Origin: an uncultured Gammaproteobacteria bacterium
Lineage (GTDB): Bacteria > Patescibacteriota > Patescibacteriia > Magasanikbacterales > UBA922
Assembly: GCA_964550845.1 (NCBI GenBank)
Contig: CAZKAD010000003.1
Location: forward strand, 447-64,446
Length of the DNA stretch: 64,000 bases
Direction of reading: 5' to 3'
A model generated the notes under the pieces. That model had not been told where the DNA came from, did not search any database, and saw nothing but the letters and a program-made list of their open reading frames with translations. Within the stretch, counting starts at the first letter, position 1, and every line of letters begins with the position of its first letter. Both the position numbers and the translations under genes were made by a program. Below, one piece after another: positions 1 to 64,000 of the stretch.

Positions 1-52
1 AGTATGTCCAGATGGCTAAAGGAAAGAATTGTCCATCCAAAGAAAAATTCGA

Positions 53-1699
53 ATGCGGAAGCAAGAAGAGTTGGAATTTGAGCTTGTTCGACTCCCACAC
101 AGGCGGAAAATAGAACCCCCCTTGTTCCCAAAAATGCCACAACTCTATCTTGATCTGCTTGGAAACACGAAGAAGATGAAGAAAGATTATGTACATTCTG
201 GTAAGGAATTTGTTCCAAACTATGATAAAGCTCCCTTCCCCAACTATTTTCAAAGTTCTAATTTTGATTATCAACCTGCCAAACGAGAAATTGACGACAG
301 TAATTTTAATATTGACGATAAGGATGAACAAGAAAAGAATGACCATAGCCAAACCGAAAAGTCTAATGACCGCGAAGATAAAAAGCAAAATAGTAATATT
401 CATGACATTTTTCAAAAAGCAAGAGATCGTCACCGAGACAAAGATCGGGAAGGAGATCTGGAAGGAGATAAAGACCGACATCGGGACTCGAGAGACAAAG
501 ATCGAGACTCGAGAGATCGGCATCGAGACAAAGATCGAGAAAGAGATAAAGACCGACATCGAGACTCGAGAGATCGGCATCGAGACAAAGATCGAGACTC
601 GAGAGATCGGCATCGAGAAAGAGATAAAGACCGACATCGAGACAAAGATCGAGACTCGAGAGATCGGCATCGAGACAAAGATCGAGACTCGAGAGAAAAA
701 GACAGACATCGAGATTCAAGAGACCGTCATCGAGATTCAAGAGATTCAAGAGACCGACATCGAGATTCAAGAGACGGAGATGATTCGGATAGAAACGAAC
801 ACGGCGACCCTCTTACGGATTTTCTTCAAGGAACAAGACACATTCGCCACACAAAGGACGCGAGAACACATGTTTCAACTGTCTCCTCAAAGCCGGCTAA
901 CAGAATGCCTCCTTCTCTCACAGAAATCGAAGAGGGTGGAGCTTTTAGTGGAGGTATTCGCAATTTGAATTATGTCTCGAAACAAACCCTTGAAGAGGAA
1001 GCGAAACTTCGAGAATATTTGTTCAAATGGGAATTGATTCGTAATGCGAACAAAGATAAAGCCGCCGAACTTCCTAAGTTTACCATACACAATAAATTGG
1101 ATCAAGTTGTATCTGCTTATGATGACTGGAATCGAAAGACGCAAATTCCTATCGTGATTAATCGCTATCGAAAGTGGCTAATTGGAAGTTTCCATGCTAT
1201 TCAATGGCTTGCCCCTACAATAGGTCTTGATATGTCAGGATTTGTTGAACAACAAAAAGAAGAAATGGACGAATATGAAAAATTGTTGATTGAACTTGGT
1301 GAAAAATCTTGGATGCCTAAATCGAGTTGGCCAGTAGAACTACGTATTGTTCTTGCTGTACTCGGTTCGGCTCTTTCGTTTGCTGCCCAGAAATTGGTAA
1401 TTGATACTATTATGGGTGGAGAATCCAAGTCCGGACAACCCGGACAGCCAATAACTCCTCCAAAACCTCAAAATATTTCAAAACCTATGCCCAAACCTTC
1501 AATTAAGCTTGCAGACTTGCCTGGAGCAAAGAAACAAGAAGAGAAAAAACCTTTAGCGATACCCGAAAAGGCGGCTCTAAATACTCAAAATACTCCGAGC
1601 ACTTCGACCACTCAAAATGGAAAGAATAATTCGCCTCCACTCGAAGAAAAGAAATCTGAGCCAGATAAAAAGCCGGTCATTCCAGTTAAACGTTCCTAA
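53..1699 (+). CDS. RD/RH dipeptide-repeat protein (approx. 120 aa of RDRHRDKDRDS-type repeats) with a C-terminal globular region and a Pro/Lys-rich tail
   Basis: Long ORF. The listed start at 29 is a TTG; the first ATG is at 53, preceded by an in-frame stop at 17-19. The periodic charged repeat and the non-repetitive C-terminal half look protein-like. Confidence 0.6.
   Translation: MRKQEELEFELVRLPHRRKIEPPLFPKMPQLYLDLLGNTKKMKKDYVHSGKEFVPNYDKAPFPNYFQSSNFDYQPAKREIDDSNFNIDDKDEQEKNDHSQTEKSNDREDKKQNSNIHDIFQKARDRHRDKDREGDLEGDKDRHRDSRDKDRDSRDRHRDKDRERDKDRHRDSRDRHRDKDRDSRDRHRERDKDRHRDKDRDSRDRHRDKDRDSREKDRHRDSRDRHRDSRDSRDRHRDSRDGDDSDRNEHGDPLTDFLQGTRHIRHTKDARTHVSTVSSKPANRMPPSLTEIEEGGAFSGGIRNLNYVSKQTLEEEAKLREYLFKWELIRNANKDKAAELPKFTIHNKLDQVVSAYDDWNRKTQIPIVINRYRKWLIGSFHAIQWLAPTIGLDMSGFVEQQKEEMDEYEKLLIELGEKSWMPKSSWPVELRIVLAVLGSALSFAAQKLVIDTIMGGESKSGQPGQPITPPKPQNISKPMPKPSIKLADLPGAKKQEEKKPLAIPEKAALNTQNTPSTSTTQNGKNNSPPLEEKKSEPDKKPVIPVKRS
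430..780. repeat. Coding tandem repeat array with an approx. 33-nt unit (cgagacaaagatcgagactcgagagatcggcat and variants) that encodes the RD/RH repeats
   Basis: Direct reading of near-identical units. The antisense and alternate-frame ORFs at 189..968, 363..770 and 430..678 are artefacts of this periodicity. Confidence 0.85.
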
Positions 1700-1740
1700 T
1701 GGGCTGGTCGAAATAAAATAAAATTTTCTTCTTTTTTGAA

Positions 1741-2277
1741 ATGGGATCATCGACAAAGAAACGACAGAGTAAAAACACGGAGAGGAAGTCGAGACGAAAA
1801 CGGACTTCAGGCCGAAAAAAGAAAAGTAAGCTTCGAAGTCCTTCACATCGAAAAAGGACAAAGAGCAAGCTTCGAAGTCCTTCACATCGAAAAAGGACAA
1901 AGAGCAAGCTTCGAAGTCCTTCACATCGAAAAAGGTCTTCGTATGGAAAAGCATTTGCAATAGTTAAGTTCGAACTATTCGACGAAAGTACTCAGCTCAA
2001 ATATCCTCCACAAGGAGATGAAATTCGAAAGTGGTACGATCAATTATTTGCTAAAATATCACCAATGTACAATGATTTGAACAAGGATGTTTATCTCCTC
2101 TCGAAAAGATGGCTAAGTGATGCTGAACTGAAGCTAACTTTTGTCACATCACTGAAAGATCAATCAGAAGTTGATACATTACTTGAACTTTTAACGGATC
2201 TTGATGATGACGGAAATTATCCAATTCGGGGAATGTTAGTCATACCAAAGGTCTTATCAATTGAATATTCATTTTGA
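1741..2277 (+). CDS. Basic repeat protein (KSKLRSPSHRKRT x3 at the N-terminus) with a C-terminal globular domain; possible DNA-binding or core protein
   Basis: ORF with a 39-nt triple repeat (1830..1935) that encodes Lys/Arg/Ser-Pro motifs. The C-terminal 100 aa are non-repetitive. Confidence 0.55.
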   Translation: MGSSTKKRQSKNTERKSRRKRTSGRKKKSKLRSPSHRKRTKSKLRSPSHRKRTKSKLRSPSHRKRSSYGKAFAIVKFELFDESTQLKYPPQGDEIRKWYDQLFAKISPMYNDLNKDVYLLSKRWLSDAELKLTFVTSLKDQSEVDTLLELLTDLDDDGNYPIRGMLVIPKVLSIEYSF

Positions 2278-2310
2278 AAAAATTTTTTCTTCTCTTCCAA
2301 AACAAAACGA

Positions 2311-2586
2311 ATGGCGAAATCAAAATCGAGATCGCGGCGATCAAAATCGCGACGATCGAAGAGTAAATCTCGATCAAAGCGATCAAAGAAGTATTCTTGC
2401 AAACGTGTCAAGCCAAAGAAGCGAAGCAAGTCGAAGAAATCGAAGCGAGCAAAGAAATCAAAGAAGGAGAAGGTTGAATCAACTCAGTCTCATTCTTTGT
2501 TGGCTAGATTGTCACGCACGAGTGCGAGCGCTGCACCTGCAGACGCGCCAATTGAATGGAAAGCAGGAGTAAATTGGGTAAAGTAA
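2311..2586 (+). CDS. Protamine-like, highly basic SR/KS/KR-rich small protein
   Basis: 91 aa, more than 60% K/R/S (SKSRSRRSKSRRSKSKSRSKRSKK...). The context among other basic proteins supports a real gene rather than a frame artefact. Confidence 0.5.
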   Translation: MAKSKSRSRRSKSRRSKSKSRSKRSKKYSCKRVKPKKRSKSKKSKRAKKSKKEKVESTQSHSLLARLSRTSASAAPADAPIEWKAGVNWVK

Positions 2587-2594
2587 AAAATTGA
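2587..2594 (+). promoter_or_regulatory. AAAATTGA octamer (Mimiviridae-type early promoter) upstream of the Skp1-like gene
   Basis: Exact octamer 66 nt upstream of the ATG at 2660. It is immediately followed by a perfect hairpin, ATCTGGGgtttCCCAGAT (2601..2618), after the stop of the preceding gene. Confidence 0.5.
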
Positions 2595-2659
2595 TTTTTT
2601 ATCTGGGGTTTCCCAGATAAAAATAACAAAATAACATAAATCTTAATCTCACAATCGAA

Positions 2660-3277
2660 ATGTCTACTGAAGAACAAAAGATCGAAACGTCTACTAACGA
2701 ACAAAAGATGGAAATTGAAGGACTTGATGCTGGAGTACAAGATGATTTCATCAAATTGAATTGTCGGGATAAAGTAATCGTTTCTGTGCATAGAAGAGCC
2801 TGTAGACTGTCTTCCTTGTTTCGAGGTTTACTCGAAACTCAGCCATGTGCGCCCGAGCATGAGGTTAAACAGATCGACTCTCATATCATGAAGCTAATTG
2901 TTGAATATCTTGAACATTATCGATACGAAGAACCGAAGATTCTGGAACCTCCATTGAAGACTCCTGATCTAAAGGATCACGCCTCGGAATGGGATTGCAA
3001 GTTTGTTGCATACGACACCCCCGAACAGATGGGAACTTTTCTGACGCTGCTCAATGCGGCAAATTTCTTGGAAATTATTTCGCTGAGAAATCTTTGCTGT
3101 GCAAAGTTCGCCACATTTCTCAAAACTAAAAATGTTGATGCATTGAAGGCATTGTTTAATGTGAAAGCCACGTTGACTCCCAAAGAAGAAAACGAAATTC
3201 GAAAGAAGTACCCCGAATACTTTGCTTGGTTGAAGTCTTCGCAAGAGACAAAAACCGAGAGTAAAGTTGACGAATAG
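2660..3277 (+). CDS. Skp1 homolog (adaptor subunit of SCF ubiquitin ligases)
   Basis: Aligns with Skp1 along its length. The N-terminal BTB/POZ-like part is ...KLNCRDKVIVSVHRRACRLSSLFRGLLE... The C-terminal F-box-binding part is EWDCKFVAYDTPEQMGTFLTLLNAANFLEIISLRNLCCAKFATFLKTKNVDALKALFNVKATLTPKEENEIRKKYPEYFAW, compared with Skp1 [54 protein letters not shown]...EEEAQVRKENQW. The true start may be Met17 (2708). Confidence 0.8.
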   Translation: MSTEEQKIETSTNEQKMEIEGLDAGVQDDFIKLNCRDKVIVSVHRRACRLSSLFRGLLETQPCAPEHEVKQIDSHIMKLIVEYLEHYRYEEPKILEPPLKTPDLKDHASEWDCKFVAYDTPEQMGTFLTLLNAANFLEIISLRNLCCAKFATFLKTKNVDALKALFNVKATLTPKEENEIRKKYPEYFAWLKSSQETKTESKVDE

Positions 3278-3392
3278 CCGAACTCATTGATGTGTGTAAA
3301 TTCGATAATAAAATGATTTTAATTCTTCTCGAAGAACTAAAAATAATACGTACTACTTACTTAAAATAATCTTCAGATGAGAAAGTAAAGTT

Positions 3393-3806
3393 ATGCTAAC
3401 TTTTATTTTTATTCGAAGGATCAATATGTACCATTTTCTTAAGAATTGTTTTCCTTCGTTGACACGCAAAACATACAATTACACTGTCCGATCTCCAAGC
3501 TTTCAAGGATGGGTGATTGGAAAACATCAAAATATTGATGTCTGTTGCTGTGCCATATTCCGTAAAGGACCAAAAATAAAAATGGGCTTATTTGCGGTGC
3601 TTCCACACTATCAAAACAAAGGTTTTGGGAGAGAAATGTACAAATATCTCTGTAATCAATATCATTCTTTCCAATGGACAACTAACACACAAAAAGCATA
3701 CAATTTTTGGATCAAATGCGGAGCCATATTAATTGATACTTACATTATGGATGGAGTTAAATACCATCTGTTCAAGAACGCGCCAGTCGAAGAAAAAAAG
3801 AAATAA
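3393..3806 (+). CDS. Small GNAT-family acetyltransferase-like protein
   Basis: LPHYQNKGFGREMYKYL resembles GNAT motif A (Q/R-x-x-G-x-G/A). Confidence 0.4.
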   Translation: MLTFIFIRRINMYHFLKNCFPSLTRKTYNYTVRSPSFQGWVIGKHQNIDVCCCAIFRKGPKIKMGLFAVLPHYQNKGFGREMYKYLCNQYHSFQWTTNTQKAYNFWIKCGAILIDTYIMDGVKYHLFKNAPVEEKKK

Positions 3807-3892
3807 TTTCCTTTGGGAAATTATTAATTAAACGTCCTTGAAGGACTTTTAAGCGTCCTCGAGAAGGACTTTTAAACGTTCTCGAAAAGAAC
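3805..3892. terminator. Array of 3'-end hairpins shared by the convergent genes 3393..3806 and 3896..4123
   Basis: AATTTCCtttGGGAAATT overlaps the TAA stop. It is followed by TTAAACGTCCttgaaGGAC, GCGTCCtcgagaaGGAC and ACGTTCtcgaaaaGAAC. Confidence 0.6.
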
Positions 3893-3895
3893 TCT

Positions 3896-4123
3896 TTAAA
3901 AATATTTTTCAACCTTATCCTGCATGCTGTCAGGCACAAAAAGATGGTATCCTCCATAGAGAACTCCTAGAGAACCTCCAATAATCATGACGGTATGAAG
4001 GAAAGTTAGAATATTCATTTGAGTACTGGCAACTTGTTGACCATTTCGGCATTTTCGTTCCGAGTCAAGAGCCAATGAGGCGTAGACAAGAATAAAAGCA
4101 GCGACAATAAAAACTGCAAGCAT
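3896..4123 (-). CDS. Small membrane protein with two predicted TM helices
   Basis: 75-aa ORF with two hydrophobic stretches (AVFIVAAFILVYASLAL; VMIIGGSLGVLYGGY). It is convergent with 3393..3806 and shares the terminator hairpins. Confidence 0.4.
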   Translation of the reverse strand: MLAVFIVAAFILVYASLALDSERKCRNGQQVASTQMNILTFLHTVMIIGGSLGVLYGGYHLFVPDSMQDKVEKYF

Positions 4124-4159
4124 TTTCCTTTGGAAGGAAGAAAAAAGAATTTTCTTTTT

Positions 4160-4687
4160 TCAGGGAATGATTGGCTCCGAGACACAATAGACATACCCGT
4201 TATTGAACAAATTTCCATTGGTGGTGAGAGAAAGGGTTTGCATACTGCCATTCAAAAAGAGAGAAATTTTACGCTGAACGAGTGTAAGCTTAATCTTCGG
4301 ATTTCGTGTTGGTAAAATAACTTGCTGGGAAAATAAGTCATCAGGTCCCCGAACCAAGTCGAAAATATGAGCCCCAATAAACTGTGTTGCTTCGGCTCGA
4401 TCAAGACTAAGCAACATTTTTTGAACATCTTTCGGAAGTGAATCGTCCGGTACAACCAGTAAAGTCACTTTTGCTTTCGGATCATTGAGAAGATCTGGAA
4501 AATGTGTTTTTTCAACAAGAGTTTTGTAGATGGAAAAATTTTTATCTTGAAGAGCACTGTAAATTGTCCCCGGTTGAGGAGTCCAAGCAAGATAAGGATT
4601 TTTTGCAAGTGCTCGATCAAAACGAAGTTCACCTACACTGGGAAACTCTTTCGACCATTCTACGTTATACCCGCTGGTGACTGACAT
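4160..4687 (-). CDS. Fasciclin (FAS1)-like domain protein
   Basis: KVTLLVVPDDSLPKDVQKMLLSLDRAEATQFIGAHIF...NGYVYCVSEPIIP matches the FAS1 pattern TVFAPTNEAF..LP......IL.YHVV...NGVIHVID.VL.P. Confidence 0.45.
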   Translation of the reverse strand: MSVTSGYNVEWSKEFPSVGELRFDRALAKNPYLAWTPQPGTIYSALQDKNFSIYKTLVEKTHFPDLLNDPKAKVTLLVVPDDSLPKDVQKMLLSLDRAEATQFIGAHIFDLVRGPDDLFSQQVILPTRNPKIKLTLVQRKISLFLNGSMQTLSLTTNGNLFNNGYVYCVSEPIIP

Positions 4688-4741
4688 CTTTTACAGAAAA
4701 AGATTTTATTTTTCTACGAATAAAAGTTTGACCCCTTCTAA

Positions 4742-5959
4742 ATGTCTTCTTTTTGGCTTGAGGATCCAACAGAATTGTTCCGAAATTTGGAGCTTCTTCC
4801 AAATCCAGGGAGCAATATCGCGTCAAAGTTGAATGCGCTTACGAGATTGGCAGTTGTAGTCGGACTTGGAATTTATCTTCTTAATAAGGACTCAAAAGAG
4901 TCGAGCTCTCTCTGTATAATCACATTTGGTATTCTTCTTTTGTTCATCGTAATCACTGCTTATTATTCAAAGAGTAAGGAAGGTTTCCGACCTCCTCCGA
5001 TGCCAGTAGTTGAAAAGCCTACGCCAACATATCCTCTATCTTCACCAACCGTCAACCTCTCTGGATTGCAAGCAACCCCATTGTGGTATGATCCAAAATA
5101 CGGAGCTGGACCAAAAGAATATCGAGACCCTCCAGTAATTCCACCAAATCCGGCTGATGCTAAATTTTGGGGAGGATTTCAATCGAGGATTAATGAACCT
5201 CGACCACAAATTATTCACTCGAATGTTGAAAGTGTTCTGTTCAAAAATGAACAACCTTATTCACAGCGAATTAGCCTTCCCTCTCGACAGAGAAAAGGAT
5301 TTAAAATTCTTGGTGGACCTCATCAAGACGAACCTGAAATTCCATTTGTTATTGATGACCAGGGACTAAACCCCCCGAATTACACTCGTATTCGAGGATA
5401 TTCGATGCATGATCCGAGTGTTCCTCCTTATTCGAATCTTGAGCTATTATCACCAAGTCAATCTTTTGTTCCGGGAGCTCAAGTCCCTTCGGGACGGTCT
5501 CAACTTCATGCTTATGATGACTTTGCAAATGTTTGGTCTGCCGGAAACACTGACTTTTTGACCTCTAAGATGGCTATTCATCGTACTCATCCCGCGGTTG
5601 ATACTGGAGAATTCCGTCAAGCTTCCACAATTGGTCTGGCAGATTCAATGTACAATCCAACATTTAAACCGTTTGACCCGGCAAGCACTTATTTTAAGAC
5701 CAGTAATAACCCTTATGACGGTTTGTTCATTGGACGAAGTCTAATTGAACACGTTGATATGCGAGCTCCAAATGGTGAAGTTCTTCCCGGTTATTTGAGA
5801 ATGGGATTTACCAGCGACGACTTTATGGATGAAGCGACAAGTCGTCAAGAAGCAGATGAATTGTACTTTCGAGAAGCAATGGTTGCCGATGTTCGTGCTC
5901 GGATGAATGAGCGAGAGCAAGAATTCCGAATGGCACCTGTAATGAATCATTTCATGTAA
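4742..5959 (+). CDS. Pro-rich membrane protein (hypothetical)
   Basis: 405-aa ORF with N-terminal TM segments (LAVVVGLGIYLL; IITFGILLLFIVITAYY) followed by a long Pro-rich region. Confidence 0.6.
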   Translation: MSSFWLEDPTELFRNLELLPNPGSNIASKLNALTRLAVVVGLGIYLLNKDSKESSSLCIITFGILLLFIVITAYYSKSKEGFRPPPMPVVEKPTPTYPLSSPTVNLSGLQATPLWYDPKYGAGPKEYRDPPVIPPNPADAKFWGGFQSRINEPRPQIIHSNVESVLFKNEQPYSQRISLPSRQRKGFKILGGPHQDEPEIPFVIDDQGLNPPNYTRIRGYSMHDPSVPPYSNLELLSPSQSFVPGAQVPSGRSQLHAYDDFANVWSAGNTDFLTSKMAIHRTHPAVDTGEFRQASTIGLADSMYNPTFKPFDPASTYFKTSNNPYDGLFIGRSLIEHVDMRAPNGEVLPGYLRMGFTSDDFMDEATSRQEADELYFREAMVADVRARMNEREQEFRMAPVMNHFM

Positions 5960-6047
5960 AGTGAGAAGTGTAAAGTCCTAAGTAAAAGAAGCATAAAAAT
6001 TGACTCTTTTCTTCTTTTGAAGGAAGAAAAGATTTAATTAATACCCG

Positions 6048-6782
6048 ATGTCACATTCGCCCCAAAAAGGAAATAATCACTGGTCACCAGAATTTGAACG
6101 ATCTCTCCGAGTCATACATGATTATTGTGCTGGATATAGTTGGATGTATTCGCGAGATATTCAAGTTTACACAAAATATTCTTATTATTTGTCAGGTGCA
6201 ATTTTCTTGGTAAGTACTTTATCAAGTTTACTCAATACAATTCAAACTTCTTTTTCAATTGACGATAAAATTTTTGATGCAATCATCGTGATCGTCTCGT
6301 GGTTAACTGTAACATTTTATACCGCATCATACATTAAAGATTATTCAGCCGTGATTAAAGAATTGAACAATCACAAAGCAGAATATGTCGATTTAGCCAA
6401 TACGATTGATCGGCAACTTCAACTTCCACCCGAAGAAAGAGAAAATGTTGAAGATTTTCATCGATGGATTTCGAGTTATTATCAATTACTTGGAAGATGG
6501 TCAGTCGAAATTCTACCTCGGACAGTAGAACAATATCGCGTTCATGCCCAAAAAGAAAATGTTCCCTTCCCGGACGAATTGATCGATTCCTCGAGTAAGA
6601 GATTGACTCAAAAGGAAAATGAAAAGAAGATTGATTTGTTGATTGACAAAGCACTTGCGAATCAAGAACAGAAAGAAGAAAAGAAAGAAGAAAAGAAAGG
6701 GACCCTTCGTGATAAAGATAAAAAAGTTAACCTTTATCAGATTCAATATGAACTCGAACGACTTCGAGGGCACGCCGATTGA
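6048..6782 (+). CDS. Hypothetical membrane protein with a K/E-rich C-terminus
   Basis: 244-aa ORF with TM segments (GAIFLVSTLSSLL; AIIVIVSWLTVTFY). Confidence 0.55.
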   Translation: MSHSPQKGNNHWSPEFERSLRVIHDYCAGYSWMYSRDIQVYTKYSYYLSGAIFLVSTLSSLLNTIQTSFSIDDKIFDAIIVIVSWLTVTFYTASYIKDYSAVIKELNNHKAEYVDLANTIDRQLQLPPEERENVEDFHRWISSYYQLLGRWSVEILPRTVEQYRVHAQKENVPFPDELIDSSSKRLTQKENEKKIDLLIDKALANQEQKEEKKEEKKGTLRDKDKKVNLYQIQYELERLRGHAD

Positions 6783-6886
6783 CAAAGATTGAAATTTTAA
6801 TCCATTATTTTGAAAGTATAGATAAAATTTGTTTAGTATATATACTAAATAAATTAACTGCCTCAAAGATTGAATATTGATTAAGG

Positions 6887-6894
6887 AAAATTGA
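6887..6894 (+). promoter_or_regulatory. AAAATTGA octamer upstream of the cap-modifying enzyme gene
   Basis: Exact octamer 34 nt upstream of the ATG at 6928. Confidence 0.5.
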
Positions 6895-6927
6895 TCCTTT
6901 TTTTCTTTCAATCGGAAAGGAAAGCGA

Positions 6928-9900
6928 ATGGCTGTCTTCTTCGCAAAAAGTCGGGACCCATTTTCAAACTTTTATCCGGTCTCATTTACTGTCGATGATT
7001 TGAAATACTCGAGTTCGGAACAGTATTTTATGGCCTCGAAAGCGAGATTCTTTAAAGATGTTGAAGCGGAGGACCAGATTATGGAAGCGGAATCTCCGAA
7101 AGAACAAAGAGAACTTGGACGTTCAGTCAAAAAGTTTGATCCAAGAGAATGGGATCGAGTTAAATTTAAAATCATGAAACAAGCCCTGTTGATTAAATTT
7201 CAACTTCCAAAGATGAAAAAGTTCCTTGTTGAGAGTCAACGAAAAGTTTTAATTGAAGCTGCACCTTGGGACGCGATTTGGGGAATTGGAATGGATGCTG
7301 ATAAAGCTGTGAATACACCCTTTCGTGAATGGGGAAAGAATGGACTTGGATTCTTATTGATGGAAGTTCGAGATTTTCTCCAAGGTAATTGGATTCAAGA
7401 AGACTTTGGTGTCTCAATGATTGGAAATTTCTATATCGGTGCACATCCAACTGAAGACCAAGCAAAGTTTCTTTTGGGAAAAGGAGTGAATCTATTTGTC
7501 TCCCTTGAGGAAAATCCAAGATATTTATCAGTTGTTGGTCAAGCATCGTCAAAAGTTTTTGCTCTTCCTACAGGAGGTATTCGAAATGATCAAGAGACAC
7601 TTGAATTTCTCGGTTGGTTACGAGATCAATATTTTCTCGGAAAAATCATTTATCTCCATAGTCGAAGAGGAATTGGAAGAACCGGATTGATTGCCAGTTT
7701 ATTTCTGAACTTGTTTCTCGGATATCAACCAAGTGATGCGTTGGATAAAGTTCGAAAATCTATTCATAGTCGAACTAATTTTAACCAGTCCTTCGGGACG
7801 TTTAAGCTTAAATTTATGCCTATTCCAGAAACTGCTTCACAAATAACTCAATTCACTCGTCTTGCCGACGGTGATAAAACCGATATTGATATGTCTGCTT
7901 ATACTCTTGAAGCAGAGAAAGCATGGATGACAAAACTTTCTGAAATTGAGCAAGACGACTTGATGACACGGGAAGATGTCGAATTGTATCAACAAATTGT
8001 ATCTCCTTCCTCTTCTTCAAAGGAAGTGAAAAAGGAAGATGAAATTAAACGTCTTGAAAAGTCTCTTAATCTTCCTGTTGGTGCAATTGAAGATGAGCAA
8101 GAAAATGACCCTCTTGCGGGTGCACTCGCAGAACTTGAACTTCGAAAGAGTGAAGAGAAGGAAGAACTTCGAAAGAGTGAAGAGAAGGAAGAACTTCGAA
8201 AGAGTGAAGAGAAGGACCCATTTGAAGCTGAACTTGAAGCGTTTGAAAATGAGGGTAAAAAAGATCCGCTCGAAGCTGAACTCGAGGCATTTGAGAATGA
8301 AGTAATCGAGCCTGACATCAAAACTTTCCTTGAAGAAGAGGCTAAAGTTGAAGTTAAACAACGAACTTCATTGACCGATCGAGATCTCGAAGAACAATTT
8401 CGACGTTTCGCTAATCAAGAACTTCATCTTCAAGCCGAGGAAGGTACATTTGTTCTTCAATCTGTCTTGAATGATATTTTCAATCGTTTTCTCGAACAAC
8501 AAAATATTCAAATTATCGATGTCGATAAGTTTGAACAAATCGCAATTCCCCTAATTGGAGAACCAGAGAAAATCGAATCAAAAATTCCCGAGTATGATGG
8601 AGATAAATATATTGAATCAAAAGTGTCAAAGTTGAATACTGGTTATCGAGTCAACTTTCGACTTCTTCCCGATGCAAATATTCGAATTACAAAAGTAAAA
8701 TCGCCAAAGCGATCACAAAAGAAGAAATCGAAAAGTGAAACTTTGTCTGAGAAAAAAGATGTTTCTCAATTGAGTCAAATTGAACCACCGAAAGAAGAGG
8801 TGAAAGAAGTGAAGATCGAGAAAAAACTTTCGTCATTTTTGTCCCATTTCTTCCCTGGCGATATTACCTTCATTCAACCGAATATCAATTTCACCGAAGA
8901 AACTTTGCATTATATGTCTCCAATGAGTAAAGCCGACAAACTCGCCGCATTACTTAAGACATATCCTCGTGCACAATTAGTTGTCGATGTTTTTGCTGGT
9001 ATTGGAGGCAATACACTTGGATTTGCTCGTGCAGGATTGCGTGTAGTCGCATATGAACGAGATCCGGAACGATTTAAAATGTTGAGAAATAACGTCCTTC
9101 ATTATCGGTTTGAGAAACAAGTGACGACGATTCGAGGAGAATTTAACCCCGGAAAAGATCTCGATATTATTCGAACTATTCAAAAGATTGAAGCAGACAA
9201 AGTAGTCTTCTTCTTTGATCCTCCATGGCTTCCATCTTTTGTCCAAAACTTTGACAAGTCACAATACATCTTAACTGGAATTACTCTTGCCGGTCAACTA
9301 CTTGAAGACATTGCTAAGAAAACTTTGCAGGAATATGGAGGATCGATATTTCATTTGCCTCCCGGTTACTCACTCAATTTGGCTGGAAGAATTGTTGATG
9401 ATAAATCTGATAACAAAGCGAGATTGATTTACTTTTTTGGCGATCAAATTCAAGCCAATATTGCCAAAGATTACAAACTGCAGATCAATTATGCAACTGA
9501 ATTTCCACGTGAACAATCCGAGGTCAAATATTCTCAAAATGAGTTAGTTGAACAACTGAAAGAAGTTGAACAACAAAAAGTGGAAGCTAAATTGTATCAA
9601 CCTCCGGTCAAAACAGTCTCGGTGGTCTTTCAAACTTTTCTGAATAAAAGCTTTCCTCGACGATCATATCAACATGAACCTTTCCATCCGAAAGCGGTTC
9701 ATAGTGGACAGCGAAAATTACTCTTGTCCGAGATTGAATTCTTGACTCGAGTTCTCTCAAAGGAAAAAACACTCGGTAAAGGCGGATCTTATACTATGCT
9801 TTACGTTGGAGCCGCGCCAGGAATTCATATTCCTTTGCTTGCAAATAAGTTTCCTGAAGTCAAGTTTATTTTGTATGATCCGGCCAAATTTGATATTGCT

Positions 9901-10542
9901 CCATCATCTCAGATCGAAATTCATCGAGAACTTTTCACTGATGAAAAAGTCGAAATGTACAAGAAGACTGAAAATTTATTGTTTGTGAGTGATATTCGAT
10001 CGACGCCGAAACAATTCGATCCAAATCAATCCGGCTTTGATTCGAGTTTTGAACAAGAGGTGATTTTTAACATGGAGCAACAAAAGAAATGGGTGACGGA
10101 ACTTCAACCACTCAGAAGTCTACTTAAATTTCGTCTTCCTTACAATGATCCTGAAAACCCTCGAGATGAACAGGAAACATTTAAATATCTTGATGGTATT
10201 CTTTTTTTCCAAGCTTATCCTCCAGAGCAATCAGGAGAAACTCGGCTTGAAGTTGGACTTCCGTTGAAAGAGACTGGTTATTTTCTTGCCCAGTATGAAC
10301 AGCAAATGTTTTATTTTAATACTCGATATCGGATTCAATCCTTCTCTCATTATTCACAATTTTACGGATGGTCTTATGATACTCTGAGAGAATACTTTAT
10401 TCTTCAAAACTATTACAAATTTCGTGGGATTATCGACAGTGATAAGAAGATCGAATATGATTTTCAAGATCACGACCGGATGGCTCACGGCCCGGAAAAG
10501 AAGATTTTTAACATTCTTCGTAACGCGGCAAAATACGGATAA
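6928..10542 (+). CDS. Multidomain RNA cap-modifying protein: NADAR (YbiA-like) domain, dual-specificity phosphatase / Mce1-like RNA triphosphatase-like domain with the catalytic Cys replaced by Ser, an acidic coiled-coil linker, a Tgs1-like cap guanine-N2 methyltransferase and a poxvirus VP39-like cap 2'-O-methyltransferase
   Basis: NADAR: FSNFYP...SSEQYFMASKARFF...LGR...W....IMKQALLIKFQ...LIEAAPWDAIWGIGMD...LGFLLMEVRDFL, which follows the YbiA consensus. PTP-like: IYLHSRRGIGRTGL, a Cx5R P-loop in which the Cys is Ser (agt at the catalytic position). Tgs1-like: VVDVFAGIGGNTLGFARAGLRVVAYERDP...FFFDPPW. VP39-like: HSGQRKLLLSEIEFLT...GGSYTMLYVGAAPGIHI...KFILYDP, compared with vaccinia VP39 FEGQKKLL..EF / VVYIGSAPGTHI. 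No guanylyltransferase KxDG motif was seen. Confidence 0.85.
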   Translation: MAVFFAKSRDPFSNFYPVSFTVDDLKYSSSEQYFMASKARFFKDVEAEDQIMEAESPKEQRELGRSVKKFDPREWDRVKFKIMKQALLIKFQLPKMKKFLVESQRKVLIEAAPWDAIWGIGMDADKAVNTPFREWGKNGLGFLLMEVRDFLQGNWIQEDFGVSMIGNFYIGAHPTEDQAKFLLGKGVNLFVSLEENPRYLSVVGQASSKVFALPTGGIRNDQETLEFLGWLRDQYFLGKIIYLHSRRGIGRTGLIASLFLNLFLGYQPSDALDKVRKSIHSRTNFNQSFGTFKLKFMPIPETASQITQFTRLADGDKTDIDMSAYTLEAEKAWMTKLSEIEQDDLMTREDVELYQQIVSPSSSSKEVKKEDEIKRLEKSLNLPVGAIEDEQENDPLAGALAELELRKSEEKEELRKSEEKEELRKSEEKDPFEAELEAFENEGKKDPLEAELEAFENEVIEPDIKTFLEEEAKVEVKQRTSLTDRDLEEQFRRFANQELHLQAEEGTFVLQSVLNDIFNRFLEQQNIQIIDVDKFEQIAIPLIGEPEKIESKIPEYDGDKYIESKVSKLNTGYRVNFRLLPDANIRITKVKSPKRSQKKKSKSETLSEKKDVSQLSQIEPPKEEVKEVKIEKKLSSFLSHFFPGDITFIQPNINFTEETLHYMSPMSKADKLAALLKTYPRAQLVVDVFAGIGGNTLGFARAGLRVVAYERDPERFKMLRNNVLHYRFEKQVTTIRGEFNPGKDLDIIRTIQKIEADKVVFFFDPPWLPSFVQNFDKSQYILTGITLAGQLLEDIAKKTLQEYGGSIFHLPPGYSLNLAGRIVDDKSDNKARLIYFFGDQIQANIAKDYKLQINYATEFPREQSEVKYSQNELVEQLKEVEQQKVEAKLYQPPVKTVSVVFQTFLNKSFPRRSYQHEPFHPKAVHSGQRKLLLSEIEFLTRVLSKEKTLGKGGSYTMLYVGAAPGIHIPLLANKFPEVKFILYDPAKFDIAPSSQIEIHRELFTDEKVEMYKKTENLLFVSDIRSTPKQFDPNQSGFDSSFEQEVIFNMEQQKKWVTELQPLRSLLKFRLPYNDPENPRDEQETFKYLDGILFFQAYPPEQSGETRLEVGLPLKETGYFLAQYEQQMFYFNTRYRIQSFSHYSQFYGWSYDTLREYFILQNYYKFRGIIDSDKKIEYDFQDHDRMAHGPEKKIFNILRNAAKYG

Positions 10543-10547
10543 CTTTC

Positions 10548-10566
10548 TGTTCCCCTCGGGGAAAAG
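10548..10566. terminator. 3'-end hairpin GTTCCCCtcGGGGAAAAG directly after the stop of 6928..10542
   Basis: Perfect inverted repeat starting 6 nt after the TAA. The same TTCCC(C)..GGGGAAAAG design recurs at 40875..40894 and 12977..13003. Confidence 0.55.
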
Positions 10567-10572
10567 AAAAGA

Positions 10573-11247
10573 TTAATATTCTGTTTTCATCCACTTAAAA
10601 TTTTGAATCAACAAAAGCAAACGTGGGTCATACAATTCTTGTGTCAAGAAAAAAGACCAAGGATTTTTGTGAATAACATCTTTTGGAACACATTCAACGT
10701 CAGATAATCCCGCTGCAACAATCTCACATAGAGGATCATAACCACAATCAACTTTCTCTCCAATTATCCTCACAATTAATTCAAGGAGATAGTTATGATC
10801 ACAGACGATATCATCTTCTAGGCCATAGTCATGAGAACAGACACTAATTAATCCTTGAGAGTTAACTATTGCAATTTTAGCACAACGTTTTGAATCCTTT
10901 TCGATACCTGTTATACCAGAAAAAGGAAAATTTTTTGGTTCGAAATAAGACTTCTTTAACGTGTCAAAAATCCGATCATTTGGATAATTTTGTTCAATAA
11001 ACTGTTCGAACAATGGTAATTGCTCTAAAGTAAAAACTTTTTGTTCAATTCCATTCCAGATCCAATCTTCCTTCCAAAATATGTTATGGGAGAAGTAAAA
11101 GTAAAGCATTCCTTTTTCGAAAAATTTCTTATCAGTACCGAGATGAAAGAATAAATCCGGGCTATCTTTACAAGGTTGACATTTTTGTACAAATATATTT
11201 GCCGGGACTCGAAAGATTTCAATTGGGTGGAATTGAGGAATTATCAA
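10573..11247 (-). CDS. Member of the 'FLTxDLYDPRLL' family (F-box-like motif at the C-terminus)
   Basis: C-terminus ...NPWSFFLTQELYDPRLLLLIQNFKWMKTEY carries the family motif that is shared with five other ORFs in the window. Confidence 0.7.
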   Translation of the reverse strand: MIIPQFHPIEIFRVPANIFVQKCQPCKDSPDLFFHLGTDKKFFEKGMLYFYFSHNIFWKEDWIWNGIEQKVFTLEQLPLFEQFIEQNYPNDRIFDTLKKSYFEPKNFPFSGITGIEKDSKRCAKIAIVNSQGLISVCSHDYGLEDDIVCDHNYLLELIVRIIGEKVDCGYDPLCEIVAAGLSDVECVPKDVIHKNPWSFFLTQELYDPRLLLLIQNFKWMKTEY

Positions 11248-11256
11248 TGAAGGTTT

Positions 11257-11264
11257 AAAAATTG
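11257..11264 (+). promoter_or_regulatory. AAAATTGA octamer upstream of 11314..11865
   Basis: Exact octamer 50 nt upstream of the ATG. Confidence 0.45.
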
Positions 11265-11313
11265 ACTGTTCAACAAATTTTATTTGATTTAATCAATTTT
11301 AGTATTGTAATAA

Positions 11314-11865
11314 ATGCCCGTCGATAATTACCACTGTATCTACGGCTTCGTGTTCACTTTTGAACAAATTTGGCGGTGGTTTTACCCGAATGTTAAATAC
11401 AACGATGAAGAAAATAGTGGTTGGATGATCGACTTTATTGAGTTGTTTGACAATTCATTTGTACCTCATCGACTAGAAAAGTTTTATTCATTGTTGATGA
11501 AACAATTTCCAAATCAAATGAAAAAATTGTCCCGATTGACGATGAGACGATTACCTCATAATCATTCCTTTCTTCTTCCAAATAAAAATAAATATTCACA
11601 AGTTGCGGTTGGTATCTTTGCCAATATCGAAATGGAAGGAAAGGATGTCTTCTTCGAAATCTTTTATGACAAATATTTTGACCGAATCGAAAAGATCGGT
11701 CAAATTTGCCCGGCTTTGTGCCAAACTGAATGGTTTGATCTAGTAAAACCATTCCTTGTCTCTCCTGACGAGAGAACCGATCTTTTGAATGTGCTTGATT
11801 TCTTCTCTCGAAATGACGATCCGAAATTTTTACTTGTAGGAGACGATTGTGGATGCTGTAATTAA
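11314..11865 (+). CDS. Hypothetical protein ending in GDDCGCCN
   Basis: 183-aa ORF with an octamer promoter and a convergent terminator hairpin downstream. Confidence 0.6.
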   Translation: MPVDNYHCIYGFVFTFEQIWRWFYPNVKYNDEENSGWMIDFIELFDNSFVPHRLEKFYSLLMKQFPNQMKKLSRLTMRRLPHNHSFLLPNKNKYSQVAVGIFANIEMEGKDVFFEIFYDKYFDRIEKIGQICPALCQTEWFDLVKPFLVSPDERTDLLNVLDFFSRNDDPKFLLVGDDCGCCN

Positions 11866-11897
11866 CATCTTTGAATTCATCTCTTGAAAAGGTGGGT

Positions 11898-11922
11898 CTT
11901 TTCATTCCTCGAAAGGAATGAA
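11898..11922. terminator. Perfect 9-bp hairpin TTTCATTCCtcgaaaGGAATGAAA between convergent genes
   Basis: Inverted repeat read directly. It lies between the stops of 11314..11865 (+) and 11942..12952 (-). Confidence 0.6.
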
Positions 11923-11941
11923 ATTTTTAGGATGTTGGTTT

Positions 11942-12952
11942 TTAATCGCTTGGAAGGAACTTTTTGACTCTTTCAAGAGATTTCTTCATTGCGACGAGTT
12001 GATCTACTTCGGGTTTCACAGTCTTATAAGCTTCATCAAACAGCTGAGATAAATCCCAACACCATCCGTAATCTTTTTGTTTCTTAATGAATGCAGCTTT
12101 CATCCAATCGAAAACAATTTCTTCTTCGTTTTCGATTACGATCTTTCTTTTTCGAGGATTTTCAGGCTCATATGGAGGAGAAGGCTCGTTGATTGGTTTT
12201 TCAGCCGTCTTAGCATCTTGAGAAGGCACAACTACTTGTTGAGCAGGCTTGACATCTTGAGCAGGCTCAATTGCAGATTGAGGAGGAGCAGCCATCTTGA
12301 CTTCTTGACGAGACAAATATTGTCGATTATTTCCAATAAAATAATCAGTTTTGCGTCTAAAAGGCATCATGCAGTCAAGGTGATCGATTGACATTCCGTG
12401 TTTATCTTTGAAAACTTGAATAGTTTCAAAGTTATCTTCTTTTGACGCAAACTTTGGATGAACAAATACTCTTTCAAGTACCCATTCATTAAAACTTATG
12501 GGACGATTAGGTCGACAAAAATTGAGATGAGCAACTTGGTCAAAATGATGACCAAATTTTTCATTCAACTTTTCTAGAGAATTGGCTGTAACAACACAAA
12601 ATTCACTTTTGTCTCCTCTACCATTTTCAAAGAAATGACTCAGGATACAAATATATTTTCGAGTTTTTTGGAATTTAATTTTCTTTTGCCCTCCGTTCAA
12701 AATCTTCTTCAAATTATAAACTGCACGGCCATTAGTTACACAAGAAGATTTCAGTTCAAAGACGTCGTTTCCTTGTTTGATCTTTTTTTCTTCTTTGTTG
12801 ATGGCTTTGCTGTAGCTTTTAGCTTCAGCATAAGTAAAGTTATTCTTATTATAAAGAATACAATTGGACAAGATCAATTCGGCACCTTCACGGCCGCGTA
12901 ATTGATCTTTGTAGGCGCGTCGATATGTTACCACAACATGATATTGCTCCAT
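11942..12952 (-). CDS. Hypothetical protein; paralog of 13120..14076
   Basis: Blocks shared with the neighbouring gene: KYICILSHFF/QYICVFSQL, CVVTANSLEKL/AAVMVHSLDRKSIEKI and W.LE.VFVHPKF/WEFEGVFLHPDF, followed by a charged low-complexity tail. Confidence 0.65.
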   Translation of the reverse strand: MEQYHVVVTYRRAYKDQLRGREGAELILSNCILYNKNNFTYAEAKSYSKAINKEEKKIKQGNDVFELKSSCVTNGRAVYNLKKILNGGQKKIKFQKTRKYICILSHFFENGRGDKSEFCVVTANSLEKLNEKFGHHFDQVAHLNFCRPNRPISFNEWVLERVFVHPKFASKEDNFETIQVFKDKHGMSIDHLDCMMPFRRKTDYFIGNNRQYLSRQEVKMAAPPQSAIEPAQDVKPAQQVVVPSQDAKTAEKPINEPSPPYEPENPRKRKIVIENEEEIVFDWMKAAFIKKQKDYGWCWDLSQLFDEAYKTVKPEVDQLVAMKKSLERVKKFLPSD

Positions 12953-13071
12953 TCCGACGTTCTTACTAATTCAAAATTCCCCATTTCTTTTCGATGGGAA
13001 AATCAGTTTTCTCCGAAGAGATCACCGAAGATAAAAATTTTTATTCTTTTTTTCGTTTTCTATAATAGAGG

Positions 13072-13118
13072 GTAAACGTCCTTGGGACTGGTTAAACGTC
13101 TTGAAAGACTGGTTAAAA
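13072..13118. promoter_or_regulatory. Two tandem copies of the conserved intergenic palindromic element (TAAACGTCCttGGGACTGGTTAAA; CGTCTtgaaAGACTGGTTAAAA)
   Basis: Direct reading. Located immediately 3' of the stop of 13120..14076 (-). Confidence 0.6.
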
Positions 13119-13119
13119 T

Positions 13120-14076
13120 TTAGTCAGCGTAATAAGAGTCACCATGACTCTCGACAGTCAAATCAATTGACTCAATCTCTTCTCGGAAAACTTTTCTTGC
13201 CGAAGATGAATCTTCGTCATGTTCCTTTCTCTTTCGAGGAAGTTCTTCCTTGAGATGCATTTTACTCAAGCGAGGTTCATCTTGAGATGAGGAAACCTTT
13301 CGCTTTCTCATCTCCTTGTGTTCGGAGTCAGAATCGGACACGTGATCTTCTTCGTGGAGATGTTTGTTCTCAATTGGGAAATCAACTTCGGTCAAAACTT
13401 CGTCTTCTTCGAGTTTTCGCTTCCCCTTTTTCTCAGGTTTTCTCTGATGGTCAGACCATTCTTCATCGTCACTTGCATCTTCGCCCTTTTCGGCTCTCTT
13501 TTTGTCTCGATTGAATTCACGTTGAAAGTGTGTCGGGACTTTAGTACAAAGATTTGGTGCATCAGGAATAGGGAAGTCCGGATGTAAGAAAACTCCTTCA
13601 AATTCCCAATCACTGAGCTGTTGTCCTTCTGGAATCGAACGAATTTCATCTTTCTCAACAGGGAGTTTTTCCCAGTTTTGACTGATTACTACCCCGACAT
13701 TTTGTCTGGCGTCCTTGAGGACTGATTCAATCTTTTCAATTGACTTTCGGTCAAGTGAATGAACCATCACAGCTGCGAAATTAGATTCTTGATTGGCTCT
13801 TATTTCGACATTCTTTTTGGCCTTTGACAATTGGGAGAACACACAAATGTATTGCCAGTCATCTTCTTGATATTCAGGAGAAATATGCTTAAATTGGACT
13901 CCTTCCGGTCGAGCCTCAATTGTGAAGCCCTTCTTAGCAATCCTCTTTCTAGCGCTCTCAGTTGCTAAATACTTTTCCGCCTGCTGTGCATGATCAGCTA
14001 AACTAACTTGCTTGACAGTGAAAATCCTTTTGGTTGATCGTTCGAAGAAGACGACGAGACTCATTAGCGAAATCAA
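13120..14076 (-). CDS. Hypothetical protein; paralog of 11942..12952, with an acidic/basic C-terminal tail
   Basis: See the paralog blocks above. 318-aa ORF. Confidence 0.65.
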   Translation of the reverse strand: MISLMSLVVFFERSTKRIFTVKQVSLADHAQQAEKYLATESARKRIAKKGFTIEARPEGVQFKHISPEYQEDDWQYICVFSQLSKAKKNVEIRANQESNFAAVMVHSLDRKSIEKIESVLKDARQNVGVVISQNWEKLPVEKDEIRSIPEGQQLSDWEFEGVFLHPDFPIPDAPNLCTKVPTHFQREFNRDKKRAEKGEDASDDEEWSDHQRKPEKKGKRKLEEDEVLTEVDFPIENKHLHEEDHVSDSDSEHKEMRKRKVSSSQDEPRLSKMHLKEELPRKRKEHDEDSSSARKVFREEIESIDLTVESHGDSYYAD

Positions 14077-14138
14077 TTCACTCTACAGATTCAAAATTTA
14101 CTTTATTTCCAATAAAATTATCATTTTTAATAAAAGTA

Positions 14139-14166
14139 ATTAAACGTCCTTTTAGGACTGGTTAAA
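14139..14166. promoter_or_regulatory. Conserved intergenic palindromic element TTAAACGTCCttttaGGACTGGTTAAA; its TTA supplies the stop codon of 14162..14899
   Basis: Direct reading. The stop TAA (minus strand) lies inside the GGTTAAA flank. Confidence 0.6.
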
Positions 14167-14899
14167 TTATTCCGTAGACATACACACTACTTCCAGTTGC
14201 AAATAGTCTTCCAGAAGACTTTGACGTTACTCCCAAACTGCGAATAGGAGCTTGTGTTATTTTTAATGCCATTGGATATGTCATTACCCCGTATGCATTG
14301 GTTTCAAGTGAAGCCCATCCAACACAATCTGGAATAAATATCATTTTTGTTGTTCCAGTTGTAGCTGGATCTGAAATATATAAATTAACGGTTGCAAATC
14401 CATCATTCGGACCCGAAGGCCCTTGTGCAGAAATATCAAATTCTACGTTAGCAGTTGTATTAATTGTCGGGCCAGATCCTTGAAGCGAATATTTATTCAT
14501 AACCGTCGTAATCCCAGGTTCGTCGGGAAAAAATACTCCATATCTAAATGTGCCAGTCGTCGATAATTTCAAGTTAAATAGCACACGAAGAAAGTTATAA
14601 CCAGTCGCGTTAAATGAAAATGTTCCACTCGATACAGTTCCATTATTAAACACAAAACTGGTCAACAAATATTCACCATTGGTTCCATTTGGAGGGCCAA
14701 CCGGCCCAGTCGGTCCTGTTATTCCATTTCCAGAAGGGCCAGTTGGTCCGATCAATCCGGTTGTGCCAACTGGTCCAGGAGATCCCGAAGGACCAGTTAC
14801 TCCAGTCGCACCTCTGATAACCGGAATTAGATTTGTGAACAACGGAGACGTATTATTGCCGAGCCCGGATGTAAATTGAGAAACACGGAAAGAAGACAT
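14162..14899 (-). CDS. Collagen-like protein with GxT/GPT triplet repeats and a C-terminal globular domain shared by a fibre-like family
   Basis: MSSFRVS... N-terminus. Approx. 50 aa of [41 protein letters not shown]. The C-terminal domain ends ...[18 protein letters not shown]. Confidence 0.8.
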
Positions 14900-14957
14900 T
14901 TAATTGGCAAATTAATTTTTATTATTTTCTCAATTCTCCTTTATTCCAAATGAGAAA

Positions 14958-15755
14958 TTAAATTTCCGCGTGAAACGAAATTCGAGATCCAGGTGCAATT
15001 AATCCTCCACTCGAAGGTAACAAAGTAATTTTTGTAATTGCTCCAGTACTATTCCAGAAATGAACACCAGAATATTTTTGCCAATAGAAATACAAAGAAT
15101 CAGCTGGAAACTTTGACGACATTAGTACATCTTCAGAAGAAAATGTTTTTGGTATTCCTGTCACTCCATAAAGAGGAAAATCTATTTTTGCAAAACTATA
15201 GGTTCCAGTTGGGAGTGAGTTCGAAGCCATATTACCAATAAAAGCTCCAGTTAAATTTGATATGTGTAAGGTTCTTGAAATAGTATTGGAATCGTCTGGT
15301 CCGGTTGAAACTAAATAACGACATGCTGTTATATATGGGCCAGTGAGATCATTGATTCGAACCGCTAACCCTGTTCCTGTTCCAACATCAGTCGATCGAA
15401 ATGAACACAAACAAAAGATTTTTGAATATGATAGAGGGAAAGATTGAATTGATATCGAAGCTGTTGCAGAGGTAACAACTGTGGAATAAATTTGAACCAA
15501 TGCTGATCCAGAACCACTTGTGAGTGGACCGGTTGGACCGGTTACCCCAGTGGATCCAGTAGCTCCCGCTGGGCCCGCAACTCCATTGGGTCCAGTTGGC
15601 CCCGTTATTCCTGGAGCTCCAATTGATCCGACAGGCCCGGTTGGCCCGGTTGTTTCGGCATAAATTACTTCGGCTGAAATGGAATATACGGTTGGAACGT
15701 ACGGTTCAAGCAAAGAAACAGTTTTTGCAGCTACTCGAAACGAAGGACGATCCAT
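14958..15755 (-). CDS. Collagen-like protein (GPTGP repeats) with the family C-terminal domain
   Basis: Start set at the internal Met ([11 protein letters not shown]...) to match the paralog N-termini (MSFRVS) and to avoid overlap with 15782..16471. Repeats are [43 protein letters not shown]. Confidence 0.75.
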
Positions 15756-15781
15756 TGATATTTTGCTTCCGAATAAAATTT

Positions 15782-16471
15782 TTAATCGAGAAAATATAGC
15801 GATATTTTTGAGCCTGTCGCAAAATTTCCTCCGCTCACACTGAAAAAGGTAATATTTGACACGCCTGTAGACAATGCAGTTGTAATTAGAACATTTTCGA
15901 TGGAACCTGTATTTGAATCGACCCAACTGCCATGTTCACCAAACATCGTTAATGCATTCGACACATTCCGAGAAAGATTTGAAATGGTCAAGGTTTGAAC
16001 ACCAAAAGCTGTGGTACCAAGACCAGGGGTTTTATACGCATATCCGTATGTTGACGCAAATGCAAATCGAGTTGCATATGTAGATCCAGACAAGGAATAA
16101 TGTACCACATTGACATAAGGTCCAGAACTATTGTTGACTGTAACCCCAACTGGAGAACTGATCACATCCGAGAAACGAGTACACAACAAGGCTCGAATCG
16201 ATTTTATCGGCGAAGGAAATGATGTAAACGAAATCGAACTTGTCGCTCCCGTTAGCGTAACAGAACCAATCACCGACGAAACGATTGCAGCCACCGGGCC
16301 GGTTGGACCAGTTATAGCCGAACCAACTGATCCGGTTGGGCCTGTAGCTCCGGTTGGACCTGTCGCAACTTCTACAAAAGCCGGTCCTGTAGGTCCGGTT
16401 GGGCCGGTTGGGCCTGTAATTGGTAAAACAAGTCCAGGAGGACTGATTGAACTTGACACACGGAATGACAT
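15782..16471 (-). CDS. Collagen-like protein ([11 protein letters not shown] repeats) with the family C-terminal domain
   Basis: [59 protein letters not shown]... The C-terminus [21 protein letters not shown] contains the GNFATGS family motif. Confidence 0.8.
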
Positions 16472-16574
16472 GTTAATTCGGATAATTCAAATAATTTAGA
16501 TAATGTAAAATTTATTTAATCGCAAAATTTGCACAAAGTTCAGTAATTCGATTAAACATTTTCTGCTTAACAAA

Positions 16575-18950
16575 ATGTCTTTCACTATTGTCACTGGACT
16601 GATAGACATTCGTCGAGGAGAATGGAACAGTTATTTTCGTCGGAGCATCCAAAATTACTTTGCCTCAATGACCAAAGGGGTTCTTCGATACGATCATCCA
16701 ATGATTGTATTCATTGAGCAAGAATATTACCCTCAAGTTGTCGAACTCCGCGAAGAGTTTCCAAATACTCGGATTATTCCGGTTACATTGTCGCAAACTT
16801 ATTTGTATCCACAAAGAGACCGTATCGGACAGATTCAATCTTCTTCGGAATACAAAAGTTTACTGCGAGAAGAAAGCAAAGTTAATCCAGAGCATTGGTG
16901 TCCGGACTATGATATCGTCACAATTCAAAAGGCATGTTGGATGCGAGATGCAATTCGAGAAAATCCTTTTTCAACTGAATACTTCGTCTGGATTGATGGT
17001 GGATATAGCAAAGGAACACTTGGTCTGACCATTCCAGCTACACTTGATTTATCTCCAATTCTTCAAATGATGGATTCGTCAAAAATCTTCTTTCAAGTTC
17101 TCGGAGAATCTCCTCGGAATCCATCCTTATTTCCTCTTGACATGACTCCGCTCGACTATTTCAAGAAGAATGATACTTTTATTTCCGGAGGACTTTATCT
17201 TGCAGGTAAAGCAAGTTTACCAATTTTTGATTATTACATTGAATTGGTTGATAAATGTTTACAACAAAATCTGATTGATGATGACCAGTTTTACTGGTTT
17301 CTCTGTATGAATTGTTCCAGATTTGCTCCATCATTTGTAGCTTATTCAATCGATGGTTGGGGTGAAGTATTTGAATTATTGAAAGCTCTTTCATTACCAG
17401 GTCAAAGAAAAATTTCCTCTTCAGCAGAAGAAAAATTTGTCCAAGTCAGTCAGCCAAGGATTGCAGTTCTTCTCACTGGCAATATTCGATCTTGGAAATA
17501 TATTGATAAGGCTTGGATGAAAAATTTTGATTGCTATGCAATCACCTATCCGAATAAATATATGTATCATCCTTTTATTCAATCTCAAATTGGAACATTT
17601 GATAAGAAGATTGATCCAACAGAAGAACTTCGAGACTTTCCTTTTAAGAAGATTTGTACAGTCTCTCAAGATCGAGATGACGAAATGGAAGCAAAAATGC
17701 ACCCTGAAATGAAAAAGATTTATCATGGTTATTATCAATATCATACTTCTCTCGAAGCTTTCCATCAAATATCAGAATTAAATCATTATGATTTTGTGAT
17801 TCGCACTCGATTTGATTTACAACCTCCTCCTGGATTGTTGGACAATTTATATCGAATCCTTTCAGTGTTTGAACCGACATTGTTACTCAACTCACTTGGG
17901 GATTTCTCCAATAAACCCAATCTTCCAATCCAAACCAATTTGAATGAACTTCAAGGAATTGCGGCGAAATCTATTTTGTATCCTCCTGAAACAGCTGCAT
18001 TCTATACTTACAATCCAAATACTATTCCGTCAGATACAGTTTTTATGGGGCCGCCCGAGATGATAAAGAAGTTGTTAAGTTTTGCAATTTCATCATATTT
18101 TCAACCAAGTTCTGAAAATTGTTGGAAAAATCCTCCTCATGGAATCATTCGTGAATTTATCTTGAAAAATCAAATCACTACACATGTTGCCAATTTTGGA
18201 ACGATTTTCAGACCACTTCCTCTTGAAGATCTTCCACCAAGAAAGGAGACTCTTTCAATTGGATTGCTGATTTCTGGGAATCTTCGGGGAAAATCACTTG
18301 CCTTGCCTCCACAATATCTTTTGACTAAACATCATATTACCGTTTATTTTGCTTCTTGGATTGATGAAGATTTTCTTTATGCTATTCAAGATCTCGAGCG
18401 TCTATCAAAACAAGGAATTGAATACCGTCTGATGTTGTTTCCACGTTCAAGTTCTTCGAGAATTGTTGAAAGTAGTTCCTCTACAAATTATCAGACTTAT
18501 CCCGGAATCTGTGGAGAGAAAACATTCGGCAATGCTTGTTCAATGTGGTATCTGTTTGAACAAGGATTGCAAGCAATTAAAACTTCGGAGCAAAAATGCG
18601 ATTTGATTATTCGCTGGCGTCCAGATTTGATTCTCGATTCGAATTGTATGCTTGATGATGAATTGATGTATCAAAGTGTTGAAAAGAATTGTCTGATGAT
18701 GCCGAAGTGGCATGGAAAATTTGGAGATGTCAATCGGCAAATGATGGATCAACTTTTCTGGGGTCCCGTCGAATTGATGCAAAAACTTTGTCTTTATTCG
18801 AGTCGAAAAGAACATTCCGAACAATCCGAATTTGCCCATACCGGAGAAGGGATGCTTGCGAGAATGATTGAAAAGGAAAAGATTTCCCTCGAACGTTTCC
18901 CAGCTCATTATGGGCTAAGGAGGAATGATCGTGTTGAAAAGATTGTTTGA
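16575..18950 (+). CDS. Large hypothetical protein with three internally repeated modules; possibly carbohydrate-modifying, by its position between the collagen-like genes and a glycosyltransferase
   Basis: 791-aa ORF. The repeated module starts are FTIVTGLIDIRRGEW, IAVLLTGNIRSWKY and IGLLISGNLRGKSL. Function is not established. Confidence 0.7.
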   Translation: MSFTIVTGLIDIRRGEWNSYFRRSIQNYFASMTKGVLRYDHPMIVFIEQEYYPQVVELREEFPNTRIIPVTLSQTYLYPQRDRIGQIQSSSEYKSLLREESKVNPEHWCPDYDIVTIQKACWMRDAIRENPFSTEYFVWIDGGYSKGTLGLTIPATLDLSPILQMMDSSKIFFQVLGESPRNPSLFPLDMTPLDYFKKNDTFISGGLYLAGKASLPIFDYYIELVDKCLQQNLIDDDQFYWFLCMNCSRFAPSFVAYSIDGWGEVFELLKALSLPGQRKISSSAEEKFVQVSQPRIAVLLTGNIRSWKYIDKAWMKNFDCYAITYPNKYMYHPFIQSQIGTFDKKIDPTEELRDFPFKKICTVSQDRDDEMEAKMHPEMKKIYHGYYQYHTSLEAFHQISELNHYDFVIRTRFDLQPPPGLLDNLYRILSVFEPTLLLNSLGDFSNKPNLPIQTNLNELQGIAAKSILYPPETAAFYTYNPNTIPSDTVFMGPPEMIKKLLSFAISSYFQPSSENCWKNPPHGIIREFILKNQITTHVANFGTIFRPLPLEDLPPRKETLSIGLLISGNLRGKSLALPPQYLLTKHHITVYFASWIDEDFLYAIQDLERLSKQGIEYRLMLFPRSSSSRIVESSSSTNYQTYPGICGEKTFGNACSMWYLFEQGLQAIKTSEQKCDLIIRWRPDLILDSNCMLDDELMYQSVEKNCLMMPKWHGKFGDVNRQMMDQLFWGPVELMQKLCLYSSRKEHSEQSEFAHTGEGMLARMIEKEKISLERFPAHYGLRRNDRVEKIV

Positions 18951-18987
18951 ACTTTTTGAACTTTTTGAACTTTTGAAATAAAAAGCA

Positions 18988-19236
18988 ATGAGCGCCCATC
19001 GACGGCGGGAGTGTCCCGAATGCGGAGGTTTATCTGCGACCGAATGCAATCATGAATGTGGGACATTTATTTGCCAAGCCCGCGGATGTTCAAGAATTGG
19101 CGACTCCTTTTACTATGATCCTATGGCGAGACATACTGTTCTTGGACATAATCCAAACTGTAATCAATTGAGTTATGATAGTGATACAGATGAGACTGAA
19201 TATGATCAAGAATCTTCTAACGAAGAAGAATATTAA
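18988..19236 (+). CDS. Small Cys-rich (zinc-binding-like) protein with an acidic tail
   Basis: RECPECGG...CNHECGTFICQARGC (8 Cys) followed by a D/E-rich C-terminus. Confidence 0.45.
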   Translation: MSAHRRRECPECGGLSATECNHECGTFICQARGCSRIGDSFYYDPMARHTVLGHNPNCNQLSYDSDTDETEYDQESSNEEEY

Positions 19237-19259
19237 ACGTTTCTTTTCTTTGTAAAACA

Positions 19260-19595
19260 ATGGAGAAATTTCGTTTGATTGAAAATGAAACTGAAAATGT
19301 GATTGCTCTTTTTGATGCAAGCGATGAAGATGATGCTTGGGCACAACTGTTAAATTCATCTGATTACAATGAGATGGTTCAGGAACTACTTGACGGAGTC
19401 AATCTGAAGTATCAGGCCAAATACGGGAAAAAACCTGATCTGGCTTGTTTTACGAGAAATGCGAATGGGAAAGTTGCCAATCTCGAAAAATGCATTATTC
19501 ATCTCAATGTTGCCTATCAAATGATTGAGGGAGAAGAAAGCGATCATGACGAAAGTGACGATGAAGAACTACAAGAAGAATTCGAAGATTTTTAA
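19260..19595 (+). CDS. Hypothetical acidic protein
   Basis: 111-aa ORF in the same orientation as its neighbours. A hairpin spans the next gene's start (TTCGCTTCCAaaaaTGGAAGCGAA at about 19628..19653). Confidence 0.45.
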   Translation: MEKFRLIENETENVIALFDASDEDDAWAQLLNSSDYNEMVQELLDGVNLKYQAKYGKKPDLACFTRNANGKVANLEKCIIHLNVAYQMIEGEESDHDESDDEELQEEFEDF

Positions 19596-19651
19596 TCGCT
19601 TCCGAAAGGAAAGTTAATCAAAGAGAAATAAAGAATTTTTCGCTTCCAAAA

Positions 19652-19918
19652 ATGGAAGCGAAATTTGTGCTTGTAACAGGAAAGACTGGTCCTCGCGCTG
19701 AGGAAGAGGAATTTAAGATTACTGAAGATGAACTGTCGGCTTATACAATTATTCCGCTCAAGCCAGGATATCGAGTTCAACTATGGTGTAGTCATCTTCA
19801 ATTGACCGCCGAATTCGAAGATGAAGAAGAGTTCGAAGAATTGAAAAATTTTTTGAGTAATTATCCGCACAAAGATCGATTGACTCAAATGAAAGAGAGG
19901 AGGAAGAAGAAAAAATAA
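19652..19918 (+). CDS. Hypothetical small protein
   Basis: 88-aa ORF. A convergent terminator element follows at 19972..19996. Confidence 0.4.
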   Translation: MEAKFVLVTGKTGPRAEEEEFKITEDELSAYTIIPLKPGYRVQLWCSHLQLTAEFEDEEEFEELKNFLSNYPHKDRLTQMKERRKKKK

Positions 19919-19971
19919 ATGCTTAGGCAATTCTCCTCGATTAAACTTCTTTGAGACTTTTCGAATTGATT

Positions 19972-19996
19972 ATACGTCTCTTTAAGACTAGTTAAA
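19972..19996. terminator. Conserved intergenic palindromic element ATACGTCTCtttaAGACTAGTTAAA between convergent genes
   Basis: Direct reading. Located between the stops of 19652..19918 (+) and 20006..22171 (-). Confidence 0.6.
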
Positions 19997-20005
19997 TATA
20001 TCTAT

Positions 20006-22171
20006 TTATGCGCTGAGATAAACCCACCTTGCTCGACTAAACATAAATCGAGCTGTACCAAGACTATCTAAAAGGCTTGCAGTTGGTATTGAAATTACAC
20101 TTCCTCCTGCACCTGCAAGATTGCTCCCGTTTTCAGTCGTCAATGTCAATAAATTACTTCCCCCAGTAATTATTACAATCATCATACCTTCATATGCTAA
20201 AGTTATAGGCAATATCAACGTGTAACCGTTAACTGTATCGACATTTTCAAAGTATGTTCCTATCATACTTCCAACTCCTAGATTGAATGTTCCTCCTCCT
20301 TCCGGAATTAAAACTAATCCGTGTGCCCATGTTTTTAATGCCGGTAAATGATCAACGATTAAAGAACTTCTGTAATAATTACTTCCGGTTCCAAATGATT
20401 TGTCATCTTGATGTAAAATAGTCCATCCAGAAGCACTTGTTACATTCACTCGATTACATCCTATTAAACATAAATTTCTTGAATCTGTGGAAGTGCACCC
20501 TGATGAATAAGCCATGAATACACCAGTAGAACGCAAACAGAAACCCGACGGACTTGACAGAAGCATACAACTATCCGATCCAGAAGCTCTTGATCCAGTT
20601 GCCAGCAAAATAGAAACAAATTTGGATGATAATATATTTGAATCGTGCGCGAATAAGATTGAACAATTAACTGGAGAAGGATTTGTTATTGGGTTTATTG
20701 TCGAAACAGCTTCTGGACGGGCATTTAAATTCATTCTGTTATTTGCACCTCCTACAATTAACGAATATAACCCAGCATGCATTGTCGATCCAGATGATAC
20801 TAAAATACCACAGTTTCTCGGGGGTATTATAGCATTCCAATCAAAATTATTGACTAGAATGCTATCTAGAGTTAGTCTATTACCGAATCCTCCCATGATA
20901 AAAGAATTTGAAGATCCTGACATTAAAGATGAAGGTGAAAATAAAATTGCAGAATTATTGCATCGAGCTGAAACAGTCGCATTATTCGAATGTGCAATTA
21001 AACAGTCAGTCGATCCTGACATAATAGAACTTATCGAGCCAATAGATGTGGCTCTTATTGCATTGGTTACTACAGAACTTTCTCCTCCGATTAAATTGCT
21101 TGTATCCGATCCGTTCATTGTTGTAGATTTTGAGCCGATGTTAGAACTATGAATTGAAGAACCGACTGAGCTAGCATATGCTAATAGATTAATATTTTCA
21201 GAAGAAGTAACTGTATTGAATTCTCCGGCAATCATCGAATATGAAGATTGATTAACAGTATTTTGTAGCCCTGATACCACACTTGAACCAGTTCCTCCGG
21301 TCGTAATTGTTCCGGAAATTCCTCCTAATATCGATCCTATTGAAGCTTGATTAACGGGAGTTCTACCAAAAGAGATTGATTCTGTATTTGATAATAGTCC
21401 TTGAGGTCCAGTGACTCCCGTCGGTCCTAAATTTCCTTGAACTCCTTGAACTCCTTGAACTCCTTGCGGTCCAGTTGGTCCAATTGGGCCTTGAACTCCT
21501 TGAACTCCTTGACTTCCATTCGCTCCCGCGGGTCCAGTTGGACCTGTCACACCCTGAATTCCTTGACTTCCGTTTGCACCTGCAGGACCAGTTGGTCCGG
21601 TTGCACCCGTAGGACCATTCGCTCCCGCGGGACCAGTTGGTCCGGTTGCACCCGTGTTAGTTGAGAATCCATCTGCTCCCTGAGGTCCAGTTGGACCTGT
21701 CGCTCCCGCAGGACCATTCGCTCCCGCAGGACCAGTTGGTCCGGTTGCACCCGTATTGGTAGCCGAGCCTGGAATTCCTTGCAATCCGGTTGGACCTGTA
21801 ACTCCGGCTACTCCTTGAGGTCCTGTTGGTCCTGTCGCTCCTGTGCTTGTAGCAGAGCCTGGAATTCCTTGAGGTCCAGAAGGTCCAGTTGGACCTGTTA
21901 TTCCAATTATTCCCTGAGGTCCAGTTGGTCCGGTTGCTCCTGTGCTTGTAGCCGAGCCTGGAATTCCTTGTGGTCCAGTCGGTCCTAAATTTCCCTGTAC
22001 TCCTTGAATTCCTTGTACTCCTTGTGGACCAGTTGGCCCAATTGGCCCTTCAGGACCCTGAGGACCTGTGGCTCCTGTACTTGTTGCAGAACCGGCAGGC
22101 CCTGTTGGCCCAATGCCAGCGCCGAGAAGAAGTAAAGGAGTATAAGAATTAAGGTTAATAATTCTTGACAT
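20006..22171 (-). CDS. Large collagen-like protein with approx. 250 aa of Gxx/GPT triplets at the N-terminus and a Ser/Thr/Asn-rich beta-rich C-terminal region; fibre-like
   Basis: [49 protein letters not shown]... and so on, followed by an approx. 450-aa S/T/N/G-rich region. Confidence 0.8.
21400..22130. repeat. Coding collagen triplet-repeat DNA (GGTCC/AGTTGG periodicity)
   Basis: Direct reading. The periodic 9-nt codon pattern generates the spurious antisense ORFs 21437..21664, 21547..21750 and 21779..21988. Confidence 0.85.
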
Positions 22172-22216
22172 TTTGTCAAAAAATCCTACTTTTTAATAAA
22201 AGTAAGAAAAAAATAA

Positions 22217-23158
22217 TCAATCGAACATAATCTGGTAAAACTTTTTCATTACATTTTCCTCTGAAAAAGCTAAATATGGATTAGCAGTATTAGGAACAGT
22301 ATGCTTTTGCCACAACAATTGTTGCAGTTCTTCAAGATTATGAAACACTTTGATTCGGTCTTGACCAAGTGAAATATGTTCATTATCTTTGGTAATTGTT
22401 GCTGGACAAGTTAGAATAGGTTTATCTTGAATTCCAAATTCGGCAACCGCCAAACCAAATGTTTCTCCTTCTTTTCTGGCGTGAATCATTGCGTCACAAC
22501 CAAGAATATAGTTACCTTTTTCTTCGAGATCAATAATGGTTGGGAGAAAAAGAACTCTTGGGTGAACAATAAATTTATCTGTATTGACAAAGACAAACCA
22601 AAAATCAGGATGGTCGTCAAGATGATCTTGAATTTCCCTCTTGACATAATCAATCGAAAAGGTGTCTTTTCCTCCATGCCGCCCGTAAACATAAGCATCT
22701 ACCGGAATATTCCATTTTTTTCGAAATGCGAGTCTTTTCTGATGATCATTTGGATATTGATGAACAATATGAGGTAACCATTCGGCTTTGTGATCATCTG
22801 CAATTTTCTTTGAGACGCAAGCATATCTTCCATGTGGTTGATAAGCAAAGACCGAGTGAATCAGACATGGAACTTTATCAGTAATCAAATGATCCTTGTT
22901 GCCATATTTAATAATGTAAAGACCATCAATTTCAAATGTTTGTATTTTCTTCTCAACGTCTCTCATGTCAGAAAATTTAACTACTGAATCCCCAAAACGC
23001 TGGGTGAATTTTTTCAATACATCTGGATGTGTCGCATAGTTATAAAAAATCAGCGAGATACCTCCACTCTTTTCATGAGCATCTGCATAATCAAACAAAG
23101 CGACAGTTGTACCTCGTTCACAAAGTTGAACTGAGAGGAAAGCAATGACTTTTTCCAT
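22217..23158 (-). CDS. Glycosyltransferase (GT1/GT4-like C-terminal domain)
   Basis: DAMIHARKEGETFGLAVAEFGIQDKPILTC matches the GT4 E-x7-E motif (EGFGL..LEAMA.G.PVI). Confidence 0.6.
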   Translation of the reverse strand: MEKVIAFLSVQLCERGTTVALFDYADAHEKSGGISLIFYNYATHPDVLKKFTQRFGDSVVKFSDMRDVEKKIQTFEIDGLYIIKYGNKDHLITDKVPCLIHSVFAYQPHGRYACVSKKIADDHKAEWLPHIVHQYPNDHQKRLAFRKKWNIPVDAYVYGRHGGKDTFSIDYVKREIQDHLDDHPDFWFVFVNTDKFIVHPRVLFLPTIIDLEEKGNYILGCDAMIHARKEGETFGLAVAEFGIQDKPILTCPATITKDNEHISLGQDRIKVFHNLEELQQLLWQKHTVPNTANPYLAFSEENVMKKFYQIMFD

Positions 23159-23261
23159 TCCTTTGAAGGAATAGAAACTCTTTTAACCAATTCAAAATGG
23201 CAGTCCTTTATCTTCAAGTAAAAATGATTTTTCTTCTCTTTTTCGAAAAGAAAAATATAAA

Positions 23262-24587
23262 ATGAGTTTTTACATCCTTGACAGAACCTTTCGTCATAAC
23301 TTAATTAAGGCCTCCGAAGAGAAAGATGTGATTCTTCTTTCTGAAGAGAAAGTCAGGAAAAATTGGTCGTCCAATGATCTGCATTTGGTTGACAGCACTG
23401 TCCGAAAAAACAATCAGGCAATAGTTGACAAATCATTTCGTGATTCAAAGACATCAACCGAAGAATATAAGTATACATCATCTCGAATCGAGAATGTGGC
23501 TGGTTCATTTAAAGTTGGTCTTGGAAAGAAACATGTTTACTTTCCAGGTAACTTTATGAAAGAACATTGTGATACCAGAATTTCAGAAAATCACGTTGGT
23601 ACCCTAATTTTGACTGATTCTATTACAGAACTTCGTCTTCATGGAAAGGTTGTGAATGATATTGATCAAAAATGTAAACTCAGCGAAGAAGAATTTAGTA
23701 GTAATCGAACTGGTTTACTCGGATTGGAAAAAGTTTATTCTTTATTCATTCCATTGAATATGCCTCATCAGGTTTTACCTGTTGAAAAGACTCGAGTTTC
23801 ATTTTCTTTTCCTCTCTTCGGCACATTGCATTTAGAAGGAAAAAAAGAAAACAACACATTTGATGAATGGATTCTTGCACAAATTCAGTCAAAAGAATTT
23901 AAGGAATCGTATGCACTCGACCAACAAAAAAGATTGTACGAATTGATTTGTCAAGTTGGTTCTCCGAAACAGATCGATTGGGTAGAGAAATATCTCAATC
24001 TTGATCGACAATGTGAAGTAAGCGAGGAAGCCGAAGGCCCGACCTTTTTGTTTGAAGTTACTTTTGCAGACGGAAAAAAGAAAGTGTTTAATCAAGAAAT
24101 TTCTTTTGGTATTAGCCCTTTAATTTCGAACATACAAGTTTTAGCCGGTACCGCTGCCTTAATTGCACAACTCAAATTGATTCTCGAGGAACGAAAATTG
24201 AACAATGCCAAAGCATTCCAGCTTCCGGAGGAAAAGATTGAACTTCCTTCGATTCCAGAAGGAATGAAGACAAGTGTAATTAAATTTATACTGACTGGAT
24301 ATTATCCATTTCGAGAACTATCTCTTTCGCTACTTACACCTCGAGATCATCAAATCAGAGAGATGTTTGAACATGAAGGCTATGCAGTCTTTTTTTCCTT
24401 GATTAATCAAGGAGATCGAGCTTGGACATTGGATCGAATGACAAATAATTTTGTGATTGCCGATTCAATCGAATATGATATTTTTCACTCGGGATCTGGG
24501 TTCGAATATGGAGATAACCCGGGTACTGATACATATTATTGTATTTCAAAGGGAACCTGGGGCTTTACTTGTCTAAAGACTGTGTAA
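23262..24587 (+). CDS. Hypothetical protein
   Basis: 441-aa ORF with ordinary (non-repetitive) composition. Confidence 0.65.
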   Translation: MSFYILDRTFRHNLIKASEEKDVILLSEEKVRKNWSSNDLHLVDSTVRKNNQAIVDKSFRDSKTSTEEYKYTSSRIENVAGSFKVGLGKKHVYFPGNFMKEHCDTRISENHVGTLILTDSITELRLHGKVVNDIDQKCKLSEEEFSSNRTGLLGLEKVYSLFIPLNMPHQVLPVEKTRVSFSFPLFGTLHLEGKKENNTFDEWILAQIQSKEFKESYALDQQKRLYELICQVGSPKQIDWVEKYLNLDRQCEVSEEAEGPTFLFEVTFADGKKKVFNQEISFGISPLISNIQVLAGTAALIAQLKLILEERKLNNAKAFQLPEEKIELPSIPEGMKTSVIKFILTGYYPFRELSLSLLTPRDHQIREMFEHEGYAVFFSLINQGDRAWTLDRMTNNFVIADSIEYDIFHSGSGFEYGDNPGTDTYYCISKGTWGFTCLKTV

Positions 24588-24625
24588 TTTTTCAAAGCTT
24601 TTCGAAGCTTTGAAAGTTTTTCTAA

Positions 24626-25012
24626 TTACATGGAAGATCCTTTTTCAAAATAATCTTCTCCATAAACTTTACACATTTGCTGATAACGCAAATATTCTTC
24701 ACTCGAAAGTTGAGCTTTTTTCATCTCGACAAAACGATCAAAAAACTTCGACGGACAATCAAGATCTTGAAGCTCTCGATGTTGAAAATCTTGAATTTTT
24801 CCATCTCGAGTACAATGATAACGCATCATATTTGCGTAAAAGAGGATATCAACGCATGATTCTTTTTTCTTTTCTTTTCCAGGCTCTTTTACTTCTGGAG
24901 TTGAGGGGTTGGACGATATCTTAGCCATTGGACGAGGTTGATCTGCTACTAGTTTGGGGATTTCAACAAAGTTTTTTGATGATGATGTTAGTAATGCCAA
25001 TAAATTGAACAT
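24626..25012 (-). CDS. Hypothetical small protein
   Basis: 128-aa ORF. It is preferred over the overlapping + strand ORF 24610..24924 because its composition is more protein-like. Confidence 0.45.
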   Translation of the reverse strand: MFNLLALLTSSSKNFVEIPKLVADQPRPMAKISSNPSTPEVKEPGKEKKKESCVDILFYANMMRYHCTRDGKIQDFQHRELQDLDCPSKFFDRFVEMKKAQLSSEEYLRYQQMCKVYGEDYFEKGSSM

Positions 25013-25100
25013 TTTAATTTTGGGTAAACGTCTTTCAAATTAGTTAAACAAGTAAGGTTCTTTTTAAACAAGCCGATAGGAACAAATCATTTTTTATTCA

Positions 25101-26270
25101 ATGAAGATCATTGGTATTTCAGGTGGTGCCGGAACGGGAAAGGATTTTCTCCTTTCACAATTGTTTATTCCAATGCTGACTCGTGGAAAACCTTACGCAA
25201 TGATGGCTTTTGCCGATCACTTTAAAATGGAATGTATCGTGACAAAAGGATTAGATCGAGCCAAGGTGTTCGGAAGAAAGGATATTGAGACGAGAAAAAT
25301 TCTCCAGATTAAAGGTACAGAAGAAGGGCGGGACATCTACGGAGGTGATTTCTGGGTTCGTATTCTTCGTGAACGAATGATTCAATATCAAGCGAGAGGA
25401 ATCGAATATTTCTTTATTACTGATGTTCGTTTTCCTGAAGAAATTGCATTTGTGCGAAGTCAAGGAGGAGTAGTAATTAAAATTAATGCTCCTGATCGAT
25501 ATCTCGAAGCGATGAGAATTGAAAACGGTAATGATCCGTCGGTAGTTCAACATCGATCTGAAACATCTGTCAAAGAAGAAAAATTCGACTTTACGATTAA
25601 TAATCGATTGACTGATACTGATGTAGCCGATCAAGCTCGAGAAATTGTTTTGATTCTTCGCGAGAGATGGAAATATCAATGCACCGTGTTTTGCGATCTT
25701 GATGACACTCTGGTTGAATGTAATCGTCATTACAAGGAGATTATTGATCAAGTACTTGACAAAATACTGATTGCATATCCTCAGCTTGATCGAAATTTTC
25801 TTCGCTCGAAGTTTCTTGCCGAAGAACATTTAATTGGAGAATTATTCTTCTCTCGAGAAGCTTTTGCAGTCTCTTTGAGTAAATTGGGTCCTCCTGATGC
25901 TCTTGCTTTCACAAGAGAAATTTTCTCTCTTGGAATGAGCGTTCATCAATCTGAGTTTAATCTATTGCCTAGCGCAAGAGAAAATTTATTTACTTTAAAT
26001 AGGAAATTTCATCTCGTGATCACTACAGTTGGAGATCCAGTTGATCAAGTTCGAAAATTGTTTAAAAATGGTCTCTATGGTTTCAAGCTAGAATGCACCA
26101 GCAAAAAAGATGTCGGTTTTTTCCGGAATATGATCGAAAAATATCCATCGAAGCACTATGCTGTAATTGGAGATTCAATTCATGCTGATATTTTACCGGC
26201 AGTCAAAGCTGGTGTTCTTGATATTCATCACATTGAGAATCACAATTTCGGACAACTTCGGTTTGAATAA
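25101..26270 (+). CDS. Fusion of a T4 gp1-like deoxynucleoside monophosphate kinase (N-terminus) and a HAD-superfamily phosphatase (C-terminus)
   Basis: N-terminus MKIIGISGGAGTGKDF (P-loop), compared with T4 dNMP kinase MKLIFLSGVKRSGKDT, plus ITDVRFPEE...GGVVIKINAP. The C-terminus carries HAD motifs I (CDLDDTLV), II (VITTVG), III (K) and IV (GDSIHAD). Confidence 0.65.
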   Translation: MKIIGISGGAGTGKDFLLSQLFIPMLTRGKPYAMMAFADHFKMECIVTKGLDRAKVFGRKDIETRKILQIKGTEEGRDIYGGDFWVRILRERMIQYQARGIEYFFITDVRFPEEIAFVRSQGGVVIKINAPDRYLEAMRIENGNDPSVVQHRSETSVKEEKFDFTINNRLTDTDVADQAREIVLILRERWKYQCTVFCDLDDTLVECNRHYKEIIDQVLDKILIAYPQLDRNFLRSKFLAEEHLIGELFFSREAFAVSLSKLGPPDALAFTREIFSLGMSVHQSEFNLLPSARENLFTLNRKFHLVITTVGDPVDQVRKLFKNGLYGFKLECTSKKDVGFFRNMIEKYPSKHYAVIGDSIHADILPAVKAGVLDIHHIENHNFGQLRFE

Positions 26271-26301
26271 TTGTATGGAAATTTGACTGCAGCGTAAAAA
26301 A

Positions 26302-26826
26302 TTATCTTCTATTCCTCGAAAATGCTCTCTTTTTCATCATCTCCTTGACGAATTTCCTCAAATGTGAGTTATTTTTTGGATCATCTCGAAAACAAGCAAA
26401 TGAAATCCAGCCATTTCCAGTCACGTCGTTTTCTGGATTTGGATCGATTGACAGACAATTCCACTGATCGGGAAAGTCAAAAAATGGATAATAAAAATAA
26501 GTGGTTCCTCCTCCATAGGAATATCGTTTCAATTGGTCAAGTTCTTTAGCGGGGATCTCGATTCCAGTTTCTTCTTTCAATTCGCGTGAGGCAGTTTCAG
26601 CAAGAGATTCTCCTTTCTCTTGTCCACCTTTTGGGAAACCAAGATGTTGATGATAAGTTTCAACTAATAGAAATTTGTCATCTTTAATTGAATGGAGAAT
26701 GACTCCAGCACGAATTCTTCGCTCTTTTTTTGCTCCAATTGGTCTTACATACAACTTTTCTTTCTTTTCAGTCACGAGAGAATACCACACGCATCCACAT
26801 TGTTGATGACGATTGATCGATGACAT
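26302..26826 (-). CDS. Nudix hydrolase
   Basis: Nudix box GFPKGGQEKGESLAETASRELKEETGIEI (G-x5-E-x7-REUxEExGU). Confidence 0.75.
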   Translation of the reverse strand: MSSINRHQQCGCVWYSLVTEKKEKLYVRPIGAKKERRIRAGVILHSIKDDKFLLVETYHQHLGFPKGGQEKGESLAETASRELKEETGIEIPAKELDQLKRYSYGGGTTYFYYPFFDFPDQWNCLSIDPNPENDVTGNGWISFACFRDDPKNNSHLRKFVKEMMKKRAFSRNRR

Positions 26827-26911
26827 TCCAAAAATCTTATCTCTTTACTCGAAAGTTGTTTAATTAAGCTAAAAAATTGAATTTCATTTTCGAAGAAAAA
26901 AGAATATCAAA

Positions 26912-27265
26912 ATGGAGACAAAGGAAGAATATACTCTTGTGATTGTGACGGATGCCGATTGTTATGAAGGTCCGAATGCATATGTACTGAATGAGAAGGA
27001 TTTGACTGATGATGAACGGAAGATGCTTGATTATTGGGTGGAGCAAAATAAGAAGGGAATTCAATTGATTGACTATTGCCGGAGAACTCCATATGAAGAG
27101 CTTGAAGGTGAAGATAAGATGTATGTAATGTCTGCCGAATTGATTACTGGTTGGGATCGACAAAAAAGTGGTGGTCCTCAAGAGCATCCAAAAAGTCAAC
27201 GCGTTAAAAATATGACTCCATATTTGGGTAAGTTGAAACGATTGATTCGATTCTTCAATTGGTAA
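26912..27265 (+). CDS. Hypothetical protein
   Basis: 117-aa ORF. Confidence 0.45.
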   Translation: METKEEYTLVIVTDADCYEGPNAYVLNEKDLTDDERKMLDYWVEQNKKGIQLIDYCRRTPYEELEGEDKMYVMSAELITGWDRQKSGGPQEHPKSQRVKNMTPYLGKLKRLIRFFNW

Positions 27266-27350
27266 ATTTGTGAGTTGGAAAAATGATTTTAATCTCCTTG
27301 GAGATTAAAAGATTCATCGAAATCGACTGATTAAAAGATTCGTCGAAAGG

Positions 27351-27857
27351 ATGTCAAAATTCTACACTGATGAACTCAGACATAAGCCGTTGGCTGAAAT
27401 CAGAGAAATTGTACGTCAGAGAAGTATGAATAATATTTTCAAGCAACTCGAAGATAAACTACTTAAATTTGAACACGATTTTCTCGATAGAAAACTTGAT
27501 GATCAAACTTATCGGTTTGATATTTCATTCGATTTTTCTGTCAATTCTCTTCAACTTGCCCGGGATGTATGTAAGCAAATACGTGCTTGGGCCAAGCAAA
27601 AAGATATTGCTATCGGGAAAATTCCAACGACCACAACTCCGCGTAAAATAAGTGTCGATTTTCAATGGAAGCTTGTTCAAAGACCAACGGGATTTTTCGT
27701 CTTGAAAAATCTCACTCTGCTTGGTCTTTCAAGTGAACAAGAGCAAAGTGTATGGACAAAATTTTTGACCCAAGAACTATATGATCCAAGACTGCTTGGA
27801 TTGATCTATTCATTTTTACATTCCACCAAAACTTCAACGTCTCAAAAAACCAATTAA
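27351..27857 (+). CDS. Member of the 'FLTxDLYDPRLL' family (F-box-like motif at the C-terminus)
   Basis: C-terminus ...LTLLGLSSEQEQSVWTKFLTQELYDPRLLGLIYSFLHS... Confidence 0.65.
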   Translation: MSKFYTDELRHKPLAEIREIVRQRSMNNIFKQLEDKLLKFEHDFLDRKLDDQTYRFDISFDFSVNSLQLARDVCKQIRAWAKQKDIAIGKIPTTTTPRKISVDFQWKLVQRPTGFFVLKNLTLLGLSSEQEQSVWTKFLTQELYDPRLLGLIYSFLHSTKTSTSQKTN

Positions 27858-27858
27858 A

Positions 27859-27880
27859 TTAACTCCTTTCGAGGAGTTAA
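27859..27880. terminator. Perfect hairpin TTAACTCCtttcgaGGAGTTAA 1 nt after the stop of 27351..27857, between convergent genes
   Basis: Direct reading. The same TCCTTTCGAGGA core follows the Pol X stop at 50779..50790. Confidence 0.65.
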
Positions 27881-28027
27881 TGTCCATTTTTTCAATCCGA
27901 AAAACAGAAAAAATCGAAAATAACAAGCTTATTTGCACCTTCGAGAAGATGTAAATATGTGTCGTTTTTTGTGATTTTTCTGTTTACTGGGTAGGAAGTC
28001 AACAGAAGTAAAATCGTTCATTTCCAA

Positions 28028-28615
28028 TTAATCTTCACACGAATTGCATTCGTCGTCCGAATGTTCTTCCTCGGAACGTTTAACCAGTTCTTCGTCAGAA
28101 CGTTTAACCGCAACTGGATAGCCTCGGTTCGCTTCTCGATTTGCATCACTTACCTTGTCTGGGTAACCTTGATCGGCAATTTGTTTGACAAAAGTAACCG
28201 AAATAACCCTTCCTTGACTTTTTTCGCGAAATTGTTCAAGTTGATCGAAAATTTCTTGAGTCAAAGTAAGTTTCGCAAAGCGAGGATAATAGTGAACTAC
28301 AGTATCATCACGAAATTCAGTTAAATATTCGTAAATTTGATCGGCGCCAACATCAACAATATCCGCACAAAATGGAACCAGAAGATCAATCGGGAAAGAA
28401 GGAATTTTGCCAACTTCCAAGTCCCCTTCATCCAAAATGTCGAATAGTTCGTTTAAAATCACCTTATACATTTCAATCATGAACTTTGGTTTATCCACAA
28501 ACGAAGGAAGGGAATCCTTCGAATGATACTCGACGAGAATTCGTCGGAGGTAATCACTCAACAGAGGAAATTCTTCGACGAGAATTGTTTCATTTTTCTT
28601 TTCTTGAGTAGACAT
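28028..28615 (-). CDS. Hypothetical acidic protein; the C-terminus is encoded by terminator-type hairpin repeats
   Basis: Start moved to the internal Met (MSTQEKK...) to remove overlap with the kinase gene. The final codons, (E)LVKRS[DE]EE x2, are encoded by GTTCttcctcgGAACGTTTAACC and GTTCttcgtcaGAACGTTTAACC at 28064..28109. Confidence 0.55.
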   Translation of the reverse strand: MSTQEKKNETILVEEFPLLSDYLRRILVEYHSKDSLPSFVDKPKFMIEMYKVILNELFDILDEGDLEVGKIPSFPIDLLVPFCADIVDVGADQIYEYLTEFRDDTVVHYYPRFAKLTLTQEIFDQLEQFREKSQGRVISVTFVKQIADQGYPDKVSDANREANRGYPVAVKRSDEELVKRSEEEHSDDECNSCED

Positions 28616-28670
28616 TTCTCGAGGATAAAGAATAATTATATTAATTTGTACATTAATATCTAAGAAAGAA

Positions 28671-29510
28671 TCAATTTTCGAAATTAAAATAAGCTGACGA
28701 ATATATTTGTTCAATTGATGGTCTTTTATCAGGGTCTTTATTCAACATCAAAGTAATCGATTCTTTTGCTTGGTCCGAAAAATGTTTCGGAAATGAAATT
28801 TCAGCATTAATAATTTGTCTGAGAGTGTCTGGTTGTTCCTCCATTTCAAATGGAGGAAAGCCGGCTAAGCATTCATAAAGCAAAATTCCAATTTGCCAAA
28901 CATCGACCTTTTTAGTGTCATACAAATTAAGCTGATATTCTTCTCCGTCTTTCAGGTCAGAATTCTGATAAAGAATACCTTTTGCCATTTCGGGACTCAG
29001 ATAATCGAGAGTTCCTCGAAGCTTTCCATACATTAATTTTTTCGTACTATGCCCCCAATCCGCAAGCTTGTAAGTAATCCTATTCTCAAAACTTACACTA
29101 ATGATATTTTCCGGTTTAATATCGAGATGGGCAATATTTTTTTGATGTGCAGATAAGAGACCCGCAAGTACATCTCGAATTATTTGTTTGGTCAACGTTT
29201 CATCAAATCGTTCTTGTTCTACGAGTAATTTGTATAAACTACTAAAACCAAGTTCAAAACCTATACACGGACGTTCTCCATTCAAATCAAAGCCAAAATA
29301 CGCTTGAATAATATTCGGATGTCTTGGTAAGGAAAGATTAATTTTAATTTCATTCTGAATTACGCTTCTTTCATATGCATTTTCTATTTTACAATTGAAG
29401 ACTTTCAAAGCGCAATATTTTCTATCTTCTTTTCTTCGAGCCAAATAAACAGATGCATATTTGCCTGATCCAAGAGGCTTTCCAATTTCAAAATCTCGAA
29501 GCGTATTCAT
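28671..29510 (-). CDS. Serine/threonine protein kinase
   Basis: Motifs LGSGKYASVYLARRK (Gly loop), ALKVF (VAIK Lys), HLDIKPENI (catalytic loop), DWG (DFG variant), SPE and DVWQIGILLYECLAGFPPF. TCAATTTT (the reverse complement of AAAATTGA) lies 32 nt upstream at 29542..29549. Confidence 0.85.
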   Translation of the reverse strand: MNTLRDFEIGKPLGSGKYASVYLARRKEDRKYCALKVFNCKIENAYERSVIQNEIKINLSLPRHPNIIQAYFGFDLNGERPCIGFELGFSSLYKLLVEQERFDETLTKQIIRDVLAGLLSAHQKNIAHLDIKPENIISVSFENRITYKLADWGHSTKKLMYGKLRGTLDYLSPEMAKGILYQNSDLKDGEEYQLNLYDTKKVDVWQIGILLYECLAGFPPFEMEEQPDTLRQIINAEISFPKHFSDQAKESITLMLNKDPDKRPSIEQIYSSAYFNFEN

Positions 29511-29598
29511 CTTGTTATATCAATCGCGCAGACAAAACAGATCAATTTTTAAAATAAATTTCTTTTTATTCAATTTAAACTGGTAAACTTTTAAACTT

Positions 29599-29979
29599 AT
29601 GCCCTTATTCGATTTTGACAGCGATTTGATCGAATTGATCGCAACTGGTCTCGCCTTGCTACTGACCATTGTCGCTTTGATTCGGGGGAACACGTCTGGT
29701 TCAAAGGGTCTAATTATTGCTGCAATTGTTCCTCTAATGATCGGAGCTGGAGTAATGGCCCAAGAAGTAAAGAATGAAGATGAGTTTATCCTTACCCATC
29801 GACGGTTTGTACGCGAGCTTCCCGAGTATGAAATTCCAACTCGATACGGTCCAGCTCGTCAACCAGAGTTTGAAAGCTTACCTGAATATACCCAACCGAT
29901 TGGAGTAGTTCGAAAGAAACGAGATTTCGGCGAGTTTGATATGTCAAAATATTTCGACGACGAAAATGGGAAAGAATAA
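29599..29979 (+). CDS. Small membrane protein (hypothetical)
   Basis: N-terminal TM stretches (LIELIATGLALLLTIVALI; LIIAAIVPLMIGAGVMA). Confidence 0.45.
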   Translation: MPLFDFDSDLIELIATGLALLLTIVALIRGNTSGSKGLIIAAIVPLMIGAGVMAQEVKNEDEFILTHRRFVRELPEYEIPTRYGPARQPEFESLPEYTQPIGVVRKKRDFGEFDMSKYFDDENGKE

Positions 29980-30047
29980 AAATGTTATCCACTCTCCGAA
30001 GAGAGTAGATAAGGAAATGAGCATGTCTTTTTGACTCTCTGAAGTGG

Positions 30048-30716
30048 TTAAATTTGCAACAAAATAATTCCGCCATTAATGAGAGATAAAATATGAGCCA
30101 CATTCACAAAATGGATCATTTCGATTTTGTGAATAGCCAAAGCGAAATTCCAAAGATAAAAAGCGAGCATAGCTAATCGTCTTGATTTTTGCATAGGTAA
30201 CTTGGGAACGATAAATGCTCGTCCTACTGCCAATCCAGCAAGCAAATAAGTTGTCATAAAGACTCGCTGAAGTCCTTCAACTTCAATTACATCAAATGAT
30301 GCCAAAATGACAAAAAAGATCATCATTCCAAAAATAATTACATCGAAAGTCATCTTGAGGAAAATTAAACCACCCACTAAATATGCCTGCCATCGATTTC
30401 CTTCAACATCAACGTCTGGTTGACGACAAAGTGGGCAGTTTTTTAAAGAAGGCTGACATTCTCTGCAAACTTTGGGATTGCATTCAGCAGTACATTTCTC
30501 ATCTCGAGAAAATTTAATTAATGCCGAGTCAAGTGGAACTCCGCAATTTCCTTTCAAACAGACAAGACACACATTTTCATCTTCGAGCTGAGAAGATTGA
30601 TTAACATCAATCTTCATTTCATTGTTTTTTTGATCGCTCAATATTTGAGGAGGTACTTCCTCGGAATTGGATGCAAAATTTTCGCTTCTTTCAACGGTGG
30701 CCAAAAGAGTTTCCAT
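30048..30716 (-). CDS. Membrane-anchored RING-like (C4C4-type) zinc-finger protein with MARCH/viral K3-like topology; candidate E3 ubiquitin ligase
   Basis: CLVCLKGNCG...CTAECNPKVCRECQPSLKNCPLC (9 Cys, no His) followed by 3-4 hydrophobic helices (LVGGLIFLKMTFDVIIFGMMIFFVILASF; LLAGLAVGRAFIV; LAMLAFYLWNFALAI; ILSLINGGIILL). Confidence 0.45.
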   Translation of the reverse strand: METLLATVERSENFASNSEEVPPQILSDQKNNEMKIDVNQSSQLEDENVCLVCLKGNCGVPLDSALIKFSRDEKCTAECNPKVCRECQPSLKNCPLCRQPDVDVEGNRWQAYLVGGLIFLKMTFDVIIFGMMIFFVILASFDVIEVEGLQRVFMTTYLLAGLAVGRAFIVPKLPMQKSRRLAMLAFYLWNFALAIHKIEMIHFVNVAHILSLINGGIILLQI

Positions 30717-30781
30717 TTTCTCTTTTTCGAAAATAGATGAAAAAGAAAATCATTTTTGTTCATAGTTACACAGTGAATATT

Positions 30782-31345
30782 TTAAGGTGCAGGCGAAACT
30801 GCAAAATAAGATCCAGTTGCAAAGTTTCCCTCAGAGAGGAAGAATTGAATTGATGATACCGCGTTTGTGCTCCGGAACAAGCCTTGCATTGTTCCGGATC
30901 TTGCTTCGCTACCAGTTGTCACATGGTTACCAGCCGCAGTAATATTTTTAAACCAAGTAGTATTTTTACAATTTGGAATAATTATACTGGCATTACCGGA
31001 AATTCCAGCCGCAGCTCCATTAGCCGGAAAAGCGTCAAGTGAAAAAGAATTTTGATTGTAAGCGGCAACAACCGCGGTTGTATCATTGACTCCATATGAG
31101 GAAACTTGGTCATAAATGGTTCCCGTATTATTATTTAATCTCATGAACACATTAGCTTTTCCATCACTAGCAGTAAGTCGAGTATTGATATTAACTTGAA
31201 ATGACCCTCCAGCTGGAAGATTATTTAGGTTGACAGATGAGGTTGCAGCCGTTAACACCACACTTGTAACTGGGAGTACCGAGGCAATCAAATTTGTGCT
31301 TGGAATTTGATTCCTCAAATCTGCGCTTTGCGAAATTCTTGACAT
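30782..31345 (-). CDS. Fibre-family protein (shared C-terminal domain, no collagen repeats)
   Basis: The C-terminus ...QFFLSEGNFATGSYFAVSPAP shares the GNFATGS motif and the preceding beta-rich domain with the collagen-like ORFs. Confidence 0.6.
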   Translation of the reverse strand: MSRISQSADLRNQIPSTNLIASVLPVTSVVLTAATSSVNLNNLPAGGSFQVNINTRLTASDGKANVFMRLNNNTGTIYDQVSSYGVNDTTAVVAAYNQNSFSLDAFPANGAAAGISGNASIIIPNCKNTTWFKNITAAGNHVTTGSEARSGTMQGLFRSTNAVSSIQFFLSEGNFATGSYFAVSPAP

Positions 31346-31359
31346 CGGGGAGAAAGCTC

Positions 31360-31382
31360 GATTACTCTTTTTTGGAGTAATC
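31360..31382. terminator. Hairpin GATTACTCttttttgGAGTAATC downstream of 31408..32010
   Basis: 8-bp perfect inverted repeat 26 nt after the stop (minus strand). Confidence 0.5.
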
Positions 31383-31407
31383 GAAATTATTTTTATTCTT
31401 TTTCTTT

Positions 31408-32010
31408 TTACATCGGCACTACAGTGAAAACCGAACCAGTGGCAAAGTCTCCGTCGGATGAGGACAAAGTTACTGAGCTAATTGCACCAGTGCTTCGGAA
31501 GGTCAATTGAGACACTGCTACACGTCCGTCAGTTCCAGATGAGGCATGCGAGCACATCACGTGAATTGGTTTGAACCAATTAGTATTCACTCCAGCAATC
31601 AAGATCTGGGCTTGTCCAGCATTTCCGGTAGCAGATGCATTAGCAGGGAAAACACCAATGGTACCACTGGTTTGGGCATAAGCAATTGAACCGGTTGTTG
31701 TTGATCCGGTGTTTGAAACTGCAATACCATCATAGTTGGCTCCGGTATTGCTATTGCATCGGATAAAAACAGTTCCAATTCCAGTTGCTCCCAACAAGCG
31801 AGACATAACTGAAATTCTCAAATTTGCTGCCAGAGGCAAGGGTGACAAAGTCACTGATGATGTGGAGGCAGCCAAAGCGATTTGTACCGGAGGAACAAAT
31901 CCAACCGTCTGAAGGCCAGGGACGGTATTCAATAGAGCGGGATTTTGAGTGAGTCGCGAAGCCATTGAAGATGAAGTTTCTTTCAGAATCAAATGAAAAA
32001 ATTTTTTCAA
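31408..32010 (-). CDS. Fibre-family protein (shared C-terminal domain, no collagen repeats)
   Basis: C-terminus ...VTLSSSDGDFATGSVFTVVPM. Paralog of 30782..31345. Confidence 0.6.
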   Translation of the reverse strand: MKKFFHLILKETSSSMASRLTQNPALLNTVPGLQTVGFVPPVQIALAASTSSVTLSPLPLAANLRISVMSRLLGATGIGTVFIRCNSNTGANYDGIAVSNTGSTTTGSIAYAQTSGTIGVFPANASATGNAGQAQILIAGVNTNWFKPIHVMCSHASSGTDGRVAVSQLTFRSTGAISSVTLSSSDGDFATGSVFTVVPM

Positions 32011-32014
32011 AAAT

Positions 32015-32602
32015 TTACTTCTTTTCTTTCTCAGGGATCGCGATCATTACATCATTTTCGCAATATCCCGGAAGGAAAGAAAATGAGTAAGTTGTATTCA
32101 GCTCGGTAAGAGATTTTCGAATTTCGGACAAAAAATCAATCTTTCCATAAGACTGTTCTCCCCATGGATACATATTCTTCAGAATTCGGACGTCATCAAT
32201 ACAAATAATATGATCTTTTCGAGGCAAACATTTGAGTGCTTTTAATTCATGAAGCAGAGGACAAAGATTTCGATGGCCCTGGATCTGACTGTTGTCAACG
32301 TGAGCATCGAAGAAAAATAAAGTTCTTTGATTGAAATCTGGATTACCTTCAAGGACTTCGGCAATATCATTACTATCCATTTGCAAGAGAGTTAATCGAT
32401 GAATTGAAAGATCTCGGGCGAAAGCTTGTTTTCCAAGGTCCACCCAATCTTTGCGAAGTTCGACTGAGTACAACTTGCGAAAATCACATTGAATCGCTTT
32501 GCGCAAACTTACGTTGCGACGAGGGTCATACAGCCCTGTTTCGAAATAATTTACAATTTGATGTTTGGCTCGGATTTGTTCAAGATCAAATTCAATCGGC
32601 AT
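32015..32602 (-). CDS. Hypothetical protein
   Basis: 195-aa ORF with only a 4-nt gap to the upstream gene. No recognisable motif. Confidence 0.6.
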   Translation of the reverse strand: MPIEFDLEQIRAKHQIVNYFETGLYDPRRNVSLRKAIQCDFRKLYSVELRKDWVDLGKQAFARDLSIHRLTLLQMDSNDIAEVLEGNPDFNQRTLFFFDAHVDNSQIQGHRNLCPLLHELKALKCLPRKDHIICIDDVRILKNMYPWGEQSYGKIDFLSEIRKSLTELNTTYSFSFLPGYCENDVMIAIPEKEKK

Positions 32603-32644
32603 CTTTTCTTTTCAAAGAAAAGGTTTAACTATCTCAAAAGACTT

Positions 32645-33511
32645 TTATTCATCTCTCACAACTGAAAGAAAATTTAGATGATCAACTACGCAGGCAGCAG
32701 CATTGAAATGTCCTCCGCCTCCAAATTGCTTAGCAATTGCCGAACAATCGACTTTGTCCTTTCCGCGAAAACTGACTGAATATCGCCCATTAAAAGTTTT
32801 CGAATAAAGTACGACAAAATCAATATTATATTGTCTATTCAGAAAGTCTCCAAGGTCACTTCGAAAAGCAGCTTCACATTCTCCAACCAAAACGTTATAT
32901 ATTTTTTGATCGAACGTCAAAGTTGCTCGAACAAACTTTTTAGCCAGTTCTTCCAGCACAAGTTGTTGTCGTCGAAGCAATTCTTTTCCATCTCGAATAA
33001 ATTTATCCAAATTCCAATATTGATGAAGAATTTGGATGTCGACTGGAGTTGGACTTGAAGCAAGAATAACCGCGTTGATCGCCTTTGATTCGTGAAGTTG
33101 AAATTTCCATAGATCTCGATCTCCGATATAATCAATAATTTCGGGTCTTTTCTTTCCAGGGAAGAAATAATCCCAAGTTAATTGAGCTCCACTTCGATCG
33201 AGATCGAAAATAAAATTAGTTTTTGTTTTAATCAATTCTGATTCGTTAGCTGTCTTATGATGATCAATTACAGTTACTTTTTTGGCTCGACAAATTAATT
33301 CTTCCATTACTTTTGGTTCAAAAGTGAGATCGAGAAATAAAATTCTCTGACCATCGACAAAAGAAGGACAATCTTTTGTATTGTAGGGAAAGCCGAGAAT
33401 TTCAACTTTGACTTTATTTTCGTCTGCCCACTTTTGAGCGATCCATCCGGATGCAGCTCCATCATAACAAGGCGAATGATAAAGAATATAATCAAACTCT
33501 TCAATAGTCAT
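32645..33511 (-). CDS. DHH-family phosphoesterase (NrnA/RecJ-like, with a DHHA1 domain)
   Basis: Motif I ILYHSPCYDGAAS, motif III VIDHHK and the DHHA1 motif FGGGGHFNAAA. Confidence 0.7.
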   Translation of the reverse strand: MTIEEFDYILYHSPCYDGAASGWIAQKWADENKVKVEILGFPYNTKDCPSFVDGQRILFLDLTFEPKVMEELICRAKKVTVIDHHKTANESELIKTKTNFIFDLDRSGAQLTWDYFFPGKKRPEIIDYIGDRDLWKFQLHESKAINAVILASSPTPVDIQILHQYWNLDKFIRDGKELLRRQQLVLEELAKKFVRATLTFDQKIYNVLVGECEAAFRSDLGDFLNRQYNIDFVVLYSKTFNGRYSVSFRGKDKVDCSAIAKQFGGGGHFNAAACVVDHLNFLSVVRDE

Positions 33512-33532
33512 TCTTTTTCTGTAAAGAAAAAG

Positions 33533-33595
33533 AAACGTTTAACCAATCCCTCAGGACATTTAGCCACTTCAAAGAGTCCTTCGGGACGTTTAACC
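33533..33595. promoter_or_regulatory. Two copies of the conserved intergenic palindromic element in reverse orientation (GTTTAACCAATCCctcAGGAC...; AGTCCttcgGGACGTTTAACC)
   Basis: Direct reading. Located between the stop of 33601..34827 and the start of 32645..33511 (tandem, minus strand). Confidence 0.6.
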
Positions 33596-33600
33596 AATTC

Positions 33601-34827
33601 TTATTGAGCCGGAGCCGAAAGATCTCCTTCTTCCTTCTTTTTCAGGATCGATTGATCAAGAATAACTTTATCCGGTTTGACATCATCGAGATCGGTACGC
33701 CCTTCCTTAGCCTTAATCACCAATTCTCTTGCAGTCGCTCGGGCATCAACATCATCTTCGTTGAAGAATTTCAAATCGGAACTAACTTGAATTTCTGGGA
33801 GACGATCTGGAACAATTGCAAGATCAAATGGATCTCTGCCGACCAAAAAGCGAAGAATGTTATTTTTCTCATCTGGCACTCCTGCTTCTCGACAGGCGTG
33901 ACGATATCGATCAGCTGCCTCTTTCTCAAGAGCAGGATTCTTTGCATCCATGGTTTGAATCAATCCAATAGTTGCCATCAAAGTATCCTTCAAACGTTTC
34001 ATATTCTTCAAACTCTCATAAATGGCGAAGAACAAATTGGCTCTCTTGACACGAAGAGTAATATATTGTTCGTTTTCATCTACTTCTCCACGAATAGCAG
34101 CATCTTCCTTCTTCTTCAAATTTTCAGCTCGAGCCCGAGCATCTTCAATCTCCTTCTTCTCATGCTCTCGACGCTTTTTCATATCATCACTCATCTCTTT
34201 CTGAAGCTCTTGTTTGAGACCAACCGAGTTTACCTCGAGAACAAAATCGTCGTTATCGTCATCAACCAGAGGAAGAGGATAACCAACTTGACCCATATGA
34301 ATATGATGATAGGAGTCACATTTGTTAATAATTTCAGTTGCGTGAGCTTCGAGATCGGTTTCGTTTGAGAAATTACCTCGATTTTTCAGAATACCATACA
34401 AACCTTTTGAATTCGGTTTCGCTCCTGGAGCGGGAATAAAAGAAAAAGCACAATAATTTTGTCCGTGAGGAATGACACTATCGGCAAATCGAGTTTCAAT
34501 TCGAGGATATTTTGTCACAACCTTTTTGTAAGCCTCTTGAAGTTCGAGGTCAGTCATGCGAATAAACTTTGAGTCAACAGCATTCTCTCTCGGCTTTCTC
34601 GTAGGTTGTTCGGTCAAAAATAGAGTTTCATCTGTATCAGTCAATCGATATCCCTGTTTCTCAAGATGATTGAGCAAACTTGGGACATTGATCCAATTGC
34701 GAGGATTCGATTCCACTGGTTTCGGAGGATCCTGAGTCTTGGTCTCTTGGACCGGAGCTCGCGTCTCCTTCGGATCCGTTTCTTGCTTCGAATCTTGCTT
34801 TGGTTGTTTGACTCTCTTCTTTGGCAT
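33601..34827 (-). CDS. Hypothetical protein with a basic N-terminus and a charged coiled-coil segment
   Basis: 408-aa ORF with a segment EMSDDMKKRREHEKKEIEDARARAENLKKKEDAAIRGE. Confidence 0.65.
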   Translation of the reverse strand: MPKKRVKQPKQDSKQETDPKETRAPVQETKTQDPPKPVESNPRNWINVPSLLNHLEKQGYRLTDTDETLFLTEQPTRKPRENAVDSKFIRMTDLELQEAYKKVVTKYPRIETRFADSVIPHGQNYCAFSFIPAPGAKPNSKGLYGILKNRGNFSNETDLEAHATEIINKCDSYHHIHMGQVGYPLPLVDDDNDDFVLEVNSVGLKQELQKEMSDDMKKRREHEKKEIEDARARAENLKKKEDAAIRGEVDENEQYITLRVKRANLFFAIYESLKNMKRLKDTLMATIGLIQTMDAKNPALEKEAADRYRHACREAGVPDEKNNILRFLVGRDPFDLAIVPDRLPEIQVSSDLKFFNEDDVDARATARELVIKAKEGRTDLDDVKPDKVILDQSILKKKEEGDLSAPAQ

Positions 34828-35018
34828 CTTTCTCGTTTAAAATCTTCTTTAAGTTTGCCATTTCGATTAAAATTCGATCAATTTTCTCTTCGGCTGTTGG
34901 TTCTCGTCCATAGTAAATGTAGCGTCCGAGATAATAAAGTCCGGTTATTGAACCTATTAAGATATCTTTTCCGAGTTGAAAAAGAAAGGAAGCCATCCTT
35001 TCTTTAAGGAAAAATATT

Positions 35019-35351
35019 TTATCTTTTTCCGAGAAGTTCGAAGATAAAACTAATCAATTCAAAGTTATCAACGTAATTTTTATGAATCGAATAGCAAATC
35101 TGATTTTGAGATGAAATAGTTAATTGCTCACCATCTTCAGAGGGAAATCGTTCAACAATCCAAAGACTGTAATTCTCATCATTCAGCAATTTTTTAATCA
35201 ACTGAATCTCCTTTTCATCTTCTGAACCGGGTATTGGACGCATTATTGTTTCAGCCATCAATAAGGAGTGCCAAAATTTTTTATCTTTGTTAGAGTATAA
35301 TGCTGATCTTTTGAATTCGTAGCGAAACTTTATAGGATCCATTTTATTCAT
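35019..35351 (-). CDS. Hypothetical small protein
   Basis: 110-aa ORF whose start overlaps the stop of the upstream gene (ATGA-type 4-nt overlap at 35348..35351). Confidence 0.5.
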   Translation of the reverse strand: MNKMDPIKFRYEFKRSALYSNKDKKFWHSLLMAETIMRPIPGSEDEKEIQLIKKLLNDENYSLWIVERFPSEDGEQLTISSQNQICYSIHKNYVDNFELISFIFELLGKR

Positions 35352-37354
35352 TTTTCTCCAAGTTGAAATCTTTTTCTTGACAATGATTCAGTCAAGTCTT
35401 CAATTTTTTCCGCTGGCTGATACATTTGAATTGAGCCAAATTTCTCCATCACTTCTTCGAGAGGGGCTGATGCTTGAGTTTTCCTTCCTCGTCGAACTCC
35501 GTTCAGATCAAGGGGATTGATAAACATTCGATGGAGAGGAATGTTTCTTTGAATTTGACATCCTTTGTATTCCTCTTGAGGGAAATACAGCTTACCTTCG
35601 GGGGTATAAGCTTCATTAGTAATTGCAGGAATAATTACGGGTCCTCGTTCAGTAATCGCTGGAGCAATAACGAAGTGCCGGAATTTTTCTCGCTCATACT
35701 TGAATGCCAACATCGATTGGACAAAATCTTCATAAAGCACCAAAATATCAACATCAAAATGCAATAAAATCAAAGGAGTATTTTTATCGACATTTAGGTC
35801 GTCATTGGAGAGGCATGGGAAATGAACCGTAAAAGTTTGGGTCGATTTTCTTCCGGGTGAAGAAGTTTCGATTAATCCAAAAATAAACCTCCTTAATCGA
35901 GAGAGTGTACTTCTCCGAATATAACCATTTTGAGCTTCATCGAGAACATTTTGACAATAACGAACAACCCCATAGAAATATCTACGAATCTTATCACTCG
36001 GTGCTAAAATCTTAAACCAATTGATTGGATCAACTTTCTCATATCGAGCTCTCAATTCTCGAGTTCCTCGATCTGCTTCTTCGATATAAGGCGCGACTAA
36101 TCCGCGAACATGTTCGTCAAGATTACCAGTTAATTGAACCGGAATTTGTTTATTTCTTTGAACTCGAAGAATCTTATTAATTTCTCCTGCAAGATCTTCA
36201 ACCATTGCAATTGCATTCTTTCCATCGGGAAAGACGTTCAAAAATCTGGTGTACAATCTTTCTCCAAATTCACTTAGATAACCCATCATTTGTTCAAATG
36301 AATAGCAATAAACCGAATTTCCAAATGAAATGATTAAGTTCGAATTCTTTTTCAAATGTTGATCTACATCAATCTCTGCATTTCCCATCTCAGTTATTTG
36401 TAGACACTTGTCAGGTAATGATTCTTCTTGATTCAGAAAATTAACTGGAGCTCGTTCGTTACTTGAACTGGTGTAATAAACCTTACCATCAGCAATCAAA
36501 TAAGTTACACCTGATTTGTAATCATGGAAAAATTGAGGCATCTCGTCTTCTCCTCGGGCAAGGAAATTCCAATGATTTCGAAATCCGATTGCAACTGTTG
36601 GTCCGTAGCTTGCCGTACCTCCATTTTTCTTTGATTTTTCAGGCCAAGGCAAATTGTTGTTTAAAATGTAAGAGAGTGGATAATCAGCGTTCTTCAAATG
36701 GATCAATGTTGTCCAATTAAATTTAAATCCGCGATCCTGATACTTATGAATTCGTTTGAGTGTTCGAAGCCATTCAAAAGGAGATTGAGTTTCAATTGCC
36801 TTCATTCCGATTGAAGTTTCTTTCTCTGGTAAATAAGTCAGATCAAACATAGTGAAAAATTTTTGTCCATCAAAAAATACTTTACAAACATCGATGTCAA
36901 AATTATTGATTGCGCTCAAAATTGGGTAGGTACTTTCTTTCTCATCTTCATCGGTGTAAAGAACAATAATTTGCACACGAGGAAATTTAGCCTTTTGAAT
37001 ATGATGAAGAAAATGAATATGTTTAACCGTACTTCCAAATCGTAGATAATCTTCGCTTAAACTCTCGGTTCCAAGTTGGCTTGGTAGTTCATAGTCAAGT
37101 TGAAGAAAGTAACTGATTAAATTTTTAACTCCTCTTTGATTTGAGGTCCAAATGTCAACATCTGAATCTGACCATACAACATTCATGATCATTTGAAGAG
37201 GGAAACTTCCGGCGACAACTGCTTGGGACGATCGAAGCACATTTCCAAAGTCTGGGAAGATATTGAATAAATCTTGAACGTTTTTATGGAGCACAACTTT
37301 GTCAATTCGGAGTTGTCCACTTGAAAGTGGTTTGACCTTTTCTTTCAGATCCAT
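35348..37354 (-). CDS. Large protein with a pol-beta-type nucleotidyltransferase-fold motif; tandem paralog of 37391..39592
   Basis: AGSFPLQMIMNVVWSDSDVDIW fits hG[GS]-x(9-13)-DhDh. A third acidic site is FDIDVCKVF. The two copies share FEWLRTLKRIHKYQDRGFKF / YEWFRTLRRVEKYMSRGFSF. Confidence 0.7.
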   Translation of the reverse strand: MDLKEKVKPLSSGQLRIDKVVLHKNVQDLFNIFPDFGNVLRSSQAVVAGSFPLQMIMNVVWSDSDVDIWTSNQRGVKNLISYFLQLDYELPSQLGTESLSEDYLRFGSTVKHIHFLHHIQKAKFPRVQIIVLYTDEDEKESTYPILSAINNFDIDVCKVFFDGQKFFTMFDLTYLPEKETSIGMKAIETQSPFEWLRTLKRIHKYQDRGFKFNWTTLIHLKNADYPLSYILNNNLPWPEKSKKNGGTASYGPTVAIGFRNHWNFLARGEDEMPQFFHDYKSGVTYLIADGKVYYTSSSNERAPVNFLNQEESLPDKCLQITEMGNAEIDVDQHLKKNSNLIISFGNSVYCYSFEQMMGYLSEFGERLYTRFLNVFPDGKNAIAMVEDLAGEINKILRVQRNKQIPVQLTGNLDEHVRGLVAPYIEEADRGTRELRARYEKVDPINWFKILAPSDKIRRYFYGVVRYCQNVLDEAQNGYIRRSTLSRLRRFIFGLIETSSPGRKSTQTFTVHFPCLSNDDLNVDKNTPLILLHFDVDILVLYEDFVQSMLAFKYEREKFRHFVIAPAITERGPVIIPAITNEAYTPEGKLYFPQEEYKGCQIQRNIPLHRMFINPLDLNGVRRGRKTQASAPLEEVMEKFGSIQMYQPAEKIEDLTESLSRKRFQLGEK

Positions 37355-37390
37355 TTTTGGATCGGAAATTTTTATTCTTTTTCTTTCGAA

Positions 37391-39592
37391 TTATTCTTTT
37401 CTTCCATTCCCAGATGAATACCGAAGAATTTCTTCTTCATTGATTGGCTCTTCTTCCGGTTCAAGTCCCGAAGGGACGGATTCAAGTCCCGAAGGGACGG
37501 ATTCAACCGTTTGTTGAATTGGTGGAGGAGGTGATAATTGTTCAATCACTAGAGGAGATCTCCGAATTCCTTTGAGTCGTTCGGCATCTTCGGGTTGAAT
37601 ATTCTTTTTGTCAACAACAGTGTAACTCTTTCCATCAGGTCGATAAATGTGCTGTTCCTTTCGATAGAGTTGATAAACAAGTTTCTCCGATCCAGCTTGA
37701 CAGTGATCGGCCGAAATGTACAATTCGCTTTGTTTTTGTTCATCGTTGACTAAACCATAATTAATTGTGTAATCGAGACGTTTGTGATATCCTCGTTCAT
37801 CTTTCATTGGCTTGAGGACAAAATGTCTCGCTCCAAAAAAGAAGGAGTCAATTGCCATCGTAACCTGTTTAAGTGGAATCAGGAAGTTTCCAGTGAGTCG
37901 AAGAAGAAAATATCCATCTTCAAGAGGGGGATTTTTTGGACTTTTATCTTTACCTGAACAACCAAAGAAAATATTCGAATTTCTTTCACTCGTTTTCCCT
38001 GTGATGTAATATTGATTCTTAATCAGATTAAAAATGCCGTAAACATTGCCTATCATCACTTCGGAATTGTTTGACGCGTCGTCGTTCAAATCCGACAAAC
38101 TATTTGCAATATAGTTCAAGTCTGGATAGTGCCTCAATACACGATTAAAGTTGACATGTTTACTCACTTCTTCTTCAAACTTTTCAAACTGCTCGACCCA
38201 ATTCTTAATGAGTTTATTGAGAAAAGGGAGGATTGAACGATTGCACTGAAATTCTTCCAGATTCCAATTGCAAGAATTTTTGTAAAGAAATCTCAAAGCA
38301 TCGCGATAAGACATCACAGTTGAGCAAAATGGAGTCATAAATTCTTGAGCTTTTGCCAAAAGAGCAATTTTAGGGGAAGATTCAATTCCTTCTGAAGAAT
38401 TTACTTGGAATTGTCTAAGCTCGGGAAATTCAAATCCAAACTCGTTCGGGTCAAACGAAAAAAGTTTGAGAAAATGTTCAATTGAGAAGCAATAAATTTG
38501 ATCTCCAACTTGAATAGTCGCTTTGAAAGTATCTTCAATTTGATCGAATTTTGTCTCATCAAACATAATATAATCGAAGCATTTTGTCGGAAGATCTTCT
38601 TCAATCAATTCGATCGCCTTTCCGAAATCTTTCTTTATTAATTCGATTGAATAGATTACTTCACCATGAATATAGAAATGAAGATGATTGAGTGTCAAGA
38701 CAAGATGGGGAATTTCACCAATTTTTGAAATTTGATCGGCAAGTGAATTCCATTTATTGACATAAGCGTCGACAAAATTTGTACCATATTCATGTGGATA
38801 ATAAGGATATGGCTCTTCTGGTTTTGGATAAACTTTGGCGTACTTTCGAATAAAATTGTACATCGGAGATTCATGAAGAGCATAGTCGAGTCCGGACCAG
38901 TCGAATGAAAATCCTCTTGACATATACTTTTCAACACGACGAAGCGTTCGGAACCATTCATATGGAGACTGTTCAAAAATGGCATTTGAATTGAGTGATG
39001 TTTTACGTTGTTTCAAGTTGGTATTTTCAAATGAAGTGATCAGTTTCTCTCCATCTGTAAACACACAACAAGCGTCAATGTCAAACGATTCGACGAGATC
39101 TTTTAAAGCAACGTTTGCATGAGTTAAAATTGCTTGAACATCAGGTTTCCTTCTATTTGTATCTTGGTAAACGTAGATTGTTCTCACCCATCTCTTCAAT
39201 CTTGAATATGTGTCAGATTCAGTCAAGACAGTTCCATGCTTTACAGGAAGATTATATCCCTGTGCAAGGAGATAAGAAGAGAGTTTTCGAAGTTTATCTT
39301 TATCAGCAATCCAAATATCTACATCCGAATCGCCCCATTTTTCTCCAATTAAATGTTGAAGGGGGAAACTACCTGCAATAATCATTTCATTTTGAGAGAG
39401 AAGATCTTGGAGTCCTGGAAATTGATTGTCAAACCAATTCTGTAGTGAATCTGGCAATCGATGAATCGAAACTTTTCTCTGAACATCAGAAGCTTCACTG
39501 ACTGATTTCAATAAGAAGGGGAATTTATTTTCTGCGATCCCTTCGTTATCGAGCTGCGATGAAGTCGCGCCCATGTTGTCTTTTCCATTCAT
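37391..39592 (-). CDS. Large protein with a pol-beta-type nucleotidyltransferase-fold motif; tandem paralog of 35348..37354
   Basis: AGSFPLQHLIGEKWGDSDVDIW and FDIDACCVF. The C-terminus has a duplicated SVPSGLE repeat (the DNA repeat ccgaagggacggattcaagtc x2 at about 37460..37505). Confidence 0.7.
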   Translation of the reverse strand: MNGKDNMGATSSQLDNEGIAENKFPFLLKSVSEASDVQRKVSIHRLPDSLQNWFDNQFPGLQDLLSQNEMIIAGSFPLQHLIGEKWGDSDVDIWIADKDKLRKLSSYLLAQGYNLPVKHGTVLTESDTYSRLKRWVRTIYVYQDTNRRKPDVQAILTHANVALKDLVESFDIDACCVFTDGEKLITSFENTNLKQRKTSLNSNAIFEQSPYEWFRTLRRVEKYMSRGFSFDWSGLDYALHESPMYNFIRKYAKVYPKPEEPYPYYPHEYGTNFVDAYVNKWNSLADQISKIGEIPHLVLTLNHLHFYIHGEVIYSIELIKKDFGKAIELIEEDLPTKCFDYIMFDETKFDQIEDTFKATIQVGDQIYCFSIEHFLKLFSFDPNEFGFEFPELRQFQVNSSEGIESSPKIALLAKAQEFMTPFCSTVMSYRDALRFLYKNSCNWNLEEFQCNRSILPFLNKLIKNWVEQFEKFEEEVSKHVNFNRVLRHYPDLNYIANSLSDLNDDASNNSEVMIGNVYGIFNLIKNQYYITGKTSERNSNIFFGCSGKDKSPKNPPLEDGYFLLRLTGNFLIPLKQVTMAIDSFFFGARHFVLKPMKDERGYHKRLDYTINYGLVNDEQKQSELYISADHCQAGSEKLVYQLYRKEQHIYRPDGKSYTVVDKKNIQPEDAERLKGIRRSPLVIEQLSPPPPIQQTVESVPSGLESVPSGLEPEEEPINEEEILRYSSGNGRKE

Positions 39593-39626
39593 TTAAAAAA
39601 AGTTTTTTCAAATTAAATACATTCCA

Positions 39627-39875
39627 ATGTCACTTCGGCTAAATTCAAGGATGATGACTCCAAATCGAATCCAACTTGGGGAAGTTTTTGGTGTTCCAAT
39701 CTCAACAGGTAGCGTCGGAAGTTCCGGAAGCAATGAAAATGGAGAAGACATTCGATCAATTGATGAACCTGAGCCAACGCCTCCAAGTGCATGTTCTGGT
39801 GCTCAACAAGGTCTTCGAGAAGACTTGATTCAAGCTCGAATCAATGCGATGACAATGAAAAATCGATATGAATAA
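39627..39875 (+). CDS. Hypothetical small protein
   Basis: 82-aa ORF in a gap between larger genes. Confidence 0.35.
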   Translation: MSLRLNSRMMTPNRIQLGEVFGVPISTGSVGSSGSNENGEDIRSIDEPEPTPPSACSGAQQGLREDLIQARINAMTMKNRYE

Positions 39876-39971
39876 AGATGTGAAATTGAAAAATGATTTT
39901 TTTTGACAGAAAAGAAGGGAAAAATTGTAAAACAGACTCACTTTGATATTTGTTGAAGTATCAAATTGAAA

Positions 39972-40847
39972 ATGTCAATCCGTCTTCATACAATTTCTCG
40001 CGATGTGAATGGTGAACGAAAGGAGTTCATCCAAGCTCTGCCTGCCAAGTTTGACAGTAAGAGATGTGGCTATGGTGATCAGTGTAAACGATTCATCGAG
40101 TACTGGTCGGCGTTCGAACAAAACGTCTTGCCTCATCGAGGAAGAAAGCTTTATCAACAAGCTTTAAAAGCCCATCAAGAAATCTTTAGTGATCCGACCA
40201 AAAAATGTGGGCGAGTTCATCCTACTGAGTTCCCTCATGAGTACGAGTTTCGTACCCAACTGGTGTGGCCAAGTATTCCACATGGTCAAGAGCAATACCT
40301 AAGAAATACTGCTTACTGTGTCGATTACTTTGGTGCATTTCCACTTGGTAAGTGTAAGCGCAAAGATTGTGCTCAAGCTCATGATGTGAAACAACTGGTT
40401 CCACGATTGTGCTTTGATCGTTTGACTTGTCCGTCATATTGCAATCAAACTGGAGAATGCCCTCGTCTTCACCAAGATATCTTGGGGAAGAAATGTGAAA
40501 CAATTGAGGAATGGATGAATCGAACTGGTGATTGTCTCTATCAACCTTTGAACGATATTATTCTACTCGCCAAGATGAAAATCAAGGCGAGAATGAGAAA
40601 ATATGATGACATTCACTTTCAACTCAATGGACGCAAGATTCCAAAGAATAAGAAAAACAAGCCTGCAGTCGAAATCACTTTTGAGAGTGATGAAAGTGAT
40701 GAGAGTGATGAAAGCGAAAAAGAAGAAAGCTCTTGCAATAATAACAATAACAAGAGTGAAAAAGAAAGTCTGTCAAAAACCGAACCAATGGTTTTGTCTG
40801 TTGAAGTGCTTGAACGAACTGTCTCGGCAATTTCATCGAATGAATAA
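39972..40847 (+). CDS. Cys/His-rich protein with an acidic ESDESDESDE tail
   Basis: ATG at 39972 (the listed start at 39966 is a TTG). It contains many Cys, e.g. CGYGDQC, CGRVHP, CKRKDCAQAH and CPSYCNQTGEC. Confidence 0.6.
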   Translation: MSIRLHTISRDVNGERKEFIQALPAKFDSKRCGYGDQCKRFIEYWSAFEQNVLPHRGRKLYQQALKAHQEIFSDPTKKCGRVHPTEFPHEYEFRTQLVWPSIPHGQEQYLRNTAYCVDYFGAFPLGKCKRKDCAQAHDVKQLVPRLCFDRLTCPSYCNQTGECPRLHQDILGKKCETIEEWMNRTGDCLYQPLNDIILLAKMKIKARMRKYDDIHFQLNGRKIPKNKKNKPAVEITFESDESDESDESEKEESSCNNNNNKSEKESLSKTEPMVLSVEVLERTVSAISSNE

Positions 40848-40874
40848 CTGACCGATAACCATCATTACAAAAAT

Positions 40875-40966
40875 CTTTTCCCTTTGGGGAAAAGATAGAC
40901 CCACTTTTGACCAGTCCTCGGGACGTTTAATTAGTTCAAAAAAAATCTTGAAGGGACGTTCAATTT
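40875..40966. terminator. Hairpin CTTTTCCCtttGGGGAAAAG plus two copies of the conserved palindromic element (CCAGTCCtcGGGACGTTTAA; GAAGGGACGTTCAA) between convergent genes
   Basis: Direct reading. Located between the stops of 39972..40847 (+) and 40965..42179 (-). Confidence 0.6.
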
Positions 40967-42179
40967 ATTCTGCTTCAAAAAAGCTTTCAATATCATTGTA
41001 AATACGATTAATCAAGGATTCATCGGCAACTTTCTCTTGAATAGCTTTATTAAGATTTTGTTTGAATTCTGGCAAACGCGATTTGTCAACTTTGCTAACC
41101 GCACTAATCATTTCGGGTATTTCCTCTTGCTTTATCTTAGGATCTAGAATAGACACAATTGTTAAAGCCAATGCAAAATGATCTGCTTTCACAGAAGGTG
41201 GAATGTGATAATTCAATGCATCTAACAATCCAGATGTTTTATCGACATTTCGACATTGAAGCAACGAAGAACTCTCTTTTGTAAAACAACTCTTTCCGAG
41301 ATCTGACAGCGTGGCAACCGGTTTTCCATTTTTCTCGAAGACGAGAATGTTCTTTGGTGCAATTCTTCCATGAACAATACCGTACATATGGAGTACTTCA
41401 AGTTGGTTGTATATTTGGTCGTAAATATCTTCCACCCATTTTGATTTCAATTCTGAAGGCAGTTCAAACAACGGAATTCCAGGATTCCATTTGTAGACCA
41501 GATAGATTATGTTCGGACTAACCTTAAAATCAAGTAACGGAATAAATTCGTTTTCAAATTGAGAGCCGAGTTGGTTCGAAATTTCCCTTAACATTTCAAG
41601 TTCGTGAAGAGGGATAAACTTTCCCATTCCTCCCACAGTGTTTTTCATTGATTTAATGAAAACCTTTTCTTTAGTTGTATCGTCCTGGCCTTCGTATGCA
41701 ATTGATTCTCCATTTGATGAGATTTGCCTTCCAATTGAAAAAGATTTGTTAGAATCGGTAACAAATCCGATTCGACTTCGAGAAATTTCTCCAATACTTT
41801 TTGGAAGTTGAGGTGAAAATTCGGCGATTAATCTTTTCGAGTTACGAAGAGAAGGGAACTTTTCTCGTGATTTTGAACGGAGCTTTTCAGCGAGTAAGTA
41901 ATCTGCATTTTCGGGTAAGATCCGAATTGGCGACGTTCTTTTTGGATGATCATTCAATTTTCTCTTTCCACTATAAGTTTTGATTGATGCTTTTCTCTTC
42001 GAGGAACTCTTCCTTTTCTTCGGACTTGGACTCTTCCTTTTCTTTGGACTCTTCCTTTTCTTTGGGCTTCGAGAAGATTTACGACTTTGTCGCTTTGATC
42101 GGGAAGATTTACGATTTCGTCTCTTTGATCGGGAAGATTTACGACTTTGTCGCTTTGATCGAGATTTTGATTTGGGCAT
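40965..42179 (-). CDS. Protein-kinase-like domain (probable pseudokinase) fused to an N-terminal SPKK/RS-rich basic tail
   Basis: N-terminus MPKSKSRSKRQSRKSSRSKRRNRKSSRSKRQSRKSSRSPKKRKSPKKRKSPSPKKRKSS. Kinase-like core: VFIKSMK, IVHGRIAPKNILVF (where canonical HRDLKPENIL has its catalytic Asp replaced) and LSDLGKS (DLG). Confidence 0.65.
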   Translation of the reverse strand: MPKSKSRSKRQSRKSSRSKRRNRKSSRSKRQSRKSSRSPKKRKSPKKRKSPSPKKRKSSSKRKASIKTYSGKRKLNDHPKRTSPIRILPENADYLLAEKLRSKSREKFPSLRNSKRLIAEFSPQLPKSIGEISRSRIGFVTDSNKSFSIGRQISSNGESIAYEGQDDTTKEKVFIKSMKNTVGGMGKFIPLHELEMLREISNQLGSQFENEFIPLLDFKVSPNIIYLVYKWNPGIPLFELPSELKSKWVEDIYDQIYNQLEVLHMYGIVHGRIAPKNILVFEKNGKPVATLSDLGKSCFTKESSSLLQCRNVDKTSGLLDALNYHIPPSVKADHFALALTIVSILDPKIKQEEIPEMISAVSKVDKSRLPEFKQNLNKAIQEKVADESLINRIYNDIESFFEAE

Positions 42180-42205
42180 ACCGAACTTCTTTCATTCAGG
42201 AAAAA

Positions 42206-43198
42206 TTAATCAAATATTTTTCGAGAAATTTCAACCAATTCGGCATCATGTTGAATCATTTTGCTCAATTCTTCTCGAAAAGATACTTTTTGCGCAGCCT
42301 TGACCGGAAGATATTGAACAAACTTTTGCTTATAAGCAATTCGAATCCCTTGTTCAAGAAGTTGATGGTATAAAATACCTTGTTTAAAGGTCTTAAACTC
42401 TTCTTCATGTCCGGAAAGAATCAATTTGAATTTTAAATTTTGTTCTGGTTTGAGTAATTGAATTACATTATGATCAAGAGGTAAACTGGCATGAATAGTT
42501 TTCTTCCTTGGAGGATAAATGTTAACTGGAATTATTTCTTTAGTCTCAAGTCGATATTCAGTGAGTAGACAATCTTGAGTCTCTCCAAATGAAACTTGCA
42601 TTGAAGAACCAGTATAATGCAAATTGGGAAAAGGTGTTTGACGGTCGTGAATATGACCAGAGATCATCAAAGGATACTTTTCATCCCAATCTTCAACATT
42701 TTCTGCGACAATAGCACCCATTTTCACTTTATTAAATAATTGATGTCCAAAGAAAAGATCAAAATTTTCAATCTTTTCACCAGAGACTTCAACTGCTTCT
42801 CGAAATCTCCCATCTGGCAGATATGGCATCATGCATATGTTATATTTTTTGTCTTGATGGAAAAGTTCAACTTTAGTTAGACGATCTACAATTTGATGAT
42901 CTTTCTTCCATGTTAAATAAGGATGGAGATCTGAGAGAAATTGCGCATTGTTTACATACTCATGATTGCCAACTAGAACATAAGTCGAAGAGTATTTTTC
43001 GCAAAGTTGTACATATTCGAGCATCTTATTCAGACAGAGAGTATGTAAAGTTTCATGTGTATGAAGAGTGTCACCGAGGATAATAATCAATTGATATTTT
43101 GATTGACTCAAATGTTTCTCAAGTTGTGTAAGAAAGACATTAATTTCTGCAAGATTACTCGGTTGAATATGAAGATCTCCAAGAGCCAAAATACTCAT
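42206..43198 (-). CDS. Calcineurin-like metallophosphoesterase
   Basis: Motifs ALGDLH, ILGDTLH, GNHEY and SGHIHD. Start set at the internal Met (MSILALGDLH), which removes the overlap with 43227..43496. Confidence 0.7.
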   Translation of the reverse strand: MSILALGDLHIQPSNLAEINVFLTQLEKHLSQSKYQLIIILGDTLHTHETLHTLCLNKMLEYVQLCEKYSSTYVLVGNHEYVNNAQFLSDLHPYLTWKKDHQIVDRLTKVELFHQDKKYNICMMPYLPDGRFREAVEVSGEKIENFDLFFGHQLFNKVKMGAIVAENVEDWDEKYPLMISGHIHDRQTPFPNLHYTGSSMQVSFGETQDCLLTEYRLETKEIIPVNIYPPRKKTIHASLPLDHNVIQLLKPEQNLKFKLILSGHEEEFKTFKQGILYHQLLEQGIRIAYKQKFVQYLPVKAAQKVSFREELSKMIQHDAELVEISRKIFD

Positions 43199-43226
43199 TT
43201 TATTTCTCAATTGAGAAACAAAACGT

Positions 43227-43496
43227 TCAATTTTTACGAAACGAATTGTACCATTCGCGAAAGACATCTCGGACTTCGGTGTCACTAAGTTTTGCTAACT
43301 CCTCTTTTGAGATGTATTTGAGAAATACCTTCCGGAGATCTTCTTCGGATAAATATTCAAATCCGACAGTTCGATCACGCTTTTTTAATCTTTGATATCT
43401 TTGTTCAATCGCAAACAAGGCTTCTGTTTTTGTATTGAATGGAAGCGTGATTTCAGACAAAATTTCTGGACTTCCTTCATCCTCAAATGATGCCAT
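43227..43496 (-). CDS. Hypothetical small protein
   Basis: 89-aa ORF with ordinary composition. Confidence 0.45.
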   Translation of the reverse strand: MASFEDEGSPEILSEITLPFNTKTEALFAIEQRYQRLKKRDRTVGFEYLSEEDLRKVFLKYISKEELAKLSDTEVRDVFREWYNSFRKN

Positions 43497-43517
43497 TTTT
43501 CGAAATTTTCGAAGTAA

Positions 43518-43880
43518 TTACAATGGATGAATATAAACTTTTGAATCTGGGGAAAGTTTCGGAATTGCTTGAATCAATTGAACAGTTCCCTTTGAATTGG
43601 CGAGAGGAAAACAGAAAATAAATTCAGGTTTCTCAGATAACATTTGGTTGTTCCTTCGTGGACCAGCTGATGCTCCATATTTACTCCATTCAGGAAAATA
43701 GCGTTTAATCTCCCATTTATGTTCGACTGCAAATTCCTCTGCAAATGTATCAGCTCCTCGACATCCTCCTGAGAGGAGAGTTTTCGAGACATTCGGATGT
43801 TGTCGATCAAATTCGAGAAGAACATCCCAAATTACTTTCTTGTCTGCCCATTCACGAGAGCCGGAAACACAAATTTTCAT
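43518..43880 (-). CDS. DUF2493 / SLOG (YspA-related) domain protein
   Basis: ICVSGSREWAD...LLSGGCRGADTFAEEFA...PEWSKYGASAGPRRNNQM fits the DUF2493 pattern (GSR.W...GGa.GAD..Ae.wA...W..Gk.AGp.RN..M). Confidence 0.55.
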   Translation of the reverse strand: MKICVSGSREWADKKVIWDVLLEFDRQHPNVSKTLLSGGCRGADTFAEEFAVEHKWEIKRYFPEWSKYGASAGPRRNNQMLSEKPEFIFCFPLANSKGTVQLIQAIPKLSPDSKVYIHPL

Positions 43881-43910
43881 GATTAATCGGTTCTTTATGA
43901 CGTTTAATTT

Positions 43911-43934
43911 TTTGATATCAAGAATGATATCAAA
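43911..43934. terminator. Perfect 10-bp hairpin TTTGATATCAagaaTGATATCAAA downstream of the SWIB gene
   Basis: Direct reading. Preceded by GACGTTTAATTTTTT. Confidence 0.55.
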
Positions 43935-44032
43935 AATTCAGTTTTTATTTGCAAGGATTAAAATGTACATTCAAGTTATTTTAAGACTAATATCAAGACT
44001 AAGACTAAGAAATTTATTCAATTATAAGATAT

Positions 44033-44881
44033 TTAGTTTGAAGCACTCGCAACAGTCTCGACAACAGCGGGAGCTGCAACCGAAGCACTTGCCGCTGGAT
44101 CGGCAGGGGCACTCGAAGCAGGGGCACTCGAAGCACTCGCGGCGGCAGCAACACTGGCAGGAGTAGCCTCAAACACGTTCGCCAAAGCCTGTTGGAGATT
44201 GCAATAGGTCAGACGATCACCAGCGGATCGTCGCAACAAAACGGCCAAGGTTTGATCAAGAGTGAAAAACTTCTTTTCCTTTTGGTCCTTGAGACCATTC
44301 TCCTTGATGTACTTACAGAGGAGTTGAGAAATCTCAATACGAGACATCTTATCTCCATGAGGACGCTTGGCGAAGTCAGCCATTGCGTCAGTGACCAATT
44401 GCAACTTTCGGAAACCTCCATTGGGGTTAGAAGTAGGTCGTCGAGTCTTCTTTCGAGAGCTGGTCAACAATCGAGTGGTATCACTTTGAATCTTCTTGAC
44501 ACGAGAACCAATTTGACGCAATAGACGAGATCCAGTAGGAACCGTCGACTTCGGTTGTTGCTCCTTTCGCTCGGCAATTGCCTTCAATTCATCATCAACC
44601 AACTTGAGCACCTCAGCAAAAGCAGCACCCAAAGTGGCCTCAGTAATTTCACGTCTCTGACGAGTCTTCTTCTCCGGAACAGCAGGAGTGGCGGGGACGG
44701 GAACATAAGTAGGGACACCATTAACAATTTGAACTACATAGGTTTGTTGAGGGGGGACGGGAGCAGGAGCCGCAGCTACAGGAGCAGCCATCACAGGGAC
44801 CGCAGCAACGGGAGCGGCCACGGCAACGGGAGCAGGAGTCATAGCAACTTGAGCAGACATTTGAAGTTTTGAGTTTTGCAA
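44033..44881 (-). CDS. SWIB/MDM2-domain protein with an Ala/Pro/Val-rich N-terminus and an Ala/Ser-rich C-terminus
   Basis: MSRIEISQLLCKYIKENGLKDQKEKKFFTLDQTLAVLL, compared with the SWIB consensus SRTEVVKKLWEYIKENNLQDPKNKRKIICDEKL. TCAATTTT lies 47 nt upstream, at 44928..44935. Confidence 0.7.
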   Translation of the reverse strand: MQNSKLQMSAQVAMTPAPVAVAAPVAAVPVMAAPVAAAPAPVPPQQTYVVQIVNGVPTYVPVPATPAVPEKKTRQRREITEATLGAAFAEVLKLVDDELKAIAERKEQQPKSTVPTGSRLLRQIGSRVKKIQSDTTRLLTSSRKKTRRPTSNPNGGFRKLQLVTDAMADFAKRPHGDKMSRIEISQLLCKYIKENGLKDQKEKKFFTLDQTLAVLLRRSAGDRLTYCNLQQALANVFEATPASVAAAASASSAPASSAPADPAASASVAAPAVVETVASASN

Positions 44882-45083
44882 TTCGAGTGAAGAGCGAGGG
44901 TTTTATTTCTAATCCGTTACCTTTAGATCAATTTTTTTGTAGTTTTGTTATTAAAGTGATAACTGAGACTCTTTTTAATTTAACCGGTTCGAAAAGTTTA
45001 AAAAAGAGAAAAATAAACAACCCCGATTAAATCGCGGATAAATTAATGATTCAAAATCGCCTCAAGTGAGCAAATAAAAAATA

Positions 45084-45091
45084 AAAATTGA
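45084..45091 (+). promoter_or_regulatory. AAAATTGA octamer upstream of 45194..46504
   Basis: Exact octamer about 100 nt upstream of the ATG, in a divergent intergenic region. Confidence 0.4.
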
Positions 45092-45193
45092 TTATCTATT
45101 TTTTAATTTGAAGAGAAACCCTCCTTCTTAAAGATCCCAAGTATTTCAAACGCTAAAAACTTTCTCTAAATCGAAAACTTCATTACTTTCAAC

Positions 45194-46504
45194 ATGGCTA
45201 CTCAACAACCTACATTTCAACCTCAACAACTTACATTCCAACCTCAACAATCCGATAACTTTTCAATCGTTCCTTCAAATGCAACACCTTGGAACAAATA
45301 CCCTCTCAACACCGCGTCCCAAGATCAAGTCTATCAATGTGGTCAAGAAAACGGAACATTTCTTGGTTATGATTTGAATCGTTTGACATTTACTGAACCA
45401 AAGCTCGAACCCGTGAAATCTGATGACGGAAAGGCAATGCCCGCTTATCGAATCCAAATTAAGGATCGACGTCCGGATGGAAAACTTCAGAATCTCGTCT
45501 TCCGTTTGAAAGAGGCTTATTGCTTCGGAGTCAATCCCTCGACTGATATGAAAGATAAAAATCTGTTGACTGGTTATCAAATTGGCTATGCAATGTGGAG
45601 TCGTGATGGGGCGACTGAAGATGAAAAATATATTACTGATTTGATTGAATATTGGATTGTTGATCGTGTTCTTGATCATTTGATGAAAATCAAAGATACT
45701 GTTTTGCTTGGTGACAAAGATAAGAGAGATCTTCGTAATACAAAGGTTTTTTCTCGTGGTAAGGATAAGGCATCGGGAAAGATTAAGAAAGACGATCCTC
45801 CAATCTGGAATCCAAAGTTGTTTGTTACAAAGACCGGTAAACCCCCAGTACAAACAATTTCAATTCGAACTAAATTTTATTGGAAAGATGTCATTGATGC
45901 CGATGGAGCTCCTGCGGAAGTTGATCCGATGGTCTTTCTGAAGAAAGGTTTTAAGGCAACTCCTTCAATTATTTTGGAAAGTATCTACATTTCAGCTAAA
46001 GGTGAAGTCTTTATTATGTCAAAGGTCCATGAAGTTGATTGCCAACCTGCTGGAGATTTCCTTCCTCGTTTGGGTAAGGTGAGCGAAAATGCAGTACCAG
46101 TTGATCAAGTTTTGTCTGATCCAAAGTATGCTGCTTATCTTACGGCAAAAAAGAGTCTATTGGCTATTATGCTTCCGCCAATCGGAGTGTCTACTTCAAC
46201 AGAAAATCCTTTGCTCTCGACAACTCCTTTGACTACTGGAAATGTCGGTCCGGTTGGAAATGTTGCTCCAATTGGAAACACTGAGCCTCCAAAGACAGAA
46301 TTTTCTGCTCCTCCACTGATGATGAATCTTCCACAAAATGTTCCTGGGATGCCTTCAGGCCCCCAAGTTCCAAGTATTCCGCAAGTTCCCGGTATGCCTT
46401 CAGTTCCTCAACTTCCTTCAGTTCCTTCTATGCCTCAACTCCCAGTTATGCCTCCAAAAGTAACTGCGCTCAATCCCTCAATGGTACCACCTCCTAATCG
46501 ATAA
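45194..46504 (+). CDS. Hypothetical protein with a Gln/Pro-rich N-terminus and a PxxP/VP-repeat C-terminus (possible structural protein)
   Basis: 436-aa ORF. The C-terminus is PGMPSGPQVPSIPQVPGMPSVPQLPSVPSMPQLPVMPPK. Confidence 0.65.
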   Translation: MATQQPTFQPQQLTFQPQQSDNFSIVPSNATPWNKYPLNTASQDQVYQCGQENGTFLGYDLNRLTFTEPKLEPVKSDDGKAMPAYRIQIKDRRPDGKLQNLVFRLKEAYCFGVNPSTDMKDKNLLTGYQIGYAMWSRDGATEDEKYITDLIEYWIVDRVLDHLMKIKDTVLLGDKDKRDLRNTKVFSRGKDKASGKIKKDDPPIWNPKLFVTKTGKPPVQTISIRTKFYWKDVIDADGAPAEVDPMVFLKKGFKATPSIILESIYISAKGEVFIMSKVHEVDCQPAGDFLPRLGKVSENAVPVDQVLSDPKYAAYLTAKKSLLAIMLPPIGVSTSTENPLLSTTPLTTGNVGPVGNVAPIGNTEPPKTEFSAPPLMMNLPQNVPGMPSGPQVPSIPQVPGMPSVPQLPSVPSMPQLPVMPPKVTALNPSMVPPPNR

Positions 46505-46551
46505 AATGATAAAACGATAAAATGAAAGTAGATAAACGAAATAATTAAAAA

Positions 46552-46575
46552 TTCTTCACCTCTCAAGGTGAAGAA
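46552..46575. terminator. Perfect 9-bp hairpin TTCTTCACCtctcaaGGTGAAGAA between convergent genes
   Basis: Direct reading. Located between the stops of 45194..46504 (+) and 46585..47886 (-). Confidence 0.6.
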
Positions 46576-46584
46576 AAATTATTC

Positions 46585-47886
46585 TTATTCTTTTGGTAGA
46601 GAAAGATCGAAGTTTGGAAAAGATGCTCGAAAATCAAGCACTTTTGCACCAACACTCATTGCATATTTTCTTCGTGAAAGATAATGCTTTTCAAGATTGG
46701 GTAAATTGTCTACCAAGTCGACAATAATAGGAGAAACATCTTCTCTACGGACACATCTTCCAAAATATTGTGCAAACATTTCTTCGACATCAGAAGCAAG
46801 GATTAACATATCCAATTTTGGATGATCAAAACCAACTCCACTCTTCGAGAAAGTAGTGACCAGAATTCTTGCATCACGATTGAAATCTGATTTCGATCCA
46901 GTCGTATAATCAACGCTCTCTTTACAGTGCAATAAATTGTAATACAAAGTTTCTGTTTGTTTAACTCTTTTACAAAGAACTAAGATATTTCTGTCTTTAA
47001 ACAGGCGACATAACTGAATGATCCAAATATTTCTCTGATTATGATCGGCTTGAAAAGCTAGCACTGAATTCCAATCAGTTCTTCCTTGCATATTCATTTT
47101 CTTTGGAGGAATCAGTCTTGTTTCGAGTTTGTAGTAGATACATTCAACTTGAAGAGGTACAATAATTCGATCTTCACTAAAATGAAGATCAAGAATTTTA
47201 TCCATTTCGTCACTTCGATCTGGTGTTGCAGTCAAACCAATACAAATTTTAGGGCAAAAATAAAAGAGAGCTCGACTCATCTTTTCGGAACAAATCGCAT
47301 GTGCTTCATCAACAATCAGACAACCAATATTAGCAAATTCTGCTCTGTTTCTTTTCATTACATTAATTGGATTCATTAAGACAAAGTCCGCTGATGGATC
47401 AATTAGCGACTTACTATCAAGCAGCTGAACTTTTGCTTTCGGAAGAACCTTTTCAATAGTTTCCTTCCATTGATCAAATAAACTAATACGATGCATTAAT
47501 ACCATGGTTTGATATCCAAACAAAGAAGCGAGATAAATTGAAGTCAATGTTTTTCCTTTTCCTGTAGCCATAGATAAGAAAGCTGTTCTCACTTTCAACA
47601 ATCGTTCAATTGCTTGTTTAGCAACTTTTTCCTGATATTCTCGAAGTTTTCCTTCAAACGGTAAAGATTTTTGTGTAAACGGAAAAGCTTCATTTGGATA
47701 TTGTTTCAAATATTGACAGCCGAAATAAAAAGGAAGATAGACATTTTCACCATCAATTTCATATGCGTTCACTACAACGCCTTCAGTTTGAATAAATGGA
47801 TTATCTTTACTTCTTACTTCAAGTTGTTGAGTTAAAGTTTCACGCTGTTGCTGTGTAAGTTTTTGAAGAGGAACAGCAATTGACAT
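46585..47886 (-). CDS. SF2 helicase (DEAH box; NCLDV D6/A18-like, XPB-type)
   Basis: Motif I ATGKGKT, motif II LIVDEAH, motif III GLTATPDR and motif VI QYFGRCVRR. Confidence 0.8.
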   Translation of the reverse strand: MSIAVPLQKLTQQQRETLTQQLEVRSKDNPFIQTEGVVVNAYEIDGENVYLPFYFGCQYLKQYPNEAFPFTQKSLPFEGKLREYQEKVAKQAIERLLKVRTAFLSMATGKGKTLTSIYLASLFGYQTMVLMHRISLFDQWKETIEKVLPKAKVQLLDSKSLIDPSADFVLMNPINVMKRNRAEFANIGCLIVDEAHAICSEKMSRALFYFCPKICIGLTATPDRSDEMDKILDLHFSEDRIIVPLQVECIYYKLETRLIPPKKMNMQGRTDWNSVLAFQADHNQRNIWIIQLCRLFKDRNILVLCKRVKQTETLYYNLLHCKESVDYTTGSKSDFNRDARILVTTFSKSGVGFDHPKLDMLILASDVEEMFAQYFGRCVRREDVSPIIVDLVDNLPNLEKHYLSRRKYAMSVGAKVLDFRASFPNFDLSLPKE

Positions 47887-47924
47887 TCAAAGGACTTTTG
47901 AGATTGGTTTTGAGATTGAGATTG

Positions 47925-47968
47925 ATTAAACGCCAGAGGGCTGGTTAAACGCCAGAGGGCTGGTTAAA
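47925..47968. promoter_or_regulatory. Two tandem copies of the conserved palindromic element with a variant stem (TTAAACGCCAGagggCTGGTTAAA x2), in a divergent intergenic region
   Basis: Direct reading. The flanks are conserved and the stem differs (GCCAG/CTGGC) but still pairs, which is a compensatory change. It lies between the starts of 46585..47886 (-) and 48040..49707 (+). Confidence 0.55.
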
Positions 47969-48039
47969 GATTTCTTTCTTCTTCTAAAGACAAAGAGTCA
48001 ATTTTTTGGTACTTACTTTTACTTCCTTAACATCAACAA

Positions 48040-49707
48040 ATGCCTCGTCGATCGACTCGACTTCATTTTCGAAAACTTGAAAATGGCGAAGTCATTCTTC
48101 TGAATGATAATCCAAATAGCGTCGAAGATGACGCAATCGAAGTTGTGACACGTGGAGGAAAGAGAAAACTAATTTTTGATGACGAAGATCAACCAGTTGA
48201 AGTTGATGTTCCTCCATTAGCCCAATTGAATCCTCCAGTTTCAAATATTCAAAAGAATGAGTTTGATCCACTTGAACAAACTTATATCGACTTTTACACT
48301 CTTGTAATTGGGGACGAGAAACTTTCTCGCAAACAAAGAAAATTACTCCGGGGTTATTGTAAAGAAGTGATTCAAGAGCAACCATCAGCTTTAAAGTTAC
48401 TTACGAGTAACATCTTTCATTCAGATAAATTAAAGTTACTTGAAATGCTTCGAGTGTTGAAGGATAAAGATCCGGACTCAGAAGATTATCTTGATTACAA
48501 AAAAGTTTATCAAACTAAATTTGAATCTGCACAGCGAAATTTCGATGAATTGTTAAGTCTACCACCTGATCTACAACGATCTCATACCGAAGAAAAAGAT
48601 CGAATCGACAAACTTGCCCAAAAGAAATCTTTTTCATTTCAAATCATCAATCTTCCTGTTGATGATGAGACTAAACGTTTCATCTATCAACGATATATTC
48701 ACTATGAACGAATGGGTAATAGTGATGATGAAAAGCCAAAACTTGAACAATGGTTGAACACAGTCTTGCAGATTCCGTATAAAGTGTTTATTGATCTTCC
48801 TTCAGAACGAGAATTTTGTTTGCGTAATTTTCGAGATATTCTTGATCGGGAAATTTATGGCATGCAAGTAGTCAAAGAGCAACTGTTGGTCTTTTTGAAT
48901 ACCAAATTGACCAATCCGCATGTTCAGGGATCCAATCTTGCTCTCCTTGGTCCTCCGGGAGTAGGTAAAACAAAAATTGCTCGCTTAATGGCGAAGGCAC
49001 TCAATCTTCCTTTTGCTCAAGTTCCTTGCGGCGGCCTTGAATCAATCGATCGTATCCGAGGTCATTCATATACTTATATTGGTTCTCAACCAGGTGAAAT
49101 AACTTCAGCCGTCCTTTCAATGAAAGCAAACAATGGGGTTATGTTCTTTGATGAATTTGAAAAGATTGGAAGTGAAAAAGCTCATCTGACTAATAGTTTG
49201 TACAATATTTTTCTCCATATTCTTGATCCTGAGCAAAATGGGAACTTTCATGATGATTACCTCGGGCTTGAAATTCCGATTGATCTTTCTCGAATGTGGT
49301 TCATTCTTGCAATGAATAGTTTACCAAATTTTCAACCTTTGATTGACAGATTGTATGTTGTTCAAGTTCCAGCATATACAATTCGAGAAAAGATTATTAT
49401 CGCCCAACGACATTTAATTCCGGAGATTTTCGCTGCATTGAAACTTGATCAAAATAGTATCATATTTACCGATGAAATTATCTCTCGTATTATTCATCAC
49501 TTTAATCTATCCAGTATTCCGGGTTTGAGACAATTAAAGAATATTCTTCGAGAGATTGTGCTAAAGATTCATTTCCTTCAAACGTCAAATCTTCAAATCT
49601 CTTTTCAATTGAAGAATATGAAACTTCCTTACAAACTTCAAGAAGAAGATCTTGATAAACTTCAATTAAATGTGAGTAAAGAAGATCGCCCTTCAATGTG
49701 GACTTGA
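48040..49707 (+). CDS. Lon-type AAA+ ATPase module with no protease domain
   Basis: [54 protein letters not shown]...[12 protein letters not shown]...LHILDPEQN...LAMN..., compared with E. coli Lon [55 protein letters not shown]...LFLLDEIDKMSSD...LEVLDPEQN...FVATSN. The ORF stops about 30 aa after the AAA+ alpha-subdomain and no Ser-Lys protease domain follows. Confidence 0.8.
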   Translation: [555 protein letters not shown]

Positions 49708-49769
49708 AACTCGTCCTTCACCGTGGACTTGAAACTCGTCCTTCACCGTGGACTTGAAACTCGTCCTCG
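49699..49769. repeat. Three tandem copies of a 25-nt hairpin repeat (TGGACTTGAAACTCGTCCTTCACCG); the first copy overlaps the last codons and stop of the Lon-like gene
   Basis: Direct reading. Each unit carries the inverted repeat GGAC..GTCC. The array is followed at 49770..49777 by AAAATTGA for the Pol X gene. Confidence 0.8.
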
Positions 49770-49822
49770 AAAATTGATTAAATTTCTGATTTTTGTTAAT
49801 CAACAAAAATCAATTAATAGTA

Positions 49823-50770
49823 ATGTCCTCAAAGAAAATCGAATTTGAGAGAGGAGTTCCTCGAACTGAGTTTCTCTTTCAACTTGAAGCTCTGACAAGA
49901 GCTGCGAAAGGATTTCGAAAAAGAGCATTCACCAACGCAATTGAATCACTGAAGGGAATCTCAAACGAACTCCTCTATTACAACGATCTTCATGAATTGA
50001 AGGGATTTGGAGAAGGAATGTTAAATCGGTTTCTTGAATATCAGTCAACTGGCCAACTCAAAGAGCTAATTTTTTCTGCCGAAGAACAAGAACGCAAGCG
50101 AGTACTCGATCTTTTTCAAGGTATCTATGGAGTTGGAGAAGTTACTGCAACTGTTTGGTATGAGAAAGGTTTGCGTTCACTTGAAGATTTGATTAAATTC
50201 AATATTCCCTTGACCGATCATCAACGAGTTGGATTGTATTATTACAATCAAATTAATTCGCGAATTGAGCGAAAAGAGATTGATGAATTTAACCAACAAC
50301 TTCAAAAGAAAGTTGTTGAGTTTAATCAAGAAAATAAGGTACAAATTGAAATGAAAATATGTGGTAGCTATCTTCGAGGTAAAACGACTTCTGGTGATAT
50401 TGATGTAATCGTTCGAGAAAAGAATGATCAGTTACCTTGTTTAATTGATAGTCTATTGAAATATTTATATCCACTTGTTCGACATATTCTTGGTCAAGGT
50501 AATGTTAAAATTTTGACTCTTGGAGGATCAACAGATATCCATCGAAGAATCGACTTTGAACTCGTTGAGAATGCAAGATGGCCATTTGCCTTATTGTATT
50601 TCACTGGTTCAAAAGATTTTAATCGACAAATGAGAGAGATTGCAAAAAAGAAAGGTCTTCTTCTCAATCAACGAGGCTTATTTTACGGCAATCAAGAATT
50701 TCTTTACAAAGAAGAAAAAGATATTTTTGATGCCCTCGGAATGACTTACTTATCTCCTGAACAACGATAA
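49823..50770 (+). CDS. DNA polymerase family X (Pol beta-like)
   Basis: GIYGVGEVTATVWYEKGLRSLEDL (HhH), CGSYLRGKTTSGDIDVIV (nucleotidyltransferase motif; compare Pol beta GSFRRGAESSGDMDVLL) and FALLYFTGSKDFNRQMR. Start taken at MSSKK (49823), 46 nt downstream of AAAATTGA. Confidence 0.85.
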   Translation: MSSKKIEFERGVPRTEFLFQLEALTRAAKGFRKRAFTNAIESLKGISNELLYYNDLHELKGFGEGMLNRFLEYQSTGQLKELIFSAEEQERKRVLDLFQGIYGVGEVTATVWYEKGLRSLEDLIKFNIPLTDHQRVGLYYYNQINSRIERKEIDEFNQQLQKKVVEFNQENKVQIEMKICGSYLRGKTTSGDIDVIVREKNDQLPCLIDSLLKYLYPLVRHILGQGNVKILTLGGSTDIHRRIDFELVENARWPFALLYFTGSKDFNRQMREIAKKKGLLLNQRGLFYGNQEFLYKEEKDIFDALGMTYLSPEQR

Positions 50771-50795
50771 CCTCCTTCTCCTTTCGAGGAAAAGG

Positions 50796-50803
50796 AAAAT
50801 TGA
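50796..50803 (+). promoter_or_regulatory. AAAATTGA octamer upstream of 50838..51749, preceded by the hairpin TCCTTTCGAGGA at 50779..50790
   Basis: Exact octamer 35 nt upstream of the ATG. Confidence 0.5.
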
Positions 50804-50837
50804 TTTATTTTGGAAACAAACGGGGAAAAATAAATCA

Positions 50838-51749
50838 ATGACGTCAACTCTTCAGTTTCCGAAGCGACTCGAAGAACATGGAATTAAGATTGTTTTTGCG
50901 ATCGAGAAACCAATCGTCACAATAAGTCATGACAATGTAAACGATTTTACAGTTGACTTTACCGATGAAAAAGCAAGTTTAACCAATCCTAAAGGACGTT
51001 TAACTCGAGGTTGTCGTAAAGAGACAATGAATAAGGGCGAAGAAGGCGATTGGTATTTTCTTCGTTCAAACAATGGTATCTATACAATTCGCAGCAGATG
51101 TGATTGGCAAGTAATTGATCCAAATGGTAAGCCAATATTCAAGCTGGATCATTTTCCTCAACGATGTCCCACAATCTCTCCTTCTGGAAGATATATTTCT
51201 TACGTGATATGCTCTCGTGTCATCGAAAAGACTAAAAGTATACTCATTGATCTTCAAGATCAAAAGATTTTTGAATATATAGGATTACCGGCTAACTTTT
51301 CACCAGATGAAAAGTATTTTGCTTATCCTCTTGTGAATGAGGTGTTTGTTTGCACTACTAAAGATAAGAAGCTTGTTATCCAACATTCTTTTTCAAAATA
51401 CAATCCTCACATTAACACTGTTCTTTTGTCTAACACTCATATCGTCATTATTTGGAGAGGCTTGCATGGAACTATAAAAGTAATGAAAATTGGTGAAAAA
51501 AATGTCACACATACTGATCAATCAGCATATTACCATATTCACTCTCATCTTTATTCTGATGGAACTCTATTATCTGTTGGAACAGATGAAATTAAAAAGA
51601 TCAAGTTTAATTTTGAAGAACCGAAGATTGAATCAGTTCCTCCAAATATCGAGATGAATCAAAAAGACGATTCGGTTCCTTCAAATATCGAGATGAATCA
51701 AAAAGACGATTCGGTTCCTCCAAATATCGAGATGAATCAAAACGTTTGA
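50838..51749 (+). CDS. Hypothetical protein (possibly a beta-propeller) with three C-terminal PPNIEMNQKDDSV repeats
   Basis: 303-aa ORF. 3x 39-nt repeat at 51640..51745. Confidence 0.6.
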   Translation: MTSTLQFPKRLEEHGIKIVFAIEKPIVTISHDNVNDFTVDFTDEKASLTNPKGRLTRGCRKETMNKGEEGDWYFLRSNNGIYTIRSRCDWQVIDPNGKPIFKLDHFPQRCPTISPSGRYISYVICSRVIEKTKSILIDLQDQKIFEYIGLPANFSPDEKYFAYPLVNEVFVCTTKDKKLVIQHSFSKYNPHINTVLLSNTHIVIIWRGLHGTIKVMKIGEKNVTHTDQSAYYHIHSHLYSDGTLLSVGTDEIKKIKFNFEEPKIESVPPNIEMNQKDDSVPSNIEMNQKDDSVPPNIEMNQNV

Positions 51750-51758
51750 ACATTTTAA

Positions 51759-51800
51759 TCATCCTTTGGGATGATTAAACGTCCTTTGGGACTGGTTAAG
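51759..51800. terminator. Hairpin ATCATCCtttGGGATGAT followed by the conserved element TAAACGTCCtttGGGACTGGTTAAG between convergent genes; its TTA is the stop of 51796..52785
   Basis: Direct reading. Confidence 0.65.
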
Positions 51801-52785
51801 TATAAAACTCTTTACGAATTTTCTTCGGAAAAAGATCTTGTAAAGTATCAACTAATTCGGAGTCGTGTTCAATCAAACATTGTAAACATTCTCGTTTATC
51901 TATTTTATTTGCACGAAGTAATATTTCGAGTTCATCTGGATGTTCGATTAAGTGTTCAGAAAATGGACATTCAAGAAAGATAAATAAATCAAGGGAGAAA
52001 TGATATCTCAATATCTTTTCCCAAAGAGGATGACTCTTCGAAAAATATTCAAAGAAAATTTCAATCTGAAAACCACCAAAAGAATTGAAGGAAGTAAACC
52101 TGGTTAAAGACAAATTCCATCTTTGATTAATGTCATCAAGAATTTGATCTCCTGGGAAATATTTCTTTATCATTTGATACCATCGGTGATAATCAATAAA
52201 AGTAAAGTTTAGCGATTGCAAAAAAAGTAGGAAAATTTTCGCCTCGATACTAACTCCATATTCCAAATAAACTGTTCCAGCTTGATGAATATCTTCGGCT
52301 AGATTCATAAAAATAAATTTAATATCATCAAACGAAAGTACATCCTGTTTTCGTTTATACTTCAAGAGTAAATTAAGCAAGTGATATTTTTCTGATACAA
52401 TTACATATACTGAGTATTCGTGCAAAAGTTTAAATCCAGAAATGCAATAATTATTTACCAATGAAAAAATATAATCTATCATTTCCGGTGAAGATAAATC
52501 GATGCAATGATAACTTGTATGCAAAGGTGACCAATAAAATGCGGTTATGTCTCCGCGGATATATTTTTGTGCCGTTTTAATAAAAAGATCATCTGGGAAA
52601 TAACATATCAAACCTCTTGGATAAATGGCTTGTAATTTATCTGCTTGGGAGAGATCAACAAAATTGGTAATTAACAAAAATAATCTTGGATCATACAAAT
52701 CTTTTGTTAAAAAAGAATTCCAATTTGTCTCTCGATTAGATAAACCTGACGCAATTAATTGAATCAAACGGTCAGAAATTGACAT
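51796..52785 (-). CDS. Member of the 'FLTxDLYDPRLL' family, with the motif at the N-terminus
   Basis: N-terminus MSISDRLIQLIASGLSNRETNWNSFLTKDLYDPRLFLLITNFVDLS... Confidence 0.65.
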   Translation of the reverse strand: MSISDRLIQLIASGLSNRETNWNSFLTKDLYDPRLFLLITNFVDLSQADKLQAIYPRGLICYFPDDLFIKTAQKYIRGDITAFYWSPLHTSYHCIDLSSPEMIDYIFSLVNNYCISGFKLLHEYSVYVIVSEKYHLLNLLLKYKRKQDVLSFDDIKFIFMNLAEDIHQAGTVYLEYGVSIEAKIFLLFLQSLNFTFIDYHRWYQMIKKYFPGDQILDDINQRWNLSLTRFTSFNSFGGFQIEIFFEYFSKSHPLWEKILRYHFSLDLFIFLECPFSEHLIEHPDELEILLRANKIDKRECLQCLIEHDSELVDTLQDLFPKKIRKEFYT

Positions 52786-52814
52786 TTCTTAAAGGATTCA
52801 TCCTTTAAGAGAAA

Positions 52815-53429
52815 TTATTTATCTTTGGTCAAGAACTTTGTTTTACCTTTCGTCGTAAGGGCAATAAATTCGATGCCAAATGCGACAAATTTTTGCATTG
52901 CTTGAAGAGAGTCATATGCTTCGATGTGAATCGATAAATTTTGATTCGGAATAGGAGTATCAAAAGAAAACTTCATCGGTGGATTTTCAATATAGGCGAG
53001 TAAATAATCAGTTTCTTCCAATGTTGATGATTTTGTGGTCAATCCCATTTTGACATCTCGAATTGACCATGGAATAGAATGTGTTATTTCTCGAATCAAT
53101 TGGAAAGATTGTGCTTTCGGAATTGTAATTTTTTGTCCAGGTTCAAGTAAAAAATTTACTCTGACTGTGACACCATCAAGATTTTTCTTTTCCGCATCTC
53201 CAAGATAGATATCAAGTAGTGAAATGTAAAAATCTCTACCCATTAAAAGAGGAAGTTCGAAGAAATTCCATTGTTGATTCGCACATGATCGGATTTGACT
53301 AAGAAGATTCTTAACGGAAAGAGGGAAACTAATCGGATTGCATGAAAATTTTCTACCGTATAAAGATAAGTCTTTTTCTTCATTCGGTAAATCCCAGAGT
53401 CGAATAATCTTTTGAGATGAATTATTCAT
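52815..53429 (-). CDS. Hypothetical protein
   Basis: 204-aa ORF. Confidence 0.55.
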   Translation of the reverse strand: MNNSSQKIIRLWDLPNEEKDLSLYGRKFSCNPISFPLSVKNLLSQIRSCANQQWNFFELPLLMGRDFYISLLDIYLGDAEKKNLDGVTVRVNFLLEPGQKITIPKAQSFQLIREITHSIPWSIRDVKMGLTTKSSTLEETDYLLAYIENPPMKFSFDTPIPNQNLSIHIEAYDSLQAMQKFVAFGIEFIALTTKGKTKFLTKDK

Positions 53430-53449
53430 TTGAATGATTCGATAAAGTG

Positions 53450-53507
53450 TTTAACTAGTCCCGAAGGACGTTTAACCAATTCAAAAAGTCCCGAAGGACG
53501 TTTAACC
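53450..53507. promoter_or_regulatory. Two tandem reverse-orientation copies of the conserved element (TTAACTAGTCCcgaaGGACGTTTAACC; AGTCCcgaaGGACGTTTAACC)
   Basis: Direct reading. Located between the stop of 53527..54255 and the start of 52815..53429 (both minus strand). Confidence 0.6.
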
Positions 53508-53526
53508 GTTTCTCTTCAAAGACTTC

Positions 53527-54255
53527 TTAAACCTCACTCAACTTAACATTCTCATTGCCTTCAAATCCAGTAGCTCCAATTGCGACACAAGAAAATCGGC
53601 TTGTCTTACCAGGACCGACTTTAATATTCCGATTACCAATCAAAGTACAACGAATCAAGTGAATCTCTGAATTTTGGTCAACCGAGAGCAAATCTTGATC
53701 GTCACTTGACAATTTGCAATTGTCAAAGAAGACAAATGCCGATGAATTTTTCACGCAGTCGATAAACGAACACTTCTCAGCAATCCATTTTCCAGAGATT
53801 TCCGATTGCCCTTCAAATTCATTATTATCAAGGAAGCCGTCTCCTTTGCCTTGAAAAGAGGTGATGGACGAGTTTTCAAGCGATAACATACTTTTTTCTT
53901 CTGTGTCGAGATGATCGACACACAGATAACTTGCTTGCCGAGAACTCGCTTGATTAAAGATACATTTATTAACTGCCACATTTTGAATGATACCAGTTCC
54001 ATTGACTGAAAGTTGATCAATTCGAATCATTGATGCTACACCTTTCCCCTCAATGTGAATTTGATCTGGAATGGTAACTTTTTCTTCATATTTACCCGGA
54101 TAAATTTGGATGATATCTCCAGGTTTCGCCGCCGAACAAGCAGCTTCAATTGATTGATATTGATCTGGTACAATTAAATTTTTGCTCTGGGAGCTTGGAG
54201 CTTTTGCAAAGAATTGCGTCCTTTGGTGCAAATCAACGAGACGAAACGCCATCAC
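53527..54255 (-). CDS. Hypothetical protein, possibly beta-helix-like
   Basis: 242-aa ORF whose periodic N/C/S-rich segments suggest a parallel beta-helix. No catalytic motif was identified. Confidence 0.5.
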   Translation of the reverse strand: MMAFRLVDLHQRTQFFAKAPSSQSKNLIVPDQYQSIEAACSAAKPGDIIQIYPGKYEEKVTIPDQIHIEGKGVASMIRIDQLSVNGTGIIQNVAVNKCIFNQASSRQASYLCVDHLDTEEKSMLSLENSSITSFQGKGDGFLDNNEFEGQSEISGKWIAEKCSFIDCVKNSSAFVFFDNCKLSSDDQDLLSVDQNSEIHLIRCTLIGNRNIKVGPGKTSRFSCVAIGATGFEGNENVKLSEV

Positions 54256-54350
54256 ACTTTTAGAGAATAAGAATTTTAAGAGAAGATTTTTAATGAAAAG
54301 ATTTTTGAACTACCGAAAGGAAGTGGCTAGTTTTATCTCAAATACACAAG

Positions 54351-54376
54351 TTAAACGTCTCTTCAAGACTGGTTAG
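54351..54376. promoter_or_regulatory. Conserved element TTAAACGTCTCttcaAGACTGGTTAG immediately 5' of the histidine-kinase ATG
   Basis: Direct reading. The element ends 0 nt before the ATG at 54377, in a divergent intergenic region. Confidence 0.5.
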
Positions 54377-56182
54377 ATGCCTCTTCGCAAACTGGCTTTC
54401 TATGTGAATCAACTTGTTTCGACCTCTCTAAATGATTTCTTCTTGAATTGTCTCAAGGAAATTCAAGAACAGACAAAATCTAATTCGGCGAATCTTCGGG
54501 TCTTTAACGGTCCGACAATTCAAACCTCAACAGATTCAATTGAAACAAATATTCATTCGGAGAAAGCAATCATTACGCGATCTATTTATTTTGACGAAAA
54601 AGAATCATGGATACCCTTATTATCTGGAGATAAAGTCTGTGGTCTAATTGGCTTACTCAGTCCAAAAGAGCGTCCAAATCAGTTTGTTGAACAACTAATC
54701 AACTTAATTGTTGCTCGAATTCTATCGATCAAGAAAGAATTACCAAATGATTCTTTTATCTCGAACATGAGTCATGAATTGAGAAATCCTTTGAACGGGT
54801 TACTGGGATATCTTCAAATTCTTGAATCATCGGGGTTAAATTCTGCTCAACAAGGATATCTCTACTCGGCACAAAAATGCGGTTTGAGTTTAATTCGAGT
54901 CGTCAACGATATCTTAGATTACTCAAAACTAATGTCAGGTAAAATGAAGTTAAACGTACAAATTACCAATTTGTATGATTTACTTGGTTTTGTCGAAGAA
55001 ACTCTCCATATTTCAATCCAAGAAAAAGGACACACTTTTACCCTCTTTTTTCATCCAGATGTCCCAAAGATGATTTTAACCGATTCTCAAAAATTAGCTC
55101 AGATTTGTATTAATCTGCTAAGTAATGCAATTAAATTCACACCGGCGAAAGGAAAAATTAACTTTGAAGTAAATCTGATGATCAAAGAAAAAGAATATCT
55201 TATCTTTAAGATTGCCGATACTGGTTGTGGCATTTCAAAAATTCAATCGGATGAATTGTTTCGAACTTTTACTCGACTTCATCATTCAAGAGAAGAGGGA
55301 ACAGGGCTTGGATTAGTTATTTCGAAAAAACTAACCGAATTGCTCTCAGGAACTATTCGTCTTGAAAAATCTTCATCTGAAGGTTCGGAATTTGTTTTTG
55401 AAATTCCACTTCAGAGAGCTCAAGAAGTTCGAAGTTCTCAACTTGGATTTAAGAAAGAAGTTTGTTTATTTGTTTCAGAGAAAGTTCAAACAGAATTAAA
55501 TCCACTGCTATTACGATGGGGAATGAAAGTATTTAATGTTCAATCTTTTTCAGAACTTTTAACAATCTTGAGCAGTTATGTATATGATTTTGAACTTGTC
55601 ATTCTTGAAGATGGAGAAAAAGAATTTGAACAAAATTCGAATAAGATTTGGGAAATTTGTCCAAAAATTCCAATTATACATGCCTGTAAAATCTTACCTC
55701 AAAAGAAGAGTGACTCATATTTTCATCTGCTTAATTTTACTCCAACAGAATTGTACAATTGTATTGCAAGGGCCTTGGAAAATTCTCTCTATTTGAAAAA
55801 GAAAAATTCGATTCGACTTGATCTGAAGAAAAAGATTTTGATTGCTGAAGATGATCCAAGTGGAAGGGAAATTTTGTCTAGATTACTCCAATCAATTGGT
55901 TTCTCGGAAATTGATTGTGCCGAAGATGGTCTTCAAGCCTTGAATATGATTCAAAAGAAAAGTTATTCTTACTTATTCATTGATTTGAAAATGCCGGTTA
56001 TTGACGGGTATGAAGTAATTACCACAATAAATAAGAAACCAAATAAGACAATGAAATTAATTTGTGTTTCAGCATCTGTTACAGATGAAGATAAACAATT
56101 TTGTCAAAAAGCATCTGTTCCATTTCTTGCAAAACCGGTTCAATTTCGAAATCTACAAGACTTGATGGTTTCATTGAGTTAG
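54377..56182 (+). CDS. Hybrid sensor histidine kinase: N-terminal sensor region, HisKA, HATPase_c, a degenerate middle domain and a C-terminal receiver (REC) domain; soluble
   Basis: H-box MSHELRNPLNGLLGYLQIL. N box LLSNAIKFT. G1 DTGCGI. G2 GTGLGLVISKKL. Receiver: ILIAEDDPSGREIL...LFIDLKMPVIDGYEV...LAKP. No TM helices were seen. Confidence 0.85.
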   Translation: MPLRKLAFYVNQLVSTSLNDFFLNCLKEIQEQTKSNSANLRVFNGPTIQTSTDSIETNIHSEKAIITRSIYFDEKESWIPLLSGDKVCGLIGLLSPKERPNQFVEQLINLIVARILSIKKELPNDSFISNMSHELRNPLNGLLGYLQILESSGLNSAQQGYLYSAQKCGLSLIRVVNDILDYSKLMSGKMKLNVQITNLYDLLGFVEETLHISIQEKGHTFTLFFHPDVPKMILTDSQKLAQICINLLSNAIKFTPAKGKINFEVNLMIKEKEYLIFKIADTGCGISKIQSDELFRTFTRLHHSREEGTGLGLVISKKLTELLSGTIRLEKSSSEGSEFVFEIPLQRAQEVRSSQLGFKKEVCLFVSEKVQTELNPLLLRWGMKVFNVQSFSELLTILSSYVYDFELVILEDGEKEFEQNSNKIWEICPKIPIIHACKILPQKKSDSYFHLLNFTPTELYNCIARALENSLYLKKKNSIRLDLKKKILIAEDDPSGREILSRLLQSIGFSEIDCAEDGLQALNMIQKKSYSYLFIDLKMPVIDGYEVITTINKKPNKTMKLICVSASVTDEDKQFCQKASVPFLAKPVQFRNLQDLMVSLS

Positions 56183-56242
56183 AAATTGATGTTTGCGAAG
56201 AAAAAAGTTGATGGGTAGTCAATCAGAAATTTGATTTTTGAC

Positions 56243-56297
56243 AAAAAACCAAGCTTAACGACGTCTAGTTATAGACCGAATTAAGCTTGGTTTTTTT
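56243..56297. terminator. Strong hairpin with a 15-16 bp perfect stem (AAAAAACCAAGCTTAA...TTAAGCTTGGTTTTTTT) flanked by an A-run and a T-run; bidirectional terminator-like
   Basis: Direct reading. Located between the stops of 54377..56182 (+) and 56406..57203 (-). The loop contains a nested GTCTAgttaTAGAC. Confidence 0.65.
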
Positions 56298-56405
56298 CGA
56301 TTTTTCAATATTTTTGACCGTTTTTCCCGACATTTCCGTTCAGGTTGATCTATTGTTAATTTCTCTTTCTTTCAAGAAAGAAAAGTTATTTGACTCTCAC
56401 TTTCG

Positions 56406-57203
56406 TTACTTTTCCGAAGATTGTTCTCCTTTCTCATCAATTGATCCATTTGCATCATCGGCGCCCTCTTGAATAACGGAGAGAGGAGTTGAAGAAATTT
56501 CTCCTGGGGTTTGGAACATTTTCATTGCAGTTCCCACCAGTGCATGAATATCCAGTTGTCCGGCTGAAGCTTGTTGCTCCATATTTTTCACCATCCTCGC
56601 AAATGCGCCATTTTTCATTAATTTAGTTGCAATTGCGATCGGATTACCAGCATTTTCGTCCATCATTGGAGAAATCTCCGCAATCATGTCATGAACTATT
56701 TTTTCTTCGTTAGTCGGCACTGGAGATGATTCGAGAGTTGTCAATAGTTCTCTTGCTTGACTGTCAGGGAAGAGAAGAGTTGTAATTGTCAAAAGATGAG
56801 TCCAAACTGCATCTGCAGTTTTTGGATCGGACTTCTCGAGAATCAAGTTAATTGGAAGATAGATTCGATCGCTATATTTGAGAGTTTGATCAACTGGCTT
56901 TCTTTTTGCAAGGATATCTTTCATATTTCTTACAATGTATTCAGAAAAACAGTTAATATGTTTGAGTACAATTTCAGGCTTAACCACTCCAGGATTAACA
57001 TAAACAAGTAATCTTGCGTAAAGATCGAGAGGACGTTGATGGGTTCCAATTCGGTTTGAACCTGAACCGGAGCCAAAACTCTCACTCAAAGCATTTACAA
57101 ATTCGGAAATAGCCGTAAAGGCAAGCTTTTGGGTATTTGTCAGCATTCTCTGTTTGTAAGAAACAGAGAATACTTTAACCAATTCTTCAGAATGTTTAAC
57201 CAT
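56406..57203 (-). CDS. Hypothetical protein
   Basis: 265-aa ORF. The conserved element GTTTAACCATCCttttGGACGTTTAAC (57194..57220) overlaps its start codon. Confidence 0.6.
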   Translation of the reverse strand: MVKHSEELVKVFSVSYKQRMLTNTQKLAFTAISEFVNALSESFGSGSGSNRIGTHQRPLDLYARLLVYVNPGVVKPEIVLKHINCFSEYIVRNMKDILAKRKPVDQTLKYSDRIYLPINLILEKSDPKTADAVWTHLLTITTLLFPDSQARELLTTLESSPVPTNEEKIVHDMIAEISPMMDENAGNPIAIATKLMKNGAFARMVKNMEQQASAGQLDIHALVGTAMKMFQTPGEISSTPLSVIQEGADDANGSIDEKGEQSSEK

Positions 57204-57265
57204 CCTTTTGGACGTTTAACAAATTGTTCATTTATTTTTACTCCGAAGAGCAAAAATTATCTAAA

Positions 57266-57745
57266 TCACTTAAATAATCGTTGAAGATCGTTATCATTTG
57301 TCACCCATGGAAGCAACCCGTAAGATTGCTGATGATCATAGATAGTCGCATTGTCTCCAATTAGATAACTGCCTTGATAAGACCAGTTCTTTGTTGAGAC
57401 TGAGAATTCAATTGGTTGATCAAATCTCTCAAAGTTGACTTTTTTGTCAAGGATCGTATTGAATTCTTGAACCGCCGATGATGAAAGTTGATTAAATGAG
57501 AGAGATCGAACGGCTAGTTTGTTTCCTTCAATGCGAGCAAACAGACAAACATATCGCTTAAGCACATCATACTCTCTTCCAATCACTTTTGAGAAGATGA
57601 ACTTTTGAGTTCCGTTCGAATTTAAGTTTAAGTTTAACAAATTGCAACTTTTCTCTGCATATTCGGCATTGGTAACATAGCAGCCATGCATAAGATAGTT
57701 ACCTTTGCTTTCAAGAAAAATTGCATAGAGCTCCATCTCGATCAA
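57266..57745 (-). CDS. Hypothetical protein
   Basis: 159-aa ORF. TCAATTTT lies 38 nt upstream (57783..57790). Confidence 0.55.
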   Translation of the reverse strand: MIEMELYAIFLESKGNYLMHGCYVTNAEYAEKSCNLLNLNLNSNGTQKFIFSKVIGREYDVLKRYVCLFARIEGNKLAVRSLSFNQLSSSAVQEFNTILDKKVNFERFDQPIEFSVSTKNWSYQGSYLIGDNATIYDHQQSYGLLPWVTNDNDLQRLFK

Positions 57746-57811
57746 GAAAATTCAATATTTTTGAAATAGTCAAAATTTTAATTCAATTTTCCAAAGTTAC
57801 TTTTCACTCTT

Positions 57812-58810
57812 TTAAGTCTTCGCCAATTCTTCAAGATGACGAAAGTTGTTTGATATTTCTGCCAACATGGTCATATTATCGAATAGTAATGTATCAACTG
57901 ATAAAGCAAGTTCATCCAAATTTTTTGTAGTTTCAAGAATACTTCGCACCAAATCCTTCAAAACATTTTCTTGTTTTTGAATTTCTTGAGCAAGTTTACT
58001 TTTATCTTCAACCACTTCGATCTTTTGTTTTAGTGATGAAAGCAAAGCCGATGTTTTTTCATGAGCTATTGTTAATTTTGCGTGTTGTTGAAGATAAAAT
58101 CTCTTCTTTTCTAAAATCTTTTTACTTGAAGTTAGAATGTTTCTTTTCTGTTCCAACATATTTTGAATCTTAGTTGTTTCGACTTGTTGATTATGGTTCA
58201 AGATTTCATAGAATTGAGAAAGAATTGTTTTAACTCCTTGTGCAACACGAGGTTCTTTGTAAAAGCTTTCCATTGAAAGCGTCAAAAGAATTCTTCGTTT
58301 CTTTGAATTACAATTTGTAATGAAATAACATTGTTCTTTGTTTTCTCGATCAATGACCATACAATCTCCATCAAAAAGTACAGGCTTATATTCAAGAGTT
58401 CGAAAACAAAGTTTGAATCTTTTCATCTGCCGAAGTAAAGCAGCAAATTTATTAACGCTTTTATTCTCTTCGCCCTTGATTGAAATTTGCCTATCATAAA
58501 GATCTACAAATCCAGATTCATTTTGAAGAAATGTGTCAAGATGATCTATTGATTTGTATTTTTGTCTCAATTCAGGCTCGTCGACTCCTTGTATAAATTT
58601 TTCACTCATTTCATCCTTTGGAAGTAACTCAAATTCATATTGGAGTTTCTTTGATGGAATTTTATGCTTACTGGGTACAGAAATTAGAATTGAAAAAGCC
58701 GAATCTAAACTGACAATTTCAAAGTAACGATAGTATCCATCAATAGTGTAATATTTATCAACCAAAAATCCATTTGATTCAAACAATTCAACGCACTTAT
58801 CTACGCTCAT
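57812..58810 (-). CDS. Hypothetical protein with a C-terminal coiled coil
   Basis: 332-aa ORF. The C-terminal half is rich in heptad-like K/E/L (...LAQEIQKQENVLKDLVRSILETTKNLDELALSVDTLL). Confidence 0.6.
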   Translation of the reverse strand: MSVDKCVELFESNGFLVDKYYTIDGYYRYFEIVSLDSAFSILISVPSKHKIPSKKLQYEFELLPKDEMSEKFIQGVDEPELRQKYKSIDHLDTFLQNESGFVDLYDRQISIKGEENKSVNKFAALLRQMKRFKLCFRTLEYKPVLFDGDCMVIDRENKEQCYFITNCNSKKRRILLTLSMESFYKEPRVAQGVKTILSQFYEILNHNQQVETTKIQNMLEQKRNILTSSKKILEKKRFYLQQHAKLTIAHEKTSALLSSLKQKIEVVEDKSKLAQEIQKQENVLKDLVRSILETTKNLDELALSVDTLLFDNMTMLAEISNNFRHLEELAKT

Positions 58811-58844
58811 TGTTTCTGGAATGAATCTTTTTGATCAATTTCTG

Positions 58845-58886
58845 GCGTTTAACTTGTCTGAAAGATGTTTAACTCGTCTAGATGAG
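58845..58886. promoter_or_regulatory. Degenerate pair of the conserved element (GCGTTTAACttgtctgaaagatGTTTAACtcgtctagatgag) in a divergent intergenic region
   Basis: Direct reading. The flanks are conserved and the stems are weaker. Confidence 0.4.
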
Positions 58887-58961
58887 ATTAAATTTTTAAT
58901 TTGTTTTATTAAAAACAAACAAAACATTCGAAAAGACCCAAACAATTGAAATAACCAAAAC

Positions 58962-59249
58962 ATGTCTGACGATTTGATTGCAAATCTTCCAGATGCAAAG
59001 GCAAATCCTCAAGATCGAGCTGCACTGGCTTCTCTCCTCATCGACGATAAGCCATCTTCACAAGATGACTCTTTTCGAAAAGCAATCATTGTAGCAGTAC
59101 TTGTCATGTTGTTTAACAACAGTGAAGTCACAAGTTTACTTGAAAAGAATATTCCCCCAATTCAAGGTTCTCCTCTCGGAATGCTCGTGGTCAAAGGCGG
59201 ACTGGCTGGATTGATTTTCTTTTTGATTTCTTTATTCAATCGATCATAA
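58962..59249 (+). CDS. Small membrane protein (hypothetical)
   Basis: 95 aa with hydrophobic segments (AIIVAVLVMLF; GLAGLIFFLISLF). Confidence 0.4.
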   Translation: MSDDLIANLPDAKANPQDRAALASLLIDDKPSSQDDSFRKAIIVAVLVMLFNNSEVTSLLEKNIPPIQGSPLGMLVVKGGLAGLIFFLISLFNRS

Positions 59250-59281
59250 AGAAAAGGTTAAACATCTTTCCCCGATTTAAA

Positions 59282-59782
59282 ATGGAACCATTGTTGTGCC
59301 ATAATTTTGAAAGTTCTTCAAAAAGCTTAAGTATTCATTATTCAATTTCAAAAGAAAAGATGAAGACATTTTTTCCTCCTCTCTTTCCAACCATTGAAAA
59401 GGAGATGAAAGCCAATTTTCTCTTTCGATTAAACTTTGACGTTCATTTTGATCGTCTTTTGACTCGGCTTCGGGCAGATGTTCGAAATGGATTTGAACAG
59501 TTAACAATTCGATTTCCTTCTCAAAATGGAAATTTCTTTTTGTTGAGAGAATTTGCAGATCAAATTCATACAGGCTTGCGGAGTTTAGGAAATAAAATAT
59601 TTCTAGTCCAAATCACTCCAATCGCCTGGTATATTACCGTCGAAGAATCTGAGCATCGGGCAATTTCTTTGCAGCCTCTTTCATCTGAATTCGAGCATCT
59701 TGATGAATATCCATCTTCGTTTGTAGATTTATTGAAGAAGACAAATCAATACCGGGCTTATCAATCGATATATAATGAATAA
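59282..59782 (+). CDS. Hypothetical protein
   Basis: 166-aa ORF, convergent with the family trio. Confidence 0.5.
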   Translation: MEPLLCHNFESSSKSLSIHYSISKEKMKTFFPPLFPTIEKEMKANFLFRLNFDVHFDRLLTRLRADVRNGFEQLTIRFPSQNGNFFLLREFADQIHTGLRSLGNKIFLVQITPIAWYITVEESEHRAISLQPLSSEFEHLDEYPSSFVDLLKKTNQYRAYQSIYNE

Positions 59783-59809
59783 TTTCCTTACCTCGAGAGG
59801 TAAAGAACA

Positions 59810-60862
59810 TTAAAAAGAGCAAATCGTTATGAGTAATCGAGGATCGTACAAATCTCGAAGCAAAAAGTCCATTAAAATGTCTTCTTGTGACAATCCAGCA
59901 CAGACTAACATGTTTAACATCTTTTGTTCCACATAGATGATTAGGTAGATATTTTTGCGGAAATTTAAAATGTCAATGTACATTCCTTCTTTTTGTTGAT
60001 CTGTCAAAAAGGTCCACTGAGGCATATTTTTTCGAATATCATTATTGATATTGAACGATGTCTTTTCATATCTATACATTGCACAATCATCAAGTACAAA
60101 AAGAGGCAAATCGATATTCGGATATTCTCGAATTGAAGTCAGTGTTTCTGGTTCTTTGTATCCGGGACATCCAATGACTGGAAGTTCGTCGAGAAATTGA
60201 ATTGACGGGAGAAAAAGGATAAATTGGAGTGCTTCAATATCATGGATAAATAATAAATAAACTTTTGTTTTAACGGCGCTCCAAAACTTTAAGGTCGTAA
60301 ATAAATTTCCATTGATTTTTTCATCTGAATCGCCTTGTATGGCTTGTTGAGAAAAAAGAGTTCGAGTGGAAGGTGTATATATTCCTCTTGTTATTTTCAT
60401 CGAAAGAGACGCGACCATTTTTTCTGATAAAATTTTTTCTGTGATCGGTCGATATTCTGTTGCACACACCCTCATCCTGACGCAAATTGGTATATTCAGT
60501 TGATCAAATAACTTCAAGATATTTGCTGGAGCCACGAGGAAAGTTTCTTTTTGATTGTTTGCATCAATCGAGATGATCCATTCTGGCGAATATTCTATCG
60601 ATTTGACTGAAATTAATTTTCTTTGAAAAATACTCTCAATTAATTTCTGAAATTCATCAATGTAAGATTCATGTGAAATCTGACTAAAAATCGAAAGAAT
60701 TAAATCGACTTCTTGATCTGAAAGTCGATTAATGATTGGATTTTCTTTCCCGAGGACGTCAAAGTTGTGGCGAACAGTACTATGATCTTCATCTATATTA
60801 ACTTTCGTTAACGCTGAACAAAAGAATTGATGAAACAAAGATAACTTTTGTCTAGAATTCAT
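59810..60862 (-). CDS. Member of the 'FLTxDLYDPRLL' family (tandem trio member A; F-box-like motif at the C-terminus)
   Basis: N-terminus MNSRQKLSLFHQFF...LSDQEVDLILSIFSQISHE. C-terminus ...LNMLVCAGLSQEDILMDFLLRDLYDPRLLITICSF. Confidence 0.7.
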   Translation of the reverse strand: MNSRQKLSLFHQFFCSALTKVNIDEDHSTVRHNFDVLGKENPIINRLSDQEVDLILSIFSQISHESYIDEFQKLIESIFQRKLISVKSIEYSPEWIISIDANNQKETFLVAPANILKLFDQLNIPICVRMRVCATEYRPITEKILSEKMVASLSMKITRGIYTPSTRTLFSQQAIQGDSDEKINGNLFTTLKFWSAVKTKVYLLFIHDIEALQFILFLPSIQFLDELPVIGCPGYKEPETLTSIREYPNIDLPLFVLDDCAMYRYEKTSFNINNDIRKNMPQWTFLTDQQKEGMYIDILNFRKNIYLIIYVEQKMLNMLVCAGLSQEDILMDFLLRDLYDPRLLITICSF

Positions 60863-60946
60863 TTATTTGTTTATTTAATTGGCACTTCTGGAGACAATTA
60901 AAATCAATTTCCTTACCTCGAGAGGTAACGAAAAATCACTGAGCAT

Positions 60947-61963
60947 TCAACAAAAAGGAAATTCTTCAAAGAAACTGTCATCTGAAAGAGCAAAACAATT
61001 AATTAAATTCAAGATGCGAGGGTCGAATAAATCCCGTGTAAGAAAGTTGTGCCAAGTTCCACCCTGAAATAAACCCGTGCAGATAATCATATTCAACATT
61101 GCTTGTTCATCACAGGTAATTAAATAGATACTGTGGTAATAGTTCTCAATATCATTCTCGGCTTCCCGTAAAGCTTCAAGATCTATCCAACTTGGAATCA
61201 AATTTCCTGCCCAAAATGAAAAGGGTTCTTCGTCATAATCAGGATTAAGATATACAAGCGGGCGGTTAACAAGAGTTTGCCGCTCGACTGATTTAATCAA
61301 ATATGATTGATCAAATGTTATTCCTCGTTTAGCAAAGATTCTCTTCAGTAATGTTGGCGAAGGTAGTTTTAGAATAGCTTCAAATGCCTCTTTACTCTGA
61401 GGCGCCAAAATATAAGTTTTGCTTTTTACAATACTCCAAAACAGTAAAGTTTCAGCGTTAGTTTCATTTAGTTTACTTTCCGAAAATACATCTTCAATTG
61501 TATTTGACCAGTTAATTTGGATAACAGGAGGCAAATCAATTTCTTCGAACAATCCATCGAGCTCTCGTAAATTGTCTTTTACTTCTTGGAAATCAAAAAA
61601 GACAGAGGTTTGAATGTTTAATTCTCGAATGATCGAATCTGCATTCAATTTGACTGGAACGTGTTTATACATATGACGTGTTTCAACACAAACATATTTT
61701 GATGATCCAAAATATCTTTGAAATCCTATAGGCTGCTTGTTGATTAATGCGTCAAGCAATAAACCGACATCATTAGAAATCGATTCTTCTCTTGAAATCA
61801 TCTTAAAGATCGAGATGATTGAAGCGACTTCTTGATCAGTCAATTGTTCAACAATTGGATGAGGTTGGAGCATATCATCGAGTTGGAAATGAGCAATCTC
61901 TTCTTCCGTTTCATACGGAAGAAAAAGATGGCAAATTGTGCTTAATTTTTGTCTGAGATTCAT
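60947..61963 (-). CDS. Member of the 'FLTxDLYDPRLL' family (tandem trio member B)
   Basis: Start set at the internal MNLRQKLSTICHLF, which is homologous to the paralog N-termini and removes the overlap. C-terminus ...LNMIICTGLFQGGTWHNFLTRDLFDPRILNLINCF... Confidence 0.7.
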   Translation of the reverse strand: MNLRQKLSTICHLFLPYETEEEIAHFQLDDMLQPHPIVEQLTDQEVASIISIFKMISREESISNDVGLLLDALINKQPIGFQRYFGSSKYVCVETRHMYKHVPVKLNADSIIRELNIQTSVFFDFQEVKDNLRELDGLFEEIDLPPVIQINWSNTIEDVFSESKLNETNAETLLFWSIVKSKTYILAPQSKEAFEAILKLPSPTLLKRIFAKRGITFDQSYLIKSVERQTLVNRPLVYLNPDYDEEPFSFWAGNLIPSWIDLEALREAENDIENYYHSIYLITCDEQAMLNMIICTGLFQGGTWHNFLTRDLFDPRILNLINCFALSDDSFFEEFPFC

Positions 61964-62012
61964 TGCAGTCCTCCAATAAAGATAAAGAGTAAAATCAATT
62001 TTGCTCTTCTTC

Positions 62013-63074
62013 TTAAATCTCACCAAAATTGCACACATTTGAAATACTAAATTGACTAATTAAAATCAAAACCCGAGGATCGTACAAATCTCGAAGAAGA
62101 AAATTACTCAACTTCCCTTCTTCAAATAAACCGAAACATACGAGATTGTGTAACAATGCGTGTTCAGTGCAAGTAATATAATAACTATTCAAGTAAAAAT
62201 GAACAACATCGGCGTAAATTTCATTATTTATCTCCTCATTTTCGGATGAAACGGGAATTTTCTTTCTCAGATTAAGATGAATGGATGAAAAATCCTTTTT
62301 GTTCTTTGTATAACAGAGATAACAGAGATAAAAGAGAAGATGATTATTATCCGGATATTGTTCGATTGCTTCGAGTGTGTCAGACTGCTCACGAATAAAC
62401 TTTTTGAGTATCTTTGGTGAAGGCAACGAGATTATCGATTCAAAAGCAATACTTGAGAGAGGCATCATTAAATAGACTTTTGATCGAAGAATGCTCCAAA
62501 AGAGTAAAATTTTTTTGTAATTCTCGAGATCAAGATCAACATTGGATGACGGAGAATGATAAACTTGAATCATTGTTGGTAGGCATATTTTATTCGATAA
62601 AATTTTTCCTCGATTAAATGTAGTTTCAAACGGATTTAAATATTTAAGACGCATGAATGTTCGAACATTTAACTGTTCTAACAGTGGACATACTTGTTGT
62701 TTTACATCAACTTCATCCTGCGCGTCAGATGTTTTGATGCTCATGTTCGTGTATTGAATACGAAAGTGATGATAGTCGGTTATTTGACATTCTTTTTTAC
62801 GAATAAGAGCTTCAATAAACAATCCGATATCTGACACATTTCCATTCTCAAAATCAATCATTTCAATCGCTTGAATAATGAGAGAAACTTCATGATCACT
62901 TAGACGTTCCAGACAATTCTCGAAAGTGGTTAAACTTCCCGGAGTACGTTTCGATTCCAGAAATTCGTCGAAACGAAAGTAATGGCCATTGTGTTTGATA
63001 CGTTGTTGAATATTCCGAGTCACATAAACTTGACAAAAAATAGCTAATTTTTGTCGCAAAGTGAAATCAGCCAT
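62013..63074 (-). CDS. Member of the 'FLTxDLYDPRLL' family (tandem trio member C)
   Basis: N-terminus MADFTLRQKLAIFCQVYV...LSDHEVSLIIQAIEMIDFE. C-terminus ...LHNLVCFGLFEEGKLSNFLLRDLYDPRVLILISQF... Confidence 0.7.
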   Translation of the reverse strand: MADFTLRQKLAIFCQVYVTRNIQQRIKHNGHYFRFDEFLESKRTPGSLTTFENCLERLSDHEVSLIIQAIEMIDFENGNVSDIGLFIEALIRKKECQITDYHHFRIQYTNMSIKTSDAQDEVDVKQQVCPLLEQLNVRTFMRLKYLNPFETTFNRGKILSNKICLPTMIQVYHSPSSNVDLDLENYKKILLFWSILRSKVYLMMPLSSIAFESIISLPSPKILKKFIREQSDTLEAIEQYPDNNHLLFYLCYLCYTKNKKDFSSIHLNLRKKIPVSSENEEINNEIYADVVHFYLNSYYITCTEHALLHNLVCFGLFEEGKLSNFLLRDLYDPRVLILISQFSISNVCNFGEI

Positions 63075-63111
63075 TCTTTATTTCATTCGGATAAAGAATA
63101 TTAATTCAATT

Positions 63112-63405
63112 TTACCATAAGAAATAGTAAGAAAACCATGCTCTCGAATAGAGCTTAGTAATGCATTTGGTTCCATCTTTACATCTCATTCCTCCATGAC
63201 GAGCTCGATAACTTCTCCTTCTAACAGGGTCGTTATGGTCTTTGTGTTTCCAGATTCCACCGCCAAGTGAAACTGGAACTGAATCTCGATAATGTTGGTA
63301 ATTTTTGTTTCCGAATGATACTCTCTTTCCATTCGGCAAAATAGCAGTGTATTTGGCGTCGCCTGATCCGCGAACAAAACGAATACCTTTCGGAAGACGG
63401 GGCAT
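63112..63405 (-). CDS. Small basic protein (hypothetical)
   Basis: 97 aa, rich in Gly/Arg/Lys (KYTAILPNGKRVSFGNKNYQHYRD...GGGIWKHKDHNDPVRRRSYRARHGG). Confidence 0.45.
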   Translation of the reverse strand: MPRLPKGIRFVRGSGDAKYTAILPNGKRVSFGNKNYQHYRDSVPVSLGGGIWKHKDHNDPVRRRSYRARHGGMRCKDGTKCITKLYSRAWFSYYFLW

Positions 63406-63437
63406 TTCAAAAAGAGATAATAAATTTCCGAAGAAAT

Positions 63438-63935
63438 TTATTTCAAGAAGTTTAATGCTTGCTGAGCACGTCGGTTAATGTATCCACATTGTCGATCTAA
63501 CTCTTCGGCTGTTATTTTAATCTGTTCAACCGATGGAAGTTGATAATATCCAATGTGTTGCTTTCGAATGTCTTTCAAATCCGAAATTTTATGAACCAAA
63601 GGTCCATCAGCAAGGATCTCAATCGAATGTTGATTAGTTAATGGTCCTTCAAACTTGACTATTCGGAGAAAAGTTGGCTTTTCTGCCGAGCAAAAAACTT
63701 GAGGTTCAAAAAGGACAGAAAGAAACTTGCCCGTCATATCCTCAAACAGAAATAGACTGTAGCGAAAATGATCATTGAAAATGAAGATTATTTTCGAGAC
63801 TAAAAAAGATGTTTTTCTCTTTTCTTCCTTACTCTTCTCTTCTTGATTGAATTGATCTAGCCAAGATTGAGCGTAAAGCTTTGAAGCAGTTTTGTCGAGT
63901 TCAATTGCATCCAAACGATTTTGAAATGGAATCAA
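63438..63935 (-). CDS. Hypothetical protein
   Basis: 165-aa ORF near the window end. Confidence 0.5.
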   Translation of the reverse strand: MIPFQNRLDAIELDKTASKLYAQSWLDQFNQEEKSKEEKRKTSFLVSKIIFIFNDHFRYSLFLFEDMTGKFLSVLFEPQVFCSAEKPTFLRIVKFEGPLTNQHSIEILADGPLVHKISDLKDIRKQHIGYYQLPSVEQIKITAEELDRQCGYINRRAQQALNFLK

Positions 63936-64000
63936 AAACCACTTTAAACTTGCTTCAAGTAACTTTTCAAAGTGAAATGGATCTTTTTGATTAATAAGAT

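Follow-up and report, generated by a model that had tools for sequence, protein, structure and literature searches.

The window, i.e., the whole stretch of 64,000 nucleotides of DNA that was analysed, encodes four collagen-repeat proteins (c1 to c4), two collagen-less relatives of the three smaller ones (n1 and n2) and two putative glycan-synthesis enzymes of 791 and 313 aa. All ORFs proposed in the first-pass annotation, including the four minus-strand collagen-repeat genes, were confirmed together with their coordinates, which are collected in Table 1. For c2, a longer TTG-initiated ORF extends to position 15926, and the related strains call the 265-aa product. For n2, the ATG at 31965 is a more likely start than the TTG at 32010, and the 185-aa product that it gives is identical to a database protein. 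Comparison with a strain of approximately 95% identity revealed purifying selection on the genes, with dN/dS of 0.07 to 0.29 (0.09 for c2; 0.29 for c1, which is 93% identical in amino acids to its counterpart in strain L002).

Table 1. Features of the collagen-repeat locus and of the related head-only genes in the window
Feature	Position	Strand	Description
c1	14162..14899	-	245 aa; N-terminus MSSFRVS; 13 G-X-Y triplets at aa 30-70; head domain at aa ~69-244
c2	14958..15755	-	265 aa; N-terminus MDRPSFRVA; 14 uninterrupted triplets at aa 37-78; extra loops in head domain
c3	15782..16471	-	229 aa; N-terminus MSFRVS; 9 triplets, 5/9 GPT; head domain at aa ~57-228
791-aa gene	16575..18950	+	three-domain putative glycan-synthesis enzyme; divergent from c3
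791-aa protein, d1	aa 2-266	+	HtrL_YibB, Pfam 8e-34
791-aa protein, d2	aa ~286-552	+	GT-A-like
791-aa protein, d3	aa ~553-791	+	GT-A-like
c4 presence/absence segment	19916..22215		blastn break-points against relatives
c4	20006..22171	-	721 aa; 75 triplets in six blocks
c4 C-terminal region	20006..21391	-	461 aa; Ser/Gly/Asn-rich orphan; 16/32-residue hydrophobic periodicity
c4 collagen region	21392..22111	-	aa 21-260; six blocks, one-triplet breaks (TST/TNT)
313-aa gene	22217..23158	-	putative GT-B (GT4-like) glycosyltransferase; E-x7-E motif ETFGLAVAE
n1	30782..31345	-	187-aa head-only paralog without collagen region
n2	31408..31965	-	185-aa head-only paralog without collagen region; 40% identical to n1

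The composition of the repeats had been likened to that of bacterial, BclA-like collagen rather than animal collagen, and the sequences support this reading: Pro is the commonest residue in position X, Thr is the commonest in position Y (26/75 triplets in c4, 5/13 in c1, 7/14 in c2 and 6/9 in c3), and Lys is absent from the collagen regions of c1-c4. GPT is the commonest triplet (15 of the 75 in c4; two, three and five in c1, c2 and c3, respectively). The description of the repeats as dominated by GPT proved slightly overstated for c4, in which this triplet makes up 20% and GPQ, GVQ and GAT are also frequent. The collagen region of c4, which has a 99-bp (33-aa) tandem period, matched Pfam Collagen with an E value of 4e-32 (110 bits vs the cut-off of 27.2). 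The scores of c1-c3 fell under the cut-off (16-25 bits, with c2 at 25), and the recurrence of Gly at every third position across 9-14 triplets is not chance.

As the first-pass annotation had recognized, c1-c3 begin with a common N-terminal motif and share a C-terminal domain (hereafter the head) of approximately 170 aa, which also makes up n1 and n2 (30782-31965). An exhaustive profile search placed all five proteins in one family. Over 252 aa c2 and c3 are 33% identical and over 250 aa c1 and c3 are 27% identical; among the three, c3 is the paralog nearest to n1 and n2 (E values of 3e-8 and 2e-7, respectively, in a six-protein database). A six-frame profile scan of the window recovered the five ORFs and no sixth copy; since these ORFs were in the profile, the scan shows only the absence of further copies. 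The AF2 model of n1 (pLDDT 86.9) is all-beta with twelve strands, in agreement with the beta-rich character anticipated for this domain. The head had no Pfam match besides Collagen at E ≤ 0.1 to 1, so it is neither BclA_C, C1q nor TNF. It had no PDB sequence match and, in Foldseek, no match to a solved structure at E ≤ 1e-3; the best, weak matches were galectins, C1q, TNF and BclA structures were absent from the top 50 matches listed, and the adenovirus-knob-type fold was not recovered. The proposed C1q/TNF/BclA-CTD identity is not supported by these Pfam, PDB and top-50 Foldseek results, and what stands of the suggested C1q/TNF-like modular family is its modularity, with the collagen-less paralogs. 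A head-domain match search did not find the domain in c4, the C-terminal 461 aa of which had no match in the Pfam, NCBIfam, PDB, phage or IMG/VR searches and, given their hydrophobic periodicity, may be solenoid-like.

Profile searches showed that the head belongs to an unnamed, very large, phage tail-fibre-associated family, with 35,862 clusters at 50% identity for E ≤ 1e-3 and 24,347 for E ≤ 1e-10. Its carriers contain Phage-tail_3/Rcc01698_C domains and match the PHROG tail-fibre and tail families, and a remote member lies in a phage-like gene row, adjoining an M23 peptidase gene. The BFVD predicted structures matching the head (TM 0.7-0.8, rmsd ~1.8) are Caudovirales proteins, with entries named "tail fiber protein", lambda Stf repeat proteins and collagen-repeat proteins of phage and Solumvirus among the matches. 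The family is present in many architectures, often with two to three tandem heads per chain. Such an arrangement differs from that of an obligate trimeric C1q-type head and would suit a monomeric module more than a classical trimeric knob.

The 791-aa gene shares a divergent 103-bp intergenic region with c3. The three internal repeats ascribed to its product were not detectable by BLAST; d1 is an HtrL_YibB domain, and only d2 and d3 are related at the profile level (hhalign probability 93%, E 2.5e-7, 52 columns). The AF2 model of d2-d3 was of moderate quality (pLDDT 68.6), its named PDB matches in the Foldseek top 50 were all of the GT-A glycosyltransferase fold, at TM 0.2-0.4, and a DxD motif could not be clearly recognized. 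The best structural match was human LH3 (8% identity, TM 0.24), a collagen glycosyltransferase that has its GT-A domains in tandem and acts on hydroxylysine; this match probably reflects the two tandem GT-A folds. Only four homologs of the 791-aa protein were found. The 313-aa protein had 948, a few of which, including a Catovirus protein, carry PF00534 or a glycosyltransferase name; having no direct Pfam match, it keeps its proposed GT4-like assignment only via these homologs and the E-x7-E motif. With the HtrL_YibB Pfam match, the GT-A-fold matches and the GT4-like homologs, both proteins are credible glycosyltransferases, as had been suggested.

The context of these genes is viral (P9 minor-capsid helices, DUF5832, DUF2738, DUF5767 and pol X). 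Among the other products of the window is a fasciclin-domain protein, an adhesion-type module. Searches of the window turned up no 2OG-oxygenase domain, the scan of its ~49 larger ORFs yielded neither a hydroxylase nor a sugar-nucleotide pathway gene, and there is no rhamnose or anthrose pathway nearby.

Comparison with related strains, available as short contig fragments, showed the c1-c3 triple in zero, one or two copies. In L001 the triple is duplicated, with the second copy 53-64% identical, and in L006/L007 it is replaced by two additional genes paralogous to the 791-aa gene, which in one strain occupy exactly its site. The segment carrying c4 is precisely missing from L002 (flanks of 92-95% nucleotide identity) and from L006, and the 313-aa gene beside the site is conserved at 90-96% in both; genes for proteins of 318 and 336 aa are indels among the strains, as is c4. 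The 791-aa gene and its counterpart in L006 share 56% identity, against 87-95% for the flanking genes, and the n1/n2 pair with its flanking genes is conserved in L008. Both 791-like and 313-like genes are kept in L006 and L007, the collagen genes being absent from these fragments, and in L003-L005 both enzyme families are found well away from all collagen and head genes. The adjacency of enzymes and collagen genes is kept in three close strains (the window, L001 and L002). Given the short, fragmentary contigs of these relatives, their genomes could still carry collagen genes at other places. The retention of the enzymes without collagen genes, the variable number of triples and the c4 indel point to a strain-variable surface island and leave fibre glycosylation unproven.

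The interpretation towards which we lean, with modest confidence, is a strain-variable surface-structure island in a phycodnavirus-type nucleocytoplasmic large DNA virus, with c1-c3 as collagen-stalked fibres bearing phage-type heads. The S-F-R-V-S motif at their N-termini would be the capsid anchor, the 9-14 Gly-Pro/X-Thr/Y triplets may form a three-chain triple helix of roughly 8-12 nm, and the all-beta head would most likely act as the distal binding module, possibly for sugars in view of the weak galectin-like resemblance; as the head has no match among solved structures at the threshold given above, its binding role is drawn from context. In this arrangement n1 and n2 would be head-only versions of the fibre proteins, c4 a distinct and far longer collagen fibre whose repetitive C-terminal part is an orphan, and the two putative enzymes would build viral glycans while being housed in the same variable island. 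The short, sub-cut-off collagen stretches of c1-c3 count against the fibre explanation.

It is possible, though we doubt it, that the enzymes and collagen proteins are functionally unrelated neighbours, placed side by side only because both are accessory genes in a recombination-prone island, with the glycosyltransferases decorating the major capsid protein or building another viral glycan. The presence of enzyme and collagen genes varies independently among the relatives, an argument limited by the shortness of their contigs and by the adjacency retained in three strains. HtrL_YibB proteins are tied to lipo-oligosaccharide loci, not protein glycosylation (PMC4172580), and a multi-domain glycosyltransferase acting on capsid protein glycans is documented in the three-domain A064R of PBCV-1 (PMC9614988). 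The enzyme genes beside the collagen genes are real, but not demonstrably tied to the fibres.

The original proposal of a dedicated fibre-glycosylation island, in which BclA-like fibres with a C1q/TNF trimeric head are O-glycosylated on the GPT threonines by both enzymes, is weakened by the sequence data, and we consider it improbable. Position Y is most often Thr, and with no Lys in the collagen regions any stalk sugar would have to sit on Thr/Ser, not on hydroxylysine; the BclA collagen region bears O-linked oligosaccharides according to the account in PMC9614988, which cites Daubenspeck 2004. The top match of the d2-d3 model is a collagen glycosyltransferase, but at such low identity and TM, and for a hydroxylysine chemistry impossible in c1-c4. 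Two genes for credible glycosyltransferases adjoin the collagen genes, one sharing its intergenic region with c3, but the enzymes of L003-L007 occur without collagen genes in the fragments or far from them, the 313-aa gene outlasts c4, the head lacks the expected matches in Pfam, in PDB sequences and in the Foldseek top 50, and sugar-nucleotide pathway and hydroxylase genes are missing from the ORFs scanned. Still less probable is that the collagen-head proteins are secreted or cell-surface proteins produced in the infected host, or an internal scaffold, as the fasciclin-domain protein and the many architectures of the head family might suggest, since annotated head carriers are overwhelmingly phage tail or tail-fibre proteins, c1-c3 show on reading no obvious signal-peptide-like N-terminus, and the closest analogues built on this modular logic belong to the virion.

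For the preferred reading of collagen-stalked viral fibres, BclA of Bacillus anthracis offers a counterpart with a short N-terminal targeting segment, a GPT-rich collagen region (Pro in X, Thr in Y), a C-terminal beta-rich domain and family members that vary in repeat number, likewise without hydroxylysine chemistry. Unlike BclA, the proteins described here have a head without a BclA_C/C1q/TNF match in the Pfam, PDB sequence and Foldseek searches, GPT in only a fifth of the c4 triplets and no rhamnose or anthrose pathway near their genes. In PBCV-1 A064R, the third domain is a methyltransferase. Its N-terminal D1 resembles a glycosyltransferase, whereas the 791-aa protein combines HtrL_YibB with two GT-A-like domains; the likeness is architectural, both being single viral polypeptides with three glycan-synthesis domains of ~200-270 aa from phycodnavirus-type genomes (PMC9614988). 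Mimivirus (L71 and others, L230) likewise has several collagen-like proteins plus virus-encoded glycosyltransferases, but its L230 hydroxylates Lys and glucosylates hydroxylysine (PMC9614988), for which the window offers neither Lys in the collagen regions nor a 2OG-oxygenase domain.

The modular logic of c1-c3 and n1/n2, with paralogs sharing one N-terminus, varied stalks and head-only proteins, is met in Zav_19/20/1 of the Zamilon virophage, which have a common N-terminus, stalks of varied length (collagen stalks of 14 and 38 G-X-X) and beta-sandwich heads, and in the head-only cap protein NMV_189 of marseillevirus (bioRxiv 10.1101/2023.01.23.525297). The heads of the Zamilon proteins are dissimilar among themselves, whereas those of c1-c3 are mutually homologous, and the N-terminal motif here spans only ~5 residues. 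No adenovirus-knob-type fold was recovered for the head and no sequence relationship was seen; the likeness is one of architecture. Homology of the head to the fibre proteins of tailed phages, in contrast, is evident from profiles (E as low as 1e-90 in multi-copy proteins) and from predicted folds (TM 0.7-0.8). In the window, the domain is carried by a large DNA virus of eukaryotes, its identity to members outside the viral island is only ~18-27%, and within the searches made no head-only paralogs or three-gene cassettes duplicated or swapped between strains are described for the phage members. The collagen-plus-head architecture already occurs in the phage protein A0A6J5MEG8 and the Solumvirus collagen triple helix repeat protein A0A3G5AGA0, and collagen fibres of a giant virus with phage-type heads would be a fresh example of this known theme.

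All open reading frames named in the first-pass annotation were recovered where it had placed them, among them four genes with collagen repeats (c1 to c4) and two collagen-less paralogs (n1 and n2). The c4 product carries 75 Gly-X-Y triplets in six blocks, with one non-Gly triplet between blocks, encoded by DNA of a 99-bp tandem period, and it matched the Pfam Collagen model PF01391 with 110.1 bits (E 4e-32; gathering cut-off 27.2 bits). c1, c2 and c3 contain 13, 14 and 9 triplets in runs of at least three, uninterrupted solely in c2, and scored 19.4, 25.0 and 16.3 bits, below the cut-off. Pro predominates at X and Thr at Y, the latter position being Thr in 26/75 triplets of c4, 5/13 of c1, 7/14 of c2 and 6/9 of c3. 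The repeats had been described as dominated by GPT/GxT triplets; GPT was indeed the commonest triplet, but it formed a minority in c4 (15/75), c1 (2/13) and c2 (3/14), with 5/9 in c3. No lysine occurs in any collagen region of c1–c4. The N-termini read MSSFRVS in c1, MSFRVS in c3 and MDRPSFRVA in c2. Inspection by eye of the sequences preceding the collagen and head genes revealed no convincing common promoter motif. In a comparison with a ~95%-identical strain, the genes gave dN/dS values of 0.07–0.29 and are therefore real, constrained genes; these values, together with gene calls conserved in three strains, ruled out spurious ORFs or a low-complexity artefact.

Features of the collagen locus and of its surroundings, in window coordinates unless a related contig is named
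Feature	Position	Strand	Product
Skp1-like protein	2660-3277	+	
Fasciclin-domain protein	4160-4687	-	
NADAR fusion	6928-10542	+	1204 aa
336-aa gene	11942-12952	-	336 aa
314/318-aa gene	13120-14064	-	314/318 aa
c1	14162-14899	-	245 aa
c2	14958-15755	-	265 aa
c3	15782-16471	-	229 aa
791-aa protein	16575-18950	+	791 aa
9-bp tandem repeat	18946-18974		
Three small genes	18988-19918	+	82 aa (Cys-rich), 111 aa and 88 aa (acidic)
Stretch missing from L002	19916-22215		
c4	20006-22171	-	721 aa
c4, C-terminal part	20006-21391	-	461 aa
GT4-like protein	22217-23158	-	313 aa
n1	30782-31345	-	187 aa
n2	31408-31965	-	185 aa
195-aa gene	32015-32602; L008 1071-1658	-	195 aa
Hybrid histidine kinase	54377-56182	+	601 aa
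Extra 791-type paralogs	L006 114-3082; L007 1943-4911		503 aa, 477 aa

The C-terminal ~170 aa of c1–c3, hereafter the head, can be aligned with one another at 27–33% identity and also with n1 and n2 (40% identity between these two), as had been proposed. The five proteins stay in register across the domain, the C-terminal motif ..SxGNFATGSxFxLYGI.. included. A six-frame profile scan of the window returned these five alone and hence no sixth copy; as the profile was built with them, their recovery shows just the absence of further copies. The domain is likewise absent from c4 (profile scan). A word-indexed search gave just 11 relatives, and the impression of an orphan domain was overturned by an exhaustive HMM search, in which a profile of the window domains and seven relatives, run against 1.84 billion cluster representatives, matched 35,862 clusters at E≤1e-3 and 24,347 at E≤1e-10. 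Two or three tandem copies are present in most of the top-scoring matches, and in about half the domain lies at the C-terminus. One carrier has Phage-tail_3 and Rcc01698_C domains, others match PHROG tail-fibre, tail and head-decoration families, and a remote member is encoded in a phage-like same-strand gene row adjoining an M23 peptidase gene. Named examples from cultured phages are scarce, since c3 gave no tblastn match among GenBank phages and P0009, a phage-like family member, matched just two unannotated Caudovirales records there. No Pfam model covers the head, and no relatives turned up when all PDB sequences were searched with its profile.

The AlphaFold2 model of the head (26-sequence alignment, pLDDT 86.9, pTM 0.80) is all-beta with twelve strands, which bore out the expected beta-sandwich. 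The proposed kinship with C1q, TNF or BclA heads found no support: neither Pfam BclA_C, C1q nor TNF matched, and none of these folds appeared among the top 50 Foldseek matches listed. In Foldseek no solved structure reached E≤1e-3; galectin carbohydrate-recognition domains ranked highest, with TM 0.39–0.45. Predicted viral structures (BFVD) yielded 133 matches at E≤1e-3, and the strongest of them reached E 1.6e-18 with TM 0.81/0.89 and rmsd 1.8. Almost all came from uncultured Caudovirales, and they include a "tail fiber protein", lambda Stf repeat proteins, FN3 fusions, a phage "collagen triple helix repeat" protein and a collagen-repeat protein of the giant virus Solumvirus, so the collagen-plus-head architecture already exists elsewhere. 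Judged by the whole-domain profile match and the same predicted fold, the head belongs to a phage tail-fibre-associated beta-sandwich domain family without a name.

The C-terminal 461 aa of c4 are 18% Ser, and searches of Pfam, NCBIfam, PDB sequences, IMG/VR and, by tblastn, GenBank phages gave no match to them. Autocorrelation of hydrophobicity along this part has maxima at 16 and 32 residues that exceed the 99th percentile of shuffled sequences, which suggests a solenoid-like repeat.

The 791-aa protein had been described as having three internal repeats, and this was not upheld. BLAST self-comparison showed no repeat, and hhalign related only the second and third domains (d2 and d3; probability 93%, E 2.5e-7), which show parallel motifs in residues ~286–552 and ~553–791 in an alignment of the four known homologs. 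The first domain (d1) is unrelated to them, hhalign of d1 against d2/d3 giving a probability below 1%. Residues 2–266 (d1) match HtrL_YibB (PF09612/TIGR02192; Pfam 117.9 bits, E 8e-34, cut-off 24.1). The NCBIfam equivalog cut-off was missed (109.7 vs 264.9 bits), and the protein is therefore a member of the HtrL_YibB family, not an ortholog of E. coli YibB. This family is biochemically uncharacterised and is found in lipo-oligosaccharide loci (PMC4172580). The AlphaFold2 model of d2–d3 was of moderate quality (pLDDT 68.6) and gave 58 Foldseek PDB matches at E≤1e-3 with TM 0.2–0.44; of the 50 listed, all that bear a name have the GT-A glycosyltransferase fold, among them the vaccinia envelope protein H3. 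We read this as fold-level support for two GT-A-like domains, and the top match, human LH3 with two tandem GT-A domains (E 5.7e-8, TM 0.24, 8% identity), is not evidence of collagen specificity. The conserved d2–d3 motif is D-x3-R-x-R-x-D, not an obvious DxD. The 313-aa protein had no direct Pfam match, even at E≤10. It has 948 homologs; PF00534 was found in 4 of the 120 listed (36–58% identity), and several, a Catovirus protein included, are named glycosyltransferase by their source. It also contains ETFGLAVAE, which fits the E-x7-E motif; GT4 (Glycos_transf_1), a family of GT-B fold, is recognised by a PF00534 match together with that motif in its C-terminal Rossmann domain. Where the 791-aa gene ends, a perfect 9-bp tandem repeat (TTTGAACTT, 3.2 copies) spans its stop codon and lies shortly before the 82-aa gene.

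The window (GC ~0.37) carries hallmarks of a phycodnavirus-type nucleocytoplasmic large DNA virus, among them PBCV-type P9 minor-capsid transmembrane helices, DUF5832, DUF2738 and DUF5767. Pol X, an AAA ATPase, a superfamily-2 helicase, Ser/Thr kinases, Skp1 and a hybrid histidine kinase are also encoded. The last, in a giant-virus-like genome, combines HisKA, HATPase_c and response-regulator receiver domains. Skp1-like and fasciclin-domain genes lie near the left end. Another protein fuses NADAR, cap-methyltransferase-like and poly(A)-polymerase regulatory (VP39-like) domains; this fusion, followed by a GT4-like gene, was also seen in a more distant relative (L003, L005 1-1007).

Contigs from other samples show that the region of c1–c4 and the two enzymes is a variable island; the contigs are short, and a gene missing from a fragment is not necessarily missing from the genome. 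In L002 (92–95% nucleotide identity to the window), c3-c2-c1 are present, c4 is precisely missing, and the 318- and 336-aa genes are lacking. The close strain L001, ~95% identical in nucleotides over 4.3 kb, carries an additional cassette, c3'-c2'-c1', 64/55/53% identical to the first, and this patchy conservation is consistent with a conserved core and variable loops. In L006/L007, whose flanking genes are 87–95% identical, two more 791-aa paralogs lie between the 318-like and 791-like genes, one of d2–d3 type (503 aa) and one of HtrL plus partial d2 (477 aa). They occupy the position of the window's collagen triple; no collagen gene is found there, c4 is absent, and the 791 ortholog is just 56% identical to that of the window. 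The three small genes next to the 791-aa gene are 95–100% identical to those of L002 and 87–95% to those of L006, so conservation shifts sharply at that boundary. A more distant virus (L003–L005) keeps a d2–d3 homolog and a GT4-like homolog, and neither a collagen nor a head gene occurs there within ~20 kb. The n1-n2 pair is conserved with its flanking genes in the relative L008. There the 195-aa gene adjoining n2, which had no family match, and a DHHA1-domain gene are conserved together with n1/n2. The 336- and 314/318-aa genes, absent from the ~95%-identical L002 and present in L001 and L007, appear to be paralogs with a common ..VF[VL]HP.F.. core and acidic/Lys-rich tails, and had no family match.

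The most economical reading of the locus has four parts. c1–c3 would be short trimeric fibres composed of an anchor motif, a collagen stalk of ~8–12 nm and, at the distal end, a phage-type head; stalk-less versions of these would be n1 and n2; c4 would be a long collagen fibre unrelated to them, whose C-terminal part is an orphan with periodic repeats; and the 791-aa and 313-aa enzymes would be glycan-building genes in the same recombination-prone accessory island. We infer the trimerisation, virion location and binding function of the fibre proteins. Glycosylation of the GPT threonines by the two enzymes is conceivable, given the lack of Lys, the many Thr residues and a gene adjacency kept in three strains; the idea is weakened because enzymes and collagen genes come and go independently in relatives. 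On this sequence comparison, cassette duplication, replacement and clean indels likely mark the island as a host-range or antigenic determinant.

Giant viruses are well known to encode both collagen-like proteins and glycosyltransferases (PMC9614988). Virophages and phages already provide examples of collagen stalks that bear beta-sandwich heads, and in Solumvirus the same head occurs with collagen; the locus therefore adds a member to a known theme. Less ordinary are the size of a head family without a name, Pfam or PDB representation and the cassette-like variation between strains. If these proteins are virion fibres, they would offer a compact case, tractable by experiment, in which a giant virus assembles and diversifies its attachment apparatus from an anchor motif, a collagen stalk and an exchangeable head, and would link giant-virus fibres to a phage tail-fibre domain family abundant in metagenomes. 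A bolder proposal, which we put forward as speculative and rather improbable, is that the head, with at least 35,000 clusters, is one of the largest nameless receptor-binding or lectin-like families in tailed phages, captured by a eukaryotic giant virus, fused to collagen stalks and shuffled in cassettes of three genes (present 0, 1 or 2 times, or swapped for glycosyltransferase genes), changing surface or host specificity. Such shuffling, if true, would parallel the exchange of phage tail-fibre cassettes, and the hypothetical glycosylation link would, if true, be a viral parallel to BclA. The Zav_19/20/1 set of the Zamilon virophage, together with the head-only marseillevirus protein NMV_189 (bioRxiv 10.1101/2023.01.23.525297), follows the same logic as c1–c3 with n1/n2.

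Follow-up and report, generated by a model that had tools for sequence, protein, structure and literature searches.

ORF A and ORF B, two adjacent genes on the minus strand of the 64-kb stretch of DNA that was analysed (the window), are giant-virus genes whose first ~210-220 aa are assigned by sequence comparison to the family of Gad2 (Gabija anti-defence 2), a phage protein that inhibits the bacterial defence system Gabija (GajAB). In the reading that we favour, and that we consider evenly poised between right and wrong, both products are predicted to be active, template-independent nucleotidyltransferases (NTases) of a viral Gad2 clade, in which a C-terminal module would pick the targets.

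The gene pair and its setting

The content of the window is giant-virus-like, with DUF5832, collagen, a VP39-like domain, Pol X and kinases. ORF A (35348..37354, minus strand; 668 aa) is separated by 36 nt from ORF B (37391..39592, minus strand; 733 aa as the longest ORF). The initial annotation had described two large minus-strand tandem paralogs of 668 and 733 aa, and its coordinates and lengths proved exact. BLASTP aligns 361 aa of the two proteins at 31% identity (E=1e-43), so that a chance match is excluded and the two genes are real paralogs. Additionally, the full-length alignment contains invariant residues also within the C-terminal third, and the motif strings AGSFPLQMIMNVVWSDSDVDIW, AGSFPLQHLIGEKWGDSDVDIW, FDIDVCKVFFDG and FDIDACCVFTDG are found in the proteins of the pair. 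The differences between the two lie mainly in the degeneration of the last motif of ORF A, in the N-terminus and in the tails.

The duplication is old, since the two genes are found in synteny in a relative in which ORF A has 52% and ORF B 39% identity. Purifying selection acts on both genes, with dN/dS values of 0.13 (ORF A) and 0.25 (ORF B) for the whole genes, and of 0.10 and 0.31, respectively, for the NTase domains. The AAAATTGA early-promoter motif is absent upstream of ORF A and of ORF B, and scans for bacterial-type promoters and terminators yielded matches at chance level only.

The NTase domain and its relatives

The Gad2-like NTase domain of ORF A (aa 25-235; 36650..37282, minus strand) was delimited by a structural model, Foldseek, hhalign and conservation, and that of ORF B (aa ~40-262; 38807..39475, minus strand) by the A3 HMM (E=9e-64) and alignments. 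The G-S...DxD catalytic motif, located by alignment and conservation, occupies aa 49-67 in ORF A (37154..37210, minus strand) and aa 74-92 in ORF B (39317..39373, minus strand). The key residues of the domain are G49-S50, D65, D67, Q128, F152-D153, E194, R197, R201, K204-Y205 and R208 in ORF A, and G74-S75, D90, D92, Q153, F170-D171, E212, R215, R219, K222-Y223 and R226 in ORF B. Within a set of 129 relatives, G49, S/G50, D153 and Y205 are conserved in all, D67, K204 and R208 in 128, R201 in 127 and D65 in 126.

The signature of the pol-beta superfamily is present: an hG[GS] turn precedes a strand that bears DxD, and another acidic residue is conserved beyond them. The hG[GS]x9-13DhDh pattern of the initial annotation is therefore real as a signature, although its spacing is G-S-x14-DxD, one residue beyond the quoted range, because the acidic residues that are invariant in the family are D65 and D67 of ORF A and D90 and D92 of ORF B. 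Similarly, the third acidic motif noted downstream is real and invariant, but it aligns, with low confidence, with the Asp of motif B and is not a demonstrated third metal ligand.

An NTase fold at the GS...DxD region, as anticipated initially, is supported by structure prediction. The AlphaFold model of the ORF A N-domain (211 residues) has a pLDDT of 87.7 and a pTM of 0.85, and its elements follow the order strand, G-S, helix and strand (DVDIW). When this model was compared with the PDB using Foldseek, the best 38 matches were all class II CCA-, CC- or A-adding tRNA nucleotidyltransferases (E 7.5e-5 to 2.8e-2, TMq 0.45-0.60, ~200-216 columns), and the full-length ORF A model, which is moderately confident (pLDDT 65.7), gave the same class II outcome. 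Poly(A)/poly(U) polymerases, cGAS/OAS-like enzymes and tRNA-NTase-like enzymes had all been put forward as candidates from the sequence; the last are the closest, whereas Cid1 is marginal (E=0.11) and TUT4 reaches E=0.15-0.5, over ~110-135 columns.

Some other matches were discarded. Those to PDB sequences by phmmer and hmmsearch (MatB, malonyltransferase and a serpin) are spurious, as is the match to KomC SIR2 in a PDB sequence search (E=0.01), which falls on a W..SDIDI string. The single weak match of PADLOC, RT_UG36 (E=1.8e-4) at residues 95-170 of ORF B, lies outside the catalytic motifs and is not accompanied by a reverse-transcriptase fold. Searches of PHROGs and NCBIfam returned sub-threshold noise only (e.g., RecX with 19 bits vs a cutoff of 194).

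The assignment to Gad2 rests on several profile comparisons. Precomputed Pfam matches to PF26128 (Gad2) exist for ORF B (unmarked, E<=1e-5), for ORF A (marked as "weak", E<=1e-3) and for orthologs of both. In hhalign, the family profile matches the experimentally verified Brevibacillus Gad2 (BlGad2) alone at 96.2% (E=2.7e-9) and a profile of eight Gad2 homologs at 98.6% (E=1e-15, 158 columns), and the A3 HMM matches eight out of eight Gad2 homologs. Our local Pfam copy returned no match for A, B or the orthologs, which is uninformative in this respect because PF26128 is not included in it, and the verified Gad2 proteins are unmatched there too. Relatives were detected neither among 50,697 phage records by tblastn, using the ORF B N-domain and two ~400-aa family members, nor in an IMG/VR scan with a 7-sequence alignment.

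What A and B have in common with Gad2 (PF26128; Bacillus phage SPbetaL7, Brevibacillus laterosporus prophage) is a homologous NTase domain of ~160 residues with the motifs IAG[GS], DxD, IQxI, FD..C and R..KY..[RK]G[FY], virus-encoded in both cases and without sequence-level kinship to other NTase Pfam families. By contrast, Gad2 is a protein of ~400 aa (~200-480 aa for the architecture) from bacterial phages and prophages, whereas A and B have 668 and 733 aa and come from a giant virus of eukaryotes. Additionally, the regions past the NTase domain are unrelated, as the hhalign match stops at Gad2 residue ~170, and W69, Y103, R105, E194, W195 and R197, conserved in the giant-virus clade, are unmatched in the hhalign consensus alignment. 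Gad2 itself has been predicted to be an NTase enzyme using AlphaFold2, and expression of the SPbetaL7 protein is toxic in bacteria (bioRxiv 10.1101/2023.05.01.538930). We would read this toxicity as consistent with a substrate in the cell. Its mechanism is listed as not yet elucidated in a review of February 2026 (PMC12904381).

In giant viruses, the domain belongs to a large family. At E<=1e-3, its sequence relatives comprise 808 cluster representatives (50% identity), and structural neighbours among giant-virus proteins reach E values down to 1e-11 and TMq up to 0.71. For instance, the same NTase domain occurs in Sylvanvirus A0A3G5AJV2, Klosneuvirus A0A1V0SIK6 and Tupanvirus A0A6N1NTW3, and, within F-box, BTB or ankyrin fusions, in paralogs of Orpheovirus, Cedratvirus, Pandoravirus and Megavirus. 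These paralog families are annotated as uncharacterised or ORFan, and their partner domains differ from those of A and B.

The kinship with class II tRNA nucleotidyltransferases and bacterial PAP I (PF01743; 3wfq, 3h37, 5hc9, 1miv, 1vfg, 3aqk) is one of structure: both have the head and neck fold and a DxD that comes after a G-[GS] turn, and the conserved basic helix of A and B appears to lie at the place of motif D (EDxxR...RF..LGF). By contrast, A and B lack a sequence-level match to these enzymes, appear to carry (x)FD in place of RRD and have an unrelated C-terminal module instead of the tRNA-binding body and tail. An hmmsearch of PDB sequences with the family profile found no CCA enzyme, and local hhalign against three PDB CCA sequences gave a weak match (P=0.007, probability 5.7%). 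At that probability, F152-D153 lies opposite the R-D of RRD, with the Asp kept and the Arg residues lost, and E194..R197 lies opposite the D..R of EDxxR, the register of the neck helix being uncertain by one residue. Motifs B (RRD) and D (EDxxR) were reportedly defined by Li et al. in 2002. As part of our main reading, and with the same equal weight for and against, the models suggest that the viral Gad2 clade branched off from the head and neck fold of class II CCA-adding enzymes and poly(A) polymerases and has since diverged.

The C-terminal module and the proposed activity

Past residue ~235, the ORF A model consists mostly of beta strands and one long helical insertion. In both proteins, this region forms a module in two parts with four invariant Cys, interrupted by the insertion. 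In ORF A, its first half (aa ~250-365; 36260..36607, minus strand; C317 and C350) was located by alignment and the model, the insertion (aa ~366-505; 35840..36259, minus strand) by the full-length model, hhalign and dN/dS, and the second half (aa ~506-615; 35510..35839, minus strand; C514, H560 and C599) by alignments, with an A5 HMM match at E=7e-7 only. In ORF B, alignments and HMM define the first half (aa ~263-385; 38438..38806, minus strand; WN..LA, PxKC and YC) and the second half (aa ~536-650; 37643..37987, minus strand; FFGC, YFLLRLxxNFLIP and SADHCQAGSEKLVY), and homology with the ORF A model defines the insertion (aa ~386-535; 37988..38437, minus strand), rated the least constrained region, with a dN/dS of 0.26. 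The A5 HMM matches the whole ORF B protein at E=5e-24. In ORF A, the last motif is degenerate and reads KGCQIQRN where ADHCQxGSxK is expected.

The C-termini had been taken for long unique extensions, a description that has to be abandoned, as they share homology both with one another and with a module of many other proteins, some of them stand-alone (hhalign 99.2%, E=2e-19). By these alignments, the module, newly defined here, is a separable unit that occurs repeatedly, either joined to the enzyme domain or on its own; the combination of the NTase domain and the split module seen in A and B is a minority among the 150 best matches (e.g., P0026 and P0074). Since it has no recognisable relative in PDB, Pfam and NCBIfam/PHROGs searches, its role in target selection is a guess. 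The resemblance of HCQxGSxK to the CX5R loop of PTP-like phosphatases was rejected: Lys replaces Arg, and the residues after the Cys, helical in phosphatases, are predicted to form a beta strand in ORF A.

Under our main reading, NTP-Mg2+ would be bound by the G-S turn together with D65 and D67 (D90 and D92 in ORF B), the nucleotide pocket would be formed by D153 along with the conserved basic helix of the neck (E194, R197, R201, K204, Y205 and R208), and the NMP would be passed to an acceptor hydroxyl, most likely that of a polynucleotide 3′ end. The four-Cys module would stand in for the body and tail with which CCA enzymes hold tRNA, and would probably select a target or partner. After the old tandem duplication, ORF B would have retained the ancestral module motifs and a myristoylation-like MG start; as both have been lost in ORF A, sub- or neo-functionalisation is suggested for the latter. 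The likeliest role would be the manipulation of a nucleic-acid or defence pathway of the host or of a competing virus, rather than housekeeping RNA maturation, because Gad2 has been shown to act in counter-defence only and giant viruses carry a greatly expanded set of family members. Counter-defence is here extrapolated, since the hosts of giant viruses are eukaryotes and we know of no Gabija system in them.

Housekeeping is nevertheless the first alternative to be weighed, although we consider it unlikely. A and B would then be viral RNA 3′-end enzymes, either for CCA addition to tRNAs and their repair or, as poly(A)/poly(U) polymerases, for viral transcripts, in agreement with their closest solved folds, which are those of CCA-, CC- and A-adding enzymes and of E. 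coli PAP I, and with the presence among their BFVD neighbours of proteins from phages and a pithovirus that bear the annotation tRNA nucleotidyltransferase/poly(A) polymerase. However, no PolyA_pol (PF01743) Pfam match is found at E<=10, the RRD motif does not appear to be conserved, and the place of the tRNA-binding body and tail is taken by an unrelated module. Moreover, the 64-kb window is devoid of tRNA genes, and the hundreds of divergent paralogs, F-box, BTB and ankyrin fusions included, are unlike a single-copy housekeeping enzyme; at the sequence level, the family is Gad2, not CCA.

It is improbable that A and B are signalling or nucleotide-pool enzymes, i.e., cGAS/OAS/CD-NTase-like synthases of second messengers or inhibitory nucleotides that use no macromolecular acceptor. 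Such an activity, one of the options raised in the earlier reading of the sequence, would be compatible with the intact NTase active-site residues, but the fold neighbours are all polynucleotide 3′-end transferases. cGAS, OAS, Mab21 and CD-NTase are absent from the Foldseek matches listed for the N-domain and full-length models, the Pfam scan gave no match to Mab-21, OAS or the Cid1/TUTase/eukaryotic PAP type (NTP_transf_2 and PAP_assoc), and PADLOC gave none to CD-NTase.

We see a similarly slight chance that A and B transfer NMP (e.g., by adenylylation) to a protein or small molecule in the style of aminoglycoside/KNTase-type enzymes, with the module docking a protein target. The generic G[GS]...DxD signature of the superfamily and the fusion of relatives to the protein-protein interaction domains F-box, BTB and ankyrin would allow it, but the structural comparison points to class II polynucleotide transferases, neck domain included, and the H. 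pylori "putative nucleotidyltransferase" 4ok0 reaches E~0.2 only.

Finally, it is very improbable that A and B lack catalysis and serve in structure, virion or scaffold with no more than an NTase-like fold retained: the myristoylation-like starts and the missing early-promoter motif would suit such proteins, but the near invariance of the catalytic residues in 129 divergent relatives and the purifying selection on the NTase domain would not be expected of a dead enzyme.

As to the main reading, the catalytic domain of Gad2, a validated anti-defence protein, is the core of a very large and wholly unannotated giant-virus paralog family, and the models tie it structurally to the CCA-adding head and neck. 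This yields a specific hypothesis for biochemistry, namely that nucleotides are added to the 3′ end of an acceptor, with defined residues for mutation, and suggests one enzymatic trick common to the viruses of bacteria and eukaryotes. A bolder and rather doubtful extension is that the Gad2-type NTase is a general viral weapon, from phages to giant viruses, with which A and B would disarm eukaryotic defence by modifying either nucleic-acid ends, of the host or of a rival, or a host immune nuclease pathway by which such ends are sensed. If so, the substrate of A and B would reveal how Gad2 defeats Gabija, and the four-Cys module would be a new target-recognition domain. If A and B were instead ordinary RNA-tailing enzymes, the outcome would be a better annotation for many giant-virus "ORFan" genes.

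The start and the tail of ORF B

Translation of ORF B probably begins at Met7 (window position 39574), which would give a protein of 727 aa starting with MGATSS. This methionine is the conserved start among relatives, and the upstream ATG is out of frame in relative L006 and missing in relative L001. MGATSS looks like an N-myristoylation start, and comparable starts are found in the B-type proteins and in 14 other relatives. In large DNA viruses, such starts are typical of membrane proteins of the virion; in ORF B, myristoylation would imply membrane attachment.

At the opposite end, the C-terminal tail of ORF B is encoded in part by a perfect 21-nt tandem repeat of 2.2 copies (37460..37506, minus strand), which is missing from an ortholog with 74% identity and present in one with 96%. 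The duplication reported initially is thus real, although the unit, present twice, is SVPSGLE rather than VESVPSGLE.

The gene pair, its boundaries and its variation

The two paralogous minus-strand genes described in the initial annotation were found where it had placed them: ORF A (35348-37354, 668 aa) and ORF B (37391-39592, 733 aa) are separated by 36 nt and their products align over 361 residues at 31% identity (BLASTP, E=1e-43). The motif strings quoted for both proteins are also present, and only the spacing in the motif description needs a small correction. In a seven-sequence alignment with orthologs, invariant positions extend over the full length of the proteins, and the C-terminal two-thirds contain four invariant Cys and one invariant His. 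The pair, together with its neighbours encoding DUF5832 and DHHA1 proteins, is syntenic in two metagenomic relatives; thus, the duplication is older than the split of these viruses. The more distant relative encodes an A-type protein of 674 aa and a B-type protein of 619 aa (52% and 39% identity to the window proteins, respectively), while the second is closer to the window. Against this closer relative, A and B have dN/dS values (Nei-Gojobori) of 0.13 and 0.25, respectively, and every domain of both is lower than 0.33. Judging from sequence comparison, A and B are real, constrained genes.

Although the location of ORF B stands, its start codon probably needs revision. One relative has the upstream ATG in a different reading frame and another lacks it, so B probably starts at Met7 (MGATSS). 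The more upstream of the two candidate starts in 39574-39592 (MNGKDN) is thus unlikely to be the true one. An MG start is conserved in B-type proteins; the N-terminus of A reads MDLKEK. Among the 146 family members beginning with Met, 16 have Gly as second residue, and 14 of the 16 conform to MG[^EDRKHPFYW]xx[STAGCN][^P], the pattern for N-myristoylation. These N-myristoylation-like starts suggest membrane anchoring of B and of some other family members. At the other end of B, the duplication previously noticed in the tail (VESVPSGLE) corresponds to 2.2 perfect copies of a 21-nt unit (37460-37506); this repeat is kept in a 96% ortholog and missing in a 74% ortholog. Additionally, a palindrome, GATCCAAAAATGGATC (37348-37363; 6-bp stem, 4-nt loop), covers the start codon of ORF A, ~30 nt 3′ of the stop codon of ORF B, and may represent either a mimivirus-style hairpin 3′-end signal for B or a product of chance.

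A 110-aa ORF (35019-35351, minus strand) shares 4 nt with the stop end of ORF A. Gene calling picked it up in the related loci L005 (110 aa) and L006 (100 aa); it is missing from the more distant L001, has no Pfam match and is by far the most divergent part of the locus (56% nucleotide identity). Between 31206 and 39601, nucleotide identity to L006 is strongly mosaic: mostly 94-99% in ORF B (with a single 300-nt bin at 91%), 78-86% in ORF A, 56% in the small-ORF stretch (35109-35402), as high as 100% within 34509-34808 and roughly 77-88% in the remainder. Between the same two genomes, B has a dS of 0.11 and A one of 0.78. This mosaic identity and the contrast in dS suggest that related virus strains may have recombined here.

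The N-terminal domain, Gad2 and class II CCA-adding enzymes

Word-indexed searches recovered orthologs only. When the seven-sequence profile was used for an exhaustive HMMER search, 808 cluster representatives were returned at E<=1e-3, all of them unnamed metagenomic proteins and nearly all aligned to profile positions ~35-220. The precomputed Pfam label of the window proteins, as of their orthologs, is PF26128, Gad2 (B unmarked, E<=1e-5; A weak). Local Pfam scans of A, B and the orthologs were empty because the copy used lacked PF26128, as indicated by verified Gad2 proteins also being blank in it. SPbeta-like phages encode Gad2 as their second anti-Gabija protein; it has about 400 aa, its expression is toxic and AlphaFold2 predicts a nucleotidyltransferase domain in it (bioRxiv 10.1101/2023.05.01.538930). 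Its mechanism was still given as not elucidated in a 2026 review (PMC12904381). With the Gad2 sequences of supplementary table 10 of that preprint, a 64-member family profile matched the Brevibacillus Gad2 that has been verified by experiment (96.2%, E=2.7e-9), and a 33-member N-domain profile matched an eight-homolog Gad2 alignment over 158 columns (98.6%, E=1e-15). The N-domain HMM also matches each of the eight Gad2 sequences singly, and both groups share the motifs IAG[GS], DxD, IQxI, FD..C and R..KY..[RK]G[FY]. Between the DxD and FD motifs, ORF B residues 95-170 gave a weak PADLOC match to the defence-associated reverse transcriptase RT_UG36 (E=1.8e-4, 18.5 bits), which is probably spurious, as neither the fold nor other searches support it.

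The AlphaFold model of full-length A is mediocre (pLDDT 65.7), with residues 30-210 good, and that of residues 25-235 is confident (pLDDT 87.7, pTM 0.85; 33-sequence alignment). Each of the top 38 PDB matches of the latter in Foldseek is a class II CCA-, CC- or A-adding tRNA nucleotidyltransferase (E 7.5e-5 to 2.8e-2, TMq 0.45-0.60), which bears out the nucleotidyltransferase fold proposed for the GS...DxD region. As about 200-216 columns are aligned for a 211-residue query, the match spans both head and neck. Far weaker matches were obtained with TUT4, Cid1 and poly(A) polymerase I of E. coli. A housekeeping function of A and B, in CCA addition or polyadenylation, is a weakened explanation. 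So is a nucleotide-signal synthase, and the cGAS/OAS/Mab21-like option of the initial annotation was not sustained, since no cGAS, OAS or Mab21 structure is among the PDB matches listed. At the sequence level, similarity between the family and CCA enzymes is below the reach of HMMER, and local hhalign of the N-domain family against three PDB CCA sequences gave only P=0.007. Its low-scoring register pairs G-S with G-G, DxD with DxD, F152-D153 with R-D of RRD, and EWLRTLKRIHKY..RGF with EDxxR..RF..LGF; this is the expected register, uncertain by one residue, and may serve as a lead.

In BFVD, the domain model has 101 matches at E<=1e-3, including uncharacterised proteins of Sylvanvirus, Klosneuvirus, Harvfovirus, Tupanvirus, Satyrvirus, Catovirus, Moumouvirus, Pandoravirus and others, as well as phage proteins annotated as nucleotidyltransferase, poly(A) polymerase head domain or tRNA nucleotidyltransferase. 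Some matches, from Orpheovirus, Cedratvirus, Klosneuvirus, Pandoravirus, Hyperionvirus, Megavirus and Terrestrivirus, fuse the NTase-like domain to F-box, BTB or ankyrin regions, so the domain belongs to several large giant-virus multigene families.

Across 129 family members covering the domain (A numbering), G49, S or G at position 50, D153 and Y205 are present in all, D67, K204 and R208 in 128, R201 in 127, D65 in 126 and Q128 in 123. As the family proteins are merely about 16-27% identical to ORF A, such near-total conservation argues for what would be a working active site, and A and B are probably catalytically competent. Two further explanations, a protein or small-molecule NMPylase and, finally, a non-catalytic structural protein, are likewise weakened.

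The C-terminal module and the proposed activity

The C-terminal extensions had been described as unique, a view that no longer holds, as the same regions occur in stand-alone proteins. Some matches of the exhaustive search are confined to profile positions ~507-630, and in three such proteins (272-599 aa), which lack the NTase domain, the middle and C-terminal regions are contiguous. A profile of the stand-alone proteins matches A/B residues ~253-613 (99.2%, E=2e-19), and relative to them residues ~365-505 of A are an insertion, predicted by AlphaFold to form long helices and the least constrained region. The module carries the motifs WN..LA, PxKC, YC, IF[YF]xC, YxLLRLxxNFLVP and [ST]ADHCQxGSxKLxY, and its four invariant Cys are C317, C350, C514 and C599 in A. 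Its profile matches B strongly (E=5e-24) and A weakly (E=7e-7), the latter because the last motif is degenerate (KGCQIQRN). No relative was found in Pfam, NCBIfam or PDB; a CX5R phosphatase-like loop was considered and rejected.

In the mechanism that we propose, the Gad2-clade domain, on a class II CCA/PAP head-and-neck fold, would carry out template-independent nucleotide transfer, and the separable module, in place of a tRNA-binding body, would probably pick the target. This reading, in which A and B are Gad2-clade nucleotidyltransferases that are active and need no template, is the best supported one, and we give it even chances as a whole. A polynucleotide 3′ end is a tentative choice of acceptor. 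The domain family is already known as Pfam Gad2, though uncharacterised, and we found no paper tying Gad2 to giant viruses; the architecture and the viral context of the domain are new.

The genomic setting

In its gene content, the window resembles a giant virus of the Mimiviridae/Imitervirales kind. One of its products is a 1204-aa fusion of NADAR, RNA cap guanine-N2 methyltransferase-like and poxvirus VP39-like regions (6928-10542, plus strand), VP39 being the poly(A) polymerase regulatory subunit and 2′-O-methyltransferase of poxviruses. Others are a family X DNA polymerase that is complete, with HHH_8, fingers, palm and thumb (49793-50770, plus strand), a deoxynucleotide monophosphate kinase fused to a HAD hydrolase (25101-26270, plus strand), a ResIII/DEAD helicase, a collagen-repeat protein, two protein kinases, a SWIB protein, and HtrL_YibB, DUF5832, DUF2738 and DHHA1 proteins. 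The octamer AAAATTGA, the early promoter motif of mimivirus, lies about 20-60 nt 5′ of many ORF starts (e.g., 5996, 6887, 49770 and 50796, and on the minus strand 11293, 29542, 44928, 57783 and 63106). Its 23 occurrences in the window equal chance expectation, and it was not found upstream of A or B. A hybrid histidine kinase with HisKA, HATPase_c and response-regulator receiver domains (54377-56182, plus strand) also sits in this giant-virus context.

Follow-up and report, generated by a model that had tools for sequence, protein, structure and literature searches.

The 64-kb window (the whole stretch of 64,000 nucleotides analysed here) encodes a protein of 404 aa with a three-part layout: a polycationic tail of 64 aa, a linker of 71 aa and a protein-kinase fold of 269 aa. 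By a published sequence definition, that is, a kinase fold without at least one of the VAIK Lys, the HRD Asp and the DFG Asp (PMC4718504), it is a pseudokinase, because the HRD Asp is absent. Judged by its sequence, the gene represents a lineage-specific orphan family of pseudokinases in a Mimiviridae-like giant virus, the kinase-like part most likely being a non-catalytic module. We propose, with a probability of about 0.5, that the protein is a nucleic-acid-tethered, non-catalytic kinase scaffold in which the charge of the tail is probably switched by phosphorylation. The fusion of a pseudokinase fold with a polycationic tail has no described counterpart. To our knowledge, few viral pseudokinases have been recognized (vaccinia B12 and the poxviral MLKL mimics), and for none of them has a tether to nucleic acid been described. 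An earlier note on this DNA had placed the open reading frame at exactly the coordinates found here; it lies on the minus strand (Table 1).

Table 1. Features of the pseudokinase gene and of related genes in the window
Feature	Positions	Strand	Basis and remarks
Complete ORF, kinase-like protein, 404 aa	40965..42179	-	ORF list, homologues P0001-P0004; stop codon included
Polycationic Ser-rich tail, residues 1-64, predicted disordered	41988..42179	-	composition; AF2 pLDDT 31-37
30-bp tandem repeat, 3.1 copies	42069..42161	-	repeat search; encodes 10-aa unit SRKSSRSKR(Q/R)
18-bp tandem repeat, 2.2 copies	42026..42065	-	repeat search; encodes SPKKRK, origin of the three SPKK motifs
Conserved linker (N-terminal extension), residues 65-135, pI 10.6	41775..41987	-	invariant alignment columns; two predicted helices
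Invariant motif HPKRTSPIR, residues 78-86	41922..41948	-	nine consecutive invariant columns
Protein-kinase-like domain, residues 136-404, acidic, pI 5.5	40968..41774	-	Pfam, PDB profile search, AF2, Foldseek
Degenerate glycine loop ISSNGESIAYEG	41688..41723	-	S-S-N-G-E-S (SxNxxS) for GxGxxG
Beta3 motif VFIK	41652..41663	-	Lys176 kept; adenine-pocket Ala of VAIK replaced by Phe174
Catalytic loop HGRIAPKN	41349..41372	-	HRD Asp to Arg272, Lys to Ala274, Glu to Lys276; Asn277 kept
DLG (DFG equivalent)	41295..41303	-	metal-binding Asp293 kept
IPP for APE	41196..41204	-	Glu to Pro328
SbcD/Mre11-type metallophosphoesterase, upstream neighbour	42206..43198	-	true start ATG 43198; AAAATTGA 29 nt upstream
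Aurora-like Ser/Thr kinase	28671..29510	-	HLD, DWG and SPE motifs, active-looking; early motif AAAATTGA at -32
178-aa protein, 67-aa basic K/R/S tail (KLRSPSHRKRTKS x3) on a different globular domain	1741..2277	+	charge scan
91-aa protamine-like protein	2311..2586	+	little more than tail

Kinase fold and catalytic motifs

The C-terminal 269 aa are predicted to adopt the full bilobal protein-kinase fold. The Pfam family Pkinase (PF00069) matches with E=1.1e-9 and 38.5 bits against a cut-off of 31.7, over profile positions 12-161 of 263 only, and the PDB profile search aligns SNRK, ULK1, TTK and DCLK1 motif by motif (E down to 5e-6). The AF2 model (pLDDT 77.8, pTM 0.72, and pLDDT >90 over the kinase core) shows the full set of kinase secondary structures through alphaI; its input alignment included generic kinases, so that the fold model is not independent of that input, and a model built from the five family sequences by themselves was too poor to use (pLDDT 44). 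The top 50 Foldseek matches are all kinases, the best at about 1e-11 in the PDB and likewise about 1e-11 in BFVD. The kinase-fold signature that the earlier note had read in the C-terminal 300 aa is thus confirmed by Pfam (above the gathering cut-off), AF2 and Foldseek, but the domain itself is shorter, about 269 aa, and is preceded by the linker.

The best matches of the domain are CAMK-type (SNRK, ULK, DAPK), not SRPK- or CLK-like. With the CAMK group (SNRK, ULK1/2, DAPK1, CaMK1D, DCLK1) it shares the bilobal fold and the order of motifs, and the two align at the beta3 Lys, the catalytic-loop His and Asn, the DFG Asp and the subdomain IX Asp. In contrast, identity is 15-20%, no regulatory domains are shared, and the catalytic Asp, the loop Lys, the first two glycines of the glycine loop and the APE Glu have all been exchanged in the window protein, which also has Phe for the VAIK Ala.

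The motif columns were scored residue by residue against 53 and 146 generic kinases; sequence and profile alignments to the PDB set GIVHGRIAPKNIL on GIVHRDLKPENLL, and SDLG on SDFG. At the HRD-Asp column, 135 of the 146 nearest generic kinases have Asp and two have Arg, and Arg272 is invariant in the pseudokinase family. The second glycine of the glycine loop, present in 94 of 109 aligned generic kinases, is an invariant Asn. Ala occupies the VAIK column in 94 of 110 generic kinases (Phe in three), and Glu the APE column in 45 of 53. The alphaC position has Glu193 in the window strain and Gln in all other members; an alternative register would use Glu199, which is Tyr in distant members. HGRIAPKN, VFIK and NGESIAYEG do not vary among family members, even at about 45% identity. 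The residues kept, beta3 Lys176, catalytic-loop Asn277 and Asp293 (within DLG or DIG), are accompanied by replacements, Arg272, Lys276 and Glu158 of the glycine loop, that are themselves invariant.

From the string VHGRIAPKNIL the earlier note had read a substituted HRD Asp and catalytic-loop Lys, and it had described the glycine loop as atypical and the protein as a probable pseudokinase. The column scores agree on each of these points. Of the catalytic residues that it named for scoring by kinase alignment, the HRD Asp is not intact, while the VAIK Lys (in VFIK) and the DFG Asp (in DLG) are kept. Three further degenerate positions emerged: the VAIK Ala (to Phe), the APE Glu (to Pro) and the apparently non-conserved alphaC Glu.

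Tail, linker and other tail-bearing proteins

The tail (residues 1-64) is 30% K, 23% R (K+R 53%) and 31% S, contains no D or E, and has a net charge of +34 and a pI of 12. In net charge per 40-aa window it ranks second among the 119 ATG-started ORFs of at least 60 aa in the 64-kb window. The copy number of its repeats varies between homologues, and the tails of P0155, P0002 and P0154 differ in 10-aa steps (47, 57 and 67 aa). Across all lineages the tails are free of acidic residues, contain 47-57% K+R and about one-third Ser (17-39%, the lowest value being from a partial tail) and carry a net charge of +24 to +38 over 47-81 aa. This composition is constant while the sequences and repeat units are unrelated.

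The earlier note had described an N-terminal SPKK/RS tail and had likened SPKK to the minor-groove-binding motif of sperm histones. A highly basic, Ser-rich tail with three SPKK motifs is present, but SPKK does not hold as a feature of the family: the window strain has three units, P0002, P0154, P0155 and P0003 have none, and L001 has one S-P-x-K. The other tails are RS/KS-rich or built of STSRRR repeats. SPKK is strain-specific and arose through a recent 18-bp duplication. The family therefore lacks the repeated SPKK units that a minor-groove tail would conserve, and with K at 30% and R at 23% the tail also lacks the dominant Arg-Ser repeats, with R far above K, of an RS domain. What it does have is the polycationic, Ser-rich, tandemly repeated basic segment of protamine-like or P64-like proteins. 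Stretches of the KKRK type in the tail are also compatible with a signal for nuclear or nucleolar localisation.

The linker contains two helices predicted in the AF2 model (residues 94-107 and 109-119), and its invariant motif, with T82 and S83-P, includes S-P-x-R, which matches the consensus of proline-directed kinases.

At least two further proteins of this virus, both encoded in the window, carry the same kind of tail, and since they do, the tail appears to be a reusable module. Homologues of the 178-aa protein keep its tail, with two or three repeat copies, which is the same pattern of tail evolution as in the pseudokinase. The pseudokinase starts with MPKSKSRSKRQS and the 91-aa protein with MAKSKSRSRRSKS. 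A Pfam scan of the 178-aa and 91-aa proteins gave no match.

Neighbouring genes and promoters

The SbcD/Mre11-type gene stops 26 nt before the ATG of the pseudokinase gene, and this arrangement is conserved. The possibility that its product is the protein phosphatase of a phospho-switch was rejected, as the product matches SbcD/Mre11 nucleases. The product of the Aurora-like gene is, as the earlier note had stated, a genuine and complete Ser/Thr kinase (Pkinase E=9e-45, Aurora-like E=6e-42). That note had combined it with the basic proteins into a phospho-regulatory system, which is a reasonable hypothesis; however, the connection is co-occurrence in one genome, the kinase and pseudokinase genes lie 11.5 kb apart and are not paralogues (motif-level similarity only, E=0.02), and the adjacent metallophosphoesterase is of the SbcD/Mre11 type.

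Promoter analysis identified the early motif AAAATTGA and a second enriched motif, GTTAAACG. Upstream of the pseudokinase gene the same analysis found neither, nor could a late motif be assigned, so that packaging of the protein into the virion would be a guess.

Proposed function and alternatives

The residues required for phosphotransfer are dismantled: the catalytic base and the loop Lys are missing, the glycine loop has degenerated, Pro stands in for the APE Glu, the alphaC Glu appears not to be conserved, and a bulky Phe replaces the VAIK Ala. Most likely, then, the kinase-like domain is a binding module without catalytic activity; it may be a scaffold, or the decoy or allosteric partner of another protein. 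Its very basic cleft (Lys176, Arg272, Lys276, Lys296) may still hold a nucleotide or a phosphate group. The tail, as a protamine-like polycation, would tether the protein electrostatically to nucleic acid, most plausibly to the viral genome, whether in the virus factory or in the core of the virion. Because many of the tail Ser residues lie in basophilic ([RK][RK]xS) and, in the window strain, also SPxK contexts, phosphorylation could switch the charge of the tail and hence its affinity for nucleic acid. The virus's own Aurora-like kinase, whose gene has the early promoter motif, would be one candidate writer of these marks, the link between the two being that they are encoded in the same genome.

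A possible but unlikely alternative is that the tail serves for nuclear or nucleolar localisation instead of genome packaging, and that the pseudokinase, once in the host nucleus, ties up or diverts a host kinase or signalling partner, as vaccinia B12 does with VRK1/BAF. Arg/Lys-rich stretches commonly act as nuclear or nucleolar signals, and the three KKRK motifs of the window strain fit the classical monopartite pattern. Moreover, the gene evolves about 4x faster than the neighbouring enzyme genes, as host-interaction genes often do, and B12, also a viral pseudokinase, is predominantly nuclear (PMC6395007, PMC9175622). However, the net charge of the tails is far above what such a signal needs, homologues lack KKRK-type motifs, and the 91-aa protein, being nearly tail only, resembles a protamine rather than a cargo. 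The tight, conserved linkage with an SbcD/Mre11-type DNA nuclease points to viral DNA transactions instead.

Alternatively, the protein might be an atypical active enzyme, in which Lys176, Asn277 and Asp293 bind Mg-ATP, and the relocated Arg272, Lys276 and Glu158 support phosphotransfer or another reaction such as AMPylation, with the tail Ser residues as substrates of autophosphorylation in cis. We regard this as rather improbable. The three nucleotide- and metal-binding residues are indeed invariant, and so are the replacements, which would be unusual for mere decay. Unconventional catalysis or ATP binding is documented for supposed pseudokinases (WNK, CASK and, through the Lys of its HGK loop, MLKL), and sequence alone is in general unreliable for the nucleotide binding and residual activity of pseudokinases (PMC4718504). 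On the other hand, six canonical positions are altered together, including the catalytic base and the loop Lys, and the alphaC Glu is Gln in all members outside the window strain. Furthermore, we know of no active protein kinase with Arg in place of the HRD Asp. BRAF A481F, with the same Ala-to-Phe change in VAIK, serves as a kinase-defective form (PMC10322840), and bulky hydrophobic side chains occlude the purine pocket of the pseudokinases VRK3, BIR2 and ROR2 (PMC4718504). The Phe need not abolish ATP binding, since VFIK and an intact HRD occur together in one generic kinase (P0080).

It is very unlikely that the tail serves as a docking or substrate element of the SRPK/CLK type, following the RS-domain logic of splicing kinases; the earlier note had likened the SR/SPKK tail on a kinase-like scaffold to SRPK docking. 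The kinases CLK and CDK12/13 do carry N-terminal RS domains, and RS/SR dipeptides number 10 in the 64-aa tail and up to 18 in homologues. However, K is at least as frequent as R, unlike in true RS domains, SPKK is not conserved, the nearest relatives of the domain are CAMK-type and not CMGC/SRPK/CLK, and a domain without a catalytic base could not work as a CLK itself.

The scaffold reading can be extended to a modular system, in which interchangeable protamine-like K/R/S tails are grafted onto unrelated proteins, and the DNA-tethered pseudokinase, as a docking or allosteric partner, brings the Aurora-like kinase to these tails. This extension is speculative and, in our judgement, improbable as a whole. 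If true, it would amount to a virus-encoded, phospho-switched chromatin distinct from the histone solution of Marseilleviridae. How giant-virus genomes of hundreds of kb are neutralised, condensed and later released is known for few lineages. The present locus suggests that a poorly sampled Mimiviridae-like lineage grafts protamine-like, Ser-rich tails onto several proteins, one of them a dead kinase. Should the kinase-like domain bring in or control a kinase that acts on basic proteins bound to DNA, the protein would offer a compact model both of scaffolding by pseudokinases and of genome condensation switched by phosphorylation. Kinase structural biologists may also take an interest in the invariant Arg that stands in place of the catalytic Asp, together with a natural Ala-to-Phe change in VAIK, and the protein could represent a natural version of an engineered "ATP-independent closed" kinase.

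Evolution of the family

The family comprises two 50%-identity clusters among 1.84 billion representatives. Its dN/dS is 0.17 against L006, at a dS of 0.72; the reading frame is intact in every lineage, synteny around the gene is kept in three independent contigs, and the alignment retains 131 invariant columns at about 45% identity, the substituted motifs among them. This conservation and the low dN/dS indicate a real gene under purifying selection and not a chance ORF. Thus, while the family is tiny and fast-evolving, the reading of the ORF as a decaying gene (a pseudogenising kinase), or as a chance ORF lengthened by a low-complexity repeat, is effectively refuted by the invariant columns and dN/dS, and the intact frame and conserved position argue against it as well. 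A recombined island was rejected as the cause of the fast evolution: the dS is similar to that of the flanking genes (0.56-0.60), while the dN is 5x higher.

A word-indexed profile search with the family added one generic kinase and nothing else. In IMG/VR, scans that used the profile of the family, the Mre11-like neighbour (as a single sequence and as a profile) or a DUF5832 neighbour gave no relatives, and a metagenome contig scan found nothing beyond the known 38-kb contig lineage. The sole match in the IMG/VR scans was an unrelated phage SbcCD locus.

Comparison with known systems

Among pseudokinases, the closest parallel in the catalytic loop is the HG(N/K) type. JAK JH2 and VRK3 carry HGN loops. 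As in the window protein, the HRD Arg of this type is Gly, the Asp is a non-acidic residue and the beta3 Lys is kept; in contrast, there is no detectable specific sequence relationship, and MLKL, JAK JH2 and VRK3 are not known to carry a polycationic tail. The loop of human MLKL is HGK, and the basic residue at the Asp position contacts ATP and helps to bind it (PMC4718504). By analogy, Arg272 could help to bind ATP in the same way.

Vaccinia B12/B1 and the present locus both combine a pseudokinase of a large DNA virus with an active viral kinase, and both systems act, here putatively, on DNA-binding proteins (BAF in vaccinia) (PMC6395007, PMC9175622). However, B12 is a recent paralogue of B1 and VRK and has no basic tail. 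The window pseudokinase is not a VRK/CK1-related paralogue of its own active kinase: its relatives are CAMK-type, and it is unrelated to the Aurora-like kinase beyond the fold.

The closest parallels of the tail are ascovirus P64 and baculovirus P6.9, which share its tandem Arg/Ser-rich basic motifs. In P64, as in the window protein, basic repeats are joined to a globular domain and evolve fast in number and sequence (PMC6163548). The STSRRR tail of a sister lineage resembles the P64 unit SPSQRRSTS..RR, and so does the RSPSQRRK motif in a homologue of the 178-aa protein. In contrast, the two proteins are not homologous, and the basic domain of P64 is C-terminal, larger (14 repeats) and joined to vs2C-ad motifs (PMC6163548). 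P64 has been shown to condense viral DNA, an ability that the window tail may share; it is phosphorylated when nascent and unphosphorylated in the virion, and P6.9 is released from DNA by a capsid-associated kinase (PMC6163548). The authors of the P64 study found no such proteins in other Megavirales (PMC6163548). The SPKK tails of histone H1 and sperm H2B resemble the window strain with its three SPKK(R)K units, but the homologues of the window protein lack SPKK and the protein itself has no histone fold.

Finally, the Pfam scan at E<=10 gave no match to the poxvirus F10 family (Pox_ser-thr_kin, PF05445). Vaccinia F10 keeps the catalytic Asp. The NCLDV core kinase (vaccinia F10L/Mimivirus R400; PMC1215527) and the window protein are alike in being divergent kinase-like proteins of giant viruses. 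The pseudokinase gene lies about 4.4 kb from a ResIII/DEAD helicase gene (46585..47886), which loosely recalls the close numbering of R400 and L396 (A18 helicase) in Mimivirus.

Architecture and fold of the kinase-like protein

The kinase-like ORF is real and encodes a protein of three parts: a basic tail, a linker and an acidic kinase-like domain. By net charge its tail comes second among the window's 119 ORFs that open with ATG and reach 60 aa. In the DNA of the tail, a 30-bp repeat (3.1 copies) encoding the unit SRKSSRSKRQ/R precedes an 18-bp repeat (2.2 copies) encoding SPKKRK. The linker holds nine invariant residues in a block, HPKRTSPIR. The activation segment, which has two invariant cysteines (Cys298 and Cys309), might form a disulfide, bind a metal or have a regulatory role.

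Pfam PF00069 matches the protein at 38.5 bits (curated cut-off 31.7; E=1.1e-9), over profile positions 12-161 only. With a tail-less family profile, the solved kinases SNRK, ULK1, TTK, DCLK1, CaMK1D and DYRK2 are found (E down to 5e-6), in an alignment that starts at the glycine loop and reaches helix F. AlphaFold performed poorly on the five family sequences only (pLDDT 44); with 53 distantly related kinases in the alignment it reached pLDDT 77.8 and pTM 0.72, values not independent of that input, and the model has a core pLDDT above 90 and kinase elements complete through helix I. Foldseek returned kinases only, both in the PDB (DAPK1, ULK2 and WNK3 at ~1e-11) and in BFVD (giant-virus kinases at ~1e-11).

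Features of the window and of homologous contigs (residue ranges refer to the kinase-like protein)
Feature	Position	Strand	Description
Kinase-like protein	40965..42179	-	404 aa; coordinates verified
Tail	residues 1-64	-	K 30%, R 23%, S 31%, P 8%, no acidic residues; net charge +34, pI 12
Linker	residues 65-135	-	conserved, basic, pI 10.6; two predicted helices
Kinase-like domain	residues 136-404	-	acidic, pI 5.5
Activation segment	residues 296-309; 41295..41240	-	family-invariant Cys298, Cys309, Lys296, Ser297, Glu302, Ser303
Charged-repeat protein	29..1699	+	556 aa; long RD/RE/RH-type repeat (DRHRDSRDKDRD...), then DUF5767
Skp1-like, SLOG-family (YAcAr), SWIB/MDM2-domain proteins	2660..3277, 43518..43880, 44033..44881	+, -, -	eukaryote-like regulatory modules
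Fusion protein	6928..10542	+	1204 aa; NADAR, dual-specificity-phosphatase-like region, cap guanine-N2-type methyltransferase, poxvirus VP39-type cap 2'-O-methyltransferase / poly(A) polymerase regulatory subunit
Aurora-like kinase	28671..29510		complete kinase; early motif at -32
Tandem paralogues	35348..37354, 37391..39592	-, -	~700 aa; common N-terminal region
Four-gene block	37391..42179		733-aa, 82-aa, 291-aa Cys/His-rich and kinase-like genes
SbcD/Mre11-like gene	42206..43285	-	as listed, opens at GTG 43285; true start ATG 43198
Hybrid histidine kinase	54377..56182	+	601 aa; HisKA, HATPase_c, response-regulator receiver
Spurious ORF	L001 1..240; L009 1..230		78 aa, wrong frame

Catalytic residues

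Residues were scored by aligning the family with the 53, and then the 146, nearest generic (distantly related) kinase domains. The substituted motifs are all invariant in homologues down to ~45% identity.

Kinase motifs in the family and in generic kinases
Motif	Family	Generic kinases
GxGxxG	S-S-N-G-E-S; G2 = invariant Asn	G at G2 in 94/109
VAIK	VFIK; Lys176 kept, Ala to Phe	Ala 94/110, Phe 3/110
alphaC Glu	Glu193 in the window's strain only, Gln in all other members	Glu 51/53
HRD	HGR; Arg272 invariant	Asp 135/146
Catalytic-loop Lys	Ala274	Lys 129/146
Following Glu	Lys276	Glu 50/146 (variable position)
Catalytic-loop Asn	Asn277, kept	Asn 144/146
DFG	DLG/DIG; Asp293 kept	Asp 113/121
APE	IPP/LPP; Glu to Pro	Glu 45/53
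Subdomain IX Asp	Asp333, kept	Asp 50/53

The kinase fold is thus recognised and the HRD motif is not intact, and the earlier note was right that the catalytic-loop Asp and Lys are substituted and that the glycine loop is atypical. Because the HRD Asp is absent, the protein is a pseudokinase under the standard sequence definition, which requires at least one of the VAIK Lys, HRD Asp and DFG Asp to be missing (PMC4718504).

Evolution of the tail

The tail sequences of different lineages cannot be aligned with one another. In every lineage they lack acidic residues; K+R make up about half (47-57%) and Ser roughly a third (17-39%, with the minimum in a partial tail). Close strains have tails of 47, 57 and 67 aa, the steps in length being complete 10-aa repeat units. 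In a distant lineage the tail was missed by gene callers; the frame runs upstream through at least 3-4 STSRRR copies to the contig end, and the repeat evidently breaks assemblies. In its contigs L001 and L009, the kinase-like gene is annotated from an internal TTG beside the spurious ORF. Since the real frame continues upstream, the database entries P0004 and P0001 are N-terminally truncated. SPKK, which had been taken for a minor-groove-binding motif, is present in the window's strain only among the family tails compared; therefore, that reading does not hold family-wide. The conserved property of the tail is polycationic, phosphorylatable disorder.

Comparable N-terminal tails are found on two more proteins in the window, of 178 aa and 91 aa. 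The first joins three copies of KLRSPSHRKRTKS to an unrelated globular domain; the second opens with MAKSKSRSRRSKS, and the kinase-like protein with MPKSKSRSKRQS. Among homologues of the 178-aa protein, those of close strains carry the repeat in 2 or 3 copies, and one at 59% identity has a different basic Ser-rich tail (RSPSQRRK...), which is the same pattern as in the kinase-like family. The alternating-charge low-complexity region of the 556-aa protein adjoins these two basic-tail proteins, and the Skp1-like, SLOG and SWIB/MDM2 proteins also lie near basic-tail genes.

Family, synteny and selection

Among 5.8 billion proteins, a word-indexed search brought up four clusters, with identities of 98, 77, 43 and 44%. 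When 1.84 billion representatives were searched exhaustively with a profile, only two family clusters appeared (E ~1e-180), followed by a gap down to generic kinases at 1e-15 and weaker. A profile scan of IMG/VR found no family members, and JGI metagenome contigs held no family lineage beyond that of the known 38-kb contig. Three independent contigs keep the order SbcD/Mre11-like phosphoesterase, kinase-like gene and, on the opposite strand, a 290-aa Cys/His-rich protein, followed by an 82-aa protein, the two ~700-aa paralogues, DUF5832 and DHHA1.

In a comparison with L006, a contig of a sister strain, identity is 95-99% for the flanking genes, 78-79% for the kinase-like gene and 72-85% for the three genes downstream of it. 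By the Nei-Gojobori method, dS is similar (0.72 in the kinase-like gene vs 0.56-0.60 for flanking genes), dN in the kinase-like gene exceeds that of the flanks five- to sixfold, and dN/dS is 0.17 vs 0.04. Therefore, the gene is under purifying selection, but its constraint is clearly weaker than that on the enzymes beside it. This dN/dS and the invariant columns in homologues rule out gene decay.

In the four-gene block dN is raised throughout, and dS is also raised in the 733-aa gene (1.23) and the Cys/His-rich gene (0.93); the block looks like a fast-evolving island. One of the tandem paralogues evolves very fast; their precomputed Gad2 (PF26128) matches in homologous contigs are only faint or weak.

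Possible function

In the best-supported model, the protein is a non-catalytic kinase-fold module on nucleic acid. The pseudokinase domain, probably inactive, would be the module, the protamine-like tail would tether it to nucleic acid, and the charge of the tail could be tuned through its many Ser residues, possibly as a phospho-switch. The analysis demonstrates the fold, the substitutions with their invariance, the way the tail evolves, selection and synteny, whereas inactivity, binding to nucleic acid, the phospho-switch, which kinase acts on the tail, and a place in the virion or viral factory are inferred. The closest functional precedents are ascovirus P64, a globular domain with tandem Arg/Ser-rich repeats that condenses viral DNA and is phosphorylated when nascent and unphosphorylated in the virion, and baculovirus P6.9, which a capsid-associated kinase releases from DNA (PMC6163548). 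For the kinase/pseudokinase theme the closest precedent is vaccinia B1/B12 (PMC6395007).

The same polycationic tail might, at rather long odds, be an NLS, the protein being a nuclear-targeted, host-directed pseudokinase. Somewhat less probable again is an atypical active enzyme. Two points call for caution over the pseudokinase reading. Nucleotide binding is not reliably readable from sequence, and the Lys of HGK in human MLKL, at the position equivalent to Arg272, helps to bind ATP (PMC4718504). The Ala-to-Phe change of VAIK, as A481F, was used to make BRAF kinase-defective (PMC10322840), yet VFIK occurs with an intact HRD in one generic kinase of the aligned set. RS-domain/SRPK logic in the Ser-rich tail is very improbable.

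There are known examples of pseudokinases, of viral pseudokinases and of protamine-like viral proteins. Our literature search found no description of a pseudokinase fused to a protamine-like tail, nor of an orphan family marked by an invariant HGR/VFIK signature whose lineage grafts such tails onto several proteins. We regard this as a sound, somewhat unusual finding, with a function that we infer, in a lineage known from metagenomes only.

Viral setting and promoter motifs

The window belongs to a Mimiviridae-type giant virus. In addition to the 1204-aa fusion protein, it encodes collagen-like genes, a P9-type minor capsid protein, DUF5767, DUF5832, DUF2738, PolX and a SWIB domain. The octamer AAAATTGA, the early promoter motif of mimiviruses (PMC5294985), lies 25-60 nt upstream of ~15 genes in the window. 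A second motif, GTTAAACG ([AG]GTTAAAC[GA]T), shows ~10-fold enrichment in the 70 nt before start codons (~9 genes, for example those at 1741, 32645, 52815, 54377, 56406, 57812 and 59282) and could represent a further class of promoter or a signal at the 3' end of the gene before it. Neither motif is found upstream of the kinase-like gene, which starts 26 nt past the stop of the phosphoesterase gene, itself preceded by the early motif. The true start of the latter is indicated by AAAATTGA at 43227..43234 and by 330-aa homologues. This neighbour was also considered as a protein phosphatase and rejected, as it matches SbcD/Mre11 nucleases.

The second kinase gene of the window, previously described as genuine, proved to be so, with Aurora kinases closest (E=6e-42); by sequence comparison it and the kinase-like gene are not paralogues. 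The 601-aa hybrid histidine kinase is a bacterial-type two-component protein, unusual for a giant virus.
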